64,000 nucleotides of DNA, from NCBI GenBank assembly GCA_965206655.1, contig CBDBKC010000038.1, positions 831,430-895,429 of the forward strand. Direction: 5' to 3'. Both the position numbers and the translations under genes were made by a program. The DNA is from Bryobacterales bacterium (GTDB taxonomy: Bacteria; Acidobacteriota; Terriglobia; Bryobacterales; UBA6623). Below the pieces are notes generated by a model that worked only from the letters and a program-made list of their open reading frames with translations, was not told the DNA's origin and did no database searches. Below are positions 1-64,000 of the stretch, in pieces (positions within the stretch are counted from its first letter, which is position 1; the number at the start of each line of letters is the position of its first letter).

Positions 1-240
1 TAGAGCGTCCTGCCAGCGGTCGTGATAGACGAGGTCGTTCCAGTCGGGAATGATGTTGTTGAGCGGGCAACCGGTGTGGCAGAAGGGGATTCCGCAATCC
101 ATGCAGCGAGCGCCTTGCGTTTTTAGGACGGACTCGTCGGCGGGGATGTAGACCTCGCGGTAGTCTTTGATGCGCTCCTCGACCGGACGGCCTTTTGGGC
201 CCTCGCGAGTGTATTCCTTGAATCCGGTTACTTTACCCAT
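1..240 (-). CDS. gltD: Glutamate synthase small subunit, N-terminal part (partial; continues beyond window start)
   Basis: Minus-strand translation from ATG at 240 gives [80 protein letters not shown]; the Cys-rich 4Fe-4S motif is typical of GltD. It lies downstream of gltB. Absent from the ORF track because it has no stop inside the window. Confidence 0.75.
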
Positions 241-251
241 GTGATTGCGGT

Positions 252-366
252 TGTATCGCCCTTCCAGGGCTCACTCTTTTTCAAACTTGTTACCCACGGC
301 TGAAGCCGTGGGCTATGATCTGTGGGCCCCTCCGGGGCCTCTTGCCGCGCTGCTGCGCGGATGATC
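252..366. repeat. REP-like repeat copy A, with hairpins cccacggc-tgaa-gccgtggg and gggcccctccggggcc
   Basis: Near-identical ~115 bp sequence recurs at 1043-1157 and inverted at 477-566. It contains perfect short palindromes. Confidence 0.7.
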
Positions 367-476
367 TTGTGCTACTGCGCTGCAAGCCTTTGGGATCTGA
401 CGCCCATGGGCGTTCGCGATCCGCCGTCTGTAGTCTACGCCGAAACGAGCACTCGGTCTTCGATTTGGCGCCCAAC

Positions 477-566
477 CGCCCCGGAGGGGCGATAGAATAT
501 AGCCGACGGCTTCAGCCGTGGGTATGGGACTCAAAAGGGCTGAGCCCTGGAAGGGCGATACAAGCC
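477..566. repeat. REP-like repeat, inverted copy
   Basis: Its reverse complement matches copy A/B (tgtatcgcccttccagggct...cccacggctgaagccgt...). Confidence 0.65.
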
Positions 567-567
567 G

Positions 568-1020
568 ATGCCCCATAGTCTCTCGGATATTCTGCTCCAC
601 ATTATCTTCTCGACGAAAGAGCGTCGCCCGACGATCACCGATGATCTCAAAGAGCGGCTCTTTCCGTATATGAGCACGATTGTGAAGGAGCGCGGGGGAG
701 TGGCACACATTGTGAACGGGACGGCGGACCACGTTCATATGTTGATCTCGATGCCGAACACGTTGTCCGTTGCGGAGATGATGCGGTTTGTCAAAGGCAG
801 TTCGTCGCGATGGGTGCACCAGGAGTTCACGGATAAGCGCGGATTCGGCTGGCAGACGGGGTATTCGGTGTTCAGTGTGAGCCGGTCGATGTTTGATCAG
901 GTTCATCGATATATTGTGCGTCAGGAGGAGCATCACCGTAAGGTTTCGTTTAAGGAAGAGTTGATCACGTTTCTCAAGAAGCATGAGGTGGAGTATGACG
1001 AGAAGTATCTTTGGTTGTAA
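568..1020 (+). CDS. REP-associated tyrosine transposase (RAYT), IS200/IS605 TnpA-like Y1 HUH enzyme
   Basis: 150 aa. Has an HxH motif (HVHMLIS) and a catalytic Tyr region (GYSVFSVS). Flanked on both sides by REP copies, a REPtron arrangement. Confidence 0.8.
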   Translation: MPHSLSDILLHIIFSTKERRPTITDDLKERLFPYMSTIVKERGGVAHIVNGTADHVHMLISMPNTLSVAEMMRFVKGSSSRWVHQEFTDKRGFGWQTGYSVFSVSRSMFDQVHRYIVRQEEHHRKVSFKEELITFLKKHEVEYDEKYLWL

Positions 1021-1042
1021 GGTCGTCGTTCCACGGATATTT

Positions 1043-1157
1043 TGTATCGCCCTTCCAGGGCTCCTCTTTTTTTGACTCGTTACCCACGGCTGAAGCCGTG
1101 GGCTATGATCTGTGGGCCCCTCCGGGGCCTTTTGCCGCGCTGCTGCGCGGACGATCG
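1043..1157. repeat. REP-like repeat copy B
   Basis: About 95% identical to 252-366. A partial fourth copy lies at 1228-1258. Confidence 0.7.
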
Positions 1158-1259
1158 TTTACTACTGAGTTGCCGATCTAGTATCGTTGCTCCTTATGCT
1201 CCTTGGACCCGACTCTCATGAGCATCTATCTATGGGCCCTTCCGGGGCCGAAACCGCGC

Positions 1260-4200
1260 CTACGCTGAGACTAGCGCTCGTTCTTCTTCGTAGCGATCGG
1301 CTAGGGCGCGCTTGAGTTCCTTCGGGAAGACCTTGATGAACTTGGGAAGCATCTCTTCCCAGTGATCCAGGACCCATCGGCCCTTCGGACTGTTGGTATA
1401 GCCGACGTGGCGCTCGATCAGGCCCTTCACGAACTGAATGTCTTCGGGTGCGTCGAGCGGTTCGAGGTCGACCATGGAATGGTTACAGGCTCGGTCGGCG
1501 AAGTCGCCGGCTTCATCGAGTACGAAGGCGAAGCCGCCGCTCATACCCGCACCGAAATTGCGGCCGGCTCCGCCCAGAATGACGACGCGTCCATTCGTCA
1601 TGTACTCGCAGCCGTGGTCGCCGATGCCTTCGACGACGACCGTCGCGCCGCTATTACGGATACAGAAGCGCTCGCCGGCCATGCCGTTGACGAATGCTTC
1701 TCCGGCCGTCGCGCCGTAGAACGTGACGTTGCCGATGATGATGTTTTCTTCGAAGACGAAGTTCGAACCGGTGGGCGGGAAGACGATCAGGCGTCCACCG
1801 GAAAGTCCCTTGCCGAAGTAGTCGTTGGCGTCGCCTTCGAGGGTCATCGTCATGCCGGGTGATGCCCATGCGCCAAAGCTCTGTCCGGCGGAACCCTTGA
1901 AGCCGATTCGGATCGTGTTGTCCGGCAGGCCTTCGTTGCCGTAGCGGCGCGCGATCTCGGCGCTCAACATCGTGCCGACGGTGCGGTTGATGTTGCGGAT
2001 CGGCATTTCGATCTCGACAGGCCGCTTGTTCTCCAGCGCCTGCTGTGATCGCTCGATGAGCTCGTTGTCGAGCTGCACCTCGAGTCCGTGGTCCTGTTTG
2101 GTCGTGCAGTAGCGCGGCACGCCGCGATCCACCGGCGGATCGAAGAAGACGCGGCTGAAGTCGAGTCCGCGCGCCTTCCAATGATCGATAGCTTTCTTGA
2201 CATCGAGCTTGTCGACCTGCCCGATCATCTCGTTGAAAGTGCGGAAGCCGATCTCGGCCATGATCTGGCGCGCTTCTTCGGCGATGAAGAAGAAGAAGTT
2301 GATGACGTTCTCCGGCTTGCCGTCGAACTTCTTGCGCAGCTCGGGGTCCTGCGTCGCGATGCCTACCGGACAGGTGTTGAGGTGACACTTGCGCATCATG
2401 ATGCAGCCCACCGAAATGAGCGGCAGCGTGGAGAAGCCGAATTCCTCGGCCCCGAGCAACGCGCCGATCACGACATCGCGGCCGCTCATGAGCTTACCGT
2501 CGACCTGGACCTTGATGCGGCTGCGCAGGTCATTCATCACGAGGACTTGCTGGGTTTCGGAGAGGCCGAGTTCCCAAGGCGTTCCCGCGTGGCGGATTGA
2601 ACTCATCGGTGACGCACCGGTACCGCCATCATGTCCGCTGATGAGGACGAGGTCGGCATGCGCTTTCGAAACGCCCGCGGCGACGGTACCGACACCGACT
2701 TCGGAGACGAGCTTCACGGAGACGTTGGCGCGGTTGTTGGAGTTCTTCAGATCGAAGATGAGCTGCGCGAGGTCTTCGATCGAATAGATGTCGTGGTGCG
2801 GCGGCGGCGAGATGAGCCCAACGCCGGGGGTCGAGTGCCGCAGCCGGGCGATGGTCTCGTCGACCTTGTGGCCGGGAAGCTGTCCGCCTTCGCCGGGTTT
2901 GGCGCCCTGGGCTACTTTGATCTGGAGCTCGTCGGCGTTGACGAGGTATTCGGCTGTCACACCGAACCGCGCGGATGCGACCTGCTTGATCGCGCTACGG
3001 CGCCAATCGCCATTCGGATCGCGAGTGAAGCGATCCGGGTCTTCCCCGCCCTCGCCGGTGTTACTGCGGCCGCCGATGCGGTTCATGGCGATAGCCAATG
3101 TTTCGTGGGCTTCACGGCTAATCGACCCGAATGACATGGCGCCGGTGCAGAAGCGCTTGACGATGTCTTTAGCCGGCTCGACCTCTTCAATCGGGATCGG
3201 GTGCTCGACCTTCTTGAACTCAAAGAGTCCACGCAATGTGCAAAGACTCTTGCTGAGATCGTTGACGGTGGAGGTGAATTCCTTGAAGCTGCTGAAGTTG
3301 CCGCGTTGGACGGAGTGCTGCAGTTTCGAGACGGTATCAGGGTTCAGCAGATGCTGTTCGCCACGAACGCGGAACTGGTATTCGCCGCCGACGTCGAGTT
3401 TTGTAACGTCGTCGGTGAGCGGCTGGTAGGCGTAGCGGTGTCGCCGAACGGATTCCTGCGCTAGGACATCGAGACCGACGCCTTCGATCTGGGATGTGGT
3501 CCCCGTCAGATACTTGTCGACGATGGACTGACTCAGGCCGACTGCCTCGAAAATCTGTGCGCCGTGATAGCTGCGGACAGTCGAGATACCCATTTTCGAC
3601 ATGACCTTGAGGACGCCTTTGCGGAGGGCTTTGATGTAGTTCTTCGATGCGTCCTCGATGCTCAGCCCGGGCGCAAGCAGCTCGAGCCGGTGCATGTCCT
3701 CGAGGGTTTCGAAGGCCAGGTAAGGGTTGATGGCGGTCGCGCCGTAGCCGAGCAGCAGGCAGAAGTGCATCACTTCGCGCGGCTCGCCGGATTCGACGAT
3801 CAAACCGACATCACCTCGGGTTGTAGCGCGGATGAGGTGGTGGTGTACGGCGCCGAGAGCCAACAGGCTGGGAATGGGGGCCCACTCCTCGTTGACGCCG
3901 CGATCGGAGAGGATGAGGACGCTGTAACCTTGGCGCGCGGCAGCTTCAGCGTTTTCGCAGAGCTCATCCAAGGATTTCTGGAGGCCATCGGCGCCGTCGC
4001 TCGCGCGGAACAGCGTCTTGAGCGTGTGAGCACCGAAACGGATTTTCCCACCGGCCCCATCGAGCGCGCCATTGCCGTACTCAGCCGAGCCGGGTTCGCC
4101 GACGCCCCGGAGCTTCTCCAACTCGTGATTCGTCAGGATCGGTAGGGGCAGCTTCAACTGATGGGCGTGTTCGGCGGATTCCGCGAGCAGATTGCCGTCC

Positions 4201-5846
4201 GCGCCGGCGTAGACGGTCGTCGACATCACGAGCTCTTCGCGGATCGGATCGATGGCGGGGTTCGTGACCTGCGCGAATAGTTGCTTGAAATAATTGAAGA
4301 GCAGTTGCGGGCGGTCCGATAGGCAGGCGAGCGGCGTGTCGATGCCCATCGAGCCGAGCGGCTCCTGGCCCTTGACAGCCATCGGGCCCAGAATCAAGCG
4401 CTCGTCTTCGAGGGTGTAGCCGAAGATGCGCTGACGCTGCAGAAGCGTGTCCCAATTCGTGCCGTGGACCTGCATCGGCTCGGGAAGCTTATCGATGTGG
4501 ATCAGATTCTCATCGAGCCACTGGCGGTAGGGCCTGCGCTTCGCAATGGTCTCTTTGACCTCTTGGTCTTCAACGATGCGGCCTTCTTCGGTGTCGACGA
4601 GAAAGATGCGGCCGGGCTGCAAGCGGCCCTTGAGACGCACATTCTCGGGCGGGATGTCGAGCACGCCGGCTTCGGAAGCCATCACGACAAGATCGTCGTG
4701 AGTGACCCAGTAGCGGTTGGGTCGCAGGCCGTTGCGGTCGAGGACGCCTCCGACGTAGCGCCCGTCGGTGAAAACAACGGACGCCGGACCGTCCCAGGGT
4801 TCCATCATGGAAGCGTGGAACTCATAGAAGGCTTTCTTGTAGTCCTCCATATGAGTATGCGCGTCCCAGGCTTCGGGGATGAGCATCATCATCGAGTGCG
4901 CCGTCGAGCGGCCCGCTTGGATGAGTAGTTCCAAAGCGTTGTCGATCATCGTCGAGTCGCTGCCGGCCTCGTCGATGACAGGCAGGATCTTCTTGATGTC
5001 GTCGCCGAAGAGCGGCGAGGTGAGCGTGGCCTCGCGCGCACGCATCCAATTGATGTTGCCGCGCAAGGTGTTGATTTCGCCGTTGTGCGCCAAGTAACGA
5101 AAAGGTTGAGCGCGCTCCCAGGTCGGAAAGGTGTTGGTTGAGAACCGTTGGTGAACGAGCGCGATGGCCGACTGGAAATCGGAATCGCCCAGGTCGGGAT
5201 AGAAGTTGGGGATCTGGGGGGCGATGAGAAGACCCTTGTAGCAGACAGTGCGCGAAGAAAGGCTGCAGGGGTAGAAGCGCGGGATCTCTTGCTTGAGCGC
5301 CGCCGACTCCATTCGCTTGCGTAGAACGTAAAGTTTACGCTCGAAGCTATCGCCCTCGAGGTGTGCCGTGTCCGCCCCCTTGCCTATGAAAACCTGTTCG
5401 ATCTTGGGTTCGGATTCACGAGCCAGCCAACCAATCGCGCTGCTATCAACCGGCACTTCGCGCCAGCCGAGTAATGTGAGGTCCTCTTCCTCGACGACCT
5501 GAGCGACCATCTGGCGTGCGGCGGTCTGGTCGGCAGGCTTCTTCGAGAAGAAGAGCATGCCGACACCGTATTGACCCTCGACCGGCAGCGTGACTTGGAG
5601 CGACGCCGCCTCACGCCGGAAGAATTGATCTGGGATCTGTAACAACAAGCCCGCGCCGTCGCCTGTATCCGGGTCGCAGCCGCAGGCGCCGCGGTGGGTC
5701 AGATTCACGAGGACTTCAATACCCTGCTGGACGATCTGATGGGAACGGCGGCCCCGAATATCGGCGACGAAGCCGATGCCGCAAGCGTCGTGCTCGCGTT
5801 GAGGGTCGTAGAGACCTTGGCGTTTCGGTAGACCGAACGTACTCAT
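1260..5846 (-). CDS. gltB: Glutamate synthase large subunit
   Basis: 1528 aa. N-terminal amidotransferase Cys (…[12 protein letters not shown]…), FMN/Fe-S central domain and C-terminal GXGXG region; classic GltB architecture. Confidence 0.95.
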
Positions 5847-6104
5847 AGAAAACCTGGGCCTTGCCTATTGCCGGATGCCGATCCCGTCAAACCGTGGGAC
5901 GCGACTACACTTGCTTGCTTAAGCTCGGAGGGACCGAGCCACCTCGTTCCGAAACAAGGTACTCCTCACCGAGGGGTTCTAGCAGAATAACACTCGGCCT
6001 TTATAATAGCAAGCGAAATATGGCTAGATCTTTATTAGACTTTCTAATACAGTAAACCCCGGAAAACAGATCTTATACCATTGCAGACAAATGGTTTACG
6101 GGTG
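5847..6104 (-). promoter_or_regulatory. AT-rich upstream region of the gltBD operon (putative promoter/leader)
   Basis: The only markedly AT-rich stretch for several kb, immediately 5' of the gltB start. Confidence 0.3.
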
Positions 6105-6659
6105 CTAATAGGCTTCTCGATCGGGAGTGAATCTTTTGAGAATCAGTGCGGCGAGGACCCATGAGGCGACGTGATAGCAGGCCATGTGGAGCTTCCAGCC
6201 CCAGGAGATGTGCCACCAGACCGAGTCGCCCAGATCGATCATGACCGCGGCCGCGAGTCCACCCAGCGCGGCGAACTTGAGGACCGCTCCATAGGTGGGA
6301 AGCGCCGGGCCGACGAGTTTCAGCAGGAGGGCGATCAGTGCCGTCGTGATGAGGGTGAGGAGAAAGCCCTTGGCCATGACGTCGGACTGCATGACGGGTT
6401 TCCCTTCCCGCGTGATATGCACGAAGCCGATGGGGCCGGCTTCATGGAGACGGGTGAGGGTCGCCTCGTCATTGTCGTGGCTGGGGATGTAGTAGGTGCC
6501 GCTCTTCGGAAAGTGCTCGAGCAGGGCGCGGCCGGCGGCCTCGTCGTCGGGTGTTCGTTCCCAACTGGTGTAGGGCAGCGGGTTGAGCCCCCAGTAGAGG
6601 AAGCCGAAGAAGTAGCAGGCGATGGTGGCGAGAATGATGCCGAGAATGGTTCGCTTCAC
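6105..6659 (-). CDS. Hypothetical integral membrane protein
   Basis: 184 aa ORF with 3-4 hydrophobic helices; no recognisable motif. Confidence 0.45.
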   Translation of the reverse strand: MKRTILGIILATIACYFFGFLYWGLNPLPYTSWERTPDDEAAGRALLEHFPKSGTYYIPSHDNDEATLTRLHEAGPIGFVHITREGKPVMQSDVMAKGFLLTLITTALIALLLKLVGPALPTYGAVLKFAALGGLAAAVMIDLGDSVWWHISWGWKLHMACYHVASWVLAALILKRFTPDREAY

Positions 6660-6669
6660 GGGGCGGCTC

Positions 6670-6788
6670 CTGAGGGTCTGTGAAAAAACTGGGGACAGTC
6701 CGCGGCGCGCCGCGTGTGAGCGCTGCGAACAAGGGAGTTACGCGGGCGGCGCTTGGTACAGTCCCCGTTTTTTCACAGACCCTGAGCG
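6670..6788. repeat. MITE-like palindromic element, copy 1 (core GGGGACAGTCC … GGTACAGTCCCC flanked by ctgtgaaaaaa / ttttttcacag)
   Basis: Same ~100 bp element recurs at 32620-32722, 32951-33050, 34210-34318 and 34737-34833. Confidence 0.7.
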
Positions 6789-6969
6789 TGCAGTAGCGCT
6801 ATCGATTAACAACTTTGTTAAATGTTAGGCGACTGGGCCGGGGGCTGTCAACGGCTCAGCAACGATCGGTGGATGCGCGGACCTGGATCGCGGAGACTCG
6901 CGACCCGGCAAAGCTGGAGCCTTGCGCCACATCGATCACACGCAAGGTTCTTACGTAGCCTCCCGCTAC

Positions 6970-7458
6970 TCAATCCACTCGCGCCGCGAAGTCCCGAGCC
7001 ACCATGTCGGCATCTTCCTGGGGCAAACCGACGATCCCTAACACCCAACGCGCCTTTTGCATGACCAGAACGTCCTGCACGCCGTCTTTGCCAAAGTAGC
7101 CGCCCATGTGGGCCAAGTACTTCGGCCCCTCCATTTGCGCCCGATACTCATTCAGCAGCAGAGCCGCCGAGGTCGGTGAGTCGACTTGAACCAGGAACTG
7201 TTGCCACCTCTTGCCGTTGTCATCGTACTGGGCGATGTTGCCGCCCGGCAGAAAGTCCTTTCCCAATACATGGTTGTCGACGATTTCAACGGAAACACGG
7301 TTTTGAGATGGAAAGCGGCGCGTCTCTTCGCGCGGCTTTTTGAGCAGGGGCGGAGCCGCCTCGGCTTTCGGTTCCTCGGGTTGATCGCTGGGAATGCTGC
7401 AACCGGAAGAGGCGCCGATGATCACCGACACGGTCGAGACTAAGAGCACTTTGCTCAT
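6970..7458 (-). CDS. Putative lipoprotein (signal peptide + Cys)
   Basis: MSKVLLVSTVSVIIGASSGC… lipobox-like; GGGAGGA Shine-Dalgarno upstream of ATG at 7458. The longer ORF start at 7536 is less likely. Confidence 0.45.
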   Translation of the reverse strand: MSKVLLVSTVSVIIGASSGCSIPSDQPEEPKAEAAPPLLKKPREETRRFPSQNRVSVEIVDNHVLGKDFLPGGNIAQYDDNGKRWQQFLVQVDSPTSAALLLNEYRAQMEGPKYLAHMGGYFGKDGVQDVLVMQKARWVLGIVGLPQEDADMVARDFAARVD

Positions 7459-7569
7459 ACATCCTCCCAGGAAAACCCTCTTTCGTTCGTTCACTCGCGT
7501 TGCGTTGACGCAGCTTAGGCAGGCGGATCGGTACAATGAACGGACCCGCGCGCTCGCCTCTGCCCATCC

Positions 7570-8982
7570 ATGTTCAATCCCGTCATCCTTAGCTTTGTCG
7601 GCTTTCTCATTGCGTTCATTCTCATCGGGGCCTACGCCTCGCGGCGCAAGACAGACACCACCGAGGACTACCTGCTCGCCAGCCGCAGCATCGGCCCCTG
7701 GTTCACGGCGCTATCGGCCGTGTCGACGAACAACAGCGGATTCATGTTCATCGGCCTTATCGGAACAACATACACCATGGGCCTGTCGGCCGTGTGGATT
7801 ATGTTCGGCTGGATTTTCGGCGACTATCTGATGTGGTTTTGGATTCATCGGCGTCTCCGTGAAGGGAGCGAAGCGCGGCACGCGCGCACGATCCCTTCAT
7901 TCCTGGCGGCGGAGATGCCTGGCGGACGGCGGTTGGTGCAGGGGACCGCGGCCGTGATTACGCTTACTTTTCTCGGAACTTACTCGGCGGCCCAGTTGAA
8001 TGCGGGTAGCAAGGCTCTGAACGTCCTGTTTGGCTGGCCTTACTCCACGGGCGCTATCGTAGGGGCGGTCATCGTTGTTATCTACTGCTTCGCCGGCGGC
8101 ATTCGAGCCTCGATCTGGACCGACGTTGTGCAATCGATCAACATGCTCTTCGCGGTCTGGCTGCTTTTCGGCCTCGCGCTCTACGAAGTGGGGGGATTCA
8201 GCTCGTTGTGGTCGCAGCTTGAAGCGATCGATCCGCAGCTCATCAATTGGAGCCCGCCGAACCCCAGATTCGGATTGGCGCTGTTTGTCTTCGGTTGGTT
8301 CGGCGCGGGGATTGGGGTCGTTGGGCAGCCGCATATCATGGTTCGCGCGATGTCAATTCGCTCAGGCCAGGACATTGCGAAGGCGCGTGACATTTACTTG
8401 ATCTGGTACCTGCTTTTCACGATCGCTTGCTATGGAGTTGCGCTGGCCTGCCGCATCCTGATCCCGGATGTTGGTGCGTTCGATGCCGAGTTAGCACTTC
8501 CAACGTTAGCGATCGAGTACCTTCCCGGCGTGCTGGTCGGACTCGTGCTCGCGGGACTTTTCGCGGCGACGATGTCGACGGCCGACTCGCAGGTGCTGTC
8601 GTGTTCGGCGGCGCTCACCCAGGACCTGTTTCCTGAATGGAGTGAGTCGTACGCGAAATCGAAATTGGCAACCCTGTTCGTGATGGCCGCAGTTCTGGGT
8701 ATCGCGCTTTTTGCGAGCCAGAATGTTTTTGCGCTCGTTACGCTGTCTTGGTCCGCGCTGGGCGCTTCGCTCGGCCCGCTGTTGATTGTGCGGGCGATGC
8801 GTTGGCCGGTGAATGCCCGGACCGGCTTCGGCATGATGGTCGGCGGCTTGGCGGGCGCGATCGTGTGGGGTAAAGTGCTCGGCTACGGCAACGACCTGTT
8901 TGAAGCGATGCCCGGCTTCCTACTTAGTTTCGCCGTCTATTTGCTGTTGCGCCCGCGTGGCGGACCGCCGACACCTCACTAG
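7570..8982 (+). CDS. Sodium:solute symporter (SSS family) transporter
   Basis: 470 aa with 12-13 TM segments; N-terminal region resembles PutP/SSS family. Confidence 0.75.
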   Translation: MFNPVILSFVGFLIAFILIGAYASRRKTDTTEDYLLASRSIGPWFTALSAVSTNNSGFMFIGLIGTTYTMGLSAVWIMFGWIFGDYLMWFWIHRRLREGSEARHARTIPSFLAAEMPGGRRLVQGTAAVITLTFLGTYSAAQLNAGSKALNVLFGWPYSTGAIVGAVIVVIYCFAGGIRASIWTDVVQSINMLFAVWLLFGLALYEVGGFSSLWSQLEAIDPQLINWSPPNPRFGLALFVFGWFGAGIGVVGQPHIMVRAMSIRSGQDIAKARDIYLIWYLLFTIACYGVALACRILIPDVGAFDAELALPTLAIEYLPGVLVGLVLAGLFAATMSTADSQVLSCSAALTQDLFPEWSESYAKSKLATLFVMAAVLGIALFASQNVFALVTLSWSALGASLGPLLIVRAMRWPVNARTGFGMMVGGLAGAIVWGKVLGYGNDLFEAMPGFLLSFAVYLLLRPRGGPPTPH

Positions 8983-9129
8983 CTTGGTGGATTTGCCTGG
9001 AAGTCCGGCGTCAAACACCGGCGACGCAGGGGTTTCGCAGCTCGCCAAGGCTCTCAACCGAACGCGGCCTCGTAATCGACTTCGTTCGAAAAGGATGAGA
9101 TCTCGATGTTGACGCCGGGCGGGGGCGAC

Positions 9130-10584
9130 CTACCCGCCGGGATAGCGTCGATCAAGCCATGTTTGGAGGTCTTCCATGGATGACCAGTCCGGCTCGTCGG
9201 CGACACCGTAGCCTGGGCGTTGGAGGCTGGCGCAGTTGACCGAGCCGTCTCGTACGTTCAGAAACCACTCATCCCCTCGTTTCGCGTAGAGGTCGGTGTG
9301 GTGGCGGGCGACGGACGCCTTGTCGCCCTCGGACAGCATGGAGAGCCCGTAGTTGTAGTGGTGGCCGTTTCGCTCGCAGTGGTCGATCCCGAGGACGGCG
9401 AGCGAGGCGAAATCTTGATGGAGCGGCACGATCGGCAAATTCTGAAGATCCTCACCGCTCATGAAAGCGGGTTCGCCGAGCCGGTTGTAGTGGGTTACGA
9501 GCGCCCGGTTGAGGAGCGACTTGAAGAAGCCCTTGCAGTTTTTGTGCGATACGCCGCGATAGCCGATCCGATAGGCGTCGCGGTAGCTCGTCAGGCTGCC
9601 GTCGGCCTCGTCGATGAGGAGCGGCTTGCGTTCGGCGATGCGGCGGATGGCCGGCGTGGTTTCCGGATCGAGGGTCAGCGCGCGCGGCAATGGTTGTTCG
9701 ATCCAGAGTAGGTGTTGAAAGAGGCCGAGCTGTTGCTTCTCGAGATCGCCGACAAAGGCCTCGAACTCGGCCAGGTCGTAGTAGGCCTCGTTCGCATCCA
9801 TCGTGACGTGGGCGCCTCGGTTCGCGGGTAGGATTTCCCAGATGCGCGTCATACGCCGCAGGTCTTTCTTCCGGTCGCCGGACAATTTGAGTTTGAAGTA
9901 ACGAAGTCCGTCTTCGCGGATGTACTCTTGCAGGGTTTCGGGCAGGCCGTCGTTCACTCGATCTGACGCGGGCAAATCGTCGCCGGTGAGAGGGTCGGAG
10001 TTGCCCACAGTGTGCCGGATGTGAAATGCCGTGAGCGGTTCGGGGGAGGTGTAGTCGGCGGCTCGCAGTTCCTCTGTTTCCCGGTGGATCTTCTCTGGTT
10101 GGAAACCCAGGCGACCGGCACGGACCATCTCAAAAATCGACTTGCCGGCGAGTCGGCAGACGGCATCGAGCAGTGCCCGCTCAAAAAGAGCGGACGCAAA
10201 GGCTGACGTTAGGGCTTCCTGCTTTCTCTCTTTCCCGGCCTGGGTGATTTTCGGATGCCGGGACCGCCACTCCGCGAATGGTGTTTCAAACTCGTTCGCG
10301 TCCGATAGGTAGATGCCGCGCGCCGCGTAGATCAAGTCCACTAATTCACGAAGCTTCTGACCCTTCTCGCGGCCGGGGCGCTTGTCGAGCCAGCGTACAG
10401 ACAGGCGGTCGGCCGCGCAGCCGAAGGTTTCGTTGCCCTCGGTGTCGCGGATGACCATGCGCACGTGGGCGATGGGGCTCGTCGCGTGGGTGCCCTCGCT
10501 GCCCATGCGGCCGATCGACATCGATACGCGATTGGGCAACGTCTCGCGCATATACAGCTCGATGGTTCGAATGCGATAGGCCAT
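9130..10584 (-). CDS. Enolase-superfamily (mandelate racemase/muconate lactonizing enzyme-like) protein
   Basis: 484 aa. Metal-ligand motifs in order: VTMDANEAY (D), WIEQP (E), LLIDEAD (D). Confidence 0.5.
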   Translation of the reverse strand: MAYRIRTIELYMRETLPNRVSMSIGRMGSEGTHATSPIAHVRMVIRDTEGNETFGCAADRLSVRWLDKRPGREKGQKLRELVDLIYAARGIYLSDANEFETPFAEWRSRHPKITQAGKERKQEALTSAFASALFERALLDAVCRLAGKSIFEMVRAGRLGFQPEKIHRETEELRAADYTSPEPLTAFHIRHTVGNSDPLTGDDLPASDRVNDGLPETLQEYIREDGLRYFKLKLSGDRKKDLRRMTRIWEILPANRGAHVTMDANEAYYDLAEFEAFVGDLEKQQLGLFQHLLWIEQPLPRALTLDPETTPAIRRIAERKPLLIDEADGSLTSYRDAYRIGYRGVSHKNCKGFFKSLLNRALVTHYNRLGEPAFMSGEDLQNLPIVPLHQDFASLAVLGIDHCERNGHHYNYGLSMLSEGDKASVARHHTDLYAKRGDEWFLNVRDGSVNCASLQRPGYGVADEPDWSSMEDLQTWLDRRYPGG

Positions 10585-10596
10585 GACTTGTGATCT

Positions 10597-11433
10597 CTAT
10601 TGTCCGCCAAGAGGTGCGACCAGACGGCGGAAAGTTTCGCCGGCCTCGAATGGGTCGTCTTGTGCGGCGGCGGCTGCCCTATTGAGCAGCCAGTGTTTCG
10701 GGTCGGGTCCGCATGGCAAACCTGGGAGTTGTGTTTCGTGGCAACTCAGGGCCGCCGCCTGAGTGTCGAGATAGCCGCTCACGTCGACAATCGTTCCCGG
10801 TTCATCGGAATCCCACAGAAGAAGCTCATGAACCTTGTGTGGCTCGAGCCCTTGCCGGATGTGTTCGGGGAAATGCAGGCGGTCGCGGACATAGGGGTAG
10901 GTCGCGTCCTGCACAACGATGCCGGCGATGCGATGGTCGCGATGAGAGAACCCGCGGCGGCGGTAGGGGTCGTGGGTGAGAACGGTCTCGGGGCGATGCC
11001 TGCGGATGAGCTCGACGATGCGGCCTCGAAATTCGACCGTGTCGTCGAGGCCGCCATCGGGCAAGCCCAGCATGACAAGCTCGCGAACACCGAGCCGGCA
11101 GGCGGCGGTTTGCTGCTCGGCGAGCCGAATGCGAGCAACGTTGGCGGGCGTGAGTGCCGGTTGGGCTGTGCCGGCGGCGCCATTGGTGCAGACGACAAGG
11201 GTCACTTCACATCCGGCGGTGATCCACTTCGCCAGCGTGGCGCCGGCGTTGAGTTCGGCGTCGTCGGGATGAGCCGACACGGCCATAGCGCGCTGCGGGA
11301 TAGAGTCGAGATGTTCGAAACGGGGCATGTCCAGAACAAAGTACCCTGAAGCTTTCCCATGGTAGATTGTTTGTCCGAACTCCATGATGACAGCCCCGCG
11401 GTGAAAGACGTTAAACCCCCCACCGATGCGCAC
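10597..11433 (-). CDS. PIG-L/LmbE-family N-acetylglucosaminyl deacetylase (MshB/BshB-like); true start likely internal
   Basis: AHPDDAE signature (MAVSAHPDDAELNAGATL…). Divergent from the GT4 gene. Confidence 0.7.
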   Translation of the reverse strand: MRIGGGFNVFHRGAVIMEFGQTIYHGKASGYFVLDMPRFEHLDSIPQRAMAVSAHPDDAELNAGATLAKWITAGCEVTLVVCTNGAAGTAQPALTPANVARIRLAEQQTAACRLGVRELVMLGLPDGGLDDTVEFRGRIVELIRRHRPETVLTHDPYRRRGFSHRDHRIAGIVVQDATYPYVRDRLHFPEHIRQGLEPHKVHELLLWDSDEPGTIVDVSGYLDTQAAALSCHETQLPGLPCGPDPKHWLLNRAAAAAQDDPFEAGETFRRLVAPLGGQ

Positions 11434-12667
11434 ACCTTTACGAATCGCTGTCCTCAGTCTTCATACCTGTCCACTTTCACGGCCCGGTACGCGGGATTCG
11501 GGCGGCATGAATGTGTATGTTCGGGAAACGGTGCGCGTGATGGCGTCAAAAGGCGTACTGGTGGACATATTCACCCGCAGGCATGGCGGCGCGGATGAGG
11601 ACGTCGCCCTCGGAGTCGGTTGCCGACTGGTGCATATCGAAGCGGGCCCGCCGGATATAGCCAAGGGCGATCTGGCCCCCTGGCTGGCGAGTTTCGTGCA
11701 AGGTGTGGAGGAGTTTGCTCGGCGCACCGGCGGCGCCTATGACGGGGTGGTGAGTCACTATTGGCTTTCGGGGCTGGCGGGGATTCGTCTGCGGGATTTG
11801 TGGGGCGGCCGGCATGTAGCGGGTTTGCACACCTTGGCCGTGCCGAAGTCACGGGCGTTCCCCCACGATGCTGTGATGCCGGCACGCGTCGCCGGCGAAC
11901 GGCTCGTTGTGAAAGAGGCGGACGCACTATTGGCAGCAACCACACACGACCACGAAGCGCTGGTGGTGGACTATGGGGCGGACGAAAAACGCATCGTGGT
12001 TGCTCCGCCGGCTGTGGATACGGCACGGTTCCGTCCGCGGGATCGAGAGACTTGCTGCCGCCGGTTGAGACTCTCGGCGGAGGGCCACCGGCTTCTCTTC
12101 GTCGGCCGGACGATTCCACTGAAGGGTATTGAAGTGCTTTTCGAGGCTCTATCGCTGATGACGCCCGACACGTCGGCGGTTGTTGTCGGGGGAGAATTAA
12201 ACGGCCATGAGCACGAGTTATTGGCGGCCGCGGCACGGCGACTCCGCGTGGTTGAGCGTGTCACGTTTGCGGGCAGTGTTCCTCACCAGCACTTGCCGTT
12301 GTACTACGGGGCGTCCGATGTTTGTGTTCTGCCTTCGTATTACGAGAGCTACGGACTGGCGGCGTTGGAGGCTCTGGCTTGCGGCCGGCCGGTCGTCGCT
12401 TCAAAGGTGGGGGGACTAGAGTCGGTGGTGAACCACGGTGTCAATGGATTCCTGGCGTCACCCGGTTCGCCGGAAGAATTTGCGAAGGCGATTACGACTC
12501 TACTCAGCGACCAGGACCTTTGTCGTTCACTGGGCCTGGCGGGCGTCAAGAGCGCACGGCATCGCGGTTGGGCACAAACGGCCGAGAGGATTCTCGGATG
12601 CTTGGTGGACCCGGCCCCGGCCGCTCGTTCGGCGCTCGATGCATCGGTGGCCATCGCTCGGTCATGA
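11426..12667 (+). CDS. GT4 glycosyltransferase, MshA-like (D-inositol-3-phosphate GlcNAc transferase-like)
   Basis: N-terminus …RIAVLSLHTCPLSRPGTRDSGGMNVYV… matches the MshA signature; C-terminal GT-B EX7E region. Confidence 0.75.
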   Translation: MRTPLRIAVLSLHTCPLSRPGTRDSGGMNVYVRETVRVMASKGVLVDIFTRRHGGADEDVALGVGCRLVHIEAGPPDIAKGDLAPWLASFVQGVEEFARRTGGAYDGVVSHYWLSGLAGIRLRDLWGGRHVAGLHTLAVPKSRAFPHDAVMPARVAGERLVVKEADALLAATTHDHEALVVDYGADEKRIVVAPPAVDTARFRPRDRETCCRRLRLSAEGHRLLFVGRTIPLKGIEVLFEALSLMTPDTSAVVVGGELNGHEHELLAAAARRLRVVERVTFAGSVPHQHLPLYYGASDVCVLPSYYESYGLAALEALACGRPVVASKVGGLESVVNHGVNGFLASPGSPEEFAKAITTLLSDQDLCRSLGLAGVKSARHRGWAQTAERILGCLVDPAPAARSALDASVAIARS

Positions 12668-13506
12668 TCGAGGTCATCTTTCTTGATCTTGACGAGACGC
12701 TCGTCGCCCAGGAGCAAGCTTTCGAACGCGCCTACCAGGCGGTGGCGCGTTTGGCCGCGGACCTTTCCGGAATTGATGCCTTCTCGTTCGCGCAAGCGGT
12801 TCCGGCGGCGGCGGATGCTTGTTTCAACGGGTTGGGAACGGCCGAATTTGTACGGCGTTGCCGGTTTGGGGGACGAGATGTGCTCTGGGGCGATACGAGA
12901 GTGGGGGAAGCACCGGGAGAAGCGGGGGCGGATGCCGCGGAATCGCTGCGCAAGCTCGACGAGGAGGTCGGAGGATATCGTCTGGCGGCTTGGTCGCATT
13001 TGCTGGAAGAGTTCGGGGTTCGCCCCGGCTCGCAACAAGAGGAGATACGCGGTTCGCTTGATGCATGCTTCCGGCGGGAGATGGACGCGGGGATTGAGGC
13101 GTTCCCCGACGTCGTTCCAGCGCTTGAGCGGTTGAGCAGGAGCTACCGTTTGGGAGTCATCACGAACGGTTTGCCGCTGGGTCAGCGGAGGAAACTCGAG
13201 CGATTGGGGATAGCTCGGTATTTCGAAACGCTGGTGGCTTCAGCCGAGGTGGGAGTCGGCAAACCGGATCGCGAAATCTTTTGTAGGGCGCTGAGCCGAA
13301 TGCGAGTTGCCGCCGGTGACGCCTTGATGGTCGGAGATAGTCTGGAGGGGGATGTGCTTGGCCCGCAACGGGCGGGGATGAAAGCTGTTTGGCTGCGGCG
13401 CGGAGATTACAGCGGGGCAGGGTGCGCGAACGAGGTTCCAGTCGCGGCGGATCTTCAGGAGTTGGAGGCTGTGCTGAACTCGGTTTCACTCAGTTCGGCG
13501 CTGTGA
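12664..13506 (+). CDS. HAD-superfamily hydrolase (phosphatase)
   Basis: Motif I FLDLDETL at N-terminus; …VGDSLEGD… motif IV. ATGA start/stop overlap with the GT4 gene. Confidence 0.7.
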   Translation: MIEVIFLDLDETLVAQEQAFERAYQAVARLAADLSGIDAFSFAQAVPAAADACFNGLGTAEFVRRCRFGGRDVLWGDTRVGEAPGEAGADAAESLRKLDEEVGGYRLAAWSHLLEEFGVRPGSQQEEIRGSLDACFRREMDAGIEAFPDVVPALERLSRSYRLGVITNGLPLGQRRKLERLGIARYFETLVASAEVGVGKPDREIFCRALSRMRVAAGDALMVGDSLEGDVLGPQRAGMKAVWLRRGDYSGAGCANEVPVAADLQELEAVLNSVSLSSAL

Positions 13507-14840
13507 ATACGCGAGCGGTGGTACGGGGCTTGTGGGGTCTGGCGGTTAGCGCGGACCGACCGGAGGCGGAGATCGTGGCCTACCAGGAGGCTTGCCTGCG
13601 TCAGTCGGTCCGGCACGCCCACGCGAAGGTTCCCTATTATCGGCGGTTGTTGGATGAGGCGGGCGTCGATCCCCGCGGGATTCGCCGGCTGCGCGACCTC
13701 GCATTGATTCCCGTGACGTCGCGCGAAGACATTCAGTTGTTGTCCGCCCCTGACCTTTGTGCTCGGGACGTCGATGTCAACACATTACGGATGCTTCAAA
13801 CCAGCGGATCGACGGGAGCGCCTCTTACTGTTCGCCGCACACCTTGGGAGGAGCAGTTGATGCTCGCCTATCGGGTTCGAACGTACGTCGACCTTGGCTG
13901 GGATCTCCACTGGCGGAGGGCCGCCATCGACTACTACACACCGGAGACGTTGCGGGCGGAGGGCGGTGTCCAGGTGCATGATCGGCTTGGGATTTTGCCC
14001 CGGCTCTTGATTGACTGGCGAACCCCGAAGAGCCGCATCATCGACAAATTGGCGAAGTTTCGTCCTCACGCTGTGAGTGGACCTCCGTCGATTCTTTCGT
14101 GGCTCGCGGATGAGTGGACGGAAGAAGACCGGCGGCGGGTTCCCCTGCGAATGGTGATAGCGGGGGCCGAGACCCTCACTCGGGATATGCGTCGGCGGAT
14201 CGAGCGGGGTTTCGACGCGCCCGTTGGGGATGTCTACGGTTGCCATGAAACGGTCTTCATAGCGATGCGGGGACCGTCGCAAACTGCCCATCGGGTGTGC
14301 CGGGACGCGGCGATCGTCGAAGTGCTTAGGGATGGCAAGCCGGTGGGGCCCGGGGAATCCGGTGAGATCTTCGTGACAGCTTTGCATCTTTTTGCGATGC
14401 CATTTATTCGATACCGAGTGGGGGACACCGTGAGGGTGGGGGCGGTAGCGGGCGAAGGGGATTCGGTATCGGAGTTGACATCGATTGACGGACGGGTGAT
14501 GGACCGCTTCTTCCTTCCGGGGGGACGGGAGCTACATCCGTACGCGTTAGGTGACGCGATTCAGGACAGCGGTTTAGCCGTTCGGCGCTTCCAGATCGTG
14601 CAAGAGAGGCGCGATTTGTTTCTGGTGCGGATTGTGTTGCCCGAGGATGCCTGCGACGAGACGGCTCGAGTGGAATGTTTGGAAAGGCGGGTTCAGGAGA
14701 TTCTGGAAGGCGGCACGAGCGTGCGGCTGGAAGTTGTGAGGTCCCTGGCGCCGAGCGAGGGGCGTAAGTTTCGGCCGTATGTTCCCGTGGAGTCTTTATG
14801 CGGAGAAGATAGCTTTTCTGTCCCCTCATCTCATGGCTAG
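13503..14840 (+). CDS. Adenylate-forming enzyme, phenylacetate-CoA ligase (PaaK)/F390 synthetase family
   Basis: TSGSTGAPL P-loop-like AMP-binding motif. GTG start overlaps the HAD stop (GTGA). Confidence 0.6.
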   Translation: MNTRAVVRGLWGLAVSADRPEAEIVAYQEACLRQSVRHAHAKVPYYRRLLDEAGVDPRGIRRLRDLALIPVTSREDIQLLSAPDLCARDVDVNTLRMLQTSGSTGAPLTVRRTPWEEQLMLAYRVRTYVDLGWDLHWRRAAIDYYTPETLRAEGGVQVHDRLGILPRLLIDWRTPKSRIIDKLAKFRPHAVSGPPSILSWLADEWTEEDRRRVPLRMVIAGAETLTRDMRRRIERGFDAPVGDVYGCHETVFIAMRGPSQTAHRVCRDAAIVEVLRDGKPVGPGESGEIFVTALHLFAMPFIRYRVGDTVRVGAVAGEGDSVSELTSIDGRVMDRFFLPGGRELHPYALGDAIQDSGLAVRRFQIVQERRDLFLVRIVLPEDACDETARVECLERRVQEILEGGTSVRLEVVRSLAPSEGRKFRPYVPVESLCGEDSFSVPSSHG

Positions 14841-14939
14841 ATGGCAGCACGGATAGTTCCATTTGTTTGACGATTTGCAATCCGCCGGGCTTACACCTAC
14901 GCTGAACCCTGAAAGCAGTGCAAGTTTGGGGGTCGCATT

Positions 14940-16554
14940 ATGACCAAATCTCGTCAGCCTAAGAATCGCGCCCGCCTCAGCCGCCGTGATGTTTTTCGGG
15001 GGAGCAGCGTGGCCGCGGCCGGCCTTCTCGCCGGCTCCACCCCAGCCGGGGCCGCGCGTATGCCCGCTTCGCCCGATGTTTATACGCGCATCGGCGTTAA
15101 GCCTTTCATTAATCTCACCGCCGCCGTCACGATCAACGGTGGCTTGCTAACGTTGCCGAACGTCAAGGAGGCGATGGAGGAGGCGTCGCATTTTTCCGTC
15201 AATATGGATGAGCTTCTCGAGGCGGTGGGCAAGCGGCTGGCTGAACTCTTTCAATGTGAAGGAGCGATGGTCGCCTCCGGTGCGGCGGGGGCGTTGACCC
15301 ATGCCACGTCGGCCTGTCTAGCCGGCGGCAACCCCGAGCGCATCCGGCAACTCCCCGACCTGACGGGCCTGCGCAGCGAAGTCATCATGCCTCGTCCTTC
15401 ACGGAACATGTACGACCACGCTATCCAAGCGCTGGGCATCACCATGACTACCGTCGACACGCGCGAGGAATTCCACCGCGCCCTGAGCCATGACACCGCC
15501 TTGATCGCCGTCCTCGGCAACGCCGAATCGCGCAGCGAGATTCGTCTCGAAGAAATGGCGGAGGCGGGACGCAAGTATGGTGCGCCTGTCGTTGTCGATG
15601 CCTCGCCGGAATGGCCTCAATCGCCGGACCCCTACCTGGAGCGAGGCGCCGATTTGGTTGCCTACTCGGGCGGCAAAATTTGCGCCGGGCCTCAGTGCAG
15701 CGGATTCCTAATCGGCCGCAAAGACCTTATCTACGCCGCGCGGATGAACAGCGCGCCGCATCATTCCTTCGGTCGCATGATGAAAGTCGGCAAAGAAGAA
15801 ATCATGGGCGCACTCGTGGCCGCCGAATATACGTTGGGCGAGCGCAGCCACGCGAACGAAGTCGCGAAGTGGACCGGCTGGCTGCGCCGTGTGGATGCCA
15901 AAGTCAAGCAGGTTCCCGGTGTCAAGACCACACTGAAGCCGCCCCCCGGCAAGAACCCTCATCCCGTACTCGACGTCGAATGGGACGCTGAGCGCATTGG
16001 CTACACGGCAGGCGAACTGCACGACCTATCTCATGTCGACCGAGCCGCGCATCCAGACCCATGCCGCGGGAGAGGGGAATTCTTTCCCGATTCGGATCGG
16101 TAATTGCCGCGAGGATCAAATCGACGTCGTCGCCAACCGCCTTGCCGAGGTCCTTCGCAATGCACCGAAGCCGAAGCCGAAACGCGAAGCGCCGCCCGCG
16201 GCTGATATCTCGGGACGCTGGGACGCGGAACTCACGTTTACTCCGGGGTCTGCCCGGCACACTCTGCACTTTGAAGCCAAGGGCAATAAGCTCAACGGGA
16301 CGCATGGCGGCCAACGCGGCAGCGGTGAACTTTCCGGCACGATCAACGGCGATCGCGTGCGGTTCCGAAGCCAACTGATCCACGATGCCGAGCGCACCGG
16401 CTACAGTTTCCACGGGCGGCTCAACGGCAACGAAATCACGGGCGATCTCCACTTGGGAGAATACGGTAAGGCGCGCTTCAAAGCGTGGCGTCACGAGTAT
16501 GGCCGCCCGGTGCGGGAAGATCCGTCCGTTTCGGGAAAGACGGGAAAGGTCTGA
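14940..16554 (+). pseudogene. Tat-exported SelA-like (fold-type I PLP) enzyme, paralog 1, interrupted by a single-nucleotide frameshift near 16030
   Basis: RRDVFR Tat motif. Homology to paralog 2 continues from frame 1 (…GYTAGELHDL) into ORF 15997..16554 (…TEPRIQTHAAGEGNSF…DISGRWD…). Confidence 0.6.
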
Positions 16555-16588
16555 AGCACATTCCAGGAGCATCAAGAAAGGTTTTGAA

Positions 16589-18142
16589 ATGAAGAGTCAC
16601 CTCAGTCGTCGGCGCTGGATGCAGTCCGGCGGTATTGCGAGCGCCACTGCCCTTCTCCAAGCCGCGGGGGCGACGCCGTTGTCTGCTGCCCCGGTGGAAG
16701 AGCCGCCGCCCGACGTCTACACGAAGCTCGGCGCCAAGCCGTTTATCAATTGCACGGCGACTATCACGCGCAACGGCGGTTCGCGCCAGCTTCCCGAGGT
16801 GATCGAGGCCATTCATCACGCCGGCCACTATCACGTGAACCTTGACCAGCTGATGGAGTCCGCGGGCAAGCGCATCTCCGAGTTGCTCAAGGTGGACTGG
16901 GCGATCGTCACTTCCGGCGCCGCTGCCGCTCTCGCCCACGCCACGGCTGCGTGTGTCGCCGGAACCGACCCCGAGCGGATGCAACAGCTTCCGGACCTGA
17001 CGGGCCTCAAGAACGAGGTCATCATACCGAAGTCGTCGCGCAATGTTTACGACCATGCAGTCCGCATGGTGGGTGTAAAGATTGTCGAAGTCGATTCCGC
17101 GGAGGAACTTCGCGACGCCATCAACCACCGCACCGCGATGATCGCCGTTCTCGGCGACCGCTTCAACAACAACGTCCGCCTACCGCTGAAGGAAGTTGGA
17201 CCGATAGCGAAGCAGGCCGGCATTCCGGTTCTCGTGGATGCCGCCGCGGACTATCTTGTCGTTCCCAATCCCTACATCGCACAGGGGGCGACCCTCGTTG
17301 CCTCTTCGGGCGGAAAAATCCTGCGCGGTCCGCAGACGGCCGGGCTGCTCGTCGGAGACGAAAAACTGATCCGCGCCGCGTTCGCGAACGCCGCCCACCA
17401 TCACGCATTCGGACGGCCGATGAAGGTGAGCAAGGAAGAGATTGTCGGCATGACCACGGCCGTTGACGTTTTCATCAACAAACGCGACATCCAGGCTGAG
17501 TACCGTGAGTGGGAAAGTTGGTACGACTACATCGACAGGGAAATCACGAAGGTTGACGGCGTTTCGACAACGCGTTCGGGCCCCTCGCGGGGCGGTCCCT
17601 TTCCTGTCCTATCGATCGAGTGGAACCCAAAGAAGATTGCTTTGACAGCGGGCGAAGTCGGTGAACTCTTGCTTAACGGTGAGCCCAGCATTGGCTCACA
17701 TGCCGAGGGAGATGGTCACTCCTTCCGTCTACGCCCCGTCGCCATGAAGCCCAACGAATACCAAGTGGTCGCCGAGCGTCTTCACTCCCTCTTCCGTAAC
17801 GCACCCAGCAGCGCGGACAAGCCGAAGATCCGCCCGCCGGCGACGGATATTTCGGGCCGCTGGGATGTCGAAATCTCGTTCCAGCTTGGCGCCTCCGAGC
17901 ATTTGCTGTTTCTTGAAGCCGACGGAAATGACGTGCGGGGAACCCACTTCGGCACAGTCAAGAGAGGGCAAGTCGAGGGAACGATCGACGGCAACAAAGT
18001 CCGTCTCAAAACGAGCTTGCCTTTTGAGGGCGCGAACCTCAGCTACATCTTCGAAGGCCGTGTCAACGGTAATCAGATGGAGGGCAGCTTGGACTTGGGC
18101 GAATATCCCAATGGAACATGGAAAGCCCGCCGCCACGTTTAG
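16589..18142 (+). CDS. Tat-exported SelA-like PLP-dependent enzyme, paralog 2, with a ~100 aa C-terminal extension domain
   Basis: MKSHLSRRRWMQSGG Tat signal; …GAKPFINCTATITRNGG… SelA/DgaE-like core; C-terminal DISGRWDVE…G..G..G domain shared with paralog 1. Confidence 0.7.
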   Translation: MKSHLSRRRWMQSGGIASATALLQAAGATPLSAAPVEEPPPDVYTKLGAKPFINCTATITRNGGSRQLPEVIEAIHHAGHYHVNLDQLMESAGKRISELLKVDWAIVTSGAAAALAHATAACVAGTDPERMQQLPDLTGLKNEVIIPKSSRNVYDHAVRMVGVKIVEVDSAEELRDAINHRTAMIAVLGDRFNNNVRLPLKEVGPIAKQAGIPVLVDAAADYLVVPNPYIAQGATLVASSGGKILRGPQTAGLLVGDEKLIRAAFANAAHHHAFGRPMKVSKEEIVGMTTAVDVFINKRDIQAEYREWESWYDYIDREITKVDGVSTTRSGPSRGGPFPVLSIEWNPKKIALTAGEVGELLLNGEPSIGSHAEGDGHSFRLRPVAMKPNEYQVVAERLHSLFRNAPSSADKPKIRPPATDISGRWDVEISFQLGASEHLLFLEADGNDVRGTHFGTVKRGQVEGTIDGNKVRLKTSLPFEGANLSYIFEGRVNGNQMEGSLDLGEYPNGTWKARRHV

Positions 18143-18532
18143 TACATCGTTTCAAAAGTTCGGCAACATATCCCTCCACGATTTCGGCGAGGTGAGGAGA
18201 TCGCGATTTCTCTTGCTTGCCGACTACGTGTCCACGTGGTCCAGTTGGGTAAACACGCCGCCGCTAGTGCAGATTTGGCGACCTGTGAGCGATCGGACGC
18301 AGGCCCTCGTACGGCTCGACCGCGCTAGAATGTTGGGCGCAAGGGCGTAGCAGTCAGATTGATGTCGAGAAATAATTTCGCATCGAGAGATCAGGACTCA
18401 GAGCCTGCCGTAGCCCGGCGTGGAGCAGACCCAAACCGAGCCCTCTCAGGCGGCTAGCGGGGACGTGGGCGGATAGCGAGTGACATCGGTTGTTCGCGAC
18501 AGTAAACCGTAAAGAGGTAGAATCGGACCGGC

Positions 18533-21214
18533 ATGGTCGGCCAAACCATCTCGCATTACCGCATCACCGAGAAGCTCGGCGAAGGCGGGATGGGCGTTGT
18601 CTATAAAGCTGAAGACACCAAGCTGGAACGCCCCGTTGCCCTCAAGTTCCTCGCCCCGCACGCCATCGAAGACCCCGAACACAAAGCTCGCTTCGTCCGG
18701 GAAGCCAAGGCCGCGGCGCGCCTGGATCACCAGAACATCTGCTCGGTGTACGAAATCGACGAGGCCGACGGGCAAACCTTCCTCGCCATGGCCTTCCTCG
18801 AAGGCCAAACCGTCAAGGAAAAAATCGCCGAGCGGCCCTTGAAGCTGGAAGAGGCCCTGGACATCGCCATCCAAACGGGGCAAGGACTCGAGGCCGCACA
18901 CGAAAAGGCCATCGTCCATCGCGACATCAAGAGCGCCAATTTGATGCTGACCTCGCAGGGTCAGGTCAAGATCATGGACTTCGGCCTGGCGCAGCTTGCC
19001 GACCGCAGCAAGCTCACCAAGACGACAACCATGCTGGGGACCCCCGCCTACATGTCCCCCGAGCAAGCCCTCCGCGAGCCCACGGACCATCGTACCGACA
19101 TCTGGCCTCTTGGGGTGATGCTCTACGAGATGCTGACGGGACATCTGCCCTTCGAGGGTGAGCGCGAGCAAGCGGTGCTCTATGCGATCACCAACGAGGA
19201 GCCGGAGCCGGTCACCGCTCTGCGCAGCCGCCTGCCGACCGAGCTCGATCGCGTACTGGGCAAGGCGTTAGCGAAGGATCGAGACGAGCGCTATCAGCAC
19301 GCGGATGAGCTATTAGTGGATCTCAGGGTGCTGCAGAAGCAGAGCGGTGAGACGAAGCCTTCCCGAGCGGTCGCCGCGGTTGATGCGCCAGGGCCTAGCG
19401 TCGCGCCGAAAGTGGAACCATCTTTGCCAGAGCCGACACAAGCGCCCGCGAAGCCTTGGACCCGCTTCGCCCTCCCCGTCGCAGTCGGCGCAGCGACGGT
19501 CTTCTTCGCCCTCTGGGTGATGGAGCGGGCCGAGCCCGAGCCGGAGCGGCCGGTGCGCAAGTTTACGCTCGAAGTCACCAACGCCGAGACGCCGGAGATC
19601 TCGCCCGACGGCCGGAGCATCGTGTATGCCGCGGGAGACGGTCTCTACGTCCGCAAGCTGGCGGACTCCGAGCCGCGACTGCTGGTTGACAACCTAGTCC
19701 GCCAAGGCTTCGGCGCCCGCCCGTTCTGGTCTCCCGACAGTCGCTCGATTGGCTTTGCGTCGGACGGGGTTCTTTTCCGCATCGATGCCGATGGCGGGAC
19801 TCCCAGGCGCCTGTGCTCGGTCGGCGTCTTCGGGGGAGGAAGCTGGAGCCCCGACGGCGAATCGATCGTTTTCACCAACTTTCGGGTACTATACGAAGTT
19901 TCCGCCGGTGGCGGGCGTCCCAAAGTCATCGTACGCGGGTCCGATGTCGATTTACCGGACCGCCGGGTCCTGACTCGTCCCCGCTTTTTGCCGACGACAC
20001 CCGACCGCAGGATTCTCGCTTACCAGATCGGCCAAGGGGCCACGGGACTGACGCTCGTCGTTCACGACCTCGATGATGGCGAGCCCGTGGCTCTCGGCAA
20101 GTGCCATCTCACCTTCGGTTACTCTCCTCCCGGACTCTTTCTGTATCCGGGCATGGAAGGGAGTTCGAGGCTCTGGGCGCTGTCGTTTTCGTTGGAGGAC
20201 CTGACGGCCAAAGGCGAGCCGTTTCCCGTCTACCCCGAAGGCGCATGGCCGTCCGTCTCGACCGATGGGACCGCCGTCTTCGTCACCGGGAACGCACAGG
20301 TGCTCAGTCCACGGCAGCTCATTTGGCGTTCTCGCGACGGAGTCAGGCTGGAGGCGGCCGGGCCCCCGTCGCCGATCCTAGACGCCCCTGAGCTATCCCC
20401 CGACGGCCGCCTCGCACTTGTCAACGACGGAATGCGTCCCGCCGTCGTTGACCTGAAACGCAACGTTATGAGCCGGCTGACGTCTGACGATGTTCGAGCC
20501 AACTCCAAACAGTGGACGTCTTCCGGGGTCGTTTTGGACCATCAATCGTCTCCCGCGAATCCCCAGACGGGCTTGTACCTGGTTCCTCACGATCAAAGCG
20601 CCACCCGCAAGCTCCTCGCGAAACTCGACCGAAACGCGATGGTGATCGACGCTACCAACGACGGGTCCATCGTGTACGCCTTTGAACACGAGGACTCCCC
20701 GGGGGTGGCCGATGAGATCTACCTGTTGGAGGTGCGCGCCGACGGAAGCTTCAACGAGGCGAGGAGGATTTTGAGTACGGTTCCGGGGGTGAGCGAGCTT
20801 CAAGTCTCCCCTGACGGTGAGCTGGCCGCGCTTGTAAGGGTCACGGACTACCAGGGCCGGGTCTACGTCCAAGCCTTTCCGGAAGGCGGTGCGAGCGTTC
20901 TCGTTTCAGCGAGTGGCGGCGAGGACGTCCGGTGGAATCCCCTCGGCGGAGAGCTCTTCTACATCGAGGGCGAGACGCTGATGTCTGTCGAGATCAAGCG
21001 GGGCGAGGATGGGAGCGTCGAGGTCTCGATTCCCCGACCGCTTTTCAGCGACCGCAACTTTCTCAACAGCCGCGTGACGCACAGCGCCATGTATGACGTC
21101 GCCCCCGACGGCTTGAAGTTTCTTGTCGTCGAGGCGGCGGAACCCGATCCCGAGGCCAGGTCTCAGATCCGTGTCGTCGAAAACTGGTACGAAGAGTTCC
21201 GCGACCGCGAGTAG
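18533..21214 (+). CDS. Hanks-type Ser/Thr protein kinase with TM segment and C-terminal TolB-like (PD40/WD40) beta-propeller
   Basis: GEGGMGVVYKA…ALK, HRDIKSANL, DFG, APE motifs; C-terminal repeats SPDGRSIV/SPDSRSIG/SPDGES. Confidence 0.85.
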   Translation: MVGQTISHYRITEKLGEGGMGVVYKAEDTKLERPVALKFLAPHAIEDPEHKARFVREAKAAARLDHQNICSVYEIDEADGQTFLAMAFLEGQTVKEKIAERPLKLEEALDIAIQTGQGLEAAHEKAIVHRDIKSANLMLTSQGQVKIMDFGLAQLADRSKLTKTTTMLGTPAYMSPEQALREPTDHRTDIWPLGVMLYEMLTGHLPFEGEREQAVLYAITNEEPEPVTALRSRLPTELDRVLGKALAKDRDERYQHADELLVDLRVLQKQSGETKPSRAVAAVDAPGPSVAPKVEPSLPEPTQAPAKPWTRFALPVAVGAATVFFALWVMERAEPEPERPVRKFTLEVTNAETPEISPDGRSIVYAAGDGLYVRKLADSEPRLLVDNLVRQGFGARPFWSPDSRSIGFASDGVLFRIDADGGTPRRLCSVGVFGGGSWSPDGESIVFTNFRVLYEVSAGGGRPKVIVRGSDVDLPDRRVLTRPRFLPTTPDRRILAYQIGQGATGLTLVVHDLDDGEPVALGKCHLTFGYSPPGLFLYPGMEGSSRLWALSFSLEDLTAKGEPFPVYPEGAWPSVSTDGTAVFVTGNAQVLSPRQLIWRSRDGVRLEAAGPPSPILDAPELSPDGRLALVNDGMRPAVVDLKRNVMSRLTSDDVRANSKQWTSSGVVLDHQSSPANPQTGLYLVPHDQSATRKLLAKLDRNAMVIDATNDGSIVYAFEHEDSPGVADEIYLLEVRADGSFNEARRILSTVPGVSELQVSPDGELAALVRVTDYQGRVYVQAFPEGGASVLVSASGGEDVRWNPLGGELFYIEGETLMSVEIKRGEDGSVEVSIPRPLFSDRNFLNSRVTHSAMYDVAPDGLKFLVVEAAEPDPEARSQIRVVENWYEEFRDRE

Positions 21215-21625
21215 GACTGAGGCTCTAACTCATACACGGCGCACGACATAGTGCCCTTTTGCAGCATTACTGTCGCGATATCTAAGTGTTGTAACGCAAG
21301 CGACCCGAGCAGAGGGGGCCGCGAGACGGCAGAGGGAGTCGCTTGCGTTACAACGATATGAAGGGAGCCGTTCGAGGAGGGCTGGGGGTCTATGGGTTTT
21401 GAATCGGATTGGTTAGAGGCGGTGAGGAGAGGCTGGTAGCGGTTCGAGGGCGATCGAGGGGTTGGAGAGCTGTCTGGGGAGCGGTGAGGAGACAAGGAAC
21501 GGAGCGTTTTTGCTTCTGCCCGAGCAGCCGGAGTGAGCCGAACAGGTCGCGAGAGCTCGACCAGGCGCACGAGGACGGTTCGCGCCGAAGCGGCCAGAGT
21601 CGTCGAGCTTGGGTGCGGCGTAGCA

Positions 21626-22810
21626 TCAGGCGGCGAGAGAGGGCGGCGAGTGGATGCGCAGCTCCGCGGCACTGAAGAGCTTGGCGAGCCGCATAGGCTC
21701 GCCGCAACGAGGACAGACCCAGCCACTGCGAGAGGGTTCGGCATCCGAGTAGGAGATGGTGCGCGAGGGGTTGACGCGGGCGATGAGCCGGCGGCACAGC
21801 GGTAATAGGTCGCCGCGTTTCGAGTTTGTCAAGAAGCCGAAGTAGCGAATGCGGTGGAAGCCGCTGGGCAGCACATGCAACAGGAAGCGGCGCAAGAACT
21901 CGTAAAGCGTGAGCGTCAGCAGCCGTTGTTGGTTGCCATGTGCCGAATCACGCCAACGGAAGGTGACCTGGCCTTGCTCGAACGAGACCAAACGCTGGTT
22001 CGAGATCGCCACACGGTGGGTGTAGCGGCTCAGATACTCAAGCGCCCGCCCCGCTCCACCGAAGGGCGGCCGGACTTCGACCACCCACTTGTCGCGGTAC
22101 AAGGTCCGCACAAAGGCCTTGAAGTTGCGCGGTTGATTCAGCGGCGCGAAGCGCCCGTGGAAGCGTAGCTCGCCTGCGGCGAAGGCTTTCTTGAGACCGT
22201 CGATGAACTTACCGCGAAAGACCTCGGCGAGGACGTCCTTGGGCAGGAAGAAGTTCTTCGAGGGTGCGTCGATCCAACGGCTGTGGTCAAGTGCGAGGCC
22301 ACCGGCGGGAACGACCGTATGGACGTGGGCGTGTTCTTGGAGGCGCTGATTCCAGGTGTGCAGGATTGAGAGGAAGCCGATCTTGGCGCCAAGATGGCGG
22401 GGATCACGAGCGACTTCGAGCAGCGTCTGTGCGCTCGCTGTGAGCAGCAGCGAGTAGATCGCATCCTTGTTCTGTAAGGCCAGCTGCGAGAGCACGCGCG
22501 GCAGCGTGAAGACGACGTGCAGATAGCGCACCGGCAGCAGTTCTTTGCGGCGAGCCTCCAGCCAATGCTTCCGTGTGCCGGCCTGGCACTTGGGACAATG
22601 CCGATTGCGACAGGAGTTGTAAGAGATGGCGGTCTGATAGCCGCAATCGCTGCACTCGTCGAGATGAGCACCGAGCTCGGCGGTGCGGCAACGGGTGATC
22701 GCCAACAGCACTTTCAGATGCTGCCGGTTCAGCCAGCCGCGACTTGTCTCGACGAAACGCTCTCCGGCGGCGCGAACCAGATCGGCCACCTCCAGCGGCG
22801 GCCGTGGCAT
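21626..22810 (-). CDS. tnpA: IS91-family transposase (HUH Y2)
   Basis: Zn-finger CxxC…CxxC N-terminus, HTWNQRLQEHAHVH (HUH), YLSRYTHR tyrosine motif. Confidence 0.85.
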   Translation of the reverse strand: MPRPPLEVADLVRAAGERFVETSRGWLNRQHLKVLLAITRCRTAELGAHLDECSDCGYQTAISYNSCRNRHCPKCQAGTRKHWLEARRKELLPVRYLHVVFTLPRVLSQLALQNKDAIYSLLLTASAQTLLEVARDPRHLGAKIGFLSILHTWNQRLQEHAHVHTVVPAGGLALDHSRWIDAPSKNFFLPKDVLAEVFRGKFIDGLKKAFAAGELRFHGRFAPLNQPRNFKAFVRTLYRDKWVVEVRPPFGGAGRALEYLSRYTHRVAISNQRLVSFEQGQVTFRWRDSAHGNQQRLLTLTLYEFLRRFLLHVLPSGFHRIRYFGFLTNSKRGDLLPLCRRLIARVNPSRTISYSDAEPSRSGWVCPRCGEPMRLAKLFSAAELRIHSPPSLAA

Positions 22811-23737
22811 CTAGCTCGTCCCGGGATCGTCGGGTGACAGGTCTTCTCGAGAGAAGGAGGCCAACCCCAACGAGTCCAGGGGGCTGGCGACCCCGCTGAA
22901 GTGGCGCGCCGACAAGTGCAGATAGACCGCCGTCTGCTCCAGATCGCGATGCCCCAGCAGCATCTGGATGGTACGCAAATCGGCGCCGGCTTCGAGCAGA
23001 TGCGTGGCGAAGCAATGACGCAGGATGTGAGGGTGGGCGGGTTTCGTGATGCCGGCCCTGTGGGCGGCGTGGCTGCAAGCGAGCCAGGGCACGTTGCTCG
23101 TGATCGGATCATCGCCGTTGTGCCCCTTCCCTCCGGGGAACAGCCACTGCTTGGGCCTGCGCCGCAGTCGGCGCATGTGCTCGCGCAAGTGGACCAGCAA
23201 ATGCTCGGAGAGCATCACGTCGCGGTCTTTACGGCCCTTGCCGCCGCGAATGTGGACCGCCATGCGTTCCGAATCGATGTCGTTGAGCCGGAGCTGCGTC
23301 AGCTCGGCTCGGCGCACCCCGGTGGCGTACAGCGTCATCAAGATCGTGCGGTGGAAGACGCTGTCGGCGGCGTCAATCAACCGCGCCACTTCCTGTTGGG
23401 ACAGAATGCTCGGCAGTCGGCGCGGCTTCTTCGGGTAGGGCGTCAGGCTGAGGTCCCAACTCCTCCGCAGCGTCTTGAAGTAGAAGAACCGCAGCCCCGT
23501 CAGGCGTTGTGCCACGCTGTTGGCGGCCAGCTTGCGGTCGCGAAACAGGTGGGCTTGGTACTGGCGGATGTGCTCGGGCCCCAACCGGTCGGGCGACCGT
23601 CGGTGGTAGAGCGCGAAGTCTTCGACCGCGTCGATGTAGCAGCGAATCGTACTGACCGCGTAGTTGCGACGCTCGAGCTCTTCGAGCATCTGTCGGCGTA
23701 AACGTGTCATGGGACACCTCCTTGAGTGGTGTCCCAA
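22811..23737 (-). CDS. Tyrosine recombinase (phage-integrase/XerD-like) associated with the IS91 element
   Basis: R…HxxR…Y catalytic pattern (…HILRHCFATHLLEAGADLRTIQMLLGH…AVYLH). Confidence 0.85.
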   Translation of the reverse strand: MGHHSRRCPMTRLRRQMLEELERRNYAVSTIRCYIDAVEDFALYHRRSPDRLGPEHIRQYQAHLFRDRKLAANSVAQRLTGLRFFYFKTLRRSWDLSLTPYPKKPRRLPSILSQQEVARLIDAADSVFHRTILMTLYATGVRRAELTQLRLNDIDSERMAVHIRGGKGRKDRDVMLSEHLLVHLREHMRRLRRRPKQWLFPGGKGHNGDDPITSNVPWLACSHAAHRAGITKPAHPHILRHCFATHLLEAGADLRTIQMLLGHRDLEQTAVYLHLSARHFSGVASPLDSLGLASFSREDLSPDDPGTS

Positions 23738-24079
23738 CTTACTCCCGACCCTACCTCCTCATCTCACATACGCCCACGCGAAGCGTCTGCCGTAAGGCTT
23801 CGTTCATATCGCGTTCCGTCCACCTTTCCGTCAGCCGACGTCCGGCTGGGCCGCTCGGCGGACTAGATCCGCCCTCGTCGGCTAGTGTTTTCCAGTCTGC
23901 CACGACCGCCCACTTAGCCGTCCAAACGCCCTTCTTGGGAACTTGGCGGACCAAACTCGGGGTCAGCCGGGGGCAGATGTCTTGCCGTCTCCCGGATGCG
24001 CTGCGCAATTCGTGAGTGAACTATGAAGCGCCGTACCTAGTAAGTAAGCCCGTTCTTCGGAAGTGCCGCTTTGGACGGT

Positions 24080-25222
<1,143 letters not shown>

Positions 25223-25234
<12 letters not shown>

Positions 25235-25270
25235 CTCGTTTCTTCATCTCGTTTCTTCATCTCGTTTCTT
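25223..25270. repeat. Tandem 13-bp repeat (tcgtttcttcatc x ~3.7) spanning the coaE stop and the htrA start codon
   Basis: Seen directly. Each unit carries CAT (ATG on the minus strand); the coaE TGA lies in unit 3. Confidence 0.8.
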
Positions 25271-25859
25271 GCTTTAGGTTTCGGTAGACGTTCTGGACCT
25301 GGGTGTCGGTTTCTTCAAACGTTCCGGAAGTGTCGATCACGAAATCCGCAAACTTTCGTTTCTCAGCCAGCGGGAGTTGGCGCGCGAGTCGGTCTCGCGC
25401 TTCGGTTTCGGTTCCACCACGCTCCACAAAGCGCTGTATCTGCATCTGCTCCGGGCACACCACGAGGATCAAGCGGTCGTAGCGCTTGTAGCTGCCGCTT
25501 TCAATCATGATAGCCGCCTCCGCGACGGCGATTCCGTCCGGATCGTCGCGAGCCATCTGCTCGAAAAATGCCTCTTGACGCTGGAATACGTGTGGATGCA
25601 CGAGGGAGTTCAATTTCGCCAAGCGTTCGGGAGCGGGAAACACGATAGCTCCCAAGGCCTTGCGGTCGATCTCGCCGTCCGCCGCGAGAATTCCCGGGCC
25701 GAATTCGGCGATGACGTCCTCGAAAGCTTCGCCGCCGCGGCGTAAGACCTCGTGTCCCAGCTTGTCGGCTTGGATGACGTGACAACCCAGTTCCGCTAAG
25801 CGGGCGGACGCGTAACTCTTTCCGGTTGCCAGCCCCCCTGTGAGTCCTACCTTCAGCAT
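25257..25859 (-). CDS. coaE: Dephospho-CoA kinase
   Basis: MLKVGLTGGLATGKSY P-loop at the N-terminus; ~200 aa. Confidence 0.8.
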   Translation of the reverse strand: MLKVGLTGGLATGKSYASARLAELGCHVIQADKLGHEVLRRGGEAFEDVIAEFGPGILAADGEIDRKALGAIVFPAPERLAKLNSLVHPHVFQRQEAFFEQMARDDPDGIAVAEAAIMIESGSYKRYDRLILVVCPEQMQIQRFVERGGTETEARDRLARQLPLAEKRKFADFVIDTSGTFEETDTQVQNVYRNLKQETR

Positions 25860-25972
25860 CGCCGCACAAGTCATTATGCCTGACGGCCCGTACCGGATCG
25901 GATCGGTCAATCGGTACGCCCCTGCCCGTAGGCCGGCTCGGATACAATTGCTCTCACAAGGGAGACTTAGCG

Positions 25973-27265
25973 ATGTCGTTACGATCTACTCGCAGACGAT
26001 TTTTTCAGCAGGCCCACGGGTACGCACTGTTGGGGTATCTCTCGCTCTCGGGAACCCTCTCGCGAGCTACGGCCAAACCAAAGAGGCACTCCCTTCGAGC
26101 GAACGTTTACACGAGACTCGGTGTCGAGCCTTTCATCATGGCCAACATTCCGTTCACGTTTCTCAGCGCCACACTGGTCTGGCCTGAGGTTCGAGAGGCT
26201 ATGGACGAAGCATCCCAATACTTTGTTGATATCGTGCAGTTGCAACGCGCGGTCGGACGCAGGTTGGCTGAGATTTCGGGCGCCGAGGCGGGGATCATTA
26301 CGTCGGGCGCGGCGGGCGCGATCGCGGTTGCCACGGCGGCCTGCATCGCCGGTACCAATCCTGAGAGAATCCGGGCTTTGCCCGATTCCGAGGGAATGAA
26401 GAACGAAGTATTGATGTGGGGTGGCCGTAGTGTTTTCGACAACGCCATCCGGCTCGCGGGAGGCAAGATCAAGGTGGTTCTCGGGCTGGACGAGCTTCGC
26501 GATGCTATTTCGGACAAGACGGTCATGCTTTACATGGGATATCCGGCCGACCCGGACCCTAAGAAAGCACCGCCGCTGGAGAGCATCGTTGCGATCTGCA
26601 AGCAAAAGGGCGTGGCGGTCTTCGTCGATGCGGCCGGCGGCATCCCGCCGATCGAAAACCTCAAGCGCTACGCGAAGATGGGCGTCGACCTCTATGCGTT
26701 CAGCGGAGGCAAGGGGATGAAGGGACCCCAGTGTTCCGGGCTGCTGCTTGGGCGCAAAGATCTCATTGAGGCGGCCCTCATGAACTCCAGCCCGATGGAG
26801 GGGGCGGTGTGCCGGCCGATGAAGGTGGGCAAGGAGGAGATCATTGGCTGCCTTACCGCCGTCGAGAAGTGGCTCACAATAGACTTGGAGGCGCTCTATC
26901 GGCAGCAGGACAAGAAGCTCCAGCGGATCGACGCGATGATCTCGACGATCCCGGGAGTGGATACGCAAATGGAAACGCGCCGCGGCAGCAACCGCTTCCG
27001 CCAGCTCGTCGTCGAGTGGGACGAAAGCAAGCTTGGCATCACTCACAATGAATGTGGCCGCAGGTTGCGCGAAGGCAGTCCGTCGATTCAGGTGCTGTAT
27101 GGCTATAACCCTTATGTCATTCGAGACCCTGTCCCGGAGCCGGCCGCCGATGCAAAGAAACGGGGTGGGCCGTTGACGGTCTACTCGTTGGGGCTTCAGA
27201 AGGGCGAGGAATTGATCGTGGGCCGCCGCCTGCGGGATGTTCTCTTGCAAGCGCGCCGCGGATAG
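25973..27265 (+). CDS. Tat-exported SelA-like PLP-dependent enzyme, paralog 3 (no C-terminal extension)
   Basis: TRRRFFQQ Tat motif; …LGVEPFIMANIPFTFLSA…GAAGAIAVATAACIAG… conserved with paralogs 1 and 2. Confidence 0.7.
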   Translation: MSLRSTRRRFFQQAHGYALLGYLSLSGTLSRATAKPKRHSLRANVYTRLGVEPFIMANIPFTFLSATLVWPEVREAMDEASQYFVDIVQLQRAVGRRLAEISGAEAGIITSGAAGAIAVATAACIAGTNPERIRALPDSEGMKNEVLMWGGRSVFDNAIRLAGGKIKVVLGLDELRDAISDKTVMLYMGYPADPDPKKAPPLESIVAICKQKGVAVFVDAAGGIPPIENLKRYAKMGVDLYAFSGGKGMKGPQCSGLLLGRKDLIEAALMNSSPMEGAVCRPMKVGKEEIIGCLTAVEKWLTIDLEALYRQQDKKLQRIDAMISTIPGVDTQMETRRGSNRFRQLVVEWDESKLGITHNECGRRLREGSPSIQVLYGYNPYVIRDPVPEPAADAKKRGGPLTVYSLGLQKGEELIVGRRLRDVLLQARRG

Positions 27266-27365
27266 GGGTTGTTCGCTGAGATTTTCCTCAGCCCGGTTAT
27301 CCCCGCGGTTTCGTGTAACCTTGGGGGCGGCAGGGTTGAGCGATTCACACAGACTGGAGGATTCA

Positions 27366-28517
27366 ATGTTGAAGAGTTCTGATTTCCGTACCGGGCAGAT
27401 TTGGCCGGCATTTTGCGTTTGCATGTGGATTGTCACCTTCCTTAGGCTCGCGGCACCCGTTCGAGCGGCCGACGGGCCTTTCTTCGAAACGGGCACGGTT
27501 GTGAAGTCCCAAGGGACTCGTCTCTACCACAACGCCTACCCGACGGTCGCTCGTCTCACCAGCGGCCGCTTGCTGGCGGTATTCGGCGCCTACTCGCCAG
27601 ATCAGAGCAGCGCTCGGGTGATGGCGGCTCTCTCCGACGACGGAGGCCGTACCTGGTCTAGCCCCAAGCAGATCGTCGACAATCCTGGCCTCTGGGACGG
27701 CGATCCTAACGTCATCGTCGACGGGCCACGAACGTTCGTCTATTGCACGACCCGCAAAGTCGACCTGACGACCATCGACAGGAGCACGGTGTTCATGGTC
27801 AAGACCGATGACGACGGAGAGAGCTGGTCGAGTCCGGTTGAGATATCGATGCCCAAGAAGTACGTCGCCGGCAAGCAGCACAAGGGCATGCGCCTCGGTG
27901 ACGGGACGCTGCTGATGGGCTACTCCTGGGACCTGTGGGCCGAGAAGGGCACGCCGGCGCGCACCGAAGGGGAGATGAACATCGCGGCCGGCGCCTTGCG
28001 ATCGACGGACGGCGTCCACTGGACACCCTTCGGCGCGCTCCACGTCTGGATTCCCAAGATGACCCCGTATTCCACCAACGGCCTCGACGAACCCTCGATC
28101 GTCCAGTTGGCCGACGGCGAGATTCTCATGCTGCTTCGGACCGGATCGAACCGTCACTACGAGAGTCGCAGCCGCGACGGCGGTCTCACCTGGGCGCCCC
28201 CGCGTCCGAGCTCGCTGACGGGACACAATACGCCCACGGGATTGTGGCGGCTGGACCGAAGCGAAGAGATCATCGCCATTTGGAACAATTCTCCCGTGAA
28301 CCGGCGGCCGTTGAGCGTGGCCATCTCGGCCGATGGCGGCCGCACCTGGAGCCCGCCGCGAAACGTCGCGGAGTCTGACGGGCCACAGGTGTCGTATCCC
28401 AGCATCACGCAAGCCGACGACGGCACCTTCGTCGCTCTCTGGCAGCAACAGCTTTCCGAGGGGGGCCGGGACATCCGCTGGGCACGGTTTAATCGGGCGT
28501 GGGTTTTGGGGCAGTGA
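27366..28517 (+). CDS. Secreted BNR/Asp-box sialidase-like glycoside hydrolase (GH33-like)
   Basis: Signal peptide; repeated SxDxGxTW Asp-boxes (SDDGGRTW, TDDDGESW, SRDGGLTW, SADGGRTW). Strong SD GGAGGA before ATG 27366. Confidence 0.7.
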   Translation: MLKSSDFRTGQIWPAFCVCMWIVTFLRLAAPVRAADGPFFETGTVVKSQGTRLYHNAYPTVARLTSGRLLAVFGAYSPDQSSARVMAALSDDGGRTWSSPKQIVDNPGLWDGDPNVIVDGPRTFVYCTTRKVDLTTIDRSTVFMVKTDDDGESWSSPVEISMPKKYVAGKQHKGMRLGDGTLLMGYSWDLWAEKGTPARTEGEMNIAAGALRSTDGVHWTPFGALHVWIPKMTPYSTNGLDEPSIVQLADGEILMLLRTGSNRHYESRSRDGGLTWAPPRPSSLTGHNTPTGLWRLDRSEEIIAIWNNSPVNRRPLSVAISADGGRTWSPPRNVAESDGPQVSYPSITQADDGTFVALWQQQLSEGGRDIRWARFNRAWVLGQ

Positions 28518-28540
28518 CGGGGCAGAGCCGCTGAGACCGA

Positions 28541-30070
28541 ATGAACATTGCGAACCACATGCTGCGAGCGGGCCGCGCCTTCGGCGACAGGCCGGCGGTG
28601 GCTCGAGGGGATGCGGTGCTACACAGCTATGCATCTCTCGCGGAGCGGGTGGCGCGGCTTGCCGGAGGACTCACTCTGCGTTTGGGCTTAGAGCCCGGCG
28701 ACCGAGTGGCCCTTGCGATGAAGAACTGTCCCGAATATTTGGAGATCCTGTATGCTTGCTGGCACGCCGGCCTGGTCGCTGTGCCGATCAATGCCAAACT
28801 GCACGCGAGCGAATTCGCCTACATCCTGGAAAACTGCGGCGCGCGCCTGTGTTTCGCGACTGCGGAGTCGGCGGAGGCAATCGGGCCGTTGGCAGGAGGA
28901 ATGCTCCAGAGGGTGATCGCCGTACCCGACCAGGAATACGAGACGCTGGTGACGACAAGCGAGCCGGTGGACCTTTGGCCCCGCGCACCGAACGACACGG
29001 CTTGGCTGTTCTACACGAGCGGGACCACGGGCCGGCCCAAAGGCGCGACGTTAACCCACCGCAACCTGCTGGCGATGTGCTTCTGCTACTTCGCCGATCT
29101 CGATCCGGGGGCGCCCTGGAAGGCTATGCTCCACGCTGCGCCTTTGAGCCACGGGTCCGGACTCTACAGCCTTGCCCACGTTACCCAGGCCTCTTGCCAC
29201 GTCATCCCGGAAAGCGGCGGGTTTGATGTAGGTGAGATCTACGCTCTGATCCGCCGGTGGCCGGCTATCTCGTTCTTCATGGCGCCCACCATGGTGAAAC
29301 GCCTGCTGGACCACCCCCGCGACGAAGACACGACTCATCTCAAGACTCTTATCTACGGTGGCGGACCGATGTACGTGGAGGACTGCCAGGCGGGGCTCGA
29401 TCGCTTTGGGCCGAAGCTCTCCCAGCTTTACGGCCAAGGCGAGAGCCCGATGACGATCACGGCGCTGAACGCGGCGCTCCACGCCGCGTCCGAACATCCC
29501 CGCTGGCTTGAGCGTCTGGCGTCGGTGGGCGTGCCTCAGAGCGTAGTCGAGGTGCGGGTGGCGGACTCCGACGACCGCCCCCTTCCCCCGGGTGAGCCGG
29601 GCGAGGTGTTGGTGCGGGGTGACTCGGTGATGGCCGGCTACTGGGGCGACCCGGAAGCCACTGCAGAAACTCTGCGAGGCGGGTGGCTCCACACGGGCGA
29701 TGTGGGTGTGTTCGACGACGACGGCTTCCTCACCCTCAAGGACCGATCCAAGGACGTGATCATCTCAGGGGGCGCGAACATCTACCCCCGCGAGGTGGAA
29801 GAAGTCCTGCTGCGTCATCCGCTTGTAGCGGAGGTGTCGGTGATAGGGCGGCCGGACCGGGAGTGGGGCGAGGTCGTGGTCGCTTATCTCGTGGCCGCTC
29901 AGGGAGCCGCGGTCAACCCGGATGACCTCGACAAGTTCTGCCTGAAACACATAGCGCGCTTCAAGCGGCCAAGAGACTATCTCTTCATCGAAAGCATTCC
30001 AAAGAACAACTACGGAAAAGCGCTGAAGACGACGTTGCGGCAATTAGATGAGCAGAACGCCTCTGGATGA
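28541..30070 (+). CDS. AMP-dependent synthetase/ligase (acyl-CoA synthetase family)
   Basis: YTSGTTGRPKG AMP-binding motif; …GYWGDPEAT…; 509 aa. Confidence 0.85.
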   Translation: MNIANHMLRAGRAFGDRPAVARGDAVLHSYASLAERVARLAGGLTLRLGLEPGDRVALAMKNCPEYLEILYACWHAGLVAVPINAKLHASEFAYILENCGARLCFATAESAEAIGPLAGGMLQRVIAVPDQEYETLVTTSEPVDLWPRAPNDTAWLFYTSGTTGRPKGATLTHRNLLAMCFCYFADLDPGAPWKAMLHAAPLSHGSGLYSLAHVTQASCHVIPESGGFDVGEIYALIRRWPAISFFMAPTMVKRLLDHPRDEDTTHLKTLIYGGGPMYVEDCQAGLDRFGPKLSQLYGQGESPMTITALNAALHAASEHPRWLERLASVGVPQSVVEVRVADSDDRPLPPGEPGEVLVRGDSVMAGYWGDPEATAETLRGGWLHTGDVGVFDDDGFLTLKDRSKDVIISGGANIYPREVEEVLLRHPLVAEVSVIGRPDREWGEVVVAYLVAAQGAAVNPDDLDKFCLKHIARFKRPRDYLFIESIPKNNYGKALKTTLRQLDEQNASG

Positions 30071-30888
30071 CCAAACAGCGTCCACAAATGAGTAAGCGAC
30101 TGAAAGATAAGATCGCGCTGGTGTCCGGCGCCGGCTCTGTGGGACCAGGCTGGGGCAACGGGAAGGCCACCGCAGTGCTGTTCGCCCGCGAGGGGGCCAC
30201 CGTACTGTGCGCCGATATCAACCGGGAGGCGGCCGAAGAAACCCGCGATATCATCCGCGGCGAGGGCGGCCGCGCCGAAGCATGGGAGTGCGACGTTTCC
30301 CAAGCCGATCAGGTCAAAGCCATGGCCGCCGGTTGTCTCGATCACTATGGCCGGATCGACGTGCTCCAGAACAACGTAGGAATCCTGACCGTAGGCGGGC
30401 CGGTCGACACCACCGAAGAAGACTGGGATCGGGTTCACGATGTGAACCTGAAGAGCATGTTTCTTACTTGCAAGTACGTCCTGCCGGTGATGGAGCGGCA
30501 GGGGAGCGGAGCTATCGTTAACATCTCGTCGATTGCGGGCCTGCGGCACCTGGGTGTCCCGTATCTCGCCTATAACACTTCGAAGGCGGCGGTAAGCCAC
30601 CTGACCCGAATGATCGCCGTGGAGTGGGCCCCGAAGGGAATTCGTTGCAACAGCGTGTCCCCTGGGTTCTTGCGCACACCGATGGTCGAGAAGTCGCTAG
30701 CGGACCACTATGCCGACGGTGATGTCGACGAGATGTTCCGCAAGCGCGCAGCGCTTGTCCCCATGGGACGAGGCGGTGACGCCTGGGACGTTGCCTACGC
30801 TTCGCTGTACCTTGCCTCGGACGAGGCGAAATACGTCACAGGCGCCGATCTCGTGGTCGACGGCGGGCTGACCGTGAAGTGCGTGTAA
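30067..30888 (+). CDS. Short-chain dehydrogenase/reductase (SDR); alternative start at 30088
   Basis: ALVSGAGSVG Rossmann motif, NNVG, Y-x3-K (YNTSKAA). Confidence 0.85.
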   Translation: MTKQRPQMSKRLKDKIALVSGAGSVGPGWGNGKATAVLFAREGATVLCADINREAAEETRDIIRGEGGRAEAWECDVSQADQVKAMAAGCLDHYGRIDVLQNNVGILTVGGPVDTTEEDWDRVHDVNLKSMFLTCKYVLPVMERQGSGAIVNISSIAGLRHLGVPYLAYNTSKAAVSHLTRMIAVEWAPKGIRCNSVSPGFLRTPMVEKSLADHYADGDVDEMFRKRAALVPMGRGGDAWDVAYASLYLASDEAKYVTGADLVVDGGLTVKCV

Positions 30889-31129
30889 GGGCCAACTCGT
30901 CAAAGCTGCGCACTTGGATTCGGCCGCGCCGATCATGTACGCTGAAATCACGCCGGGAGACAATTTTTTCTGATTTAGCTATTGACACCACTGCTAAGTG
31001 GTGTTACTATTCTCTTGTTCGGAGGAAACCATGTTGCTACACGCCTATAAATCGAGGTTCCACATGCCTCATTGGTGCGGTCTCTTTGAGTCACCGTATG
31101 CCGGCGTGAGCGGACGCTCCGGACTCCAC

Positions 31130-31202
31130 TCGGATATAGCTCAAATGGATAGAGCATCAGGCCATAACCTGACTGTCACGGGTTCGAATCCCGTTATCCG
31201 CC
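31130..31202 (+). pseudogene. Degenerate tRNA-like gene (canonical D- and T-arms, but 6-nt anticodon loop 'ccauaa' and U1·C72 mismatch); possibly a decayed tRNA-Met/Ile2
   Basis: Manual fold: GCUC-AAAUGGAUA-GAGC D-arm, ACGGG-UUCGAAU-CCCGU T-arm, no CCA; anticodon stem UCAGG/CCUGA closes only 6 nt. Confidence 0.35.
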
Positions 31203-31444
31203 TGACTCGAAATCAGGCTTAACCAAGAGTGAACCGGGCCGCGTTTCGGCCGCCTGTCCTCGCGGTTTGAGGACGGCCGGCAGCGCCGCCTCGGCTCTGT
31301 GCTTCCGTTGAAACTGCCGGCCGTGATGCGGGTGAAGTATGCCCGCGGCTCGTCCGGCTCTAGCTGAAGCCCGCCATAGGCTGCGTGAAGCGCGGTTCGG
31401 GGATCTCAATTCACAGAAAGACTTTGCTACGAGGAGGTGCTGTC

Positions 31445-32557
31445 ATGATTCGTCGAATTATTGTGGGGGACAACGAGCGCGCCGTGTTGATTCGCAAGCG
31501 GCGCTTCGAATCGATTCTCACGCCGGGATCTTACTGGGTTTTCGGCCCCGGCGTCGAAATCGAAGCCTTCAACATTCGGCATCCGGAGTTTTCGAGCGAG
31601 TGGGCTGACTTCGTTGCCACGCAGCGGCCGGATGTCGGGTCGGAGCACTTCACGGTGATCGAGACCGGCGACTCGGAAGTTGCGGTCGTTTACTTCGACG
31701 GCAAGCTTGCTCGTGTCGTTGGTCCCGGTACGCGGACTCTTTACTGGCGCGATTCGGCTGACGTGACGTTCGAGGTGATCGACGTTGTGGCCGAGCCCGA
31801 GGTGCCGACGAAACTGGTGGCGGCTCTTGCCCGCCGGGGCGGGGAGTCGTTCGCGAACTTCGTTCTGGTGGAAGACGGTATGCAAGCCCTCGTTCATCTC
31901 GATGGACAACTGATCCGCGAGTTGGGGCCGGGCGCGCACGCCTTCTGGACCGCGGTCGCTCAGCCGAAGGTGACGTTGAGCGATCTGCGGCGTCAGACGC
32001 TTGAAGTAACGGGTCAGGAAATCCTGACGGCCGACAAGGTTGGCGTTCGAGTCAACGTCTCGGTTGTATACGAGGTCGTGAACGCGGTTGCGGTGCGTGC
32101 TGGTGTGACCGATGTCCGGGAGCACCTGTATCGGACGGTACAGATCGCTGTTCGTCAGTACCTAGGCAAGCGGACGCTTGAAGAGATGCTGGCGGAGAAG
32201 ACGGACCTCGATGCGGCGGTTGCGGAGACGGTTCGGAGCGACATGGAACCCGTCGGCGTTCGAGTGCGAGTCATCGCCCTCAAGGATGTTGTTCTGCCGG
32301 GCGATGTCCGGGAGATCATGAACCAGGTCGTGACTGCGGAGAAGCAAGCGCAGGCCAACCTGATTCGACGTCGAGAGGAGGTGGCGTCGACGCGTTCGTT
32401 GCTCAACACGGCCAAGCTGATGGGTGAAAACCCCATTCTGGTGCGGCTCAAGGAGCTCGAGTCACTCGAGCGGATCGCCGAGAAGGTGGAGAAGATCACC
32501 GTTGTCGGCGGAATGAATGCGCTCCTGGAGCGCACGGTGAGTATCCGGCCTGAATGA
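31445..32557 (+). CDS. SPFH/band-7 (stomatin/prohibitin-like) domain protein with N-terminal extension
   Basis: C-terminal half (…QEILTADKVGVRVNVSVVYEV…DVREIMNQ…) is SPFH-like; SD GAGGAGG before ATG 31445. Confidence 0.65.
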   Translation: MIRRIIVGDNERAVLIRKRRFESILTPGSYWVFGPGVEIEAFNIRHPEFSSEWADFVATQRPDVGSEHFTVIETGDSEVAVVYFDGKLARVVGPGTRTLYWRDSADVTFEVIDVVAEPEVPTKLVAALARRGGESFANFVLVEDGMQALVHLDGQLIRELGPGAHAFWTAVAQPKVTLSDLRRQTLEVTGQEILTADKVGVRVNVSVVYEVVNAVAVRAGVTDVREHLYRTVQIAVRQYLGKRTLEEMLAEKTDLDAAVAETVRSDMEPVGVRVRVIALKDVVLPGDVREIMNQVVTAEKQAQANLIRRREEVASTRSLLNTAKLMGENPILVRLKELESLERIAEKVEKITVVGGMNALLERTVSIRPE

Positions 32558-32619
32558 GGCCGGTGAGCAAAGGGGGCCGGCGCGTTTGGCGCCGGCCCCG
32601 GATCGGGAAGCAAGCGCAG

Positions 32620-32722
32620 GCCGTGAAAAAACGGGGACTGTACCAAGCGCCGCCGCGTAACTGCTTTGTTCGCGGCGCTCACAAGCGGCGCGCCGTGGAC
32701 TGTCCCCAGTTTTTTCACAGCG
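32620..32722. repeat. MITE-like palindromic element, copy 2 (inverted orientation)
   Basis: About 90% identical to the reverse complement of copy 1. Confidence 0.7.
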
Positions 32723-32740
32723 CCTCAGGCGGAGTTACGC

Positions 32741-32816
32741 GCAGGGTTGGTGTAAGCGGGCAGCATGGCGGATTCCAAACCCGCCGGTGGAGGTTCGAGG
32801 CCTTCACCCTGTGCCA
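32741..32816 (+). tRNA. tRNA-Trp (anticodon CCA)
   Basis: Manual cloverleaf: acceptor GCAGGGU/ACCCUGU, G73, encoded CCA, T-loop UUCGAGG; anticodon stem has one mismatch. Confidence 0.65.
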
Positions 32817-32859
32817 GAAGTTTGTGGTCTTTGACAACCGAATAGCCGTAAGAATTCGT

Positions 32860-32934
32860 TGCGGGATAGCTGGAGTGGCTCCAGTCCGGTCTCATAAGCC
32901 GGTAAGGGCGGTTCGATTCCGCCTCCCGCAACCA
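32860..32934 (+). tRNA. tRNA-Met (anticodon CAT; elongator or Ile2-type)
   Basis: Acceptor UGCGGGA/UCCCGCA, anticodon loop CUCAUAA, T-arm GGCGG-UUCGAUU-CCGCC, CCA encoded. Confidence 0.75.
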
Positions 32935-32950
32935 TTTTCGGAACAGGAAG

Positions 32951-33050
32951 GTGTGAAGAAATCGGGACTGTCACAAGCGCGGGCCAAAGCACTCGCCGGT
33001 TCGCAAGCGCTGACTGAAGCGCGGTTGACTGTCCCAGCATTTTTTCGCAC
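32951..33050. repeat. MITE-like palindromic element, copy 3 (diverged)
   Basis: gggactgtc … gactgtccc with aaa/ttttt flanks. Confidence 0.55.
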
Positions 33051-33059
33051 CTTCAAAAT

Positions 33060-33134
33060 GCCGGAGTCGTTCAACAGATAGGACCCTGGGCTTCGAACCC
33101 AGTGATGCGGGTGCAACTCCTGTCTCCGGTTCCA
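33060..33134 (+). tRNA. tRNA-Arg (anticodon TCG), non-canonical D/T loops
   Basis: Acceptor GCCGGAG/CUCCGGU, anticodon arm CUGGG-CUUCGAA-CCCAG, D-loop AACAGAUA (no GG), T-loop UGCAACU (G55), CCA encoded. Confidence 0.6.
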
Positions 33135-33138
33135 GTTT

Positions 33139-33218
33139 GGCCGTGTAGCTCCAATTCGGTAGAGCGTCCGGTTGAAGCCCGGAGCCTTGTGCTGGTTCGA
33201 TTCCAGCCGCGGCCACCA
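33139..33218 (+). tRNA. tRNA-Phe (GAA)
   Basis: Anticodon loop UUGAAGC, canonical T-loop UUCGAUU, A73-CCA; slightly long D and variable loops. Confidence 0.75.
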
Positions 33219-33224
33219 GTTTTC

Positions 33225-33299
33225 CGGCAGGTAGCCCAATGGCAAGGCGCCTGACTGTTAATCAGACCGATGGAGGTTCGAGTCCTCCCCTGCCGGCCA
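33225..33299 (+). tRNA. tRNA-Asn (GTT)
   Basis: Anticodon loop CUGUUAA; T-arm GGAGG-UUCGAGU-CCUCC; CCA encoded. Confidence 0.85.
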
Positions 33300-33312
33300 A
33301 GCAAATTGTCGA

Positions 33313-33389
33313 GGACCTGTAGCCAAGTGGAAAGGCGGCCGGCTGCAACCCGGTCTATGCGTTGGGTTCGATTCCCACCGGGTCCTCCA
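33313..33389 (+). tRNA. tRNA-Cys (GCA)
   Basis: Anticodon arm GCCGG-CUGCAAC-CCGGU; U73; CCA encoded. Confidence 0.8.
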
Positions 33390-33409
33390 ACAGATGTAGA
33401 GAAGATCGT

Positions 33410-33484
33410 TCGGAGATGGTGCAACAGGGAGCACGGGTGGCTTTGACCCATCGAATCCTGGTTCGAGTCCAGGTCTCCGATCCA
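33410..33484 (+). tRNA. tRNA-Gln (TTG)
   Basis: Anticodon loop CUUUGAC; T-arm CCUGG-UUCGAGU-CCAGG; CCA encoded. Confidence 0.8.
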
Positions 33485-33500
33485 AAGTTCGAGGAATCGC

Positions 33501-33578
33501 GGACCGTTGGCGCAGTCCGGCAGTCGCGCTCGGTTGTCAGCCGAGAGGTCGTGGGTTCAAATCCCATACGGTCCGCCA
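33501..33578 (+). tRNA. tRNA-Asp (GTC)
   Basis: Anticodon arm CUCGG-UUGUCAG-CCGAG; G73; CCA encoded. Confidence 0.8.
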
Positions 33579-33779
33579 GAGCTTGGGTGACGGGGAGCGT
33601 GGAGGGGGATCCCAGAAATGCTCAGGGGACGTCGCCCAATTCGATCTGGCTTAGGCGGTCTGGCTGCAATCAACAGATCACCGGCATCATCGGCCTTCGG
33701 CCGAGCTTGGAGATCGCGCACAGCGCGACCCGGCACGGCACAGCCGCGCGCCACAAAGCTTGTCGCGTTTCAGAGTTGA

Positions 33780-33854
33780 GCGTCCTTGGTGTCAACGGCA
33801 GCATGAAAGCCTTCCAAGCTTAGGGTGTCGGTTCAAATCCGACAGGACGCTCCA
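33780..33854 (+). tRNA. tRNA-Gly (TCC)
   Basis: Anticodon loop CUUCCAA, U73, T-arm GUCGG-UUCAAAU-CCGAC, CCA encoded. Confidence 0.7.
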
Positions 33855-33855
33855 T

Positions 33856-33933
33856 CAGGGTGTAGCTCAGTTTGGCCAGAGTTCCCGCCTTGGAAGCGGG
33901 ATGGCGTTGGTTCGAATCCAACCACCCTGACCA
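33856..33933 (+). tRNA. tRNA-Pro (TGG)
   Basis: Anticodon arm CCCGC-CUUGGAA-GCGGG; A73; CCA encoded. Confidence 0.85.
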
Positions 33934-33954
33934 CTTTTGTGGATTCCTAATTGT

Positions 33955-34029
33955 GGGTTCGTAGTTCAACAGCAGAACGGGTGACTTTTAATCATCACAA
34001 TGAGGGTGCGAATCCTTCCGAGCCCACCA
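33955..34029 (+). tRNA. tRNA-Lys (TTT), non-canonical D/T loops
   Basis: D-arm GUUC-AACAGCA-GAAC (no GG), anticodon loop CUUUUAA, T-loop UGCGAAU (G55), CCA encoded. Confidence 0.65.
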
Positions 34030-34030
34030 T

Positions 34031-34106
34031 GGGCCTATAGCTCAATTAGCAGAGCGCCTGCCTTGCAAGCAGGAGGTCGCGAGTGCAACTCCCGCCAGGT
34101 CCACCA
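34031..34106 (+). tRNA. tRNA-Ala (TGC), non-canonical D/T loops
   Basis: G3·U70 present, anticodon arm CCUGC-CUUGCAA-GCAGG, variable AGGUC; D-loop AAUUAGCA (no GG), T-loop UGCAACU (G55). Confidence 0.6.
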
Positions 34107-34117
34107 ACTTTGTTTGT

Positions 34118-34193
34118 AGGTCTATAGCTCAACCGGCAGAGCACCCGGTTCTTACCCGGGAGGTTGGGGGTTCGACGCCCTCTGGGCCTACCA
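34118..34193 (+). tRNA. tRNA-Lys (CTT)
   Basis: Anticodon arm CCCGG-UUCUUAC-CCGGG; canonical UUCGACG T-loop; CCA encoded. Confidence 0.75.
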
Positions 34194-34209
34194 AGTTTCT
34201 TGGAGCTTG

Positions 34210-34318
34210 TGCGAGGGCGAAAAACTGGGGACAGTCCACGGCGCGCCGCTTGCGAATGCGGCAAGCAGAGAAGTGACAGGGGCGGCGCTTGGTACAGTCC
34301 CCGTTTTTCGCGGGTTCG
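34210..34318. repeat. MITE-like palindromic element, copy 4
   Basis: …gaaaaactggggacagtcc…ggtacagtccccgttttt…. Confidence 0.7.
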
Positions 34319-34338
34319 ACGCCCGGCCCACAAAGTTC

Positions 34339-34415
34339 GGCCTTGTAGCCCAACCGGCAGAGGCGGCCGTCTCAAAAGCGGCGCAGTGAAGGTTCGAATC
34401 CTTCCAGGGCCACCA
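34339..34415 (+). tRNA. Class-I (short variable loop) tRNA with anticodon CAA (Leu codon UUG); isotype uncertain
   Basis: Anticodon arm GCCGU-CUCAAAA-GCGGC (perfect), 5-nt variable loop, canonical GAAGG-UUCGAAU-CCUUC T-arm, A73-CCA. Confidence 0.5.
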
Positions 34416-34485
34416 AGGTTTTGGCTGTGATGAAGGGGAGCGGTTGACGGCGGGACCGCTCTCTGACGATTACGGCTCGGTTTTT

Positions 34486-34562
34486 GCCTCGCTGATGGAA
34501 TTGGCATACATACCTGTCTTAGAAACAGGGTCTTCCAGGTTCGACTCCTGGGCGAGGTACCA
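34486..34562 (+). tRNA. Class-I (short variable loop) tRNA with anticodon TAG (Leu codon CUA); isotype uncertain
   Basis: Anticodon arm CCUGU-CUUAGAA-ACAGG (perfect), variable GUCUU, T-arm CCAGG-UUCGACU-CCUGG, A73-CCA. Confidence 0.5.
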
Positions 34563-34571
34563 ATTTGAAGT

Positions 34572-34654
34572 GGGTCGTACCGCGTGGCGCGGAAGCGGGC
34601 TGTAACCCCGCGGCTCGACGAGCACCGCTGGTTCGATTCCAGCACGACCCACCA
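34572..34654 (+). tRNA. tRNA-Tyr (GTA), class II
   Basis: Anticodon arm GCGGG-CUGUAAC-CCCGC, long variable arm GGCUCGACGAGCAC, A73-CCA. Confidence 0.7.
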
Positions 34655-34661
34655 CAGTTTC

Positions 34662-34738
34662 GGGCGTGTAGCTCAACGGAGAAGAGCAGGCGGCTTCTAC
34701 CCGCCCGGCTGGGGGTTCGAATCCTCCCACGCTCGCCA
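34662..34738 (+). tRNA. tRNA-Arg (TCT)
   Basis: Anticodon arm GGCGG-CUUCUAC-CCGCC; G73; CCA encoded. Confidence 0.8.
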
Positions 34739-34833
34739 AGAAAAAAGGGGACAGTCCACTTCGCGCCTCTTGGGGGTCCGGAGACGACCGCTGAGCCTTT
34801 AGGTGGCGCTCGGTACAGTCCCCATTCTTCTTG
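34737..34833. repeat. MITE-like palindromic element, copy 5
   Basis: caagaaaaaaggggacagtcc…ggtacagtccccattcttcttg. Confidence 0.65.
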
Positions 34834-34845
34834 AAGCCAAGAGAT

Positions 34846-34920
34846 TCTGGGTTAGCGTAACGGCAGCGCGGGCCGGCTGTGAACCGGTCGGAGTCAGTTC
34901 GAGTCTGACACCCAGTACCA
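34846..34920 (+). tRNA. tRNA-His (GTG)
   Basis: Anticodon loop CUGUGAA; irregular 5' acceptor end (possible -1 nucleotide) as usual for tRNA-His; CCA encoded. Confidence 0.65.
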
Positions 34921-34921
34921 C

Positions 34922-34997
34922 GGGGCAGTAGTCCAAGCGGATAGGATGCAGGGCTTTCAACCCTGCGATGAGAGTTCGATTCTCTCCTGCCCTGCCA
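34922..34997 (+). tRNA. tRNA-Glu (TTC)
   Basis: Anticodon arm CAGGG-CUUUCAA-CCCUG; G73; CCA encoded. Confidence 0.8.
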
Positions 34998-35002
34998 AGT
35001 CC

Positions 35003-35078
35003 GGGAGCGTAGCTCAGTCAGCAGAGCGTACGTCTGATATGCGTGAGGCCGAAGGTGCAATTCCTTCCGCTCCCACCA
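35003..35078 (+). tRNA. tRNA-Ile (GAT), non-canonical D/T loops
   Basis: Anticodon loop CUGAUAU; D-loop AGUCAGCA (no GG); T-loop UGCAAUU (G55); A73-CCA. Confidence 0.65.
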
Positions 35079-35085
35079 AGTCTGT

Positions 35086-35163
35086 TGCGGGTTAACTCAG
35101 CCGGGTCAGAGTGCCTCTCTTACAAAGAGGAAGTCAGGGGTTCGAGTCCCCTACCCGCTACCA
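35086..35163 (+). tRNA. tRNA-Val (TAC)
   Basis: Anticodon arm CCUCU-CUUACAA-AGAGG; U1·U72 mismatch; CCA encoded. Confidence 0.75.
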
Positions 35164-35167
35164 ATTC

Positions 35168-35176
35168 GCCCTCTTA
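35168..35176 (+). pseudogene. 5' acceptor strand plus positions 8-9 (gccctct-ta) of a tRNA-Thr split by IS630 insertion
   Basis: Complementary to the 3' acceptor AGGGGGC at 36330-36336; TA at 35175-35176 is duplicated at 36273-36274. Confidence 0.5.
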
Positions 35177-36272
35177 CTGAGTCCCGCATAATATTCAGTT
35201 AATCGAACGACAAAGAAGATTGCTTCCAAAAGGCGGCGATCAAGCGCCGTTTGCGGCGCATGCGGCGCAAAGTCGTGCGTGCCCGCTCGTCGAGCTCCCA
35301 GTAGTCGTTGGGGCAGACGTTGGGCAACTCGTGCTGCTTCCAGTAGGCCCAGATGTATTCCACCGGATTCAGCTCCGGGGCGTAGCCCGGCAAGTACTCG
35401 GTCTCGATGTGGCCCTGCGACAACGCGATGAACTCGCGCACCAACGCGCTGCGATGCGCCGGCAAGCGATCCCACACGATCAGCAACGGACGTTGTATGT
35501 GGCGCAGCAGCGCCTTGAGGAAATCGATCACCTCGGGACCGCGGATGGCGTCGGGATAGAGACGGAAATAGAAGTTGTGGAAAGTGATTCCGGCCGCCGC
35601 CGAGAGCTTCTTCCAGTTGAAGTTGAACTGCAGTACGGGCGTCTGCCCGCGCGGCGCCCAAGTACGGCAGCGATGTGGCTTCTGGCTCAGTCCGCTTTCG
35701 TCGATGAAGACGATCGTGCGGCCCTGCTTTTGCGCTTTTTTTTAATGGCGGGCCAAGTCTTCTTCTGCCAAGTCTGAATCGCTTCCTCGTTGCGCTCGCG
35801 GGCCTTGCCGACCGGCCGTTGCGGGCTCCAATGCAGCGCCCGCAGTAGCTTCCAGACGTGGCCTTCGTGGTAGCGCACCCCGAAACGGTCGCGGATCAAC
35901 CGCGCCACCCGCGGACAGCTCCACAGCGGTGTCGGGAAGCCGTGCGCTTCGGGTCCTTCGAGCAGCAGCCCTTCCAGCTCGGCGAGCTGCGCGGCGCTCA
36001 GCAACGGCTTGCGGCCGGCGCGACCGGCTTTGGCTAGCCCGGCTCGGCCGTCTTCGCGGTAACGCTGCACCCAGCCGCTGACGCTTTGTTGGGCGGCTTG
36101 GACTCTACGCGCCGCCTCAGCTTGGCTCAGTCCTTTTTCCACGACCAGCCGCACCGCCTCGATGCACCGCTTCTCCAGCGCCGCAAAGTCTCGCTTCACG
36201 CCTTTTGGAAAACCCATATCCAAAAGACGTCGCTCCATTACAAAAGGTTACCCTATATTATGCGGGACTCAG
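35177..36272 (-). mobile_element. IS630-family insertion sequence (1096 bp) with ~22-bp terminal inverted repeats and a TA target-site duplication
   Basis: Left end ctgagtcccgcataatat… versus right end …atattatgcgggactcag; flanking TA/TA. Confidence 0.8.
35199..36238 (-). CDS. IS630-family DDE transposase encoded in two frames joined by a predicted -1 ribosomal frameshift at A_AAA_AAG (35735-35743)
   Basis: N-terminal HTH ORF 35687..36238 ends …WPAIKKKRKS*. The -1 frame continues …KKAQKQGRTIVFIDESGLSQKPH… into ORF 35199..35531 (DDE region …LPGYAPELNPVE…). Confidence 0.75.
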
Positions 36273-36340
36273 TAGTTCAATGGGAGAACCGCTGTCTTGT
36301 AAACAGCCAATGGGGGTTCGATTCCACCCAGGGGGCTCCA
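36273..36340 (+). pseudogene. 3' portion of tRNA-Thr (TGT) (D-arm through CCA) separated from its 5' acceptor strand by the IS630 insertion
   Basis: ta-GUUC-AAUGGGA-GAAC, anticodon arm GCUGU-CUUGUAA-ACAGC, irregular T-stem, …AGGGGGC-U-CCA. Confidence 0.6.
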
Positions 36341-36350
36341 AGTTCGACGC

Positions 36351-36442
36351 GGAAGGATGGCCGAGTCCGGGAAGGCATTGGCCTGCTACGCCAAGGTGGG
36401 GCCGAAAGGCCCTCGGGGGTTCAAATCCTCCTCCTTCCGCCA
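36351..36442 (+). tRNA. tRNA-Ser (GCT), class II
   Basis: Anticodon arm UUGGC-CUGCUAC-GCCAA, long variable arm, G73-CCA. Confidence 0.85.
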
Positions 36443-36464
36443 AGTTTTGAAACAGCAAGTCTCG

Positions 36465-36554
36465 GGAGAGTTGGCCGAGCGGGAAGGCTCCGGTTTTGAA
36501 AACCGGTGACGTGTCGAGACGCACGCGGGGGTTCGATTCCCTCACTCTCCTCCA
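36465..36554 (+). tRNA. tRNA-Ser (TGA), class II
   Basis: Anticodon arm CCGGU-UUUGAAA-ACCGG, long variable arm, CCA encoded. Confidence 0.8.
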
Positions 36555-36628
36555 AACACGACGGAGTGACTTGACTCCTCCAGGCGGGTACCCATTGGCG
36601 TATACTCCAGGCTCGGAGGTCCGCTGGC

Positions 36629-37639
36629 ATGAGCACGTTGGAGCGAAGACAATTTCTGAAGAGGTCCGCCGCCCTCGGGATCGGTCTCTCGATCGTTTCC
36701 TCTGAGGCATTTGGCGCGGGCTCCGACAGGGACGTGAATCAGGGTTTTGCCGCGCTGCGAAAGCGATTGCGCGGCGTCCACAACTTTTTGACGACGCCCT
36801 TCCGGTCTGACTACACGTTGGACACCGAGGGCTTGCGGCAAAATGTAGCTCACCACGCCCGCGGTGACGTCGGCGACATGACGATCGTTGTGGGCGGCGG
36901 GCTCGGTGAGTTGTTCACACTCAATGCGGACGAGCAGAAAGCCATGGCCGAGGCCGCTGTCGCCGGCGCACAAGATAAGCTGCCGGTCGTTGTCGGCGCC
37001 GGAGGCGGTTACGGAGCGGCGCTTCGCATGGCCCGTAACGCAGAGGACGCCGGGGCGGATGCGATTCTTCTGTTTTCGTCCCCCTACGGCAGCGGGGATG
37101 CGGAGGGCGCTTACCGCTACTTCAAAGACATCGCCGACGCTGTGAAGATCGGAGTTATCCTCTACCCCCGCGGGAAGGAAGAGCACTGGGCCGAGACGAT
37201 CCGCCGGCTCACGGAGACGCCCAATATCATCGGGTTCAAGGACGCCAGCGGAGGGATCGCGGTCGGGGAGTCACTAGGCGCGCTTGTCCCCGATAACTTT
37301 CTCTGGATCGCCGAAGGAGAGGAACACGCCGTCAAGGCGTTCCCGGCAGGCGCCAGGGCCTACACGAGCGCTGTCGCCGTTTTCGTTCCGGAACTCTGCC
37401 GGCAATTTTGGGAAGCCGGTGTCACCGGGCGTCTTGATGAGATGAACAGCACTCTTCGCGACAAGATCGACCCCGTCGTCGCCTTGCGTCGGGTGAGAAC
37501 GGGCTACGGAATCAGCGCCATAAAGGTTGGCCTCGAAGCACTGGGGCGCGCGGGCGGACCGGTTCGGCCGCCGGGCACGGTAGTCCTTCCAGAGGACCGA
37601 GAGAAAATAGCTGCAATCGCGCGGCGGTATTCGAAGTAG
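36629..37639 (+). CDS. Tat-exported DHDPS/N-acetylneuraminate-lyase-family (DapA-like) class I aldolase
   Basis: RRQFLKRSAALGIGL Tat motif; GGGLGELFTLNADEQ and IIGFKDASGG (Schiff-base Lys) motifs. Confidence 0.7.
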   Translation: MSTLERRQFLKRSAALGIGLSIVSSEAFGAGSDRDVNQGFAALRKRLRGVHNFLTTPFRSDYTLDTEGLRQNVAHHARGDVGDMTIVVGGGLGELFTLNADEQKAMAEAAVAGAQDKLPVVVGAGGGYGAALRMARNAEDAGADAILLFSSPYGSGDAEGAYRYFKDIADAVKIGVILYPRGKEEHWAETIRRLTETPNIIGFKDASGGIAVGESLGALVPDNFLWIAEGEEHAVKAFPAGARAYTSAVAVFVPELCRQFWEAGVTGRLDEMNSTLRDKIDPVVALRRVRTGYGISAIKVGLEALGRAGGPVRPPGTVVLPEDREKIAAIARRYSK

Positions 37640-37681
37640 ACTCTACGTCCCAGCGCCGAACGAACCCGGGTCCATCGGCTG

Positions 37682-38947
37682 TCAGCGAACGGCTACGACC
37701 GCGACTTGCTCGAACTGATCTTGGATGACCTGGACGGTCGTTCGAGCGGGCGGGTTCCGTGGGAAGTTCCTTTGGAACACTGCGTCCATACGGGCCATGT
37801 CACGCTCAACGTCCTTCAAGTAGACGTGGATCTGAACGACGTGGTCCAGGTCCATGCCGGCGAGTTGGAGGGTGTCACGAATCTTCTCGAGTGAATCCTG
37901 CATCTGTTCTTCCAGTGTTTCACCCCGGCCGGACTTTCCCGATGTCCACAACGTATCGCCGTCGAGCACTCCACCCCCGGAACTTGTGGCGCTGGTTCCC
38001 ATGTACTGGGGGATGACGCGGCCTTTCGTTTGAACTTCGCTTGTAGCGACCAGCGCGAACTGCACCCGACTTTCAGGTCCCGGCAAGCGGGAGATACAGA
38101 AGCTGGCGCGGCTCGGGGCTGTTCCCAATTCAAAGAACGTCTTCCATATGGAGTTGAGCTTGGGGTAGCTTTCTCGCGTCAGAAAGTAGGGATTGGCGAA
38201 GACAACGTGCTCGAAGCTCAAGCCCGCGTCGGCTAAGGTCGAAGCGGCTTTCTCCATGGCGGTCTGGGTCTGCGCCTCGATGGTTTCGGCAAACTTTCCG
38301 GTGTCATCGCGGCCGCCCCGGCCGGCCAGATAGAGTCGGTTTCCCGCCCAGACTGCTTGGCTGAGGGGGTTCTTCGTCACCGGCGCTGAACGATCTCGCG
38401 GTGTCACGACTCGGATCCGAGATCGGTCCGCGTAAGCAATGCAACTGACCTCGATCCCAGCCCCGGCCGGCAGTCCTGGCATCTCAAGCGTCGTGCGCGC
38501 CGGGTAGGAGCCCGCTTCAAAGTAGCCCCCATAGACCTTGTTCATCGTCTGATAGTTGCCCATGTCGGCAAGGTAAACGTGACATGTGACCACGTTGCCA
38601 TAGTCCATTCCGGCTTCGTTTAGAACGTAGCCCATTCTGTCCATAGCCATTCTCACCTGGGCTTCGACCTCGCTTGGTGGGTCGCCCGTTTTGGGATCCA
38701 GATCCGTCTGCCCGGCGATGTAGAGCGTCTCTCCCACCAGCACGCCGGGGCTATAGGGTCCGCCAGGCGGGAACTCACCCGGGTAGACGATTCGGCGCGG
38801 AACTTTATGCGCTGAGGCAATCGGTGTGGACTTGGAGGGACCCTCCCCCTCGCAGGCCCAGGGTAGCAGCGGCAACGACGCGACTACAAACAGCCTTGCG
38901 AGCAGCGTCGATAGGGCCTTCGGGACGTAGCGATACTCTTGGCTCAT
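37682..38947 (-). CDS. Secreted protein made of three tandem RidA/YjgF/L-PSP (Rid-family) domains
   Basis: 421 aa: signal peptide/lipobox-like LPLLPWAC followed by three ~125-aa repeats, each with Rid-like …GETLYIAGQ…/…GNRLYLAGR…/…GDTLWTSGK… and …V.V.VYL.D… elements. Confidence 0.65.
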   Translation of the reverse strand: MSQEYRYVPKALSTLLARLFVVASLPLLPWACEGEGPSKSTPIASAHKVPRRIVYPGEFPPGGPYSPGVLVGETLYIAGQTDLDPKTGDPPSEVEAQVRMAMDRMGYVLNEAGMDYGNVVTCHVYLADMGNYQTMNKVYGGYFEAGSYPARTTLEMPGLPAGAGIEVSCIAYADRSRIRVVTPRDRSAPVTKNPLSQAVWAGNRLYLAGRGGRDDTGKFAETIEAQTQTAMEKAASTLADAGLSFEHVVFANPYFLTRESYPKLNSIWKTFFELGTAPSRASFCISRLPGPESRVQFALVATSEVQTKGRVIPQYMGTSATSSGGGVLDGDTLWTSGKSGRGETLEEQMQDSLEKIRDTLQLAGMDLDHVVQIHVYLKDVERDMARMDAVFQRNFPRNPPARTTVQVIQDQFEQVAVVAVR

Positions 38948-39048
38948 GGTATGTCTCGCATTTTCGAGGCTTCAACGGATGGGATCAAGTTAGATCAGAC
39001 CGCATGGTCGATTGTTCCTAACGACTCCCAGCGAAACGAGCGTGAATG

Positions 39049-40308
39049 CTACCGCTGTAAAGGCGCCGACCGCCCCAGTACTGAATAGACGTCCTCCACC
39101 TGGTGGCCCTTGCAGACAAAGATGCGGTCGAAGCAGTTGACGGTCATGTCGAGGTTCGACATGACGAGTTCGAGCTGATCACCCAGCTTAGGCTCCCGAT
39201 CCGTCTCGTCCCATTCGATGAGGCCGAACTCGGCCCCGGCTGGTCGTACGCGCAGGTCGGGACGGTCCTTGACGATGTCCGTCGGCTGTGTCATCGACTT
39301 CTTGCCGGCGTCGATGGAGGCCTGCTTCGGATAGTGTCTACTGACCACTGTGGTAAGCACGCTGAGAGCCAGCCCGAAGTCTTCAAAGGTCTCGCTGCCG
39401 CTCTTGCTGCCGATGGTCCGGTAGTGCGAATCCATCAGGGCATAGGAACCAGCCTGCAGCTCCGTCAGGCCGTCTAGGTGCAAGCTGTCGATGTCGTAGC
39501 TGCCGGTGCTGCCGCCGGTTACGATGTCGACCGGGATGCCTGCCTTGCGGCACAGGTGCACCGATTCCATGAGCTTGTCGATCTGGGTGTTCGAGACGGC
39601 CCGGCGGTGCTCCCAACCTTTGGCGTGTGACGCCGCGCCGGAATACCCCATCAGGCCGGCCAGCTTGAGGTGCTTGGCCTCCATCGCGCGCTGACTGAGT
39701 TCGAGCCCTTCCTTGCCGGGCGCTACGCCCTGCCGATGATTGACCCCAATGTCGTTGTCGACAACCACGTTGAACGTGACCTTCTCGGTCGCTGCGACTT
39801 TCTCGAGCTGGTCCACAATCGTTGGGTCTTCGACGACGAACATGAAGGTCGGGTCTCTCCGCGTCAGCGCGACAACGCGGCTCAGCTTATTGGGGCCGAC
39901 CGGCTGGCTGGTCCACAGAATACCCGGCGCGCCGGCGTCCATCATCGCCTCGCACTCTGAGATGGTGGCGCAACTGAGCCCGTGCGCCCCAGACTTGATC
40001 TGCAGCATGCCGATCTCGGGGCTCCGATGTACCTTCACGTGTGACCGCAAACCGATACCGGTCTTCACACAATGATCGGCGAGTGTCTTCAGGTTCTTAT
40101 CAAAGACGCCCTTGTCGAGGACGAGATTCGGCGTCGGCAGGTCGTTCTTAGTAAGCCCTGAGAGGTCGTGACGCTTGATTTTCCATTCGAGTTCCGCGTG
40201 CGAGTACGACTTCGTGCGCGCGGCGCTCATCGGCGCCGCAAAGGGACGGGAGCCGGCAAGTGCGCCACCTGCCGCCGCAACGGAAAGAAACAATCTTCGG
40301 GAAAGCAT
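39049..40308 (-). CDS. Tat-exported fold-type III PLP enzyme (alanine-racemase-like N-terminal domain; D-serine dehydratase-like/DSD1/D-threonine-aldolase family)
   Basis: MSLMLSRRLFLSVAAAGG Tat signal; …GIGLRSHVKVHRSPEIG… (PLP-Lys region) then C-terminal beta domain. Confidence 0.6.
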   Translation of the reverse strand: MLSRRLFLSVAAAGGALAGSRPFAAPMSAARTKSYSHAELEWKIKRHDLSGLTKNDLPTPNLVLDKGVFDKNLKTLADHCVKTGIGLRSHVKVHRSPEIGMLQIKSGAHGLSCATISECEAMMDAGAPGILWTSQPVGPNKLSRVVALTRRDPTFMFVVEDPTIVDQLEKVAATEKVTFNVVVDNDIGVNHRQGVAPGKEGLELSQRAMEAKHLKLAGLMGYSGAASHAKGWEHRRAVSNTQIDKLMESVHLCRKAGIPVDIVTGGSTGSYDIDSLHLDGLTELQAGSYALMDSHYRTIGSKSGSETFEDFGLALSVLTTVVSRHYPKQASIDAGKKSMTQPTDIVKDRPDLRVRPAGAEFGLIEWDETDREPKLGDQLELVMSNLDMTVNCFDRIFVCKGHQVEDVYSVLGRSAPLQR

Positions 40309-40587
40309 GAGAGACATCGGAGGGATGACCGGCTTGATTGTAGTGGATCGGCGGGGCGGGCGGCGCCGCAACCGGGCTGCAGTGCCGCGGCAGCTTCCGC
40401 CCCGCGGCGTCCCAGATGCACGACGCCGCACCAAAGCGTAGAAGCACCGCACCGGCGACCTCCCGTGCGCGCCTCGCCACCAAGCCTTTTCGTGACCGTG
40501 GGCGCATGTTGTCTATCGTAGCTTCGTGGGGTCAGCACCCTTCGGTTAGGCTTCCGCGCAATCTATCTTCATGGGCCGGTCTCCCGC

Positions 40588-42768
40588 CTACGGGGAATCC
40601 GCAAGACGGTCCTTTTTCTGCCGGGAAACGACCATAGTAATCGGCGCTGTTGCTGCCCAGCGGCCGTCCACCTCGGCTTCAATGCTGATCTTCGTCGTAC
40701 TCGGTTCCGCTTGCTCCCCAGCCTCAAGCGCCAAAATGATTTGGTCTGACTCCCGGGATATGACCTGATAGCCAATCCCTTTGGGCGCGTTGGCGATGCG
40801 GAGCTTTGCGTGGTGGGGTACTTGTTCCGCAACGATCTTGATTTCCTTCACTTCGCCCTGCTCGAGTCCGATACCTTTTGTTTCGGTCGAAAGCCTGGCA
40901 TCGAAAGGCTCGACGACGTTCATCGCGATACCGGGAATCGGACGGCGAATGTCGTTCCTTTGGCGTGGCGGGCCGATCCAGAGCGACGCGTGTGCCTCGA
41001 CGACGGGGCCGCCGGTTCCGGCGCGGCCTCGAACTTGAAACGGGTATACACCCGCCGTGAGAGACTCTGGTGCTTCGACGCGAAACGTCAACGCGGGGAT
41101 GATGATGTTGTCGCCGTCCGCGGAGGGGCCAAAAAACTGGTCAGCGCGAAACTTGCCGGAGAGCGCTTCTCTCTGGGACGGCAGACCGTCAGCCCAAACC
41201 TCAACCTCGTCTTCGAATCCCGGCTGGCGGATCAAGAACACGGTAAGCTCGGCCACACCGCCGCGCGGAACGGTGAAGTTTTCCGGTTCCACCAGTAGCT
41301 GAAAACCCGGGCGGGCGCTCCTAACCTTTAGTCGGTACTGGAATGTTGGGCCGCCCCGGCCGACCCGGTCACGTACGACGAGCTTCAAGGACCCATTTCG
41401 TTTTGGAATATAGGACAAGCTGCTGTCGGGGTTGCCGATGACCGTCCCTTGTCCCGTCATCACGTCGTCGTGCTCCGCGACGAGTTTGCCTTGGCTGTCG
41501 AAGAGCTCCAGCACGGTGTCGATGTAGGGCAGGCCAAGCTGCGAGGCCAGCGTCAGGATTTGCAATGGCTCGCCCGCAACCCCTTGGATTTCGTAGATGT
41601 CGTCCTCTCCATCGGAGTCCAAAGCGCCGTTGATGATGACCTCGCCTTGCCGCCAGTCCGCGAGCCGGCTATTCGCTTCCGAGAACTCGCGGACGTCGCT
41701 GATCTCGAAGCTGATCCCATCAGCGGCGCCTTGAGGCCCTGTCGCCCAGAGCCGCCAAAGGCCTGTCTCAACCCCTTCGGGGATCTCCAGCCTGGCTTCC
41801 AATCGGTGAGCCGACCGGCTTACGACTTCGGCGTCGATTCTCGGAACGTCCACGGCTCTTGTCGGGTCTGGGCGAAAATCAATCGGGATCGTAAACGGAT
41901 AGGTCATACGGTAGTGTTCCGCTCCCCGAATCCGCGACAGATGTACCGACTGGATGGAATCGAGAGCCGTTCCCACAACCGTGATATGGGCCGTTGAACC
42001 GCGTGCCGCACCCAGAGGGGAAACGGCTTCCATCAGCGGCAACTGGGAAACGCGCAACATGTAGCCGCAGTTCCGGCCGCAGTTAACGTTCTGAGGGCCG
42101 CGATACTGGTCGAGCTGCAGGTAGTAGTCGCCGCTGTCCGCGAAGGTGTGCTCGATGAACGGCGTCTCATCGACGTCGTTGCGGTCATCGTTATACGCGA
42201 CACGGTTCCCTTCGGCATCGAACAAGGTCAGTTCGCACTCGAGGTATGAACCATACTCCATCGAACGGACATCGAAGGTCCAACGCTCGCCCGCTTGTGC
42301 TTTGAAGGCGTAGGTGTCAATGTCCACACGCCCGGCCATGTAGCCGTCAACAATCTGGGGCGCGAGCTCCATCGGCTGGGCTTGATCAAGTCGATCATTG
42401 GGCTCGGCTTCAGCCACGGCTGGGAACTGTGTGACGTTGAACAGCCTGGAGTTCGACGGCCCGTCTTGGGAGAAAAGCTGCAACCGATGTGGTCCCAACG
42501 CGGCTTTTCCGCCTACCTCGACCAGGCCCACGACGTGTCCGGAGTCGGCCTGCTTCGTTTGCACCCAGCGCAAGTCCGTGCTGTCGAAGCGTACGCCGGT
42601 TACATTCGATAGAAACTGTCCGTGCAACTCAACCGTAACGGTCGAGCCCAATCGCGCGCCGAGTGGCAGGACACGATCGATCCAGGGTTGGGGTAGGTCG
42701 GAGCCAGGAAGCTGTGATGCCGCGAGGAGTGCGAGGGCCGCCGTTGTCATCTGGCGCCTCGCCGTCAA
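40588..42768 (-). CDS. Secreted protein with multiple pre-peptidase C-terminal (PPC)-type beta-sandwich domains
   Basis: Signal peptide; …DIDTYAFKAQAGERWTFDVRS… and …DIYEIQGVAGEPLQI… PPC-like motifs. Confidence 0.5.
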   Translation of the reverse strand: MTARRQMTTAALALLAASQLPGSDLPQPWIDRVLPLGARLGSTVTVELHGQFLSNVTGVRFDSTDLRWVQTKQADSGHVVGLVEVGGKAALGPHRLQLFSQDGPSNSRLFNVTQFPAVAEAEPNDRLDQAQPMELAPQIVDGYMAGRVDIDTYAFKAQAGERWTFDVRSMEYGSYLECELTLFDAEGNRVAYNDDRNDVDETPFIEHTFADSGDYYLQLDQYRGPQNVNCGRNCGYMLRVSQLPLMEAVSPLGAARGSTAHITVVGTALDSIQSVHLSRIRGAEHYRMTYPFTIPIDFRPDPTRAVDVPRIDAEVVSRSAHRLEARLEIPEGVETGLWRLWATGPQGAADGISFEISDVREFSEANSRLADWRQGEVIINGALDSDGEDDIYEIQGVAGEPLQILTLASQLGLPYIDTVLELFDSQGKLVAEHDDVMTGQGTVIGNPDSSLSYIPKRNGSLKLVVRDRVGRGGPTFQYRLKVRSARPGFQLLVEPENFTVPRGGVAELTVFLIRQPGFEDEVEVWADGLPSQREALSGKFRADQFFGPSADGDNIIIPALTFRVEAPESLTAGVYPFQVRGRAGTGGPVVEAHASLWIGPPRQRNDIRRPIPGIAMNVVEPFDARLSTETKGIGLEQGEVKEIKIVAEQVPHHAKLRIANAPKGIGYQVISRESDQIILALEAGEQAEPSTTKISIEAEVDGRWAATAPITMVVSRQKKDRLADSP

Positions 42769-44039
42769 ACAAACAGCTCCTTGATAGGTGTACCGTCTTT
42801 GTTGATTCTGACGGGCCGCCCGTTGGCGTGATAGTCCTTCGTGTAGTCGATGCCGAGCTTTTTGAAAATAGTCGCGCCGAGATCTTCCACCGAGATGGGA
42901 CGGTCTTTCGGCTCGGCGGCACGTTCGTCGGAGCTGCCGATGACTTGCCCGCCCGGAGTCCCGGCACCCGCCATGGCCACGGGGAACACGCCCGGCCAGT
43001 GGTCGCGGCCCGCCGAGTAGTTGATCTTGGGCGTTCTGCCAAATTCGCCCATCGCGATGACCAGGGTGGTATCGAGCAGGCCCCGCTGCTTCAGGTCGTC
43101 GAGCAACGCGACGAAGGCTTGGTCGAAAATCGGATACAGCGTTTTGTTGGTCTTCTCGTTGTCGGTATGGGTATCGTAGCCGCCGTGAAACACGGTGACG
43201 AGCCGCACGCCTGACTCGATCAGCCGACGCGCCAGCAGCGCCCCTTGGCCCGCGGTGTTTCGCCCGTAGAGATCGCGCAACGTTGCGGGCTCTTGGCTGA
43301 TATCAAACGCTTTCTTGGCGATGGGCGATGACACCAGATCGATTGCTTTTTGATAGAAGTAGTCCATGCTGTCGATCAGCGGCGACGTCTCGAGCGCTTC
43401 CAACTCGGCATCGAGAGCCCCCAGGAGTCGCGCTCGCCCTTGGGCCTCTTCCAGAGCCACTCCCGTGGGCAGCGTCAGGTCCTTGACCGAAAAATTCTCC
43501 TGGTTTGGGTCGCCCGTGATAAACGGATCGTAGGCCGAGCCAATAAAGCCCGCTTCGGCTGAAATATCCTTGCGCGGAATCACAACAAACGGCGGCATCC
43601 CGTTGCGCGCCCCTTGTTCCTTCGCCACGACCGACCCGTACACAGGGTGTTTCAAGTCATTCCCGGGCTTGCTACCGCTGTAGATATACTGCTTCGCCTT
43701 TTCGTGGATGGCCTGATCGGAGTGAACGGAGCGGATGAGCGTGAATTCGTTCAGCGCCTTGGTACAGCGCGGCAGGAGCTCGCTGAAGTGTATGCCGGGG
43801 ACGGCGGTCGGAATCGTGCCGAAGCTGCCGCGAATCTCAAGAGGCGCGTCCGGCTTCGGATCGAAACCATCAAGCTGGCTCATGCCGCCGCTCTGGAAGA
43901 AGATGATGCACGAGATGTCCTCTCGCCCGTGCGGCGAGCCGAGCAGGGTCGGCAGGTCCAGACCGAACGCCAGCGTGCCAACCCGAAGGAAATCCCTGCG
44001 GCTGAATCCACTTCGGTCAAACCTCGCTGTGCTACTCAC
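42765..44039 (-). CDS. DUF1501-family protein (sulfatase-like), Tat signal
   Basis: SRRDFLRVG Tat motif; …GGMSQLDGFDPKPDAP…DTHTDN… typical of DUF1501. Overlaps the next gene's start. Confidence 0.8.
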   Translation of the reverse strand: MSSTARFDRSGFSRRDFLRVGTLAFGLDLPTLLGSPHGREDISCIIFFQSGGMSQLDGFDPKPDAPLEIRGSFGTIPTAVPGIHFSELLPRCTKALNEFTLIRSVHSDQAIHEKAKQYIYSGSKPGNDLKHPVYGSVVAKEQGARNGMPPFVVIPRKDISAEAGFIGSAYDPFITGDPNQENFSVKDLTLPTGVALEEAQGRARLLGALDAELEALETSPLIDSMDYFYQKAIDLVSSPIAKKAFDISQEPATLRDLYGRNTAGQGALLARRLIESGVRLVTVFHGGYDTHTDNEKTNKTLYPIFDQAFVALLDDLKQRGLLDTTLVIAMGEFGRTPKINYSAGRDHWPGVFPVAMAGAGTPGGQVIGSSDERAAEPKDRPISVEDLGATIFKKLGIDYTKDYHANGRPVRINKDGTPIKELFV

Positions 44040-44052
44040 GACGGGCCTCTCG

Positions 44053-46539
44053 TCATTGGTTTAACTGAAACTCCTTTGAGTTCAGAACAGCCCACAGCAT
44101 GTTCTCCAGGGCGCGACGCCTGGTTCGGCCGGCGTCTTTTTCATCAGCGATGAATTTCGAGATTGAGTCCCACTGGCCGGTGGTCGGCTCCCGTGCGTAC
44201 GCCCGCTCGAAAACTCGGTCGACAATCGCTTGGTCGTCGAGGCCTTGCTCAAGCAAATCCGTCAATATGTTCTCCTCGGCTTCTACCTTGTCACGAATCG
44301 TCTCGCTGTTCATCATGTGGAGCGCCTGGCTCAGCGACGGGCTCTTGTCCCGGGGGGCAAGAATGTCGCGGCGGGGGAAACCGAACACGGTCAGGAAGTA
44401 GTCGGGTCCGTTCGTGGCGACAACGTCCTTGGGTGAGGTTCCTGGCGGGTAATTGCCGAACCTGTGAGGCGCGGCGGTGACTTGCACAATCGAATCGAGC
44501 ATGACCTCCGCCGGCAACTTGCGCGGGACGTAGCGGCCGTACAGCATTTCACCCAGGTTGTCGGCTTCGCCTTTGCGCGAAGGGTCGCGGCTGCTCAACT
44601 GGTAGGTACGGGAACTCAGGATGGTTCGGTGCAGCTCCTTAAAGCGAAATCCGCTCTCGATGAAATACCGCGCCAATTCGTCGAGCAGGTCCGGATGGGT
44701 CGGCATGTTCGTTGAACGGAAGTCATCCGGTGGCTCGACCAGTCCACGACCGAAGTACTCCGACCAGATGCGGTTCACCGTCGCGCGGGCGAATTGAAGC
44801 TGCTGCGTCCGCGTGATCCAGTTGGCCAGAGCCTCGCGGCGGTCGCTTCCCTCTGGGATCGCGGGGGTTGTACCGTCGAGGAATCGCGGCGCTACCGGTT
44901 GTTTCGTCACCGGATGCAACAAGTCGCCGTTACGCTCGCTGTACCATATACGCCGATACTGCCCGTAGCCGTGCTTAACCTTGAGCCGGGCGAAGAAGGC
45001 GGCCATTCCGTAGAAGTCGTCCTGGGTCAGGTTCTCAAGCGGATGGTTGTGACATTCCGCGCAATCGAGCCGAACCCCAAGAAAGAGCCGGGAGACAGTG
45101 GGCGTGATCTTTCGCGGCTCGAAAGTGCGGAGCATGAAATCCATCGCGGGGTGCCAGAAGTTACCCGCCGGGCGGACCGTCGTATCTCCCGTGCTCGTGA
45201 GCATTTGGCGCACGGTCTCGTCGTAGGGCCAGTCCTCTTCAACCATCAGCCGGATCCATTTCTTGAAGCTGGCGTTGGTTCGGCCTTGCGAGTTGTACTG
45301 TGCGTTGCGGAACCAGTCTTCGAACTTGACGAGCCACTGGCTTGCATAGTCCCTGCTTTCGAGCAGGTGGTCGATCAAGCGGCCGCGCTTATCGGCCCTG
45401 GGGTCGTCGAGGAATTCCTCGACCTCGCCGGGTGTAGGTAGCCGTCCGGCGGCATCCAAGAAAACTCGTCGAATGAACATGCGGTCGGAAGCGAGGGGAT
45501 AGGCGGTAATATTGACCTCCCGCAGTTTCTTGAAGACGTGGCGGTCGATGAAGTTGTTCTCGGCTGTGGCTCTGTATTCCAAACCCGAAGAGGAATCGAT
45601 CACGATCATCTGTGAAGTGGCGACCTTGCCGACGGCACGCGCCATGATAGTCGTAAGACCTCGCCCCGCGGCCGTCACGATCCCGGCCAAATCAGGCGAA
45701 GAGACGACCGCCTCGTCGGCGACTGAGTAGCGTACTTCGCCGCTCATGTCGCGGGTGGAGCCGTCAGAAAATCGCCCGATCACAACAAGTGGCTGACGTC
45801 GCTCGCGGCCGATCAAAATCCGCTCGCGGGGGTACATTTCAAGACGCTCCATGCGGGGGCCCTGAGTGTCGAGAGGCGCTCGTTGCTGGAGCCAAGTGTG
45901 CAGAGTGCGGTAGGCGTCCGACTCAGGGGTCATCAACTTGCCGCCGCCATGAGCGAGTTGGAACGAGGGCTTCCGCAGGAGGAGTGAATCTTCCGCCTTG
46001 TCGAAATCCACCCGGCGGCCGTCATCTTCGTACACCACCATCTTGTGATCGGCGGCGACATCGTACCCGAACAGCGAAAGCTTGAAGCCGTTCTGTCCCG
46101 CCGGCGAGCCGTGGCAGGCAGAACCGTTACAGCCCTTGGTTGTCAGGATCGACATCACATCGCGGGAAAAGCTCACCGTCATCTCCTGCGATTGATTCCG
46201 CACTTCTACGGGCATAGATGTCTTCAGACTCCCGAACGAAACCTCAATCGTTGCCCGTCCCGGTGAATGTCCCACGACGATTCCTCCGTCGGGGTCGACG
46301 GTGAGCACCTTTGGGTCTGATGAGAGAAGACGGCACGATCGGCTCACATCCGCTTCGTGCGCTTGGCCGTCACGCGCCGTGACGATGAACTTCTGCGAGG
46401 CCCCGGCCCCCTGGAGAACGATTCCGGGCGGTTCCAACTCAATGGCGGTCCACCCATCGCCCGCGAAAACGGGAACTCCGGCACCGGCCAGAAGGGCGGC
46501 GATGGCCCCCGCAACGTTCCGCAAAGTCCGCCCCCGCAT
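44053..46539 (-). CDS. DUF1549/DUF1553 (PSCyt/PSD) protein with N-terminal Big_2-like domain
   Basis: 828 aa; …TKGCNGSACHG… (PSCyt2 CxxCH-like) and C-terminal DUF1553 region; canonical partner of DUF1501. Confidence 0.8.
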   Translation of the reverse strand: MRGRTLRNVAGAIAALLAGAGVPVFAGDGWTAIELEPPGIVLQGAGASQKFIVTARDGQAHEADVSRSCRLLSSDPKVLTVDPDGGIVVGHSPGRATIEVSFGSLKTSMPVEVRNQSQEMTVSFSRDVMSILTTKGCNGSACHGSPAGQNGFKLSLFGYDVAADHKMVVYEDDGRRVDFDKAEDSLLLRKPSFQLAHGGGKLMTPESDAYRTLHTWLQQRAPLDTQGPRMERLEMYPRERILIGRERRQPLVVIGRFSDGSTRDMSGEVRYSVADEAVVSSPDLAGIVTAAGRGLTTIMARAVGKVATSQMIVIDSSSGLEYRATAENNFIDRHVFKKLREVNITAYPLASDRMFIRRVFLDAAGRLPTPGEVEEFLDDPRADKRGRLIDHLLESRDYASQWLVKFEDWFRNAQYNSQGRTNASFKKWIRLMVEEDWPYDETVRQMLTSTGDTTVRPAGNFWHPAMDFMLRTFEPRKITPTVSRLFLGVRLDCAECHNHPLENLTQDDFYGMAAFFARLKVKHGYGQYRRIWYSERNGDLLHPVTKQPVAPRFLDGTTPAIPEGSDRREALANWITRTQQLQFARATVNRIWSEYFGRGLVEPPDDFRSTNMPTHPDLLDELARYFIESGFRFKELHRTILSSRTYQLSSRDPSRKGEADNLGEMLYGRYVPRKLPAEVMLDSIVQVTAAPHRFGNYPPGTSPKDVVATNGPDYFLTVFGFPRRDILAPRDKSPSLSQALHMMNSETIRDKVEAEENILTDLLEQGLDDQAIVDRVFERAYAREPTTGQWDSISKFIADEKDAGRTRRRALENMLWAVLNSKEFQLNQ

Positions 46540-46650
46540 ACTCGCCAGAATACACCACGCAAACCATTAGCAGGGCCGGGAAACAGCGGGGAGGGTAGCG
46601 AATGCTTGCCCGAGGGCGAAAACCGAGGCCCAATCCCTCTCTTGGCGCCC

Positions 46651-48045
46651 TTAATCCCGGCGTAGCACTCCGGCTACAACCCGTTTCGGGACCGCTCCGA
46701 CCCGGATGCGATCGACGACCTTCAGTGTCCTGTTATCCACGACCACAGTGGTATCGTCTCCCGCCGTAGCGATATAGGTGCTGTTACCGTCCGGGGTGAT
46801 GGCGATCCAGTCTGGGTGCTCCCCGACTTCCACAACTTTCAGCAGTTTGTAGTCCGGCAGAGAGTAAGCCACAACGCTGTGATACCACTTGCTGGTTGAC
46901 CACAGGATCTTCTCGTCTGGAGTGATCGCCAAACCGTGGGCGGGAGATCCCTGCAGAGTCCGCTCCTCTTTTTCGTGCCCCGGCGGGTCGGGCATCGTGA
47001 TTCGCCGCACCACCTTCCGTGTCGCAAAATCAACGACCGCGAAACCGTGAAAATTGGAGAGTTGGACGACAATCTCTTTGGTCGACCCGTCCGCATTTGT
47101 TGTGAAGGCCATTGGCCGGATGCCGGCGTCCAGTGTTAGGGTCCACGTAACGGTGTCGGTCGAAGTATCGACGACGCTGATAGTCTTCGCGGGGATTGCG
47201 CCGGCTACGGCAAACTTGCCGTCCGGCGTGACGTAGACGTTGTGGAGCCGTCCATTGACTGGAATACTCTTTACGTTCTTCATCGACACGGTATCGATGA
47301 CGTCCACATAGCCAGGGTCCTCGGCGATTGCCACATAGACCTTGGAGCCATCCTTCGCCGCGGCGCAGTTGTTCGGACGTCCGCTGAGCGGAACTCGCTT
47401 GATGACCTTGAACGTCTTCGAGCTCACGAAGTCCAAGGTCACCAGCGATTCATTGGTCACGTAGATGCGGCGCCCATCGGGAGCAATCGTGATGCCGTGT
47501 GGGACCTCAATGCCCTCAATCATCGCGACGACCCCGTTGGTCGCGGGGTCGATCACGTGAATGTTGTCGCCGGCGGCGTTCGTTTGGAGAACGCGAACTA
47601 CGCCGTCGCCTGACTTTGCCGCCTCGGAATCGGTCTCTCCGTTGACCCAAGCCGCCAGCGTCCGCCATTCCGGATCACTCTGTGATGTCCAGTGTTTGCC
47701 GCCGGCATGGTAGTTGTCGCCACCCGCGGTCTTCGCCAGCGGGTGCAGTAGCATGCGGCTCTCCGTCGGCCGGCCCGGCACGACGAACTGACTCCAGACT
47801 TCAAAGTTCCGGCGTGACTGCTCGTCGTCCCAAGCGGTCGCCCCGTGTTTCAGCTCTTGCAGGGGAGGGCTGCGATGTCCGTGGCAGGTAATGCAGCGAG
47901 CATGCCCGGGGCGCTTCTTCAGAAAGATGGGCTGTACTTGCTCCTTGAAGAAGGGGTAGTCCAGCGACGGTGCTGAAGACGACTGGGCGGAGAGAGTCCC
48001 CGCCGCCAGCACGAAAAGGCTCGCGCGGTTCAGGAATGAATACAT
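46651..48045 (-). CDS. Secreted cytochrome-c-domain (CITCHG) protein fused to a YVTN-type beta-propeller
   Basis: Signal peptide; single CxxCH; repeated …YVTN…/…YVAI… propeller blades. Confidence 0.6.
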   Translation of the reverse strand: MYSFLNRASLFVLAAGTLSAQSSSAPSLDYPFFKEQVQPIFLKKRPGHARCITCHGHRSPPLQELKHGATAWDDEQSRRNFEVWSQFVVPGRPTESRMLLHPLAKTAGGDNYHAGGKHWTSQSDPEWRTLAAWVNGETDSEAAKSGDGVVRVLQTNAAGDNIHVIDPATNGVVAMIEGIEVPHGITIAPDGRRIYVTNESLVTLDFVSSKTFKVIKRVPLSGRPNNCAAAKDGSKVYVAIAEDPGYVDVIDTVSMKNVKSIPVNGRLHNVYVTPDGKFAVAGAIPAKTISVVDTSTDTVTWTLTLDAGIRPMAFTTNADGSTKEIVVQLSNFHGFAVVDFATRKVVRRITMPDPPGHEKEERTLQGSPAHGLAITPDEKILWSTSKWYHSVVAYSLPDYKLLKVVEVGEHPDWIAITPDGNSTYIATAGDDTTVVVDNRTLKVVDRIRVGAVPKRVVAGVLRRD

Positions 48046-48243
48046 AGCATCTACTCCTTGGCGTGGTTATTGTATACCCGCCGGATCGCCGCCGGGACCT
48101 TCGAAAACGGCAGGCGCGCGGCCTCCGGAACGAAAGAGCCGCCTCAAGACGGAGATCGAGATCCAGCGCCTCGACGCCATGACAGACAGGCCCTGGCGAT
48201 AGCCCGGCAACTGTTGATCGTTTATTATTATTCGTCTAGGTTG

Positions 48244-48738
48244 ATGCTTTCGTCCCAACAGCAACTGCCCGAGAACGGCGTCGTCTCGTATGCGGCAACG
48301 GTTAAGCCCGACTGGCTTGACTACAACGATCACATGAATGTCGCGTACTACGTTATGGCATTCGATCGTGCGATCGACGCCTTCACGGATGTGATCGGTC
48401 TTTCCCGCGAGTACGTCGAACGCAAGCATCGCTCGACGGTCGCACTCGAGTCGCATATCTCCTACCTACGAGAGGCATCGCTGGGTGACGAATTGCGCAT
48501 CGACACCCGTGTCATCGATTTCGATGGCAAGCGAGCGCATCTTTACCAAGAGATGTATCGCGGGGATCAGTTGCTCGCTACGCAGGAAACGCTATCGATC
48601 AGCTTCGATACGGCTGCGCGAAAGTCCTGCATATTCGACGAGGCGATCGTCCAGGGCTACGAACGCATGGTCGCGGCCCAGCGCGGACTGCCCTTACCGG
48701 AGCGGCGACGACGCTCCGTGGGTATCCGTCGAAAGTGA
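48244..48738 (+). CDS. Hotdog-fold acyl-CoA thioesterase-like protein
   Basis: ~165 aa; …DYNDHMNVAYYV… resembles the 4HBT/YbgC family. Confidence 0.5.
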   Translation: MLSSQQQLPENGVVSYAATVKPDWLDYNDHMNVAYYVMAFDRAIDAFTDVIGLSREYVERKHRSTVALESHISYLREASLGDELRIDTRVIDFDGKRAHLYQEMYRGDQLLATQETLSISFDTAARKSCIFDEAIVQGYERMVAAQRGLPLPERRRRSVGIRRK

Positions 48739-48911
48739 CCTGCTTTTCGCGATTGTTCCGCGGGAGCCTCCACCTACGCGCGGTGGCTTGCGCCGCGGAT
48801 TCGCAGTGACACGCATATATCCCGTTATCTACTTGTGCGAGCGCGATGAACTCTCTTCGGCCGGCGACTGGGCACGGCTTCCGGGTACAGCGAGGATTGC
48901 ACAGGGATGTT

Positions 48912-49889
48912 CTATTCCTCGAACTCCACTTTGGCTAGATATATGCTCGTCTTCTCTTCGTGTGACGAGTAGTAGCTGAACCACAGCATCCCTTGGTGGT
49001 ACACCATGCCCGGATAGCTCGTGTCCCCTCCACTCGGAAACTCCAACACCGGTTCGTACGACGTCGGCGTCATCCGCCACAGCACCGTACGCCGGGACCC
49101 ATCATCGAGATACTTCCGGCTCCCGGCCCACATCCGCCCGTTCGGCAGCAGTATGAAGTTCGGCCCGCCCGGCCGTTCCGTCATCCGGTCCCAAGCCCAG
49201 TCGCGATAGGGTGGGCGGCTCGTCCCGATCCAGCCCGCATGTCGGCCATCGTCACACCGGCCCAGCATGATGGCCTCTCCGTCGGGGCGGAACCGAATCG
49301 CTGTCTCGTTGATGCACGGTACGTCGAGTTCCCGGATCCGTTTGTACCGCACACCGTCAACTGTTTCATAGAGCACACCTTTGTCTACGTCCCCACCAAC
49401 GCCACGGTAGGTGACCCCGTAACCCTTCCGGCCGTGCCAGCTCACTCGCCAAAGCCACTCTCCGGGCCCGACGACGCGCGACCAGGGCGTCCACCGGCGG
49501 CCGTCTTCGGAGAACGCCACGCGCGAATGAAGCTTGGTCGCGGCCCCCGGCGCCTTGACCGCCACGCCGATCAGCAGCATCAGGCGTCCATCGGGCGCGC
49601 GGGAGATCTTCGGGTCCCGCAAATCAAAGCCCGCGTCGGCCAGCAGCGCCGCCGACTGCCAACGCTCTCCGTCTTCGGACACGATCACCCGAATCTTGCC
49701 GCCGGGACTCACATGATCACCTGCCTCACGGAAGGTGCAGAACCACTTGTCTTGATGGCGAATCAGATCCGTGAAGGCGTTATGCTCGCCCCGGTCCCAG
49801 ATCTTCTTTACCGACACCAGCGTCGCACCCTGCCCAAAGCAGAACACGGCACAACCCAGTGCTATCAGAGCCAAACGAAGTAAGCGCAT
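48912..49889 (-). CDS. Secreted BNR/Asp-box repeat protein (sialidase-like)
   Basis: Signal peptide; SEDGERW and SEDGRRW Asp-boxes. Confidence 0.5.
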   Translation of the reverse strand: MRLLRLALIALGCAVFCFGQGATLVSVKKIWDRGEHNAFTDLIRHQDKWFCTFREAGDHVSPGGKIRVIVSEDGERWQSAALLADAGFDLRDPKISRAPDGRLMLLIGVAVKAPGAATKLHSRVAFSEDGRRWTPWSRVVGPGEWLWRVSWHGRKGYGVTYRGVGGDVDKGVLYETVDGVRYKRIRELDVPCINETAIRFRPDGEAIMLGRCDDGRHAGWIGTSRPPYRDWAWDRMTERPGGPNFILLPNGRMWAGSRKYLDDGSRRTVLWRMTPTSYEPVLEFPSGGDTSYPGMVYHQGMLWFSYYSSHEEKTSIYLAKVEFEE

Positions 49890-50200
49890 GTGAACCTCTC
49901 GTGATCAGTCCCTTCCCGGCGATGCAGAGCTATAGCCACCGCTATCCCAAAGGCGTAGGCGATGATCGAGACGGGATCTCCCATACTTTAGGAATTCCTG
50001 GGGAGTGGACGCCGCGAAGTAGCAGGACCCGGATATCTTATCACCAGCAGGACACCCCACCCACAGGGACCTGAAAGATAACTGGCGATCACGACCGAAC
50101 GTACCAGCCAACAGATCGTTTTCGCCCAGGCAGTTACGCCGGCTGGGAGCGCACCCAGACCAGCGTTCGTCAACCTGATTGCTACTCAATCGTCGCCGAC

Positions 50201-51001
50201 TTGGACTACGCACCGCGCCGATGTTATAAACTCGATTACTCCGTTTCCGTGGAAGACAAGCCGCATACCTCCGTCGTTGTTCCGTGTTGGAACGAATGTG
50301 AATCGCTGCCGGAAGCATTCGAGCGCCTGGAAGCGATGGTTCGGACTCGCCCTGGGTGGGAGGTTCTGTTCGTAGACGACGGGAGTACGGACGGGACGCG
50401 AGAGCTGCTCGAAGACCTTGTGGCTGACTCGCGTTGGGCGGGCCTCCTCACGCACGCTGAGAACCTTGGGCTTGGCGCCGCACTAAAAACCGGGTTCTCG
50501 GCGGCTCGGGGCGATATCGTCTGCACGATGGACTCGGATTGCACTTACCCCCCGGAGCGCATGGACGAACTTGTCGATGTCGTCAAACGCGGAGCCGACA
50601 TCGCCACGGCTTCCCCATGGCACCCTGACGCGAAGCAATCGGGGGAATCCGGGCTTCGCTTCTTCGTTTCGCGCTGCGCTTCTCGTGTACATAGCCTAGC
50701 GTTGGGCCGCCGGATCTACACGCTTACGTCCCTGTTTCGAGCCTACTCAGCGCCGGTTCTCGCGAATATCACGCCTCGCGCGAACGGCTTTGGGGCCGTT
50801 GCCGAAACTCTCGTCAAGGCTGCCCTGGCCGGCTACCGAATACACGAAGTTCCGATGCCCGTCACAACGCGCCGCCATGGGGTTTCAAAAATGAACTCGG
50901 TCGACGCGGTCGGGCAACACGTGCTGCTTTTAACGCAAACCATCGCTTGGCGGCTGCATCCCCAGAACCTCGCTCCCGAAAGGAGCGGCCGTGGAGTCTG
51001 A
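50201..51001 (+). CDS. GT2-family glycosyltransferase (dolichyl/polyprenyl-phosphate sugar transferase-like)
   Basis: …VVVPCWNE…VDDGSTDGT…MDSD… GT2 DxD context. Confidence 0.75.
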   Translation: MDYAPRRCYKLDYSVSVEDKPHTSVVVPCWNECESLPEAFERLEAMVRTRPGWEVLFVDDGSTDGTRELLEDLVADSRWAGLLTHAENLGLGAALKTGFSAARGDIVCTMDSDCTYPPERMDELVDVVKRGADIATASPWHPDAKQSGESGLRFFVSRCASRVHSLALGRRIYTLTSLFRAYSAPVLANITPRANGFGAVAETLVKAALAGYRIHEVPMPVTTRRHGVSKMNSVDAVGQHVLLLTQTIAWRLHPQNLAPERSGRGV

Positions 51002-52010
51002 TCTCCGAGTCGGCATCGTCGGCGCGGGCCGCATTGGCCGGTTTCATTTGGAAACGTGCCGTGAAACCCCGGGCTTCAACATTCGCGCAGTCTGTGATCC
51101 TTCCGACTCGATTCGGAAGTCCTTTGGCACTCACGATGTCGCCCTATACTCGTCCGCTGACGACATGTTGGCTCGCGAGGAACTCGACGCGATCTTCGTT
51201 TGCACCCCTCCGGCTCACCATGTCCCGGTTGCATCGCTCTGCCTGGAGAACGCCATCCCCGTCTTGTGCGAGAAGCCCTTTGGGACCGACCTCGCGGATG
51301 CGGGTACGCTTCTCGACCTGTCGGTCCGGCACCAAACGCCGATCCTGCTCGCCAGTAAGTTCCGTCACGTTCCAGCTATTGCACGAGCACGTGAATTGTT
51401 GCGCGAGAGGGCTATTGGCTCGTTGGTTCACGTTGAAATCGAGTTCTGTGACTACGTCGACATGGCGGGGCGGTGGAATTCCATACCATCTCAATCCGGC
51501 GGCGGAGTCATCGTCGACAGCGGCTCCCACGCATTCGACATGCTACAGTTTGTCGCCGGGCCCCTCCACTGCATACAGGCAATACGAATGAGACAGGTGC
51601 AACCCTTCGCGGTGGAAGATGGAGTCGTCGTTCACGTCGAGACCCAAGAAGGCGCCACTGCCTCTATCACGTTGAGTTGGAGCCTGCCAGCGGTGGGTAC
51701 TCCGTTGCTGCGCCTCAGAGGGGAACGAGGAGAGATCGCGGTCGGATGGCGGGAATCTTGGCTGCGTGTCCAAGGAAACGACCCCGTCCGATTCGGCGCC
51801 GGTTACGACAAAGTCGAGGCTCACCGCGGCATGTATCAGCAGCTCCGGCGGGTCCTCCGATCGGGTACGGCGGCGTGGATCACCAGTGAAGAAATCCTCG
51901 CTGTGTCACGAGCCATCGAATCCGCCTATGCTTCACTCGACAGCGAGAGCCGGGTTACCCTTCCCTCACGCCACGATGAGGCGATAAGTGACTTGGCTGG
52001 GCGGCAATGA
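50991..52010 (+). CDS. Gfo/Idh/MocA-family NAD(P)-dependent oxidoreductase
   Basis: VGIVGAGRIGRFH Rossmann motif; EKP motif (CEKPFG). Confidence 0.85.
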   Translation: MESDLRVGIVGAGRIGRFHLETCRETPGFNIRAVCDPSDSIRKSFGTHDVALYSSADDMLAREELDAIFVCTPPAHHVPVASLCLENAIPVLCEKPFGTDLADAGTLLDLSVRHQTPILLASKFRHVPAIARARELLRERAIGSLVHVEIEFCDYVDMAGRWNSIPSQSGGGVIVDSGSHAFDMLQFVAGPLHCIQAIRMRQVQPFAVEDGVVVHVETQEGATASITLSWSLPAVGTPLLRLRGERGEIAVGWRESWLRVQGNDPVRFGAGYDKVEAHRGMYQQLRRVLRSGTAAWITSEEILAVSRAIESAYASLDSESRVTLPSRHDEAISDLAGRQ

Positions 52011-52666
52011 GCCAGCCCCCCCTTCACAGCGAAGCCCGAATCCATCGTACGGCTCTCATCGAAGCTGACGTGATTGTTGGTCCGGGCACCGCGGTCTGGG
52101 ACCATGTCCATCTGCGCAGCGGTGCGCGTGTTGGCCGGAAGTGCATTATCGGAGAGAAGACTTATATCGCCGGTGGCGTGATGATTGGCGATCGAGTAAA
52201 GATCAACGGCTTCGTCTATCTCTGCGCTGGTGTCACCATAGAGCGTGGCGCAATGGTCAGCGCGGGAACGGTTTTCACTAACGACCGGAATCCCCGAGCG
52301 ACCACGCCCGACCTGCGGGAACTGCTGGGTTCCGAGATGAACGAAGAAACGGGGCGGACGATCGTGCGCGAAGGCGCCACGATCGGCGCCAATGCCACGA
52401 TCGGGGTCAACGTCGAAATCGGCCGATTCGCAATGGTCGGCATGGGGTCGGTTGTGACGCGCTCGGTACTCGATTTCCACCTCGTCGTTGGAAATCCCGC
52501 CCGCCATATCGGGTTTGTCTGTCGCTGTGGCCTTCGGCTGGCACAGGGTGACGGACCGAACCCTTCGGGAACCGGCCTTTGCTGCCGTCGCTGCGAAAGG
52601 AACTATCTGCTGACGGAAAGGGTTGTCACCGAGCTCGAGGCCGGCGATTTTGGAGACAACGGCTGA
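52007..52666 (+). CDS. Left-handed beta-helix (hexapeptide-repeat) sugar N-acetyltransferase-like protein
   Basis: Repeated [LIV]G.... hexapeptides (IGDRVKINGFVYL, IGANATIGVNVEIG). Confidence 0.75.
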   Translation: MSQPPLHSEARIHRTALIEADVIVGPGTAVWDHVHLRSGARVGRKCIIGEKTYIAGGVMIGDRVKINGFVYLCAGVTIERGAMVSAGTVFTNDRNPRATTPDLRELLGSEMNEETGRTIVREGATIGANATIGVNVEIGRFAMVGMGSVVTRSVLDFHLVVGNPARHIGFVCRCGLRLAQGDGPNPSGTGLCCRRCERNYLLTERVVTELEAGDFGDNG

Positions 52667-52667
52667 A

Positions 52668-53351
52668 GTGACGCCGCGAGGACGGAGCTGGGCGGTCATC
52701 GGTGGCGGCATGCTCGGCATGACGCTTGCCACAAAGCTTGCCCGCCTCGGTGCGCGAGTGGAGATCTTCGAATCCGCGCCTCATCTCGGCGGCTTGGCGG
52801 ATGCCTGGACACTCGGCGACATCACCTGGGACCGCCACTATCACGTCATCACGCCGTCTGACACTCAATTGCTGGCGCTTCTCGATGAGATCGGACTGAC
52901 CGCAGAGATCGAGTGGTCTCAGACGCGTACCGGCTTCTATGCCGGTGGCAAGCTCTATCCGATGTCAACCGCCGCCGACTTCCTGCGCTTCCCGCTCCTC
53001 GGTATCGCGAGCAAAGTTCGGCTCGCCGCCACGATGGCGTATGCATCCCGTATACGCGACTGGAAACGTCTCGAACAGATTCCTGTTGACGAATGGCTTC
53101 GCCGCTGCTCCGGCCGCGCCGCCTTCGATACGGTTTGGAAGCCGCTGCTCACGGCGAAGCTCGGCGAGAGCTATCACGACACCTCCGCCGCTTTCATCTG
53201 GGCTACGATCGTGCGCTTATACAAGGGCCGGACGGGCGGCAAGAACCGCGGCTCCTTCGGGTACGTTGGTGGCGGCTATGCACGCATTATCGAGAAACTG
53301 GAAAGCAACCTAAGGGAACGGGGTGTCTCAATCTCACTACTGTCCGGCTGA
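52668..53351 (+). pseudogene. FAD/NAD(P)-binding oxidoreductase (amine-oxidase/UDP-galactopyranose-mutase-like), 3'-truncated by IS insertion
   Basis: VIGGGMLGMTLATKLARLG…E dinucleotide fold; reading frame ends …SLLSG* inside the IS inverted repeat. Confidence 0.5.
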
Positions 53352-54661
53352 TAAGCGGTGGGCGGCCTGCAACTGGTTGTAGAAAAGTGGGTTAGGTGTT
53401 GTTTTTTCTTGCCGCGATTTGAGCGGCGGTGCGCCGTTTGAGCGTCATCCGTCCTGAGCCGACAATGGCTCATGAATCTGGGCCGCACCGTATTCGCGCA
53501 GTTGATCAGCTTTCTTCCGGATCGCGAGTTCCGGCGCTGTGTGGCCCGCTACGATGGCGACCGGGGCTCGCGCAGCTTCTCCTGCTGGGATCAGTTCCTC
53601 TCGATGTCCTTCGCCCAGTTGACCTACCGCGAAAGCCTCCGCGATATCGAAGCGTGCCTGCGTTCGCTTGGCGGCAAGCTCTACCACATGGGATTCCGCG
53701 GCAACGTCGCGCGCTCGACACTGGCCGACGCTAACGAGTCGCGCGACTGGCGGATCTATGCCGATTTCGCTCAGGCCTTGATTCGCATCGCGCGGCCCTT
53801 GTATGCCCGCGATCCGATCGGCGTGGATCTCAATCAAAGTCTCTACGCTCTGGACTCGACCACCATCGACCTGTGCCTCTCGCTGTTCCCGTGGGCCAAG
53901 TTCCGCCGGCGCAAGGCCGCCGTGAAGATGCACACGCTGTTGGACCTGCACGGTAACATCCCCACGTTTATCCGCATTACCGACGGCAAAACGCACGACG
54001 TCAACATCCTCGACGAGTTCCTACCCGAGCCCGGCGCCTTCTACGTTATGGATCGGGCCTACGTGGATTTCGAACGCCTCTTCGTGTTCACCCTCTGCTC
54101 GTCGTTCTTCGTCGTGCGAACCAAGAAGAACATCTTGCTCCAACGGCGCTACTCGCATCCCGTCGACAAATCTACGGGCGTGCGCTCGGATCAGACCGTC
54201 ATACTGACTGCCATCGAATCGGCCAAAGTCTATCCGGACCCGTTGAGGCGCGTCAGCTACGTCGACGCCGCGACGAACAAGCGGCTGAAGTTCCTGACCA
54301 ACAACTTCGCGCTCCCGGCACTGACCATCGCCGAGATCTACCGTTCGCGCTGGCAGGTGGAGCTGTTCTTCAAGTGGGTCAAGCAGCACTTGCGGATCAA
54401 GAAGTTCTACGGCGCCAGCGAGAACGCCGTGAAGACCCAGATTTGGATCGCCGTCTCGGTGTACGTGCTGGTGGCGATCGTGCGGAAGAGGTTGGGCCTG
54501 GAGGCGAGTCTCTACCAAATCCTACAGATTCTCAGCGTTACCCTATTTGAGAAAACGCCCATTTTACAGGCCTTGCAGCCATCAGACTCCCATGAAAACT
54601 TACTCGATCACCCCAACCAGCTGATTCTATTCGACTTCTAACCGGACAGTAGTGACATCAC
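53333..54661 (+). mobile_element. IS4-family insertion sequence (~1.33 kb) with terminal inverted repeats tcactactgtccgg / ccggacagtagtga
   Basis: Inverted repeats seen directly; flanking genes on both sides are truncated. Confidence 0.75.
53472..54641 (+). CDS. IS4-family DDE transposase
   Basis: 389 aa; DDE region with the Y-(2)-R-(3)-E-(6)-K signature ([20 protein letters not shown]). Confidence 0.8.
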
Positions 54662-56494
54662 ATAGTCAGCGGACTCCGGGACCTGTTCGTAGGTGTGACG
54701 AATCGCCTCTGTGTAGCCGTCACCCAGCGACTGTCTCATGTATTTGTTTCCGATGAAGGGCGGGTTGCCCACAACGAAATCGGTCTCGGGCCATTCGGCT
54801 TTGCGGGGGTTGATGTAGCGGAACTCGGGGACCTGCGCGTTTTCGTCGGGGACTTCCTCGCCGGTGACGGGGTGGGGCTTGGTGGTGCGTCCGTCCCAGT
54901 GGGTGACGGGGCGGCCGTGCTCGTCGTTGACGATATCGACGCGGTCCCAGGCGAGGACGGCGTCGCGGGCTTCGATGGTTTTGTAGTCCTTGATGACGGG
55001 TTCGGGCGGCTTGACGTTGCCGCGCGTGCGGAAGTGCCACTGGAGGTAGCCGATCCAGAGAACGGCTTCGGTGATGCGGGCGGCGCGCGGGTTGGATTCG
55101 AGCCCGAGCATCTGATGGGGGTCGACGGTGACGCCGGCGGTTTCGAGACGGCCTTGGGAGTGGCCGAGGTCGTCGAGGGTGTTGAAGACTTCGCCTTCGA
55201 GACGCTTCATGTGTTCGAGCGTGACGTAGAGGAAGTTGCCGGAGCCGCAAGCAGGGTCGAGCACGCGGACGGAGGCGAGGCGGTGCTGGAAGTCGAGGAC
55301 CTCTTTGACGGCGTCTTTGTGCTTGCCCTGGCGGTCGAGCGTGAGGGCGGCGGCTTGGACGGCGGTCCACTCCTCGCGCAGGGGCTCGATGACGGTGGGC
55401 ATGACGAGGCGCTCGACGTAGGAACGGGGCGTGTAGTGCGCGCCGAGCTTGTGGCGTTCGACGGGGTCGAGGGCGCGTTCGAGCAGGGTGCCGAAGATGG
55501 CGGGCTCGACGTCGCGCCAGTCGGCGTTGGATGCGAAGCGGAGTAGGTCGAGCTGATCACGGTTGAGCGGCAAGGCTTGGTGATCGGCGAAGATGCCGCC
55601 GTTAAAGCGCAGCAGGTCGGTGCGGATTTCGGGTGAGAAGCCGCCGCGGTCCATGGTTTTCCAGAGGCCGGGAATGAGGCGCGGGAAGTTTTCCGGCTGC
55701 TCGCGGCATTCATCGAGCAGGCCGGTGAAGCTGCGTTCGGGGAGGAGTCCGACGTCCTCGGCGAACATGGTGAACAGGCAACGCATGAGGAAGGCGGCGA
55801 CGGTGTCGGCGTCGTAGCCCTGCTTTTCAAGGGCCTCGGCGAGGCGGGCGAGATCGTTGGCGATGGATTTCGTGACGCGGGCGGATTCGAGGGACGGGGC
55901 GAGGCTGAGCGGGTCGGTCCAGACGGCGCGGAGTTTTTGTTGGACGGCGGGGTCGGCGAGATCCTCAAGGCGGATGCGGTGCGAGCGGGGATCGGGGAAC
56001 GGAACGTAGGTGGCGCCGGAGCGGGTGAATTCGGAGTAAAGCTCGATGGAGCGGGGCACGTCGGTGACGATCAAGAAGGGCGGACGGCCTTCGGAGGCGG
56101 GGAGGGCGCGGGCGTATTGCTGGGCTTGCCCGTGGGCGCGGAGCATGGCGTTGCCCCAGACCTGGCTGCCGAGGGCTTGATCGGTTTTCTTGGCTTCGAG
56201 GACGAACGAGCCGCGCTTATAGAGGTCGATGAAGCCGCGGCTTTCGGTGCCGTCGGCGTGATGGAAGATGACTTTGCGCTCGAAGACGTAGGTGTTGTCT
56301 TCGAGGCGTTGGGAGGCGGGTTCGGGTTGGGGTAGGTCGAGTAGGGTGCAAAGTTCGGTGAGGAAGAGTTGGTAGTTCTGTCGCTCGGTGCCGCCGGTTT
56401 CGGACCAGCGTTGGATGAACGGGGCGGCGTCTTTCGCGGGCGTGGCGGGGGATTCGGACACGGTTTTCCGGGCGGCGTTCCAGATTAGCATCAC
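54638..56494 (-). pseudogene. MmeI-like type IIL restriction-modification enzyme (N-terminal PD-ExK nuclease + gamma-class N6-adenine methyltransferase), C-terminally truncated by the IS4-family element
   Basis: [16 protein letters not shown] (D…ExK), [10 protein letters not shown] (SAM motif I), VVGNPPFIG (motif IV). Ends …SLLSG* within the IS inverted repeat; helical/target-recognition domains missing. Confidence 0.65.
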
Positions 56495-56768
56495 CAGGCT
56501 TCAATCGGGCATTCTGATGGATGTTCATTCGGTTCTCCAAGGTTGCAGTTGTGGGATAACTCCCGCTTCCCTGGTCCGGGGCCGAATGAACAACCTATTG
56601 AAGATCACATCCAGCGCCCGCAGGTGCGCGGAGTGACATCTCCGATGATTTTATGTTACTCTTTTTGTTTCAGTTAGATAGGGTCCGTATTGAGCGACCT
56701 AGGAAGGGCTTGGCGGGGGGAGAATGTGCGGAAAAGCCCCTCTTGGTTCTCAGATATGGAATTTTGTC

Positions 56769-56797
56769 TTGCCAAAACCTATGAAGTTTGGTATATT
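56769..56797 (+). promoter_or_regulatory. Candidate sigma70-like promoter (TTGCCA-17 bp-TATATT) in an AT-rich island
   Basis: Seen directly; region 56560-56900 is far more AT-rich than its surroundings. Confidence 0.25.
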
Positions 56798-57016
56798 GTA
56801 TTCAAGCCGGGGAGGCAACCCCACCAAAGCGAGACTAACCTCAACCAAAAGACCCCTGAAACTCAACACCTCCCCGGCCCCCCCTTTCTCTCCTCTAGAC
56901 TAGTTGGTTCGAGCACGCATCGCACGTAACGCGTGCTCGTTCGTCAAGTTCACCGTACCGCCGTCTACAGCCGGGGGGCTGTGATACGGTTGATTGAGGC
57001 TTGTGCAACGTAGGTC

Positions 57017-58204
57017 ATGCGGCTGGCGATACTAGGTTCGACGGGGTCCATCGGCGTCAACACCCTTCAAGTCGTTCGAGAGATGGGCCCCGGGAACGAG
57101 GTCTTGTCACTGGCGGCCGGCCGGAATGTCGAGGAGTTGCTCGGCCAAGCGTTGGAATTCCGGCCGCAAGTCATATCCCTCGCCGATGAAGTAGCCCGCG
57201 ACCGTTTTCGAGCCTTGCTTCGAGAGCAGCCCGGCGTTTCGACATACCGTCCCGAGCTTCTGTGTGGAAGCGAAGGCAACCTGGCCGCCGTACAGGCTGT
57301 CGCGTGCGATGTGGTCGTCTCTGCCGCCGTGGGCGTCGCGGGTTTGGAAGCTACCTTCGAGGCCGTGCGTCAGGGCAAACGTGTCGCGCTCGCGAATAAG
57401 GAAGTTATGGTCGCGGCGGGAGATCTCGTCATGCAAGAGGCGGCCCGGACGGGGGCCGAGGTGCTGCCTGTCGACAGTGAACACAACGCCCTGCACCAAT
57501 GCCTGCGGACAGGCGCGCGCAAAGAGGTGCGGAAAGTGATTTTGACTGCCTCCGGCGGGCCGTTCCGTACCACGCCGCAGGCCGAGTTGGAGCAGGTCAC
57601 GCCCGAGGCGGCCCTCAATCACCCCACCTGGAAAATGGGGCCGCGCATTACGATCGATTCGGCGACACTGATGAACAAGGGCTTCGAAGTCATCGAGGCC
57701 TGCCGGCTTTTCGATCTGCGGCCGGACGAGATTGAAGTCGTTGTTCACCCGCAATCGATCGTCCACGCACTGGTTGAGTTCGTCGACGGTTCCGTGATCG
57801 CGCAACTCGCGCCCCCGGACATGAAACTCCCGATTCGCTACGCTCTGACTTATCCGGAACGACAGACCGGCGCCTTGGACCGGCTGCGGTGGGATCGTGT
57901 GAGACAATTAGACTTTGAGCCGCCGGACCGGCGCAAGTTTCCCCTTTTGGGACTGGCCTACCGGGCGCTCGAAGTCGGTGGTACGGCGGGCTGCATCCTG
58001 AATGCAGCCGATGAGATTGCGGTGGAGGCGTTTCTGGATTCGCGAATTCCTTTCCCCGCGATCCCGCGTATCGTAGAAAGCGTTTTGGAACAATCCCGCA
58101 TCGATCAACCTGCTTCAGTCGAAGAGGTTTTGGCCGCGGATCGGGCGGCGCGAGAACGGGCGCGGACAGCCGTTCGCGAGTCGTCCGTCGGGGTTGGCTC
58201 TTGA
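57017..58204 (+). CDS. dxr: 1-deoxy-D-xylulose 5-phosphate reductoisomerase
   Basis: MRLAILGSTGSIG NADPH motif; LANKE; full-length 395 aa. Confidence 0.9.
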   Translation: MRLAILGSTGSIGVNTLQVVREMGPGNEVLSLAAGRNVEELLGQALEFRPQVISLADEVARDRFRALLREQPGVSTYRPELLCGSEGNLAAVQAVACDVVVSAAVGVAGLEATFEAVRQGKRVALANKEVMVAAGDLVMQEAARTGAEVLPVDSEHNALHQCLRTGARKEVRKVILTASGGPFRTTPQAELEQVTPEAALNHPTWKMGPRITIDSATLMNKGFEVIEACRLFDLRPDEIEVVVHPQSIVHALVEFVDGSVIAQLAPPDMKLPIRYALTYPERQTGALDRLRWDRVRQLDFEPPDRRKFPLLGLAYRALEVGGTAGCILNAADEIAVEAFLDSRIPFPAIPRIVESVLEQSRIDQPASVEEVLAADRAARERARTAVRESSVGVGS

Positions 58205-58224
58205 GAAGAGGCTGGTAATTCCGC

Positions 58225-59550
58225 ATGGGACTGATTTGGAACATCGGCGCGTTCATCTTCGTTCTGGGCGTGATGGTGTTGGTCCACGAGATGGGCCACT
58301 TCTTGGCGGCCCGCTACTTCGATGTGAAGGTTGACGCCTTCGCGATCGGCTTTGGACCACGGCTGTTCGGCTTCCGGGGAAAAGAAACCGACTACAAGAT
58401 TTGCATCCTTCCGATTGGCGGTTTCGTCAAGATGGCCGGCGAGAACCCCGGCGAGCCCCCGGAGAGTCCGCGCGACTTCATGGCGAAACCGCGTTGGCAG
58501 CGGATCATCATCGCGCTCGGCGGCCCGGTTTTTAACTTTATCCTCGCGATCGTTCTTCTCGTTGGCCTGTTCATGGTGCGTTACGAGAAGATGGCGTTCC
58601 TTGATGAGCCGGCGCGAGTTGGTTTCGTCGGGGCAGAGTCGGCCGCTGAAAAAGCAGGCATCCAAAGCGGCGACCTGATCGTCGCGATTGACGGGCAGCA
58701 GACGCCTACCTGGGAGAGCGTTAAGCTCAACGAAATCGCCGCGGCGCACTCGACGGTGCAAGTGACCATCGAGCGCAATGGGGGCCGCCTCGACATCCCT
58801 GTCACAATTGACGCCGACGAACAATCGGGCATCGGCAATGCCGGCTGGGCCGAAGAGTCACAAGTTCGCCTCGGCAACACGATGCCCGACATGCCCGCCG
58901 GGAAAGCAGGGATTTTACCGGGCGACCTGCTGATCGCCATCAACGGGCAGGAGATCAACTCGGTTCGGCAAGTGCCGGAAGAGATCCAGAGGATCAAAAG
59001 CGCCGAGGCCGAATTCGAGATCGAACGAGGGACGGAGCGGTTGATGATCCGCATCGCGCCCGTGTTTCACGAATCAGCGATCTCGGGCGATGCCTGGCGC
59101 ATCGGTGTCGATCTGAAGCCGACTCACGAAATCATCAAAACCAGTCTCGCCTTCCCCGACGCCGTCAAGGAAGCGGTCAACTACAGCGTCAACAATGTCA
59201 CATTGACGTTCAAGGTTCTGCGCGGCTTGGTCGAGCAGCGCATGTCCCCTAAATCGATCGAGGGCCCGATCGGGATTGCGCGCATTTCAGGCGACGCCGC
59301 CCGGTCAGGAGTCCCGCAACTGGTGACGATCATGGCCTTGATCAGTTTGCAACTGGGGATCTTCAACCTGTTGCCGATTCCGATTCTCGACGGCGGTGTC
59401 ATTACCATGCTTCTGGTCGAGTCGCTAATCCGCCGCGACCTGAGCCTCGTGGTCAAGGAACGAGTTGCTCAAGTCGGCTTCCTGTTCCTGATTATCTTGT
59501 TCGCGTTCGTCATGTATAACGACATCGTCAAGAGCCTGGGACCCGGCTAA
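58225..59550 (+). CDS. rseP: RIP metalloprotease RseP (site-2 protease) with PDZ domains
   Basis: HEMGHFLAARYF zinc motif; two PDZ; C-terminal LDG motif (PIPILDGG). Confidence 0.9.
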   Translation: MGLIWNIGAFIFVLGVMVLVHEMGHFLAARYFDVKVDAFAIGFGPRLFGFRGKETDYKICILPIGGFVKMAGENPGEPPESPRDFMAKPRWQRIIIALGGPVFNFILAIVLLVGLFMVRYEKMAFLDEPARVGFVGAESAAEKAGIQSGDLIVAIDGQQTPTWESVKLNEIAAAHSTVQVTIERNGGRLDIPVTIDADEQSGIGNAGWAEESQVRLGNTMPDMPAGKAGILPGDLLIAINGQEINSVRQVPEEIQRIKSAEAEFEIERGTERLMIRIAPVFHESAISGDAWRIGVDLKPTHEIIKTSLAFPDAVKEAVNYSVNNVTLTFKVLRGLVEQRMSPKSIEGPIGIARISGDAARSGVPQLVTIMALISLQLGIFNLLPIPILDGGVITMLLVESLIRRDLSLVVKERVAQVGFLFLIILFAFVMYNDIVKSLGPG

Positions 59551-59690
59551 GATAGCGGCTGCAACCAAGCGCCTGGAAATCTAAATGTTCGGAAGCTCAC
59601 TCAGGCGTGATTTGAATCCGCCGTCCGTGTCAAAATAGGAAAGAGTCTGTGGCAGGAAGCTGACCGCCGACTAGAGGAGTCAACGGTTTT

Positions 59691-60233
59691 ATGAGAATGA
59701 CGCGAACAAGAACAGTGTTTTCGACCCTGGTGTTGGTAGGCGCGCTTTGGCTGCCCTCGATGGCGCCCGCGCAGTCAAAGATCGGTATCGTCGATTTTCG
59801 CGGGGCGCTCCAGAACACCGCGGAGTTCAAAAAGAAGCTTGAGGCGCTCGAAGCTGAGTTTAAGCCGCGTCAGGACGAGCTGCAGCGGCTCAGCCGGGAG
59901 CTCCAGGAGATTCAGACCCAGTTGCAGAGCGCTCAGCCGCAGGATGGAGCGCGGCTGCAGGCCGATGGCCAGGCTAAACAGCGCGAAGCCCAGCGGTTAA
60001 ACGAAGACCTGCAAGCGGACGTGCGCTATGAGCAAGAAGATATGTTGCGTGGGGCCGCACAAAGAATGCGCGACGTGATCGCCAAGATCGCCGGCGAGAA
60101 GAGCCTCGAAGCAGTGATCAGCGCGGAGGCTCTCATCGATCCTTTCGAAGGCCGCGTGATGTATGTCGACGCGGCGATCGACCTGACGAACGCCGCGACA
60201 GCCGCCTACGATCTGGCTCACCCGCTTCAGTAG
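59691..60233 (+). CDS. skp: OmpH/Skp-family periplasmic chaperone
   Basis: Signal peptide then coiled-coil Lys/Glu/Gln-rich helices; position after rseP as in other bacteria. Confidence 0.65.
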   Translation: MRMTRTRTVFSTLVLVGALWLPSMAPAQSKIGIVDFRGALQNTAEFKKKLEALEAEFKPRQDELQRLSRELQEIQTQLQSAQPQDGARLQADGQAKQREAQRLNEDLQADVRYEQEDMLRGAAQRMRDVIAKIAGEKSLEAVISAEALIDPFEGRVMYVDAAIDLTNAATAAYDLAHPLQ

Positions 60234-60254
60234 CACCCATGGTCGGGCCGCGCT

Positions 60255-60671
60255 ATGTATCTCGATGAATACGGCCAGGGCGACATCCGGCGGGAGCGTT
60301 TCTTTAAGACACTCGTCGCGCTCCTACTCATCGCTATAGCGCTCGGCCTCATCTACTACGTTTTCTTCCGTAACTGGGTCGAAGAGCGACAGGCCCGGCT
60401 GTTCCTTTCCGCTCTCGATGAGCGACGCTATGAGCAGGCCTACGAATACTGGGGTTGCTCGATCAACGAGCCCTGTCGATTTTACTCGTACGAGAAGTTC
60501 CTCATCGATTGGGGCCCCGAAAGCGAACTGGGCGTCGTCAAGAGCTTTCGGTTAGGCAGGTCGTACAACCAGAAAACGGGCGTGATCGTAGAGATCACCG
60601 TCAACGGAGAGACTCGCGAGAACCTTTGGGTGGAGAGAGAGACGAAGTACGTGAGCTTTTTCCCGTACTAA
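60255..60671 (+). CDS. Hypothetical single-pass membrane protein
   Basis: 138 aa with one TM segment (LVALLLIAIALGLIYYVFF). Confidence 0.4.
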   Translation: MYLDEYGQGDIRRERFFKTLVALLLIAIALGLIYYVFFRNWVEERQARLFLSALDERRYEQAYEYWGCSINEPCRFYSYEKFLIDWGPESELGVVKSFRLGRSYNQKTGVIVEITVNGETRENLWVERETKYVSFFPY

Positions 60672-60737
60672 CCTGTTCTCGTCACCAGACGAGGCAGGCG
60701 TCCACATTGTGTATCATCACACGGAGCCAACCGCGCC

Positions 60738-61334
60738 GTGACGGTACAGCAATTTTCCTGGATCTCCTGCCGACTCCTCGCGGTGTACGCGGCTATTCGC
60801 GCCATCGCCCACCTCCCGCAAACAGCGGGTGCGGTCCGCTACGCCCTGGCCGCTCCAGCACAAGGACAGTTCGACGCTGCTTGGGTCACCCTCGCCGCCG
60901 GCCTGGCTACGGTGGTTTGGAACTGCACCGTGGCTTTGTTGTTGTGGCATCCGGGCCGATTCTTATCCGGGATCGTCTTTCGAGGGCTAGGCGCCGGACG
61001 GCCGACAAACAATAACTCTTCTTCAGCCGTCCCAGCCCTCGGAATCTCGCTACTCGGATCATTCGTACTGTTGTCCGCCGTACCGGAGCTGATCACGTCA
61101 CTGGTTTCCTACCTAACTGCCATCCAGTACATCAAGACGCAGTCCGGCACGACAAACATACTTGACGCCTCAAAATACCTACCGACCCTTCTCGCAGCAG
61201 TGAGTCAAGTCGTGTGTGGAGTCTTGCTTGTATCCATGGCCGGTAGCCTGGCTTCGGTCGTTCAGCGCTCTGGGGCAGGGACGCTTTCCGAAGAAAATGG
61301 CGCTCAAGGCTCTGATACAGGCGCGTCACTCTAA
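60738..61334 (+). CDS. Hypothetical 4-TM membrane protein (tandem paralog 1 of 3)
   Basis: 198 aa; four hydrophobic segments; similar size and topology to the next two ORFs. Confidence 0.4.
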   Translation: MTVQQFSWISCRLLAVYAAIRAIAHLPQTAGAVRYALAAPAQGQFDAAWVTLAAGLATVVWNCTVALLLWHPGRFLSGIVFRGLGAGRPTNNNSSSAVPALGISLLGSFVLLSAVPELITSLVSYLTAIQYIKTQSGTTNILDASKYLPTLLAAVSQVVCGVLLVSMAGSLASVVQRSGAGTLSEENGAQGSDTGASL

Positions 61335-61339
61335 GAGCG

Positions 61340-61906
61340 ATGACCGCCCGACTCGTCGCCGAACTCATTCTCCGATTCGTCGCGGTCAACCTCGCGGCTG
61401 GGGCGTTGAGAGGTCTGGCTAACATTGCTTCTACGCAGCTCATGGCGGAGCAGTGGTCCCGGGTTGTGCCGGGCATAGGATCCGTAGCGCCTCTCTTCTT
61501 CCTCCTTCCGCCGCTCTTCATCGCGGCCCTCGTCTGGCGCAACGCCGATGTGCTTTCAGAGATCGTCCTAAAGGAGTCTCCTCGCGAGACCTACGACTCT
61601 GGCAGACCGGATCCGGTGCTGCTCGAGACCGGGACCGTTTTGATCGGCGTTTGGGTCCTCGTGCAAGCGGCCCCGCTCGTTGTTGCGCAGGCCGTCGAAT
61701 ACGGAGCGACCGTCTACATCGACCACCCAGGGGCGGATCCCTGGACGGCGGCGCGCCTTCAGACGGCCTTGGGCGCGCTGGGGCAGTTTCTACTAGCAGC
61801 TTGGCTTGCGCTCGGAACACAGGGAGTAGGTGGGATCATCCGAGGGCTGCGCTCGGCCGGGGTGGCCCACCATTCCCGCGACTCGATCGACGAGGAGCAA
61901 GAATGA
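61340..61906 (+). CDS. Hypothetical 4-TM membrane protein (tandem paralog 2 of 3)
   Basis: 188 aa; acidic C-terminus; 6-bp spacing from the previous ORF. Confidence 0.4.
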   Translation: MTARLVAELILRFVAVNLAAGALRGLANIASTQLMAEQWSRVVPGIGSVAPLFFLLPPLFIAALVWRNADVLSEIVLKESPRETYDSGRPDPVLLETGTVLIGVWVLVQAAPLVVAQAVEYGATVYIDHPGADPWTAARLQTALGALGQFLLAAWLALGTQGVGGIIRGLRSAGVAHHSRDSIDEEQE

Positions 61907-62451
61907 CTCCGGCCCGCCTGGTGTGGCTTTGCTATCGCAGCGCGGCGCTACTGATCGCGAGTGCGGCCATTGCGATGTATTTCTCCGCGATCGGCTTCGC
62001 TCCGGCCTGGCCGAAGATGGGAGGTACCCTTCTCTGGCTTGCGAACTACCTTGTGACACTGATCGGGGGCCTGCTCATCGCCGCCGGCCTGTGGCGTGCG
62101 ACTGGCTGGCTGACGAACAAGACGGTACGCGGTCTTCCGTCAGAGAACGGGCACGACAGGATGGCCGTCACGGACTTTCTCGATATCGGCCTTGCCCTCA
62201 TCGGAATCTATACGGTCGTCTCTGCGCTGCCCGATTTAATCGAATCGTGCAATGCCTTGTATTCTTCCGCGCCCAATGACGAGTTCACCGCACGCCGCGA
62301 CCCCGCTACATTCGGCGGGATGGCCGGCGCGGTTATTCGGTTCCTGGCCGGCCTGTGGCTTGTTTTCGGCAGACGAGGAATCGTGGATGGGTTGACTCGA
62401 TTCCGAACCGCCCGCATGACAGATGAGGGACCAGGACCGGACGAGTCCTGA
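61903..62451 (+). CDS. Hypothetical 4-TM membrane protein (tandem paralog 3 of 3)
   Basis: ATGA overlap with the previous ORF; 182 aa; acidic C-terminus. Confidence 0.4.
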   Translation: MTPARLVWLCYRSAALLIASAAIAMYFSAIGFAPAWPKMGGTLLWLANYLVTLIGGLLIAAGLWRATGWLTNKTVRGLPSENGHDRMAVTDFLDIGLALIGIYTVVSALPDLIESCNALYSSAPNDEFTARRDPATFGGMAGAVIRFLAGLWLVFGRRGIVDGLTRFRTARMTDEGPGPDES

Positions 62452-62510
62452 TCCAGCCAAAGTGAAGAGTGTTGAGTCCGCGACAGCGCACATCAGCCAT
62501 TTCTGGGAAA

Positions 62511-64000
62511 ATGGGCGCCACGCGTCAAGCGTTTGGCATCGTCTTCGTTCTTGCTACTACGATTGGCGCGGCACTCGCCCAGCAGCCACCCTATCAGCCG
62601 ACGCCTCGAGAGCGGCAGGCGATTCAAGCGAAAGCGGAAGAGTTGGCGGAGCGGATATCCACCCTAAAAAATGGAAACGCGCACGCACGATTGTTAGCCG
62701 ACATAGAGATCCACCACAAAGCGGCTGAGTGGATACTGCGCTACCCGGAAGAGTTCTATCGGCGAGAGTACGTTCAGCACACGCTGGATTCCCTTGATAT
62801 CGGCCTGGCACGTGCCGCCGAACTAGCGCGCGGCAACCACGCCTGGACGTCACAAAAAGGCAGACTGGCGCGCGGCTATCGCTCCGAAGTGGACGGCAGT
62901 GTGCAGCCCTACGCCCTGTTGATTCCCGATTCGTACGACGGCTGGCGACCTGTGCGGCTGGACGTGATTCTGCATGGGCGCAATTCGCGCCTTACCGAAG
63001 CCTGGTTTATCGCTACTCATACGTCCGATGAACCGCTGCCGGAATCGCAAAATTACATTCAGCTCGAAGTGTTCGGACGCTTGAACAATGCCTTCCGTTG
63101 GGCGGGCGAGACGGATGTCTGGGAAGCGATCGCGGCGGTTGAGCGCGACTACAAGATCGACCCCGACCGTATCGTCGTGCGCGGCTTCTCGATGGGCGGG
63201 GCGGGCGCTTTTCACATGGGGTTGCATCATCCCGACCGCTGGGCGGCGGTCGAGGCGGGTGCTGGATTCACCGATACGATTCGCTATGCGCGATTGCAGA
63301 ATCTGCCGGAGCATCAGCGCCGAGCCCTGCGGATCTATGACGCGGACGACTATGCACTCAATGCGTTCAACGTTCCGCTCGTGGGGTATGGGGGAGACGA
63401 TGACCCGCAGATCCTGGCGGCGGACAATGTCCGGCAGCAACTGATGCGCGAGGGATTCCGGTTCGAGCCTGATGGGCTGAACTGGACCACGAAGGATTTG
63501 CGCGCAGTGTTTCTTGTCGCGCCGCGCACACCGCATCGCTTTCATCCCGATAGCAAGGTAGAGTCCAACGCATTCATGGATCCGATTGTGAAGAAGGGAC
63601 GGGTTGTTCCCGATCACATTCGATTTGTGACCTACACCCTTCGTTATCCGAAGAGCTTCTGGTTGGAGCTGGAGGCGCTGGAGAAACACTATGAACGCGC
63701 TGAGGTCGACGCACGGCGGAACACGGAAGCTTCACTAGTTACCCGCGTGACGGTGAAGACGCGGAACGTCACGATGTTCGCCCTCCGGGATTTGGAGGTA
63801 TCAACAAAAGTTGAAGTCGATGGCCAACTCGTACAGTTCCCGTCGGGTCTTGCGGCAAAGCCGGATCGAGTTCAGTTCGCGAAGGTCGGCGAGCGTTGGC
63901 AGGCAGTGAGCGCATTCGATAGTCCAAGCCGTCGCGGCCTCCGCAAGAAACCGGGGCTACAAGGGCCGATAGACGATGCGTTTCGGGAGGCGTTTCTTGG
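62511..64000 (+). CDS. Secreted alpha/beta-hydrolase (esterase/peptidase-like), partial (runs off the 3' end of the window)
   Basis: Open frame from ATG 62511 to the window end with no stop (hence absent from the ORF track); signal peptide MGATRQAFGIVFVLATTIGAALAQ; GFSMGGAG nucleophile elbow. Confidence 0.6.
   Translation, partial: MGATRQAFGIVFVLATTIGAALAQQPPYQPTPRERQAIQAKAEELAERISTLKNGNAHARLLADIEIHHKAAEWILRYPEEFYRREYVQHTLDSLDIGLARAAELARGNHAWTSQKGRLARGYRSEVDGSVQPYALLIPDSYDGWRPVRLDVILHGRNSRLTEAWFIATHTSDEPLPESQNYIQLEVFGRLNNAFRWAGETDVWEAIAAVERDYKIDPDRIVVRGFSMGGAGAFHMGLHHPDRWAAVEAGAGFTDTIRYARLQNLPEHQRRALRIYDADDYALNAFNVPLVGYGGDDDPQILAADNVRQQLMREGFRFEPDGLNWTTKDLRAVFLVAPRTPHRFHPDSKVESNAFMDPIVKKGRVVPDHIRFVTYTLRYPKSFWLELEALEKHYERAEVDARRNTEASLVTRVTVKTRNVTMFALRDLEVSTKVEVDGQLVQFPSGLAAKPDRVQFAKVGERWQAVSAFDSPSRRGLRKKPGLQGPIDDAFREAFL

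Follow-up and report, generated by a model that had tools for sequence, protein, structure and literature searches.

The locus described here raises the question whether a tRNA can do without the G18·Ψ55 contact of its elbow and still serve translation. This contact is treated as universal in the tRNA fold, Ψ55 is treated as the most conserved tRNA modification, and the outer pair G19:C56 forms the flat platform for the ribosomal L1 stalk, RNase P and T-boxes. A tRNA array in the genome of a Bryobacterales bacterium (Acidobacteriota) contains four genes whose D- and T-loops depart from this scheme. We think it probable that these four function as accessory tRNAs whose T-loop is a compensated 'G-clamp' and which have no site for Ψ55 or Gm18. 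All coordinates refer to the window, meaning the whole stretch of 64,000 nucleotides that was analysed. tRNA genes were called with ARAGORN and with the Rfam covariance model RF00005 (gathering score 29 bits), and the two methods agree on the following genes, which an earlier note on this DNA had already singled out for their odd loops:

33060..33134, + strand: tRNA-Arg(TCG), D-loop AACAGATA, T-loop TGCAACT (33112-33118), CCA encoded; A18 at 33076, G19 at 33077, A20 at 33078, G55 at 33113, C56 at 33114
33955..34029, + strand: tRNA-Lys(TTT), D-loop AACAGCA, T-loop TGCGAAT, CCA encoded; A18 at 33971, G19 at 33972, G55 at 34008, C56 at 34009
34031..34106, + strand: tRNA-Ala(TGC), D-loop AATTAGCA, T-loop TGCAACT, G3:U70 present; A18 at 34048, G19 at 34049, G55 at 34085, C56 at 34086
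35003..35078, + strand: tRNA-Ile(GAT), D-loop AGTCAGCA, T-loop TGCAATT, CCA encoded; A18 at 35020, G19 at 35021, G55 at 35057, C56 at 35058

Over model positions 1-71 these genes score 49.8 (Arg), 58.5 (Lys), 57.5 (Ala) and 63.4 bits (Ile), within the array range of 43-66, and the minimum-free-energy fold of tRNA-Arg(TCG) is a clean cloverleaf. The covariance-model alignment places an A under the consensus G18 and a G under the consensus U55. The D-loops read AG in place of GG and the T-loops UGC in place of UUC, and no other register of the D- and T-arms makes a GG or a TTC available. Loop sizes and the remaining conserved positions are standard in these tRNAs. In all four the change is confined to position 18, where A replaces G, and position 55, where G replaces U, and none retains G18 or U55; G19, G53, T54, C56, A58 and C61 are present in 4/4, with the pairs 19:56, 54-58 and 53:61 kept. 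Since G19 and C56 are retained throughout, the 19:56 Watson-Crick tertiary pair is intact and the 18·55 contact alone is replaced. The suggestion that G18 and G19 are both missing and both tertiary contacts altered therefore needs to be narrowed: G18·U55 has given way to A18·G55, but G19:C56 is conserved. Independent support for the register also comes from tRNA-Arg(TCG), where the Arg identity base A20 stands directly after the AG, as it does after the GG of the array's canonical Arg(TCT). A D-loop GG and a T-loop TTC are present in the other 19 tRNAs of the array and in a tRNA-like gene at 31130; the earlier note had called neighbouring tRNAs canonical. Within the array the set with G55 and the set without GG are exactly the same four genes (Fisher p = 9e-5).

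Outside the elbow the four odd tRNAs look intact, and going by their sequences they are most likely competent for translation. Their 7-nt anticodon loops are CTTCGAA, CTTTTAA, CTTGCAA and CTGATAT (Arg, Lys, Ala and Ile), and all have U33, A37 and an encoded CCA. With 7-bp acceptor stems and the discriminator base also in place, they carry what is expected of a functional elongator, including a purine at position 37. The identity-element sets for these amino acids are established, and they are found here: G3:U70 in Ala, A20 and C35 in Arg, U35, U36 and A73 in Lys, and GAU and A73 in Ile. In the window tRNA-Ala two pairs are A·C mismatches, 7:66 and 52:62; since the mismatch at 7:66 is found in no other orthologue, this gene may be slightly impaired. 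The array covers 19 amino acids in the window and 20 in its L162 homologue. Ala and Ile are represented by odd tRNAs only, and the array's second Lys and second Arg tRNAs are canonical.

The array itself belongs to a larger module, whose parts in the window are as follows:

30982-31010, + strand: conserved promoter-like site TTGACA-N17-TACTAT at the head of the module; the block with the leader spans 30982..31129
31130..31202, + strand: tRNA-like gene (49.4 bits) upstream of the slipin gene, elbow canonical (GG / TTC)
31445..32557, + strand: 370-aa protein of the slipin / SPFH (Band 7) family, lying after the tRNA-like gene and before the array
32741..36554, + strand: tRNA array of 23 same-strand genes for 19 amino acids, CCA encoded in all, interrupted by an insertion sequence
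35175..36274, - strand: insertion sequence of the IS630 family within the array, its 20-nt terminal inverted repeats perfect
36272..36329, + strand: 5'-truncated remnant of tRNA-Thr(TGT), 38.6 bits, model positions 7-64

ARAGORN finds 24 genes in 31130-36554 (5.4 kb), which corresponds to 4.4 per kb, and 23 of them lie in 32741-36554. The tRNA-like gene lacks a CCA; its acceptor stem has 6 bp and its 'anticodon' loop 6 nt. The IS630-family transposase is frameshifted, and the tRNA-Thr(TGT) is intact at the corresponding position in two homologous arrays, L162 and L004. A conserved structured leader of about 110 nt directly follows the promoter-like site, and this promoter/leader block is common to loci that have no other flank in common. 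The spacer of the promoter-like site contains an invariant inverted repeat, CACCAC...GTGGTG; its operator-like appearance is only suggestive of a regulated, L-array-like array. Using the slipin gene as a handle, we located homologous modules and found the leader, tRNA-like gene, slipin gene and array in genomic contexts that differ from one genome to another; downstream of some close slipin homologues there are only 0-2 tRNAs. From this pattern it is the entire module that looks like the mobile unit. The idea of a foreign origin for the four odd tRNAs apart from their neighbours is not supported, as every homologous array includes them as integral members and they are not one another's closest relatives. 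What survives of a mobile origin concerns the module as a whole and the elbow type, which is typical of tRNA clusters of phages and mobile elements.

Long arrays of this kind have been described before. For a tRNA array unit (Tran et al. 2016, PMC4758250) the quoted definition asks for 20 or more tRNA genes, with no fewer than 2 per kb, and the 24 genes at 4.4 per kb found here fall within that definition. L-arrays are described in the accessible parts of Santamaria-Gomez et al. 2021 (PMC8421152) as long, same-orientation, patchy and horizontally spread, with genes that are supernumerary to the housekeeping set, silent, and induced by translational stress. The Bryobacterales array has the structural side of this description, with all genes on the + strand, unrelated contexts and a patchy distribution. 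As far as the available portions of these papers go, it is like array units, L-arrays and the TrcR-repressed trn operon of Anabaena PCC 7120 (PMC10272220) in having at least 20 same-strand genes at more than 2 per kb. With all of these it also shares about one gene per amino acid, a patchy distribution with contexts that differ between related genomes, and a promoter with an operator-like repeat. What sets it apart from them is its fusion with a conserved leader and with two genes, one tRNA-like and one for a slipin. The 2021 survey, in its accessible part, groups Acidobacteriota with the phyla that have accretive arrays only (PMC8421152). Taken by its sequence features, this Bryobacterales array is most likely accessory and relocatable and belongs to the 'tRNA array unit / L-array' type. 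A covariation at the elbow is not mentioned in the available text of PMC4758250, PMC8421152 or PMC10272220, and no description of the 18·55 swap was found in the literature searched.

Evidence on the state of the four genes also comes from related arrays. Gene order is kept in L162, L004, L164 and L083, which belong to other Bryobacterales. In five homologous arrays, where slipin identity to the window is 72-93%, the orthologues of the odd four have G55 and no GG in 18/18 cases and A18 in 16/18, against GG with U55 in 83/84 of the remaining array tRNAs (Fisher p = 2e-19; these counts overstate the number of independent observations because the orthologues stem from few ancestral events, and independence is supplied by the viral data below). 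The tRNA-Arg(TCG) orthologues of L162, L164, L083 and L004 all have A18/G55. The two exceptions at position 18 are the Ala orthologues of L004 and L164, whose 6-nt D-loop AATGCA retains G19 alongside G55 and is without A18, so that A18 is not strictly required. Identity between arrays is 88-97% for A18/G55 tRNAs, 88-94% for canonical tRNAs and 15-40% for spacers. Among the odd orthologues positions 20, 57, 59 and 60 vary and positions 18, 19, 54-56 and 58 are invariant, and the stem changes are compensatory or wobble, as for 1:72 in Ile (G:C to A:U) and 29:41 in Ala. In L164 the odd Lys scaffold carries the anticodon CTT; the odd and canonical Lys scaffolds have exchanged anticodons, and CTT and TTT are therefore both still represented in the array.

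The same coupling is found far from Bryobacterales. We searched viral contigs with a D-arm pattern forcing A18 and a matched control pattern forcing G18. G55 was found in 42/48 tRNAs with forced A18, the other 6/48 keeping U55, whereas all 130/130 controls had U55 (p = 1e-34). Among 1,237 unique viral tRNAs 71 have G55-C56, and AG is in register in 70/71 of these. A57 is enriched alongside G55 (40/64 vs 125/519, p = 1e-9), and the viral A18·G55 tRNAs span 18 isoacceptor families. In the same viral set the outer contact shows Watson-Crick covariation, with G-A accompanying U56 in 20/22 and G-U accompanying A56 in 4/4; viral tRNAs with G56 have G-C in 4/5. The A18/G55 coupling thus recurs independently across many viral-contig tRNAs. 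Further cases are a Glu(CTC) tRNA in the delta-plasmid array of Nostoc PCC 7120 (D-loop AAATAAGATAA, T-loop TGCAACT) and a tRNA-Ile of Klebsiella phage vB_KpnM_Seu621, one tRNA in each. The A18/G55 state accounts for 4/23 tRNAs in the present array, for up to about half in the viral clusters L169 and L183, and for about 1.4% among the co-resident tRNAs of the control viral contigs, samples that are small and unevenly selected. Together with the five arrays and the slow evolution of the genes beside scrambled spacers, this recurrence bears out the view that the four form a distinct, co-varying sub-class and are not the product of random decay.

How could such an elbow work? In RNAs other than tRNA, T-loops mostly have a G at the equivalent of position 55, a 'G-clamp' that contacts the intercalated base, and the tRNA with its 'U-clamp' is the exception (PMC2615604). 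A screen of the cobalamin riboswitch showed that a G at position 2 of the T-loop works with A or U as intercalator (PMC6158498). Between G53 and C61, which supply the closing G:C pair of the motif, the odd four have the corresponding UGNRA sequence. It reads TGCAA or TGCGA, and the two bases expected to bulge 3' of its last A are CT, AT or TT. They are like the T-loops of rRNA, RNase P and riboswitches in the U54-G55-N56-R57-A58 signature and in a purine intercalating from a distant strand; the difference is that those loops are known from non-tRNA RNAs, and the array's A18·G55 is likened to them by sequence signature and analogy. By this analogy we argue that A18·G55 in tRNA may take a G-clamp-like hydrogen-bond geometry, in which the intercalated base would stack on A58 and form hydrogen bonds with the G. 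The elbow would then be built with an alternative tertiary lock, in which the outer G19:C56 is kept, the inner G18·Ψ55 is replaced by A18·G55, and a U-G-N-R-A 'G-clamp' type T-loop results. Single mutants of G18, U55, G19 or C56 in yeast SUP4oc are inactive (PMC4117946), which can explain why changes at 18 and 55 travel together. In model systems a tRNA is inactivated by either change on its own, at 18 or at 55, and the two together therefore behave as a compensated state. Such a state could arise in redundant tRNAs borne by mobile elements, and once such a tRNA is needed, purifying selection would hold A18/G55 in place. A direct consequence of A18/G55 is that the odd four cannot carry Ψ55 (made by TruB) or Gm18 (TrmH). 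Since the swap is conserved in related arrays and is also present in many phage tRNAs, A18/G55 looks like a working alternative design and not like decay, and the four tRNAs would be expressed, charged and used in decoding.

Random damage in a silent array is disfavoured and can hardly be the explanation. L-arrays may hold dead genes (3/26 genes of the Anabaena operon were not detected, according to the available text of PMC8421152), the window array shows other damage in its IS630 insertion and its truncated tRNA-Thr, and tRNA-Ala has its two mismatches. But decay would not be expected to alter the identical two positions in four genes and spare G19 and C56, to be conserved in 18/18 orthologues, or to leave between-array identity equal to that of canonical tRNAs next to unalignable spacers. 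Low scores, broken stems and faster evolution than the neighbours, the marks of a pseudogene, are lacking in these genes, whose covariance-model scores lie inside the array range and whose stem changes are compensatory. It is also very improbable that the array simply mirrors its host, with Bryobacterales copies of these four isoacceptors, housekeeping ones included, always having A18/G55. Within the array the second Lys and the second Arg tRNA are canonical, Sulfurifustis arrays have canonical versions of the same isoacceptors, the stand-alone tRNAs in the Acidobacteriota loci fetched are canonical, and G55 occurs in 0/117 tRNAs of the other cellular loci fetched, outside these arrays. Array context and this 0/117 are the grounds on which we call the four presumably accessory and non-standard for the lineage.

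Could the odd elbow instead bar these tRNAs from the ribosome, with Arg, Lys, Ala and Ile donated to another acceptor by lipid aminoacylation or by peptide or cell-wall transferases? Aminoacyl-phosphatidylglycerol synthases are known to draw on Lys-tRNA and Ala-tRNA as donors, which would suit such a role. The non-proteinogenic tRNA-Gly of Staphylococcus aureus, which serves cell-wall synthesis, is a precedent for natural bacterial tRNAs without the D-loop GG and T-loop U55 (PMC4574755). We nevertheless find this very doubtful. The Staphylococcus tRNA-Gly has jointly lost G18, G19, U55 and C56 and is kept from translation, whereas the array four retain the ribosome platform G19:C56, have a co-varying 18·55, represent four amino-acid identities and have no Fem, MprF or L/F-transferase domain in the ten neighbouring ORFs scanned. 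Tests for this type of tRNA also look for T-stem pairs that bind EF-Tu weakly. Ala and Ile would moreover have no other representative in an otherwise full-looking decoding set, the anticodon exchange on the Lys scaffolds of L164 keeps both Lys anticodons, and 18 isoacceptor families have the state in phage clusters. An added cause, which would stand beside our preferred explanation and not replace it, is adaptive evasion: the elbow may have been selected on mobile elements or phages as a poor substrate for host factors that recognise the T-loop or the elbow, among them tRNases that cut the T-loop and enzymes of tRNA modification (TruB, TrmA, TrmH), with use by the ribosome kept. We hold this to be unlikely. 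The state appears enriched in mobile contexts, in small and unevenly selected samples, and the A18·G55 solution extends across 18 isoacceptor families. The toxin CdiA-CT E479 cuts the T-loop between T54 and Ψ55 (PMC9086364), and tRNA array units are termed a putative anti-defence system in the accessible text of PMC12803027. On the other hand, no nuclease, toxin or defence gene adjoins the array, the state is present in just 4/23 array tRNAs with no link to a known target set, and enrichment on mobile elements is equally predicted by relaxed constraint, because redundant copies can cross the valley of deleterious single mutants. The commonness of A18/G55 on mobile elements could thus reflect tolerated drift or evasion of elbow-acting enzymes.

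Several other tRNAs depart from the universal elbow. The tRNA-Ile of phage T5 has the covariant A19:U56, is annotated as convertible to an amber suppressor, and resembles the array four as a mobile-element tRNA that departs from universal positions yet works; the 18·55 swap, in contrast, does not follow Watson-Crick pairing. Changes by which phage tRNAs escape host nucleases are also known, but these lie in the anticodon loop and not in the elbow. Metazoan mitochondrial tRNAs, tRNA-Pyl and tRNA-Sec likewise lack some of G18, G19, U55 and C56, but have shrunken or remodelled loops and co-evolved partners, whereas the array loops are of standard size.

A natural, conserved and recurrent A18·G55 would mean that the tRNA elbow has at least one alternative solution, and that this solution converges on the G-clamp T-loop of other structured RNAs. 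Natural tRNAs without sites for Ψ55 and Gm18 could be used to probe the purpose of these modifications and the binding of TruB. The combination of AG in the D-loop and UGC in the T-loop may serve as a sequence marker that flags tRNAs of the phage or mobile-element type. The finding also bears on why phages and arrays carry tRNAs, which may be spares, a means of codon supply or a way out of tRNA-directed attack. With it, Acidobacteriota gain a long tRNA array; the accessible parts of the earlier surveys do not list this phylum among array carriers. A bolder version of the evasion reading, which we hold to be somewhat less likely again, is that A18·G55, with A57 preferred, is an undescribed and widespread second elbow lock, positively selected on phages, plasmids and tRNA arrays, which frees or hides tRNAs from host readers of U55/Ψ55 and G18 (TruB, TrmA, TrmH and T-loop tRNases) and keeps G19:C56 for the ribosome. 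If that were true, the Bryobacterales array would be a domesticated set of partly 'stealth' tRNAs.

The loops of four genes in the array of 23 same-strand tRNA genes at 32741-36554 of the window are exactly as the earlier note described:

33060-33134, forward strand, tRNA-Arg(TCG), D-loop AACAGATA, T-loop TGCAACT
33955-34029, forward strand, tRNA-Lys(TTT), D-loop AACAGCA, T-loop TGCGAAT
34031-34106, forward strand, tRNA-Ala(TGC), D-loop AATTAGCA, T-loop TGCAACT
35003-35078, forward strand, tRNA-Ile(GAT), D-loop AGTCAGCA, T-loop TGCAATT

Each of the 19 remaining tRNAs of the array combines a D-loop GG with a T-loop TTC, so the neighbouring tRNAs are canonical as had been claimed. G at T-loop position 2 occurs in precisely those genes that lack GG (Fisher p = 9e-5, window array). 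The note had described the four as lacking G18 and G19 together, with U55 replaced by G. We find that G18 is indeed replaced by A and U55 by G, but G19 and C56 are both kept, as AG in the D-loop and U-G-C in the T-loop. This register is supported by the Rfam covariance-model alignment, in which A aligns with consensus G18 and G with consensus U55, and by Arg(TCG), in which A20 follows AG as it follows GG in the canonical Arg(TCT) of the array. It is also supported by a search for an alternative register of the D and T arms restoring GG or TTC, a possibility raised in the note; none exists. The modification sites at U55 and G18 are certainly lost in the four tRNAs.

The established identity elements are present in all four, namely G3:U70 in Ala, the Arg identity base A20 together with C35 in Arg, U35, U36 and A73 in Lys, and GAU with A73 in Ile. 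In thermodynamic folding only Arg reaches the full cloverleaf, with one arm shifted or refolded in each of Lys, Ala and Ile; this is common for tRNAs and counts neither way. Descent of the four from a common duplication was considered and rejected, as their nearest neighbours in stem sequence are mostly canonical tRNAs and there is no clear paralogy. The only likenesses among them are between the T-stems of Lys and Ile, and between the T-arms of Ala and Arg.

Searching with the slipin protein encoded within the module, we found four homologous Bryobacterales arrays with the gene order of the window. These are a syntenic metagenome contig (L162, slipin 93% identical), a second locus (L083, 83%), a 9.1-Mb genome (L164, 80%) and the Bryobacterales chromosome OY764148.2 (L004, 72%). 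The A18/G55 elbow is found on the same isoacceptor scaffolds in every array. G55 without GG occurs in 18 of 18 orthologues of the four, and GG with U55 in 83 of the 84 other tRNAs (p = 2e-19), the sole exception being an extra Arg(ACG) in L162, with U19:A56. Within the orthologue loops positions 57, 59, 60 and 20 vary and positions 18, 19, 54-56 and 58 are constant, except that the Ala tRNAs of L004 and L164 do not have A18. Changes in the stems, which affect Ala 29:41 and Ile 1:72 (A:U in place of G:C), are compensatory or wobble. Between arrays the A18/G55 tRNAs are 88-97% identical and the canonical ones 88-94%, compared with 15-40% for the short spacers. On these identities both classes of tRNA are under equally strong purifying selection, which excludes decay and bears out the view of the note that the four are not products of random decay.

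The odd tRNAs are the sole representatives of Ala and Ile in the array. In L164 the two Lys scaffolds (13410-13484 and 13567-13642) have exchanged anticodons compared with the other arrays, the A18/G55 one reading CTT and the canonical one TTT, so both Lys anticodons are still present in that array and the elbow type is not bound to the anticodon. The sole copies for Ala and Ile and the Lys exchange argue, from sequence comparison, that the four tRNAs are probably used in decoding. The Ala gene of the window has A·C mismatches at 7:66, in this copy alone, and at 52:62, also in L162. In L004 and L164 the orthologous genes pair normally at both positions; their D-loop of 6 nt, AATGCA, is 2 nt shorter and has G19, and G55 is present.

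ARAGORN finds 24 tRNA-type genes on one strand at 31130-36554, of which 23 pass the Rfam tRNA model (43-66 bits). The window set consists of one tRNA-like gene, a slipin/SPFH gene and 23 tRNA genes for 19 amino acids, with CCA encoded in all 23. The twentieth gene, tRNA-Thr(TGT), was cut by an IS630 insertion, leaving the window array without a Thr gene, and is intact in L162 and L004. The features around the tRNA genes are:

31130-31202, tRNA-like gene
31445-32557, slipin/SPFH gene, 370 aa
35175-36274, IS630-family element whose transposase is frameshifted and whose 20-nt terminal inverted repeats are perfect
36272-36329, remnant of tRNA-Thr(TGT), matching the Rfam tRNA model

With at least 20 genes and at least 2 per kb, the thresholds published for a tRNA array unit, the window array qualifies as one. 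The array spacers also hold a palindromic MITE-like element, about 90 nt long (AAAAACGGGGACTGTACC...GGACTGTCCCCAGTTTTT), in four copies and in both orientations (32627-32714, about 32960-33050, 34220-34308 and 34741-34830). The syntenic array of L162 is shorter than that of the window, at 2.7 kb.

Two further array tRNAs are unusual in other ways. tRNA-Tyr(GTA) at 34572-34654, the one gene of the 24 that does not pass the Rfam tRNA model, has no RF00005 listing; only the tRNA-Sec model is listed for it, with 35.6 bits, under the threshold of 47. ARAGORN gives it a D-stem of 3 bp and a single base between acceptor and D stems; alternatively CCGCG-TGG-CGCGG could make a D-stem of 5 bp closing a loop of 3 nt. 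This odd D-arm is kept in the other arrays, as CGTGGCG or CATGGCG. tRNA-Phe(GAA) at 33139-33218 has a canonical elbow, an unusual anticodon loop TTGAAGC (G37, C38) and a variable region of 7 nt. Uncommon anticodon-loop flanks are also found in several other array tRNAs.

First in the module comes a promoter-like site; next are a structured leader, about 110 nt long and showing some covariation, and the tRNA-like gene. The promoter-like site is conserved in Bryobacterales (window block 30982-31202), and its spacer carries an invariant CACCAC...GTGGTG inverted repeat. Only L162 has flanking genes in common with the window; L004, L164 and two more compared loci, L003 and L166, share the module alone. 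In L164 its neighbours are an IS3 element, a group II intron reverse transcriptase and a Uma2 gene. Genomes of Bryobacterales (Acidobacteriota) give the slipin protein its best matches, which makes that order the most likely source of the window. A plasmid search for relatives of the array returned matches limited to IS630 and generic tRNA, and no slipin relative was found in viral contigs. Against PADLOC and NCBIfam the slipin protein matched no defence family, with HflK/C-type matches weak and under cut-off, and no Rfam family was found for the tRNA-like gene. Among the compared loci a distance of 160-480 nt separates the tRNA-like gene from a slipin/SPFH gene downstream of it in L002-L016, L022, L082, L084 and L162-L167, a pairing that spans Acidobacteriota, Gammaproteobacteria, Burkholderiales, Alphaproteobacteria and Planctomycetota. 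The tRNA-like gene has strongly conserved D- and T-arms and a 6-bp acceptor stem, and CCA is usually absent. The 'anticodon' loop, of 6 or 7 nt, is hypervariable and differs even among near-identical copies.

We scanned viral contigs with patterns for the D-arm only, leaving the T-arm free. The pattern forcing A18 (TAGCTCANNNAGNAGAGC) hit 48 ARAGORN tRNAs, 42 with G55 and 6 with U55, while its matched control forcing G18 (TAGCTCANNNGGNAGAGC) gave U55-C56 in 130 of 130 (Fisher p = 1e-34). A further 74 of the 122 A18 matches lie outside ARAGORN tRNAs; 68 of these have no tRNA-like T-arm, consistent with chance, and six resemble further G55 tRNAs. Among 1,237 unique tRNAs of the viral loci (L169-L409), 71 have G55-C56, 70 of them with AG in register. 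They cover 18 amino-acid families, and in some clusters, L169 and L183 among them, about one tRNA in two is of this type. In control viral contigs the base rate of G55 is 7 of 490 co-resident tRNAs. A57 is commoner in G55 T-loops of these loci (40/64) than in U55 T-loops (125/519; p = 1e-9), making position 57 a third co-varying position. C55 goes with retained G18, as GG is found in 13 of the 15 C55 viral tRNAs. The same viral tRNAs show the textbook 19:56 covariation (U56 with G-A, A56 with G-U and G56 with G-C), which validates the approach.

The G55-rich viral clusters L169, L183 and L235 were considered as donors of the array, and their identity to the window tRNAs of 57-75% is not informative. 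A search of GenBank phages gave nothing above about 76% identity to the odd tRNAs; it led to an annotated tRNA-Ile of Klebsiella phage vB_KpnM_Seu621 (L289 4001-4076) with A18-G55, whose D-loop is AGTCAGTA (A18-G19) and T-loop AGCAAAG. By combining A54, G55 and G60 this tRNA strays even further from the consensus. In phage T5 no tRNA has G55; the T5 tRNA-Ile (L410 8211-8287), annotated as convertible to an amber suppressor, is an A19:U56 covariant. Arg(ACG) has U19:A56 in L162 (13087-13162) and A19:U56 in the Sulfurifustis arrays (L010 12445-12520, L011 5233-5308). These Arg(ACG) and T5 changes are other compensated elbow variants in array and phage tRNAs.

The L-array of the Nostoc PCC 7120 delta plasmid has one tRNA with the A18/G55 elbow, Glu(CTC), with D-loop AAATAAGATAA and T-loop TGCAACT (L413 2507-2584, which is NC_003273.1 52006-52083, minus strand). 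This tRNA belongs to the trn operon of Nostoc/Anabaena PCC 7120, which has been studied experimentally, with 23 of 26 tRNAs reported as aminoacylated in vivo and the three exceptions unnamed in the text (PMC8421152), and is repressor-controlled and stress-induced (PMC8421152; PMC10272220). The promoter-like site, repeat and leader of the Bryobacterales module recall this operon, as a resemblance only.

Several explanations of the A18/G55 elbow can be weighed. That the four are pseudogenes is excluded by the conservation of their orthologues across arrays. It is unlikely that A18/G55 is the lineage-wide norm for these isoacceptors; G55 was found in 0 of 117 cellular tRNAs outside the five arrays. 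A non-ribosomal role, as for tRNA-Gly of Staphylococcus (PMC4574755), is also unlikely, as G19:C56 is kept, the decoding set of the array relies on the four tRNAs and no transferase gene was found in the ten neighbouring ORFs scanned. Alternatively, A18/G55 could be positively selected for evasion of enzymes directed at the T-loop or elbow. At least one tRNase acting on the T-loop is known (PMC9086364), and an anti-defence role has been proposed for arrays (PMC12803027); within our data the one point in favour of evasion is the mobile-element bias of A18/G55.

Non-canonical elbows and tRNA arrays are both already known. In the limited literature collection searched we found no description of conserved A18·G55 covariation with G19:C56 kept or of its recurrence in phages and arrays, and no paper treating A18, G55, tRNA and T-loop together. 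The canonical elbow has C56 paired with G19, and its G18 intercalates between 57 and 58 and bonds Ψ55 (PMC7912444; PMC4810234). A yeast suppressor tRNA loses its function through a single substitution of G18, U55, G19 or C56 (PMC4117946). In T-loops outside tRNA, G is normal at the position equivalent to 55, where this 'G-clamp' touches the intercalated base, and tRNA is the 'U-clamp' exception (PMC2615604). A cobalamin riboswitch T-loop almost always has this G, with either A or U tolerated as intercalator (PMC6158498). By analogy, the simplest reading of the four odd tRNAs is that the G19:C56 platform is kept and the inner contact would change to a G-clamp arrangement in which A18 intercalates. 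The double A18/G55 state should appear chiefly where tRNA copies are redundant, as on arrays, plasmids and phages, because each single step is deleterious, and once reached it would be as hard to leave as to enter. Such an origin in redundant copies, combined with the difficult exit, would account both for the enrichment of A18/G55 in mobile elements and for its stability in these Bryobacterales arrays.

Follow-up and report, generated by a model that had tools for sequence, protein, structure and literature searches.

Insertion sequences (IS) of the IS630/Tc1-mariner family move by cut-and-paste transposition and duplicate the TA dinucleotide into which they insert, as is established for the family (PMC2170065). 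A preference for the tetranucleotide CTAG has been attributed to IS630 (Tenzen and Ohtsubo 1991, as cited in PMC2170065). The use of frameshifting has been documented within the family (PMC5009743), and sequences of two kinds have been connected with such recoding. The heptamer A_AAA_AAG is a classical bacterial site of −1 ribosomal frameshifting, known from dnaX and the IS3 family, and its high shiftiness in Escherichia coli has been attributed to the sole tRNA-Lys of this organism (PMC5009743). Conserved runs of nine or eight adenines in IS elements have been proposed as transcriptional slippage sites, with A8 variants being read as productive slippage on eight As (PMC1088944). Arrays of tRNA genes have also been described as units (PMC12803027).

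The locus considered here lies in a 64-kb stretch of DNA (hereafter the window) from a Bryobacterales acidobacterium, where an IS630-family element separates the two parts of a tRNA-Thr(TGT) gene. The fullest explanation, considered highly probable (about 0.85), is that an IS630/Tc1-mariner element with a recoded transposase inserted by chance at a TA within this gene. The 1096-bp element would have entered by cut-and-paste transposition at the TA of positions 8–9 of the tRNA-Thr(UGU), duplicating this TA, and the site would have been chosen because the clade recognizes YTAR, which the tRNA supplies as T7-T8-A9-G10.

The element and the interrupted tRNA gene

The element extends from 35177 to 36272 (1096 bp), with its transposase encoded on the minus strand, and is bounded by terminal inverted repeats that match perfectly over 18/18 positions: CTGAGTCCCGCATAATAT at the transposase-distal end (35177–35194, plus strand) and its counterpart at the transposase-proximal end (36255–36272, minus strand). 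These are the only two matches to the 18-bp repeat in the window when up to three mismatches are allowed, compared with 0.06 expected by chance. Relatives of the element are 1090–1097 bp long and conserve the repeat as YTGAGTCCCGCATAATAT; the 18-bp repeats and 1096-bp length found here agree with the short inverted repeats and overall size of about 1.0–1.4 kb that characterize IS630-family elements. The initial annotation had ascribed the element to the IS630 family, and profile searches with the 346-residue fusion of its two reading frames agree. The NCBIfam model NF033545 ('IS630 family transposase') matches in one stretch covering model positions 5–298 of 299, scoring 219.6 bits where the cut-off is 100, and Pfam recognizes DDE_3 (residues 176–303, 1.8e-25) together with HTH_28, HTH_32 and HTH_33.

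The same 1096-bp element, with one or two mismatches, recurs at three further insertion sites, all of them from metagenome assemblies (L012 = L015, L013 and L014); the element occurs in samples ERZ28763718 and ERZ25068966. Each copy is flanked by TA and carries eight As at the junction of its reading frames; with the copy in the window, this makes four insertion sites and hence a multiple-copy element. The element has transposed recently, given that its copies differ by only one or two bases in 1096. In a plasmid database, the annotated relatives all share less than 60% protein identity and none gave an IS name. The element belongs to the well-known IS630 family, for which both the event itself and a transposase dependent on frameshifting are ordinary. 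The clade to which it belongs, characterized by YTGAGTCCCGCATAATAT ends, a length of about 1094 bp, a YTAR target and an A8–9G junction, is widespread in environmental metagenomes.

To the left of the element lies GCCCTCT (35168–35174, plus strand), the 5′ acceptor strand (nt 1–7) of the tRNA-Thr(TGT), followed by the left copy of the TA target-site duplication at 35175–35176 (tRNA positions 8–9). To the right, the second TA (36273–36274) is followed by GTTCAATGGG...GGGGGCTCCA up to 36340. This 3′ part (36275–36340, plus strand) was delimited using Rfam, ARAGORN and an intact orthologue, and comprises the D arm, the anticodon arm (TGT), the T arm, the 3′ acceptor strand and an encoded CCA. When the element and one TA are removed and 35168–35176 is rejoined to 36275–36340, ARAGORN folds the product as a 75-nt tRNA-Thr(TGT), just as the initial annotation had described the two flanks. 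In this fold GCCCTCT pairs over 7/7 positions with AGGGGGC at 36330–36336, forming an acceptor stem of 7 bp with one G-U pair. The right fragment alone is matched by the Rfam tRNA model at 36272–36329, over model positions 7–64 of 71, scoring 38.6 bits (gathering score 29); as the match begins only at model position 7, this fragment is a tRNA without its 5′ acceptor strand. The annotation had further described the target as the 'universally conserved' U8-A9 of tRNAs. A9 is indeed common, but it is not universal, with G9 present in one of eight intact tRNA-Thr genes.

An empty site was reached through P0121, a homologue with 91% identity to the DHDPS-family gene that follows the array, which is present on two independent contigs from two independent samples: L099 (JGI Ga0315335_000496; 118 kb) and L100 (Logan SRR12149292). 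The window and both contigs share the gene order BNR, AMP-dependent ligase, SDR, Band_7, a 2.7-kb gene-free gap and DHDPS, and the gap in L099 and L100 is occupied by a tRNA array with the same tRNA order as in the window. Between tRNA-Val(TAC) and tRNA-Ser(GCT), both contigs carry an uninterrupted tRNA-Thr(TGT), at 7633–7707 in L099, the gene that the initial annotation had suggested seeking in related strains. This gene has a single TA at positions 8–9 and is identical to the joined window fragments at 74/75 positions: its first seven nucleotides (L099:7633–7639) are the same GCCCTCT, and L099:7642–7707 matches 36275–36340 at 65/66 positions. The sole difference is A40 to G, and the pair in the anticodon stem is retained as U.G. 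Over their full extent the arrays share 87.7% identity, indicating that the related organism belongs to another species rather than being a sister strain. The empty site thus demonstrates that the element was inserted at this TA with duplication of the dinucleotide.

Other searches were less productive. Exact-protein look-ups of the flanking DHDPS, Band_7 and SDR proteins returned short contigs or nothing, and no empty site; DHDPS homologues of 80–81% identity have no tRNA array alongside; and a pattern scan of GTDB genomes with the tRNA-Thr D arm and anticodon loop yielded no empty site. The same scan recovered similar but intact tRNA-Thr genes from unrelated phyla, as well as the same insertion in a Bryobacterales metagenome-assembled genome (MAG). 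The contig concerned, JAKZVK010000170.1 of a GTDB representative MAG (L001 = L009), matches the window without a difference from the element rightwards and ends within the element itself, so that the right junction is also found in an independent assembly.

The split tRNA departs from canonical geometry in two respects: its T stem is separated from the 3′ acceptor strand by one additional C, and the T stem itself contains a G51.A63 mismatch. None of eight intact tRNA-Thr(TGT) genes that come from other phyla and share its D arm has this additional C. Decay after the insertion was considered as the origin of both features and is ruled out, since both are kept in the intact orthologue of L099 and are therefore older than the insertion. 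By cutting the 5′ acceptor strand off the rest of this non-canonical tRNA-Thr, the element appears to inactivate the gene, which is the only one for Thr in the array. ACA codons require a UGU anticodon, and another tRNA-Thr(UGU) is therefore presumably encoded elsewhere in the genome. For annotation, the two tRNA pieces are to be treated as one disrupted tRNA-Thr(UGU).

Target choice

The sequence context of the insertion is shared across the clade. Among the element and its relatives, all 53 insertions with definable ends (53/53) are flanked by TA and lie in YTAR (CTAG, 23; TTAG, 13; CTAA, 10; TTAA, 7). The alignment with the empty site gives TTAG (T7-T8-A9-G10) as the target in the tRNA-Thr, T7 being the base that precedes the TA. 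Once the element is removed, the window contains 155 YTAR sites, of which eight are inside tRNA genes. CTAG occurs 40 times in the complete 64 kb. Given that YTAR is the target of the clade and that 8/155 such sites in the window fall in tRNA genes, the hit on a tRNA is unremarkable. A specific targeting of tRNA genes, comparable to that of genomic-island integrases, would be favored by the occurrence of TAR at U8-A9-R10 in most tRNAs and by a density of YTAR in the tRNA genes of the array approximately 1.7 times that in the window overall. However, a tRNA is reconstituted at none of the other 53 insertion loci of the element and its relatives (52 distinct sites), and the three other copies of the element are located in or beside ordinary protein-coding regions. 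Such targeting is thus highly improbable, and the interruption of the tRNA-Thr is best regarded as an accident of its target sequence.

The split transposase and its recoding site

The transposase is divided between two reading frames on the minus strand. The first, orfA (183 aa; 36238 to 35687), encodes the HTH DNA-binding part, as recognized by Pfam HTH_28, HTH_32 and HTH_33, whereas the orfB frame (35199–35741), which is −1 relative to orfA, encodes the DDE catalytic part (Pfam DDE_3). The candidate catalytic residues, as identified by motif, are D180 (FIDESG), D257 (VWDR) and E289 (APELNP), with a D-E spacing of 32, and all are in orfB; orfA has no catalytic residue, and orfB has no HTH. 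At the junction lies the recoding site AAAAAAAAG (35735–35743, minus strand), read as AAA AAA AAG in frame 0 and kept in relatives. Its A8 run (T8 on the plus strand, 35736–35743) exceeds every other A/T homopolymer of the window in length. The orfA frame reaches a stop 17 codons past the run, and the orfB frame opens directly behind a TAA whose bases overlap the beginning of the run. A −1 fusion at AAAAAAAAG gives a protein of 346 aa that reads ...AIKKK|AQKQGRTIVFIDESG..., exactly as the initial annotation had written it for a −1 shift at A_AAA_AAG. The heptamer has the X_XXY_YYZ form and stands in the orfA zero frame inside the overlap of the two ORFs. The junction also has the features by which transcriptional slippage sites have been recognized, namely an A/T run of about 8–9 at an ORF junction and a run length conserved among homologues (PMC1088944). 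Lysine codons near the junction are AAG in 82% of cases, yet the site itself is always AAA AAA AAG.

Conservation of the junction was evaluated in 80 related loci from metagenomes (49–97% amino acid identity), with the junction located by flanking anchors that exclude the A-run itself; 73 loci were assessable at this point. At least eight As with −1 geometry are present in 67 of the 73 (A8 in 54, A9 in 13), including one locus (L083) in which the geometry follows from a slightly offset projection. Two others have an interrupted run in the same geometry, four have degenerate runs that are one base shorter, and an in-frame junction occurs in none of the 73. In 66 relatives the phase AAA AAA AAG is maintained, with an identical 33-nt geometry. 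This pattern, shared by all four near-identical copies of the element, bears out the original proposal that the transposase requires a −1 shift, and the prevalence of the run and geometry, with no relative in frame, argues that the split is programmed and does not represent damage. In single-ORF relatives from the protein database, the sequence ...WPxIKKKA...GRTIVFIDESG across the junction is that of the exact −1 fusion, and the two for which DNA was inspected (L096 and L097) have TT-A9-G, exactly one A more, and are in frame. Accordingly, the appropriate annotation of the two ORFs is a single recoded IS630-family transposase and not a pseudogene.

Two other explanations of the split dispense with recoding. 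A one-base change in a homopolymer is the commonest mutation and also the commonest sequencing error, and the two ORFs might on this basis be a dead, frameshifted pseudogene or an artifact that would merge into a single ORF upon correction. This account is effectively refuted and retains only a minimal probability: eight As are found not only in the window but also in L001, the independent MAG contig, and in a further four contigs that represent three other sites, and are thus neither a private mutation nor an error in sequencing; the run is conserved in 67/73 diverged relatives; and both ORFs are otherwise intact in copies that differ by one or two bases in 1096. With five independent contigs carrying A8, the sequencing error that the initial annotation had listed as a possible refutation is excluded. 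Alternatively, the A8 copies could be switched off and mobilized in trans by an A9 allele that is switched on, with the two states interconverted in the DNA by replication slippage (phase variation). The in-frame relatives L096 and L097, which differ by exactly this one A, are consistent with such a switch, as are the many single-ORF proteins with an IKKKA junction in the protein database and the proneness of homopolymers to replication slippage (PMC1088944). Nevertheless, an in-frame A9 is found in none of the 73 metagenomic relatives and none of the five contigs of this element (0/73 and 0/5), and L096 is derived from a low-coverage long-read contig, in which homopolymer errors are common. 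Moreover, IS transposases usually prefer to act in cis (PMC5009743), and the conservation of run length over 50% protein divergence is a criterion for slippage at the level of expression (PMC1088944). A DNA-level switch is therefore considered unlikely, and recoding during expression is the preferred account of the split.

How this recoding would be achieved is more finely balanced, as slippage of RNA polymerase that adds one A to the mRNA and a −1 slip of the ribosome yield an identical protein. A purely ribosomal route, to which slippage of RNA polymerase would add nothing of note, is a plausible although somewhat less favored possibility. It is suggested by the perfect X_XXY_YYZ heptamer in the orfA frame, located exactly where the −1 frame opens, by the maintenance of its phase in 66 relatives with an identical geometry, and by the standing of A_AAA_AAG as a classical bacterial −1 site (PMC5009743). 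On the other hand, the conserved run exceeds the length required by the heptamer by 2–3 nt and reaches A9 in 13 relatives. The array also includes a tRNA-Lys(CUU) gene (34118–34193), which should lower shiftiness on AAG, as inferred from PMC5009743. Stimulatory elements are likewise inconspicuous. RNAalifold and single-sequence folding, applied to an alignment that had been selected on the A8G motif in the case of RNAalifold, gave no convincing conserved stimulator: no conserved downstream structure was found at the usual spacing of 5–9 nt, nor any conserved upstream hairpin or SD-like element near the run, and the only candidate is a weak hairpin approximately 14 nt downstream that falls where the strongly conserved GRTIVFIDESG is encoded. 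Low-level −1 shifting does not require a stimulator. Other family members differ at the same run: in a relative from Deinococcus radiodurans the homologous junction carries A9 with +1 geometry, an arrangement that a −1 slip of the ribosome is unable to serve, and in one from Ralstonia the run is A8 in another phase. Taken together, both routes are expected to contribute, with transcriptional slippage slightly likelier as the main one (about 55:45).

In the preferred scheme, standard decoding would yield OrfA alone, an HTH protein that is probably a regulator by analogy with other two-ORF IS elements. In a minority of expression events, a −1 shift at A8G would produce the OrfA-DDE fusion of 346 aa (...AIKKKAQKQGRTIVFIDESG...), either because RNA polymerase slips on the eight-A run and adds one A or because the ribosome slips −1 on A_AAA_AAG. 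As a single site allows either kind of slippage, the IS clade may serve as a compact natural model in which the ribosomal and the transcriptional kinds could be told apart.

The tRNA array and comparison with known systems

The interrupted gene is a member of a same-strand array (32741–36554, plus strand) of 23 intact tRNA genes and the split tRNA-Thr (about 25 genes), with a syntenic counterpart, in which the Thr gene is intact, in L099 and L100. One or two isoacceptors are present per amino acid, covering all 20, and every gene encodes CCA. The array is chromosomal and syntenic between two species, and no mobile-element or phage genes adjoin it in the flanks examined. The insertion would be tolerated because the gene is within a multi-tRNA array and a second tRNA-Thr(UGU), as inferred above, would read ACA. 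A promoter scan of the array and the element detected no sigma-70-like site, and the transposase gene opposes the direction of transcription of the array. On the array strand, the T8 tract follows a weak hairpin and resembles a terminator; on this account it can be speculated that the two tRNA-Ser genes downstream of the element might suffer polarity.

A broader and rather doubtful reading is that the array constitutes a conserved chromosomal accessory decoding set, its knock-out by the element representing a natural experiment, and that the IS clade controls its transposase at three levels. If this were true, the accessory set would cover 20 amino acids, with a U34 isoacceptor for every four-codon box and with non-canonical members, and the loss of the only Thr tRNA in the array, apparently common to two assemblies of this species, would mean that the set is dispensable or conditionally used. 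The three levels would be the A8/A9 length in the DNA, RNA polymerase slippage and ribosomal slippage on the embedded heptamer, and the second would involve a run below the usual 9-nt threshold for slippage by RNA polymerase. Irrespective of this reading, a tRNA array conserved between species of Acidobacteriota is more unusual than the element that interrupts it.

In overall design the element resembles IS630 of Shigella sonnei and ISY100 of Synechocystis, which are likewise approximately 1.1 kb long, with short inverted repeats, insertion into TA with duplication, and a transposase with an N-terminal HTH and a C-terminal DDE domain (PMC2170065). However, the transposases of IS630 and ISY100 are encoded in one ORF, whereas that of the present element requires a −1 shift, and IS630 prefers CTAG whereas the clade described here accepts YTAR and used TTAG in this tRNA. 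Within the family, the closest parallel for a split transposase is an element of Roseiflexus, which is similarly divided over two frames and restored at the level of expression (PMC5009743). The Roseiflexus site differs in being a T5C5 heteropolymer with an upstream hairpin in the nascent RNA, from which one C is lost; the element described here has a plain A8 run that would gain one A, with no conserved hairpin upstream. A conserved A run in the overlap of orfA and orfB, whose length varies between 8 and 9 among homologues without indels, has been described in IS elements of D. radiodurans, Nostoc and other organisms (Baranov et al. 2005, PMC1088944), and the same arrangement is seen here. 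The IS630-family copy from D. radiodurans examined here has +1 geometry and may differ from the element described in PMC1088944.

Outside the family, IS911 and IS150 of the IS3 family and dnaX use the same A_AAA_AAG heptamer (PMC5009743). The IS3-family logic of an OrfA regulator and an OrfAB transposase also resembles that of the present element (PMC5009743), although the IS3 transposase belongs to a different family and the IS3-family and dnaX sites have defined stimulators, namely a downstream structure and an upstream SD-like sequence, neither of which was found at this junction. The tRNA array, in turn, is comparable to those of Mycobacterium, cyanobacteria and Firmicutes, in which upwards of 20 closely spaced tRNA genes on one strand cover all 20 amino acids. 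It is set apart from these known bacterial arrays by its chromosomal location in Bryobacterales and by the knock-out of one of its members by an IS.

Composition and conservation of the tRNA array

The tRNA array (window 32741-36554) comprises 23 intact tRNA genes and the split tRNA-Thr(TGT), densely packed on one strand throughout, with spacers of 1-22 nt for most. All 20 amino acids are represented, CCA is encoded in all of the genes, and each four-codon box has a U34 isoacceptor (Gly TCC, Pro TGG, Ala TGC, Val TAC, Thr TGT, Ser TGA, Leu TAG and Arg TCG). The array is syntenic in a second, related species, with 87.7% identity to that of the window; its counterparts lie on two contigs (L099:5306-7921 and L100:91-2595). 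The array flanks, as far as examined, showed no phage or mobile-element genes.

Two orthologous genes differ in anticodon between the species: Pro is TGG in the window (33856-33933) versus CGG in L099 (6375-6452), and Ser is TGA (36465-36554) versus CGA (L099:7831-7921). L099 also carries an additional tRNA-Arg(ACG) (7220-7295), with a 107-nt spacer at the corresponding place in the window. The long spacers of the array are filled by hairpin-forming repeats of ~75-80 nt (GGGGACAGTCC ... GTACAGTCCCC), often bracketed by an A-run and a T-run. Copies occur at window 34227-34302 and 34747-34823, with a variant at ~32964-33045, at L099:5774-5848, and once in the window outside the array (6691-6766). 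These repeats could represent a REP/MITE-like element or terminators.

Atypical tRNA and tRNA-like genes

The rejoined tRNA-Thr(TGT) (window 35168-35176 plus 36275-36340) has an extra C separating the T stem from the 3' acceptor strand (window 36322-36330) and a G51.A63 mismatch. Both features, which are unusual for a working tRNA, are also present in the intact orthologue (L099:7633-7707). Its unusual D arm, GTTCAATGGNAGAAC, recurs in tRNA-Thr(TGT) genes of other arrays from unrelated phyla, namely one in an Omnitrophota MAG (L003:3987-7357; 33 tRNA genes in 3.4 kb) and one in a Sphingopyxis MAG (L010:6645-7210; at least seven tRNA genes).

Within the array, ARAGORN identifies window 34572-34654 as tRNA-Tyr(GTA) and places its anticodon at position 31; among Rfam models the gene matches tRNA-Sec best (35.6 bits, sub-threshold), and not the general tRNA model. 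A further tRNA-like gene, flanked by SDR and Band_7 genes, is located at window 31130-31202 and matches the Rfam tRNA model at 49.4 bits. It has a 6-nt anticodon loop, is reported by ARAGORN as 'tRNA-???' with a two-base anticodon, and lacks an encoded CCA. The related species keeps this gene at the same place (L099:3818-3890), with anticodon-loop bases 'at' versus 'ag' in the two species.

The IS copy, its recoding tract and distant relatives

On the array strand (window 35716-35743, +), the recoding tract of the IS630-family element reads as T8 with a weak hairpin ahead of it and resembles a terminator; through this site, the insertion could be polar on the two tRNA-Ser genes downstream. In L001, a contig of an independent Bryobacterales MAG with the same right IS junction, positions 1-613 (window 35592-36204) show 12 differences from the window, all within the IS portion and with a cluster at window 35756-35777, and the remaining 2.7 kb are identical. 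These differences probably reflect several IS copies collapsed at the contig end.

At the homologous orfA/orfB junction, distant relatives from the IS630 family have runs of A9 or A8, in phases differing from that of the window element. These relatives are on Deinococcus radiodurans plasmid CP1 (L104:814-950; +1 geometry) and on a Ralstonia pseudosolanacearum megaplasmid (L105:817-950). Recoding appears to recur at this junction as a hot spot within the IS630 family.

Follow-up and report, generated by a model that had tools for sequence, protein, structure and literature searches.

Three adjacent genes of a soil acidobacterium of the Bryobacterales encode a DHDPS-family enzyme (A), a protein of three fused RidA domains (B) and a PLP enzyme (C), each with a putative export signal. 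The original prediction read them as one periplasmic deamination pathway running from C through B to A, and the question is whether these genes really act together or whether the exported RidA protein serves other enzymes. Here we examine the locus within the window, the whole stretch of 64,000 nucleotides that was analysed, and compare it with homologous loci in other genomes. The features concerned are as follows.

36629–37639, plus strand: gene A, 336 aa, class I Schiff-base enzyme of the DHDPS family (KdgD-like) with Tat signal (PF00701)
36629–36718, plus strand: predicted twin-arginine signal peptide of A, aa 1–30, ERRQFLK and hydrophobic region (TIGR01409, homologues)
37682–38947, minus strand: gene B, predicted exported 3x-RidA, single-chain pseudo-trimer with three RidA domains, 421 aa
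37685–38029, minus strand: RidA domain 3 of B, aa 307–421; R402 kept, Tyr loop deleted, Asp388 in place of Asn and Gln414 in place of Glu
38030–38419, minus strand: RidA domain 2 of B, aa 177–306; R280 and N265 kept, Leu195 in place of Tyr and Gln296 in place of Glu
38420–38812, minus strand: RidA domain 1 of B, aa 46–176; whole canonical set Y65, N136, R151 and E166 (alignment to E. coli RidA)
38852–38947, minus strand: predicted signal peptide of B to Cys32 (LPLLPWAC), Sec or lipoprotein type; Cys conserved in homologues P0002–P0005
39049–40317, minus strand: gene C, 422 aa, D-threonine-aldolase/BhcC-like PLP enzyme of fold type III with Tat signal (PF01168, PF14031)
40219–40317, minus strand: predicted twin-arginine signal peptide of C (SRRLFLSVAAAGGALAG...), motif in homologues

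The three genes and their export signals

All three open reading frames lie where the original prediction had placed them, and profile matches agree with its domain families at the superfamily level. A and B are convergent and A is therefore outside the operon of B, while C and B share one strand with 101 bp between them. Gene C ends at 39049 and starts at an ATG at either 40308 (MLSRRLFL, the start originally chosen, 419 aa) or 40317 (MSLMLSRRLFL, 422 aa); a longer GTG frame reaching 40452 finds no support among the homologues.

Export signals had been proposed for all three proteins, and predicted N-terminal signals are indeed kept in the homologues of each family. The N-terminus of A (MSTLERRQFLKRSAALGIGLSIVSSEAFGA) scores 16.8 with the NCBIfam TAT_signal model TIGR01409 (cut-off 16.7), and an RR-x-hydrophobic motif recurs in the families of A and C: 103 of 120 homologues of A have it, usually at residues 5–8, and 95 of 120 homologues of C, at residues 2–8. 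The hydrophobic N-terminal segment of B closes with LPWAC(32); nearly all full-length B homologues begin with a similar signal-like segment, the nearest ones retain the Cys, and canonical lipoboxes such as LLISGC occur in a distant triple-RidA clade. About 78% of triple-RidA representatives at no more than 50% identity (79/101) look exported. Judged from such N-termini, export is no special mark of the trio and is shared by the gene run 36629–49889, where eight genes in a row carry signal-like N-termini, as do about one third of all genes in the window. The trio is adjoined by DUF1501 and PSCyt2/PSD1 genes, whose products are typically exported.

The enzyme families can be placed more closely than the original prediction had done. 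A matches PF00701 (DHDPS) with 146 bits, and rather than being DapA/NAL-like it is nearest to KdgD (5-dehydro-4-deoxyglucarate dehydratase; 4ur7, TIGR03249): KdgD models are its top NCBIfam matches (209 and 190 bits) and 4ur7 its top PDB match (E 5e-33), of which it keeps the Schiff-base Lys and the Tyr (Lys166 and Tyr140 equivalents). Unlike KdgD, A carries a Tat signal, has Leu in place of Thr in the GTGE motif (GLGE) and scores below both KdgD cut-offs (278 and 374). C had been described as D-serine-dehydratase-like, and profile and PDB matches place it nearer to D-threonine and 3-hydroxy-D-aspartate aldolases. The C family profile matches best BhcC (6qkb, 1.5e-77) and D-threonine aldolases, with dehydratases reaching only 1e-35 to 1e-39; C itself scores 210 with the NCBIfam BhcC model, against a cut-off of 690. 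By sequence, C is thus more like retro-aldol enzymes than dehydratases, and retro-aldol enzymes release no enamine. C has the two-domain fold and PLP lysine of D-threonine aldolase (4v15, 7dib) and BhcC, and its PLP Lys95 is invariant. Unlike these enzymes, it has a Tat signal, a conserved N-terminal extension and Asn for a metal-binding His (SNLD motif), giving a metal site of Asn388/Asp390 instead of His/Asp or His/Cys.

Conservation of the gene order is limited. The adjacency of A and B is seen in the same species only (L013). In a relative with 89% identity (L010) a 4.9 kb sucrose-synthase pair separates the two genes, and in all other relatives A is missing near B; homologues of A stand alone in L090 and L092. 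C and B adjoin only in three closely related Bryobacterales genomes, the source, L050 and L071, with 84–88% nucleotide identity at the junction, so that the adjacency is inherited by descent. The B beside C is frameshifted and shortened in L050 and reduced to fragments in L071, with C intact in both. C is missing from the syntenic site in L010 and interrupted by an IS in L011, and its homologues are solitary in L011, L012 and L091; in one genome the A, B and C families lie 0.07–0.85 Mb from each other.

Triple-RidA proteins and their DgaE-like neighbours

B matches PF01042 in three stretches (208 bits) and TIGR00004 with 186 (cut-off 106). Its domain 1 is 33% identical to E. coli RidA and 36–38% to mammalian UK114, and it is the only domain with the full canonical residue set, all four residues being invariant in alignment A1. 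The arginines R151, R280 and R402 are invariant in 28 diverse B homologues. The structure model of B predicts a RidA-type trimer-like barrel, a pseudo-trimer fold. The YjgF fold is common to B and RidA/TdcF/UK114, and all three domains have the essential Arg (E. coli R105); those proteins are homotrimers, whereas B is a single chain of three diverged domains with an N-terminal export or lipoprotein signal, and its domains 2 and 3 lack equivalents of the canonical Tyr17 and Glu120. The nearest structural match is a chorismatase (PDB 5a3k, FkbO/Hyg5/XanB2 type) with a mere 15% identity, and a sequence search with B did not match chorismatase. Chorismatases, by contrast, are cytoplasmic and hydrolyse chorismate at a single active site.

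A fusion of three RidA domains had been considered unusual, yet at least 100 triple-RidA clusters exist at 50% identity, the majority with signal peptides, and the architecture was named 3x-RidA, with EF_0115 as the example, on the presumption that covalent linkage makes it a trimer (Niehaus et al., 2015; PMC4433059). B resembles it in architecture, by its three tandem fused domains. The paper gives the name only, without function, export or gene neighbourhood, and was the sole one to use the term 3x-RidA in our literature search.

Unbiased clustering of the open reading frames within 6 kb of 60 triple-RidA genes yielded a single top neighbour family, homologous to window proteins 14940 and 16385. 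This family is DgaE/selA_rel, and its best PDB match is D-glucosaminate-6-P ammonia lyase (DGL; 7lc0, E 1.6e-33). The triple-RidA gene has a homologue with a Tat signal at no more than 2.1 kb in 20 of the 60 species, each in a different species genome, and 16 of the 20 are 350 bp away or less. Only one of 21 matches falls past the first 2-kb flank bin and none past 4 kb (binomial p ~7e-12). The gene orders vary: the DgaE-like gene either diverges from the triple-RidA gene or shares its strand, lying upstream or downstream of it. RR motifs are present on 20 of the 21 neighbours. In the ~60 other triple-RidA loci, no A-like or C-like gene was found as a direct neighbour. Two members, candidates for the true partner class of B, are present in the window.

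14940–16103, plus strand: PLP lyase homologue 1 of the DgaE family with Tat signal, 387 aa, N-terminus LSRRDVFRGSSVAAAGLLAG (TIGR01437 122.6 bits, cut-off 385)
16589–18142, plus strand: PLP lyase homologue 2 of the DgaE family with Tat signal, 517 aa from MKSHLSRRRW (TIGR01437 154 and NF047797 147 bits, both below cut-off)

The triple-RidA neighbours and the two window proteins align with DGL/DgaE along the whole fold and keep the SGxK PLP-lysine motif (SGGK in the neighbours), at 120–156 bits against model cut-offs of 385 and 600. Unlike DGL, they carry a twin-arginine signal, and most have a C-terminal extension of ~100 aa. The His162–His163 pair of DGL is missing in homologue 2 and in all neighbours but one, the more distant of two copies in L022, which retains a single His, although the alignment of this loop falls in a gapped region. 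DGL without His163 releases an enamine in place of an imine (PMC9529869), so the missing pair includes the residue that keeps DgaE from releasing enamine. If the DgaE-like enzyme is periplasmic, a cytoplasmic sugar phosphate is ruled out as its substrate.

The link to this locus is less direct. B is not beside a DgaE-like gene in the window, the nearest being about 20 kb off, with homologue 1 about 22 kb away, and within its own clade (71–100% identity) such adjacency occurs in L050 alone. Homologue 1 is 46–51% identical to genes flanking triple-RidA elsewhere and homologue 2 is 46–49% identical over its full length; the two window proteins are paralogues of the RidA-adjacent ones (46–49% identical), not clear orthologues. 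Viewed from the DgaE-like side the link is weak, with a triple-RidA gene near only 1 of 80 metagenome loci and a single-domain RidA near 6 of 80, many of these contigs being short. The order DgaE-like, C, decayed triple-RidA on one strand in L050 and the order C-like, DgaE-like in L098 join C to the DgaE/triple-RidA network.

Readings of the locus

We propose that B, an exported pseudo-trimer of RidA domains in one chain and probably anchored by lipid, would hydrolyse the enamine/imine products released in the periplasm by exported PLP lyases. By conservation, its main partners would be Tat-exported homologues of the DgaE-family beta-eliminating ammonia-lyases, of which the window has 14940–16103 and 16589–18142. 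In this lineage B may also serve the Tat-exported aldolase/dehydratase-like enzyme C, whose gene lies immediately upstream, as a second client. Export, the hydrolase activity of B and enamine release by the DgaE-like enzymes are all inferred, and the substrates might be beta-hydroxy-alpha-amino acids or else amino-sugar acids, for example D-glucosaminate. We give this reading a probability of about one half. The more general idea of the original prediction, an exported Rid protein serving exported PLP enzymes, is strongly and independently supported by the Tat-signal lyase homologues that adjoin the triple-RidA gene at one third of the loci; such a partnership is likely real, with a main PLP partner other than C, which the prediction had favoured without flagging the conserved DgaE-like fold-type-I enzyme. 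A, a Tat-exported Schiff-base enzyme of KdgD type, would be transcribed on its own and be tied to B and C loosely at most. On this reading the trio is a lineage-specific juxtaposition in a run of exported-protein genes and no fixed three-step operon.

The originally predicted dedicated pathway, in which C deaminates a D-amino or amino-sugar acid, B hydrolyses the enamine/imine and A cleaves or dehydrates the 2-keto-3-deoxy acid, is improbable. It would be consistent with the predicted export of all three proteins, with the short C–B gap free of any terminator-like site (promoter and terminator signals being uninformative), with the recurrence of C–B in L050 and L071, with the OngC/OngD pairing of a fold-type-III deaminase and a RidA (PMC9537276), and with a DHDPS-family gene 1.3–9.5 kb from triple-RidA in the distant clade (7 loci) and another no more than 2.6 kb off in L042. 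The DHDPS genes near the distant clade lack a signal peptide, however; the C–B recurrences reflect shared ancestry, with B decayed where C is intact; the nearest characterised relatives of C are retro-aldolases, from which its metal site differs as it does from that of dehydratases; and A is convergent with B, adjoins it in one species, is parted from it by unrelated genes in L010 and is missing near it in all other relatives, and homologues of A and of C can stand alone. A chance juxtaposition of unrelated exported enzymes in a genome full of secreted proteins, where B would have no part in PLP chemistry and might act in binding, as a stress chaperone or as another kind of YjgF-fold hydrolase, is a somewhat better but still doubtful alternative. 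Signal-like N-termini are common throughout the window, the contexts of B's closest relatives differ throughout, and the commonest layout of one subclade (two triple-RidA paralogues in tandem, with genes for a sigma factor and for a TonB-type outer-membrane protein beside them) has no PLP gene; the losses of Tyr and Glu in domains 2 and 3 and the chorismatase match, which shows that a YjgF-type fold allows other chemistry, point the same way. Against it stand the DgaE-like adjacency in 20 species and several gene orders, well past chance, the three invariant substrate-carboxylate-binding arginines and the typical RidA domain 1. It is very improbable that the N-terminal signals are non-functional and the proteins are ordinary cytoplasmic RidA, DHDPS-family and PLP enzymes, as the weak hydrophobic region behind the RR motif in the distant A subfamily P0339–P0360 and the non-canonical lipobox PWAC of B might suggest: motif and hydrophobic region are kept in four independent families whose flanking sequence varies freely, the catalytic domains start only past residue 45–60, and the DUF1501 and PSCyt2/PSD1 neighbours are typical exported proteins.

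Comparison with known systems

The pairing of triple-RidA and DgaE-like genes points to an unstudied imine-quenching system beyond the cytoplasm, and two described systems resemble it in part. In the pathway for oxidised chitin (GlcNAc1A), the gene for OngC, a PLP deaminase of fold type III akin to D-Ser dehydratases and D-Thr aldolases, lies beside that for the RidA protein OngD, which is needed in vivo and essential for growth on GlcNAc1A (PMC9537276); the likeness of C to OngC is one of description. OngC/OngD is described as likely cytoplasmic, OngD is a single-domain RidA of 127 aa, and further genes of its cluster (kinase, deacetylase, transporter, regulator) have no counterpart at the A-B-C locus. 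In Chlamydomonas, according to the citing passage in PMC5053998, a periplasmic complex of an L-amino-acid oxidase and the RidA-type M-beta combines an extracytoplasmic RidA, an imine-making partner and ammonium release. As described there, that system is eukaryotic, with a flavoenzyme partner and a single-domain RidA, whereas B is a triple RidA with PLP enzymes as its putative partners, and the likeness is again one of description.

Genomic setting of the three genes

ORF calls and domain searches confirmed the three open reading frames and the domain families of the original prediction, which are arranged in the window as follows:

36629-37639, plus strand: A, 336 aa, a KdgD-like protein of the DHDPS family (PF00701, 146 bits)
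37682-38947, minus strand: B, 421 aa, with three Ribonuc_L-PSP/RidA domains (triple-RidA)
39049-40317 (or start at 40308), minus strand: C, a fold-type-III PLP protein with Ala_racemase_N and D-ser_dehydrat domains

A and B are convergent with their stop codons 42 bp apart; C shares the strand of B and is situated upstream of it, at a distance of 101 bp. A longer, GTG-started ORF for C, reaching 40452, was ruled out because the homologues begin with M(L)SRR. A MAG contig (L013), whose DNA is 99.7% identical along 3.3 kb, carries B and A arranged alike. A scan of 36400-40800 showed nothing promoter-like; terminator-like sites were no more frequent than expected from shuffled sequence, and the intergenic gaps contained none of them. 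Exact-sequence context look-ups for the proteins P0001 and P0129 returned no matches. The window belongs to a Bryobacterales acidobacterium; its G+C is about 60% all along, and it also holds the following:

31130-36554, plus strand: array of 24 tRNA genes for about 20 amino acids, the anticodon of the first call being undetermined
35177-36272, minus strand: IS630-like element within the array, between tRNA-Val and tRNA-Ser, its transposase split into separate ORFs (HTH, 35687-36238; DDE_3, 35199-35531)
21626-23737, minus strand: two neighbouring ORFs, 394 and 308 aa long, with N-termini that by eye look transposase-like and tyrosine-recombinase-like

The tRNA array ends 75 bp upstream of A and adjoins A in the closest relative (L010) too, where the IS630-like segment has no counterpart.

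The original prediction had read the trio as a periplasmic pathway leading from C through B to A. We judged the conservation of the trio by context look-ups and by scanning a single genome from each species. In L010, with 89% identical DNA, the order is PSCyt2/PSD1, DUF1501, a 716-aa gene and B, without C, and A is found 4.9 kb from B, past two sucrose-synthase-type genes (a sucrose-synthase/sucrose-phosphate-synthase pair). When window positions 38963-40623 are compared with L010, the window has additional sequence, namely C, separating the 726-aa gene from B, and it lacks the 4.9-kb pair. In relatives at about 85% identity, B stands in unrelated contexts. Outside the window, a C homologue lies directly upstream of a triple-RidA gene only in L050 and L071, where the DNA is 84-88% identical through the junction and C is intact; in L050 (10001-11207) B carries a frameshift and is truncated, in L071 (9999-10448) two fragments of it are left, and each of these genomes has a further intact B copy elsewhere. 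Another C homologue is cut by an insertion sequence with a DDE transposase (L011, 8963-10711), others stand alone (L012, L091), as do A homologues in L090 and L092, and in one genome the three families are 0.07-0.85 Mb apart. Where the triple-RidA gene is full-length (60 loci), no close A or C homologue, above 50% identity, is present; 8 of these loci have weak A-like matches to DHDPS proteins (29-36%), and one (L017) has a weak C-like match. The look-ups and the one-genome-per-species scan argue against a fixed three-gene unit, and the specific pathway from C to A is left unsupported, with C lacking and A set apart in L010 and with C, in other genomes, adjoining B only where B has decayed. 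The upstream PSCyt2/PSD1, DUF1501 and 726-aa genes were rejected as conserved partners, being kept only in L010; in other genomes they co-occur more weakly, in line with the many copies of these families.

Protein families and predicted export

B matches the RidA models PF01042 (207.9 bits against a cut-off of 27.3, in three stretches) and TIGR00004 (186.3 against 106.25). With three tandem RidA domains in one polypeptide it has the 3x-RidA architecture, which was named by Niehaus et al. (2015) and presumed to be a covalently linked trimer (PMC4433059). That paper discusses neither export nor function of 3x-RidA, and our literature search found no further paper using the term. The predicted structure of B is a trimer-like barrel, in agreement with the trimeric barrel and inter-subunit clefts of the RidA subfamily. 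Its residues R151, R280 and R402 align to R105 of E. coli/Salmonella RidA, which binds the substrate carboxylate, and are invariant across 28 homologues. Only domain 1 has the complete canonical residue set (Y65, N136 and E166 for Y17, N88 and E120 of E. coli), these positions being L195, N265 and Q296 in domain 2 and a gap, D388 and Q414 in domain 3. The triple-RidA family gave 336 matches at E<=1e-10 and more than 100 clusters at 50% identity (E<=1e-30), with a mean column identity of 74% over 28 diverse members. A chorismatase identity for B was rejected, given no sequence match, 15% identity and three RidA domains that are clear by sequence.

A had been described as DapA/NAL-like, and at the level of the superfamily this stands: it belongs to the DHDPS/NAL class I aldolases by its PF00701 score, and the Schiff-base Lys (in GFKD) and the Tyr (in ILYPR) are kept, aligning to K166 and Y140 of KdgD. 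The dapA (105.8 against 206) and nanA scores (41 against 382; 54 against 281) are far below their cut-offs, and the closest relative is instead KdgD, the best PDB match (4ur7, E 5e-33). A is also below the KdgD equivalog cut-offs (TIGR03249, 190 against 374; NF002958, 209 against 278) and has GGLGE in place of GGTGE (Thr to Leu).

The description of C as D-Ser-dehydratase-like likewise holds for the family and not for the closest relatives. The domains (PF01168, 59 bits; PF14031, 50 bits) and K95, which aligns to the PLP lysine K59 of D-threonine aldolase and is invariant in the family, place C among the fold-type-III D-Ser dehydratases and D-Thr aldolases. The best matches to C and to its family profile are BhcC, a 3-hydroxy-D-aspartate aldolase (6qkb, 1.5e-77), and D-threonine aldolases, with dehydratases of D-Ser and D-threo-3-hydroxyaspartate matching far less well; the BhcC equivalog score is 210.3 against a cut-off of 690. 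At the metal site C has Asn388 and Asp390 (SNLD), the former at least 90% conserved and the latter invariant in the family, which matches neither the His plus Asp seen in the aldolases aligned to C nor the His plus Cys of the dehydratases of this fold type. From its sequence, C cannot be assigned to either aldolase or dehydratase activity. Between signal peptide and catalytic domain, its family also conserves some 25 additional residues (YSHAELEAKVxRRDFxGLTK).

Export was judged from the conservation of N-terminal motifs across homologues. A begins with ERRQFLK followed by SAALGIGLSIVSS (TIGR01409, 16.8 against a cut-off of 16.7), and C with SRRLFLS followed by VAAAGGALAG; both fit the Tat-type pattern of an S/T-R-R-x-F-L-K-like motif, a moderately hydrophobic region and a small-residue cleavage site. 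An RR-x-hydrophobic motif is present in 103 of 120 A homologues, mostly at residues 5-8, and in 95 of 120 C homologues at residues 2-8, the remainder of the latter being mostly truncated gene calls. Nearly all full-length B homologues start with a variable hydrophobic segment before the conserved (K/R)xIYP of domain 1, and a signal-like N-terminus was found in 79 of 101 triple-domain-length proteins of the wider family (representatives at <=50% identity). LPLLPWAC is kept in the closest B homologues, Cys included; compared with the lipobox [LVI][ASTVI][GAS]C, the signal end L-P-W-A-C32 of B is non-canonical at -3 and -2, and textbook lipoboxes such as LLISGC occur in a distant triple-RidA clade. 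This conservation makes predicted export a family property of A, B and C alike, and the original prediction of three export signals is borne out to that extent. Such predicted signals are not specific to the trio, as they recur in a run of genes:

36629-49889: eight consecutive genes with signal-like N-termini, namely A, B, C, the 726-aa DVUA0089-family gene, DUF1501, PSCyt2/PSD1, a beta-propeller gene and a BNR-like gene

DgaE-like genes beside triple-RidA genes

All ORFs up to 6 kb from any of the 60 triple-RidA genes were grouped by clustering. One family recurs as a neighbour at more loci than any other (16 in the clustering, 20 with tblastn), and two adjacent plus-strand genes of the window encode homologues of it:

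14940-16103: DgaE-like protein
16589-18142 (ORF also given as 16385-18142): DgaE-like protein

By sequence, this is the DgaE/selA_rel family of fold-type-I PLP ammonia-lyases. The window and RidA-adjacent proteins score 109-156 bits (120-156 given for TIGR01437), below the cut-offs of 385 (TIGR01437) and 600 (NF047797); they keep the SGGK PLP-lysine motif, and the His162-His163 pair of D-glucosaminate-6-P ammonia lyase (DGL, PDB 7lc0) is absent in all but one of them in a loop where the alignment is gapped. The exception is a RidA-adjacent protein of L022, a more distant second copy in which one His remains. The window and RidA-adjacent proteins are therefore same-fold homologues and not DgaE orthologues. 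A twin-arginine motif is found in 20 of 21 neighbours.

The association is tight in distance. Twenty matches lie within 2.1 kb of a triple-RidA gene and 16 within 350 bp, and just one of 21 lies outside the first 2-kb bin of the flanks (230 kb of flanking DNA against some 726 kb scanned; p ~7e-12 in a binomial test). The 20 loci come from as many species-level genomes of Bryobacterales, other Terriglobia and Vicinamibacteria, and the gene order is divergent, same-strand upstream or same-strand downstream. In the reciprocal scan, which covered the 80 metagenome loci that most resemble the window copy, many on short contigs, a triple-RidA gene occurs in 1 and a single-domain RidA gene in 6; most DgaE-like members are not beside Rid genes, and the association is therefore one-sided. 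The Tat-signal DgaE-like family is very large, with more than 600 soil-metagenome pattern matches among those listed.

C is tied into this DgaE-like/triple-RidA network at two places: in L050 a DgaE-like gene, C and the decayed triple-RidA gene follow one another on one strand, and on the metagenome contig L098 a C-like gene precedes a DgaE-like gene with a gap of 42 bp.

His163 of DGL donates a proton to the aminoacrylate intermediate, which makes the enzyme release an imine and not the reactive enamine; the H163A variant releases the enamine (PMC9529869). The lack of the His162-His163 pair in the DgaE-like proteins, as far as the gapped alignment there allows, would make a RidA partner mechanistically sensible.

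Possible extracytoplasmic PLP/RidA chemistry

A partnership of PLP and RidA proteins outside the cytoplasm, as the original prediction proposed in general terms, gains support from evidence that was not available to it, namely the Tat-signal DgaE-like genes that adjoin triple-RidA in 20 species. We infer the export, activities and substrates of these proteins from sequence. The reading that we favour, at a probability of about 0.5, is that Tat-exported PLP lyases, chiefly the DgaE-like proteins and in this lineage possibly C, would release enamines or imines that B, an exported single-chain pseudo-trimer, would hydrolyse, and that A would be an independent, predicted exported KdgD-like enzyme. 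A broader and more doubtful proposal is that Acidobacteria, and probably other soil phyla too, run periplasmic PLP-dependent beta-elimination or deamination with triple-RidA clearing the enamines and imines, B and C forming one such unit at this locus and A possibly acting on the keto-acid product; the PLP enzymes, DgaE-like proteins and in this lineage also C, would be Tat-exported as holo-enzymes, and the substrates might be beta-hydroxy amino acids or amino-sugar acids. The nearest relatives of C release no enamines, and our literature search found no Tat-exported D-threonine aldolases.

To our knowledge, few periplasmic PLP enzymes are known. In the bacterial RidA literature consulted, RidA is cytoplasmic and guards PLP enzymes against 2-aminoacrylate and related enamines. 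PLP/RidA pairing has a precedent in OngC/OngD of oxidised-chitin catabolism, which is cytoplasmic there (PMC9537276), and a periplasmic L-amino-acid oxidase/RidA complex of Chlamydomonas is cited in PMC5053998. If exported RidA proteins do act on exported PLP enzymes, the damage-control paradigm would extend to the extracytoplasmic compartment, where imine and enamine control would be needed, some abundant soil bacteria would deaminate substrates before uptake, and the uncharacterised 3x-RidA, Tat-signal DgaE-like and Tat-signal DTA-like (D-threonine aldolase) and KdgD-like groups would gain a first functional handle.

Triple-RidA genes also occur in two other settings. Tandem paralogues, about 50% identical, are found in L001 (4698-7154), L017-L019, L021, L023, L029, L035, L046, L054 and L055, and this subclade is often beside a CarboxypepD_reg/TonB-type outer-membrane barrel gene and an ECF-type sigma factor, a context that fits a role in nutrient acquisition. 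The distant lipoprotein clade comprises these loci:

L056 (10034-12355), L058, L059, L061-L063 and L065-L067

In this clade a deoxyhypusine-synthase-like gene (PF01916) directly follows the triple-RidA gene in nine clustered loci, and in most loci a KdgD-like DHDPS gene without a signal peptide lies 1.3-9.5 kb away, which gives weak support to a link between Rid and DHDPS proteins. In L062, the one locus where these are annotated, a second DHDPS-like gene, a BNR gene, a sulfatase gene and single-domain RidA genes are nearby.

Follow-up and report, generated by a model that had tools for sequence, protein, structure and literature searches.

The locus and its insertion sequence

An IS4-family insertion sequence (IS) lies between two truncated genes in the window, by which we mean the whole 64-kb stretch of DNA analysed here (Table 1). 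To its left are three genes of a sugar operon and the 5′ half of a fourth, which encodes an FAD/NAD(P)-dependent oxidoreductase; to its right is the 5′ fragment of an MmeI-like restriction-modification (RM) gene on the opposite strand, followed by a divergent intergenic region and dxr.

Table 1. Positions of genes, repeats and sequence elements around the IS (window coordinates)
Feature	Position	Strand	Size	Basis or remark
GT2 glycosyltransferase	50201/50249-51001	+		Pfam, NCBIfam
Gfo/Idh/MocA oxidoreductase	50991-52010	+		Pfam, NCBIfam
Hexapeptide-repeat (LbH) acetyltransferase	52007-52666	+		Pfam, NCBIfam
FAD/NAD(P)-dependent oxidoreductase, 5′ half (amine-oxidase / PRK07233-like)	52650-53334	+		Native up to the IS
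Left flank TCTCAATCT	53326-53334			Native oxidoreductase sequence; TCTCAATCT runs uninterrupted into CGTTATC in L171
IS4-family insertion sequence	53335-54654	+	1,320 bp	Ends set against 100%-identical copies in L001 and L172
Terminal inverted repeats CACTACTGTCCGG	53335-53347 and 54642-54654		13 bp	Perfect
Transposase gene	53472-54641	+	389 aa	DUF4372 N-terminal domain and DDE_Tnp_1
Right flank ACATCACAT	54655-54663			ATGTGATGT on the RM gene strand; same 9-mer on both sides of the L172 IS
MmeI-like type IIG/IIL RM gene, 5′ fragment	54655-56494	-	613 codons	Pfam, PADLOC, PDB 5HR4
Divergent intergenic region, RM gene / dxr	56495-57016		522 bp	
Promoter-like site	56769-56797	+		Faces dxr
Hairpin	56910-56939		9-bp stem	-17.3 kcal/mol

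The transposase matches DUF4372 and DDE_Tnp_1 in Pfam (E-values of 2.9e-32 and 1.4e-27, respectively) and scores 259 bits (cutoff 115) with the NCBIfam model NF033592, 'IS4 family transposase'. Its translation contains a Y-x2-R-x3-E-x6-K motif; the Y(2)R(3)E(6)K signature, placed downstream of the third catalytic residue, reportedly goes back to a definition by De Palmenaer et al. in 2008. A 14-mer containing the terminal inverted repeat occurs twice in the 64 kb, compared with 0.18 occurrences expected by chance. The matches and the repeats agree with the family assignment made in a preliminary description of this locus. Further copies of the element, which that description had proposed to look for, were found. 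The IS is multicopy: the identical transposase protein is recorded on 49 contigs, and the transposase variants P0133 and P0134 are on the same contig as the window proteins. Its lineage, with protein identities of 77-92%, extends across MAGs of the Acidobacteriota (Bryobacterales, Terriglobia). Among GTDB representatives the best match, at 92%, is in a Bryobacterales MAG, and one genome has more than 20 copies of related transposases. Cut-and-paste transposition through a hairpin intermediate is the mode of IS4-family elements such as IS10 and IS50, and both traits are assumed here from family membership.

The region between the RM gene and dxr has a GC content of about 0.53, as against about 0.60 elsewhere. 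It had been described as an AT-rich island with a hairpin; the hairpin is real, whereas the 'island' is merely the divergent intergenic region. Promoter, terminator and Rfam scans of this region gave no Rfam match and nothing beyond one promoter-like site, and the hairpin was not scored as a terminator.

Two gene fragments with IS-encoded tails

Both truncated ORFs run into the inverted repeats of the IS and end in SLLSG followed by a stop codon, as first reported. The oxidoreductase ORF extends from an ATG at 52650 to a TGA at 53349-53351 (ending ...GVSISLLSG), and the RM ORF (54638-56491/56494, minus strand) ends at a TAG at 54638-54640 (ending ...DYVMSLLSG). Each ORF enters the IS through one inverted repeat and reads it inward in the same frame as the other does, hence the shared tail; the probability of this coincidence is about 1 in 3.

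The oxidoreductase fragment matches only part of two profiles, Pfam Amino_oxidase (positions 3-221 of 443) and NCBIfam NF005560 (2-216 of 435). The near-identical contig L171 is 99.97% identical to window positions 47555-53335 (2 mismatches in 5,781 bp) and has the same upstream order of GT2, Gfo/Idh/MocA and LbH genes. There the oxidoreductase is an intact 449-aa protein (P0389), followed by a polysaccharide deacetylase and then a DegT aminotransferase. Homology of P0389 and L171 to the window stops exactly at the IS edge (53335/53336). The gene is truncated as proposed, with no in-frame continuation beyond the IS, but its operon goes on past it, since in the intact allele the deacetylase and DegT genes come after it.

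The RM fragment matches the Pfam domains MmeI_N (3.4e-25), MmeI_hel and MmeI_Mtase. The last is matched at profile positions 4-178 of 259 only, leaving an incomplete domain that breaks off at residue 613, and Pfam gave no MmeI_TRD (target recognition domain) match in the window ORF. The fragment aligns with positions 4-605 of 1136 of the PADLOC model PDLC03627 REase_MTase_IIG and, at E=6e-23, with MmeI in PDB 5HR4, including the D...EXK residues: D90, E100 and K102 are invariant in alignment A1 and correspond to MmeI D70, E80 and K82. A PD-(D/E)XK nuclease, a helical spacer and methyltransferase motifs I and IV (NPPF) are retained, and the IS splits the gene about 30 codons past motif IV. A full-length methyltransferase of at most ~620 aa, which would have spoken against truncation, is not the usual size in the family: taken from JGI metagenome loci, 59 of 64 relatives are ~1,130-1,250 aa long, and the window holds the N-terminal ~53% of an MmeI-like fusion. 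The best homologue in JGI metagenomes is a 72% match, and none of these homologues represents an intact orthologous locus.

MmeI is a type IIL restriction-modification enzyme (PDB 5HR4; PMC4833311, PMC2731913) in which the methyltransferase domain spans residues 301-620, with NPPF at 481-484 and a conserved Trp570 (PMC4833311). By alignment to these boundaries, the window protein is short of about 100 residues at the end of the methyltransferase domain, a stretch that probably contains the equivalent of Trp570. The preliminary description was right that nuclease and methyltransferase motifs are kept, but loss of recognition does not cover the damage, the rest of the methyltransferase domain being gone too. 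Judged by its domain content, the ORF is more damaged than an enzyme blind to its site would be: it is a pseudogene fragment and not a functional member of the family.

Several RM homologues of ~600 aa end near the same point, and a mutational or insertional hotspot at YVMYW/W was considered. We judged the pattern to be mostly ranking bias, because any protein of at least about 590 aa scores fully against the 618-aa query. The Tyr-Trp-Trp codons are each one step from a stop codon, and one of these homologues has an in-frame TGA with the ORF going on beyond it.

Allelic states and the proposed rearrangement

Of 100 related complete IS copies, 73 are flanked by perfect 9-bp duplications, 3 by duplications with one mismatch and 24 by none (79 loci from the scan of GTDB representatives fed these statistics); the copies in L001 and L172 each have a perfect duplication. 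The window copy has no target duplication, as its flanks, TCTCAATCT and ACATCACAT, do not match. They come from two insertion sites, the right flank being the L172 duplication and the left flank native oxidoreductase sequence as in L171. By comparison of the alleles, ACATCACAT, or ATGTGATGT on the RM strand, is one copy of the 9-bp duplication from insertion into the RM gene, and TCTCAATCT would be one copy of the duplication left by an insertion into the oxidoreductase gene.

Contig L172 is 99.92% identical to window positions 53334-59585 and carries, in order, the RM 5′ half, ATGTGATGT, the IS (0 mismatches in 1,320 bp), ATGTGATGT again and the RM 3′ half (551 aa, starting MYWWH). Removing the IS and one duplicate restores an uninterrupted 1,162-aa RM ORF with a complete methyltransferase domain. 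Because L172 shares the dxr/RM-gene neighbourhood, the RM gene has its native context on the dxr side. Alignment of these alleles shows that an IS inserted into the ~1,162-aa RM gene beside dxr, duplicating ATGTGATGT and splitting the gene. This insertion most likely came first, because a strain represented by a 1,558,774-bp contig has the IS-truncated RM gene (P0121, ending SLLSG) together with an intact oxidoreductase (P0389).

The missing halves of both genes are retained. The oxidoreductase 3′ fragment (P0388) and the RM 3′ fragment (P0275) are both recorded on a 3,667,040-bp contig, which also records the exact window proteins P0001, P0137, P0141, P0143 and P0144 and the native neighbours P0391, P0392, P0393, P0396, P0400, P0405 and P0406. 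Four of these neighbours lie downstream of the oxidoreductase gene and three downstream of the RM gene; the deacetylase, DegT, a TonB-like receptor and Nramp are among them. The co-location is taken from the longest-contig field of the protein collection (3,667,040), which carries no gene coordinates. The MmeI TRD (PF20466) sits on the separated RM 3′ fragment (P0275, P0383). On the 3,667,040-bp contig that fragment is called at 512 aa, versus 551 aa in L172, which may come from another choice of start codon or from a junction that differs. With both 3′ halves and their downstream neighbours kept on one contig, the genome has lost nothing.

With a probability of about 0.7, we take the window junction to mark where a recent IS-mediated rearrangement broke the chromosome, most probably by inversion rather than by deletion. 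Following the insertion into the RM gene, a further IS copy would have entered the oxidoreductase gene, in its GT2-Gfo-LbH-oxidoreductase-deacetylase-DegT operon, at TCTCAATCT. Homologous recombination between the two identical, inverted copies would then have inverted the DNA between them. A hybrid copy with mismatched flanks would now lie between two 5′ halves in the window, and a second copy would be expected at another place on the chromosome, where it would separate the two 3′ halves. An inversion predicts a reciprocal junction of the form ...GGATGATAACG-AGATTGAGA-IS-ATGTGATGT-ATTGGTGGCAC..., with the 3′ halves diverging from one IS flanked by TCTCAATCT (reverse complement as written) on the oxidoreductase side and by ATGTGATGT on the other. 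Both genes are inactivated, and on this reading the deacetylase and DegT genes are severed from the operon promoter. As the IS copies are identical, a hybrid copy is not recognisable internally. No GC skew flip occurs at the IS junction in the window, an observation that is uninformative either way.

Retention of the 3′ halves and their neighbours, mismatched flanks and many identical IS copies would also be produced by a translocation or a multi-step route, in which recombination between direct copies excises a circle that re-integrates at another IS, or in which IS-IS recombinations follow one another. The 3′ halves would then be kept but would not share one common reciprocal junction, and the difference between 512 and 551 aa could mean a different junction. 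This route takes more steps than one inversion and has no positive evidence in its favour, and we regard it as unlikely.

Under an assembly mis-join, the oxidoreductase gene and the RM gene would each carry a simple insertion, and the assembly path would have switched inside the identical 1.3-kb repeat, within one genome or a mixture of strains. The contig is metagenome-assembled, and the near-identical strains L171 and L172 co-exist. The independent short-read scaffold L090 crosses the oxidoreductase-IS junction and backs that junction only, reaching 53 bp into the IS, and no independent sequence runs through the complete IS from one window flank to the other. Against this, contigs of 1.5-3.7 Mb suggest long-read assembly, in which reads normally span a 1.3-kb repeat, and about one quarter of related copies elsewhere are without duplications, so rearranged copies are common. 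We give a mis-join little weight.

The inversion could also be reversible, flipping within the population, and one orientation would then leave the downstream sugar-operon genes without their promoter. Separately, the RM halves could yet assemble in trans, or the nuclease-containing N-terminal fragment could have retained part of its activity. The states seen in L171, L172 and the window are compatible with ongoing switching and with a one-off event equally, and we hold this elaboration to be very improbable.

Equally improbable is the adjacent deletion put forward in the preliminary description, with loss of all DNA between the two breakpoints: the view from the window agrees with it (a single IS between unrelated truncated genes, without a target duplication and, by tblastn of full-length homologues, no second piece of either gene in the 64 kb), but the reading is unsupported because both 3′ halves and their native neighbours, four on the oxidoreductase side and three on the RM side, are on the window's contig. 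For a cut-and-paste IS, deletions and inversions usually arise when two copies recombine. To our knowledge, neither adjacent deletions nor inversions are expected from a single cut-and-paste IS4-family copy, and we know of no adjacent deletions made by such elements, which counts further against a deletion.

An inversion at this locus would be ordinary biology of little general importance. It would provide a clean, fully reconstructable case of a multicopy IS disabling an RM gene and then reshuffling the chromosome of an uncultured member of the Acidobacteriota, and public assemblies still hold all three allelic states. The locus also carries warnings for annotation. Both the 617-aa 'methyltransferase' and the 233-aa 'oxidoreductase' are pseudogene fragments whose tails come from the IS, two truncated genes around one IS need not mean a deletion, and synteny or operon inference across the IS junction would mislead.

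Comparison with known systems

The RM gene has the MmeI layout, in which a single polypeptide begins with a PD-(D/E)XK nuclease and continues with a helical spacer, a methyltransferase and a TRD. Both have a gamma-class N6-adenine methyltransferase with motif I DPACGxGNFL and motif IV NPPF. MmeI has 919 aa, whereas the intact relative of the window gene has ~1,162 aa, and its best PADLOC match is a separate type IIG model (1,136 positions). Unlike MmeI, the window protein stops about 30 residues after NPPF, without the TRD and C-terminal region.

The IS resembles IS10, IS50 and IS231 in its DDE transposase, the Y(2)R(3)E(6)K motif, short inverted repeats, 9-bp target duplication, single ORF and size of ~1.3 kb, and it differs from them in the N-terminal DUF4372 domain of its transposase.

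Chromosomal inversion by homologous recombination between inverted IS copies is a textbook form of bacterial genome plasticity. Only one junction is read at this locus, and in principle the proposed event does not differ from such inversions: the same hybrid IS with mismatched flanks lies between two gene halves, and intact and simple-insertion alleles likewise persist in sister strains.

An IS4 family element between two gene fragments

The insertion sequence (IS) studied here lies between the 5′ half of a FAD/NAD(P)-dependent oxidoreductase gene and the 5′ fragment of an MmeI-like type IIG/IIL restriction-modification (RM) gene that adjoins dxr. A 14-mer containing its terminal repeat is found at just two sites in 64 kb, where chance would give 0.18. 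The transposase scores 259 bits with NCBIfam NF033592, ‘IS4 family transposase’ (cutoff 115), and its translation contains the signature by which IS4 transposases are recognised, Y(2)R(3)E(6)K; the element belongs to this family. Translation of the left ORF ends in GVSISLLSG and that of the convergent right ORF in DYVMSLLSG; both times the inverted repeat, entered from outside in one and the same frame, supplies the final residues and the stop codon. The preliminary description of an IS4-family element in whose repeats both neighbouring ORFs terminate is thus borne out by the repeats, the transposase profiles and the shared tails.

Features of the IS and of the RM gene–dxr intergenic region (window positions)
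Feature	Position	Strand	Basis or remark
Terminal inverted repeats CACTACTGTCCGG	53335-53347 and 54642-54654		Sequence repeat
Whole IS, 1,320 bp	53335-54654		Ends set by 100%-identical copies in contigs L001 and L172
Transposase ORF, 389 aa	53472-54641	+	Pfam DUF4372 and DDE_Tnp_1
Divergent intergenic region, RM gene/dxr	56495-57016		GC ~0.53
Hairpin, 9-bp stem	56910-56939		No T-tract after it

The window copy has TCTCAATCT as its left flank and ACATCACAT as its right flank, and the two do not match. Among 100 distinct complete copies of related elements, taken from 87 loci in Acidobacteriota MAGs (transposase identity 77–92%), 9-bp duplications are perfect in 73, differ by one mismatch in 3 and are absent in 24, which places the window copy in a sizeable minority of rearranged copies. 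One Acidobacteriota genome carries >20 copies of a related IS. In the Bryobacterales MAG CBDFJA01, copies on contigs 4 and 3 (L042 and L051) lack duplications and have the 9-mer AGTTTTAAT on opposite sides, the remaining flanks being ATCGGGGGA and ATCGGGCTC. Two-copy recombination should exchange flanks reciprocally in just this way, and such rearrangements therefore recur in this IS lineage. The 100%-identical copy on L001, another metagenome contig (1-755 and 11376-21170), bears the 9-bp duplication ACAGGTAAC and lies inside a defence-type island with DUF499, DUF1156, SNF2/ResIII helicase, PIN/PhD toxin-antitoxin, integrase and ParA genes.

Allelic states and origin of the junction

L172, a 40-kb ENA contig with 99.92% identity to window 53334-59585, has the order dxr, RM 5′ half, ATGTGATGT, IS (0 mismatches to the window IS), ATGTGATGT and a 551-aa ORF starting MYWWH, followed by a TonB-type receptor and then Nramp. 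Removal of the IS and one duplicate gives an unbroken 1,162-aa ORF reading ...ADYVMYWWHIAAGL..., and L172 is, judged from its sequence, the simple-insertion state of the IS in the RM gene. The Logan contig L171 has 2 mismatches in 5,781 bp to window 47555-53335 and encodes an intact 449-aa oxidoreductase reading ...GVSISLSSGVRAIRPV...; its homology to the window stops exactly at the IS boundary. In a sister strain (1,558,774-bp contig) the RM gene is IS-truncated (P0121, ending SLLSG) and the oxidoreductase (P0389) is intact, so the RM gene was hit first.

Recorded on the source contig of the window (3,667,040 bp) are RM fragment P0001, dxr, the acetyltransferase, the Gfo protein and oxidoreductase fragment P0144. 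Its record also holds P0388 (205 aa), which after a start Met at the GTG codon of residue 245 matches the intact oxidoreductase exactly over residues 246-449, and P0275, a 512-aa C-terminal RM fragment. Present as well are the exact deacetylase, DegT and two more native oxidoreductase-downstream genes (P0391, P0392, P0393, P0396), and the native RM-downstream receptor, neighbouring gene and Nramp (P0400, P0405, P0406). With both 3′ fragments and their native neighbours on record, nothing is missing from the genome, and the IS-mediated adjacent deletion proposed in the preliminary description therefore fails.

The simplest history consists of insertion, insertion and inversion. The IS entered the RM gene, giving the state seen in L172; a second copy would then have entered the oxidoreductase gene at TCTCAATCT; and homologous recombination between the two identical, inverted copies would have turned round the DNA lying between the two genes' insertion sites. 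Orientation agrees with this history: in L172 as in the window, the transposase gene runs antisense to the RM gene, and in the window it has the sense of the oxidoreductase gene. With two copies in opposite orientation, inversion yields exactly the observed order of oxidoreductase 5′ (+), IS, RM 5′ (-) and dxr (+), and the event would be textbook IS-IS recombination. IS4-family transposition is cut-and-paste, which makes it unlikely that a single copy caused a deletion or inversion in one replicative step. Translocation or a multi-step rearrangement has a low probability. An assembler path-switch within the identical 1.3-kb repeat, in what is a metagenome-derived genome, is similarly improbable. 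The oxidoreductase-IS junction is confirmed by the independent short-read scaffold L090, which extends only 53 bp into the IS. Much less likely is a return to the deletion model by way of some duplication artefact.

Other IS variation was observed. P0134, in the source contig record, is a 418-aa transposase variant with its last ~35 residues swapped for 64 unrelated residues, which suggests that the source genome has a further copy of this IS, truncated or rearranged, at a different site. Between rseP and skp, L172 contains a further IS of ~1.67 kb (2075-3745; window ~59581-59585) that is absent from the window; its DDE_Tnp_1_4 transposase is frameshifted and TTTAG stands at each of its ends. 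This is a further strain-level polymorphism <6 kb from the RM/IS junction.

Sugar operon and intergenic regions

The window oxidoreductase matches positions 3-221 of 443 in Pfam Amino_oxidase and 2-216 of 435 in NCBIfam NF005560, about half of each profile, in agreement with its earlier description as truncated. Downstream of the intact gene in L171 are polysaccharide deacetylase, DegT aminotransferase and further genes. The oxidoreductase is inactivated in the rearranged strains only, in which GT2-Gfo-LbH has also been parted from the deacetylase and DegT genes of the operon. Because GT2-DegT-Gfo-LbH-oxidoreductase-deacetylase is a conserved cluster elsewhere (L088, L089), loss of a cell-envelope sugar modification in these strains is plausible. 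DegT lies between GT2 and Gfo in these distant relatives; in the window lineage GT2 directly overlaps Gfo (50201-52010) and DegT is downstream of deacetylase (L171 7454-8671). Compared with the relatives, operon order has been reshuffled in evolution.

The AT-rich island and hairpin noted earlier beside the RM gene are present, as parts of an ordinary divergent intergenic region with nothing special about it. It has a strong promoter-like site towards dxr (TTGCCA, a 17-nt spacer and TATATT, with TG just before the second hexamer), gave no match in Rfam, and is arranged identically in L172. Elsewhere in the window are three copies (6669-6772, 32653-32729, 34220-34308) of a ~90-nt repeat whose terminal palindrome is AAAAACTGGGGACAGTCC...GGTACAGTCCCCGTTTTT; they lie in direct and inverted orientation (84–91% identity), and the repeat resembles intergenic elements of the REP or MITE type. 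The window start (274-383, 479-563, 1042-1173) has a cluster of direct and inverted ~45–110-nt repeats with 76–90% identity.

The truncated RM gene

The RM fragment (54800-56400) stands out in composition, with GC at 0.65–0.675 and + strand GC skew between +0.26 and +0.34, where neighbouring DNA has ~0.60 and ~0. Among its closest relatives (60–73% identity) are Betaproteobacteria, Gammaproteobacteria and members of other phyla; both fit horizontal acquisition before the IS hit. Several independent MmeI-like homologues (60–65% identical, long contigs) are broken within 1–2 codons of the IS site YVMYW/W (L002/L003 7795-7803; L006 7805-7815; P0027, P0038, P0040, P0279). In P0027 an in-frame TGA replaces the conserved Trp and the ORF goes on for 448 codons, P0040 ends TGG TGA TAA before unrelated DNA, and P0279 is a 512-aa C-terminal fragment from another genome. 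This clustering, though slightly above expectation, may reflect ranking bias and nonsense-prone Tyr-Trp-Trp codons.

Pfam matches in the window RM ORF are MmeI_N, MmeI_hel and positions 4-178 of 259 of MmeI_Mtase only, with none to the TRD. The ORF spans positions 4-605 of 1136 in PADLOC type IIG model PDLC03627; a full-length relative on L091 (1,220 aa, 72% identical) spans 5-1131. An ORF of 1,130–1,250 aa (window numbering) was found in 59 of 64 homologues from metagenome contigs (58–72% identity, stop codon inside the contig), which argues against a full-length orthologue of ~620 aa or less and, with the profile coverage, upholds the view of the right-hand gene as a truncated MmeI-like fusion. 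It is a fragment of an enzyme of a ~1,160-aa subfamily, and the RM gene is a pseudogene in every strain seen; the protein collection and metagenome homologues contained no uninterrupted allele of >73% identity.

PD-(D/E)XK nuclease residues D90, E100 and K102 (aligned to MmeI D70, E80 and K82), methyltransferase motif IV NPPF and an 11-residue methyltransferase motif are kept, as first described, and the break falls ~30 residues past NPPF. In MmeI the methyltransferase domain covers 301-620, with NPPF at 481-484 and an invariant Trp570 (PMC4833311). By this map the fragment lacks the C-terminal region and, besides the TRD of the original account, roughly the final third of its methyltransferase domain; from its spacing, the ‘HPW’ tryptophan of the missing part would be the Trp570 equivalent. 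Relative to the MmeI-like type IIG/IIL family, the window gene is without the complete methyltransferase domain and the TRD that the family requires.
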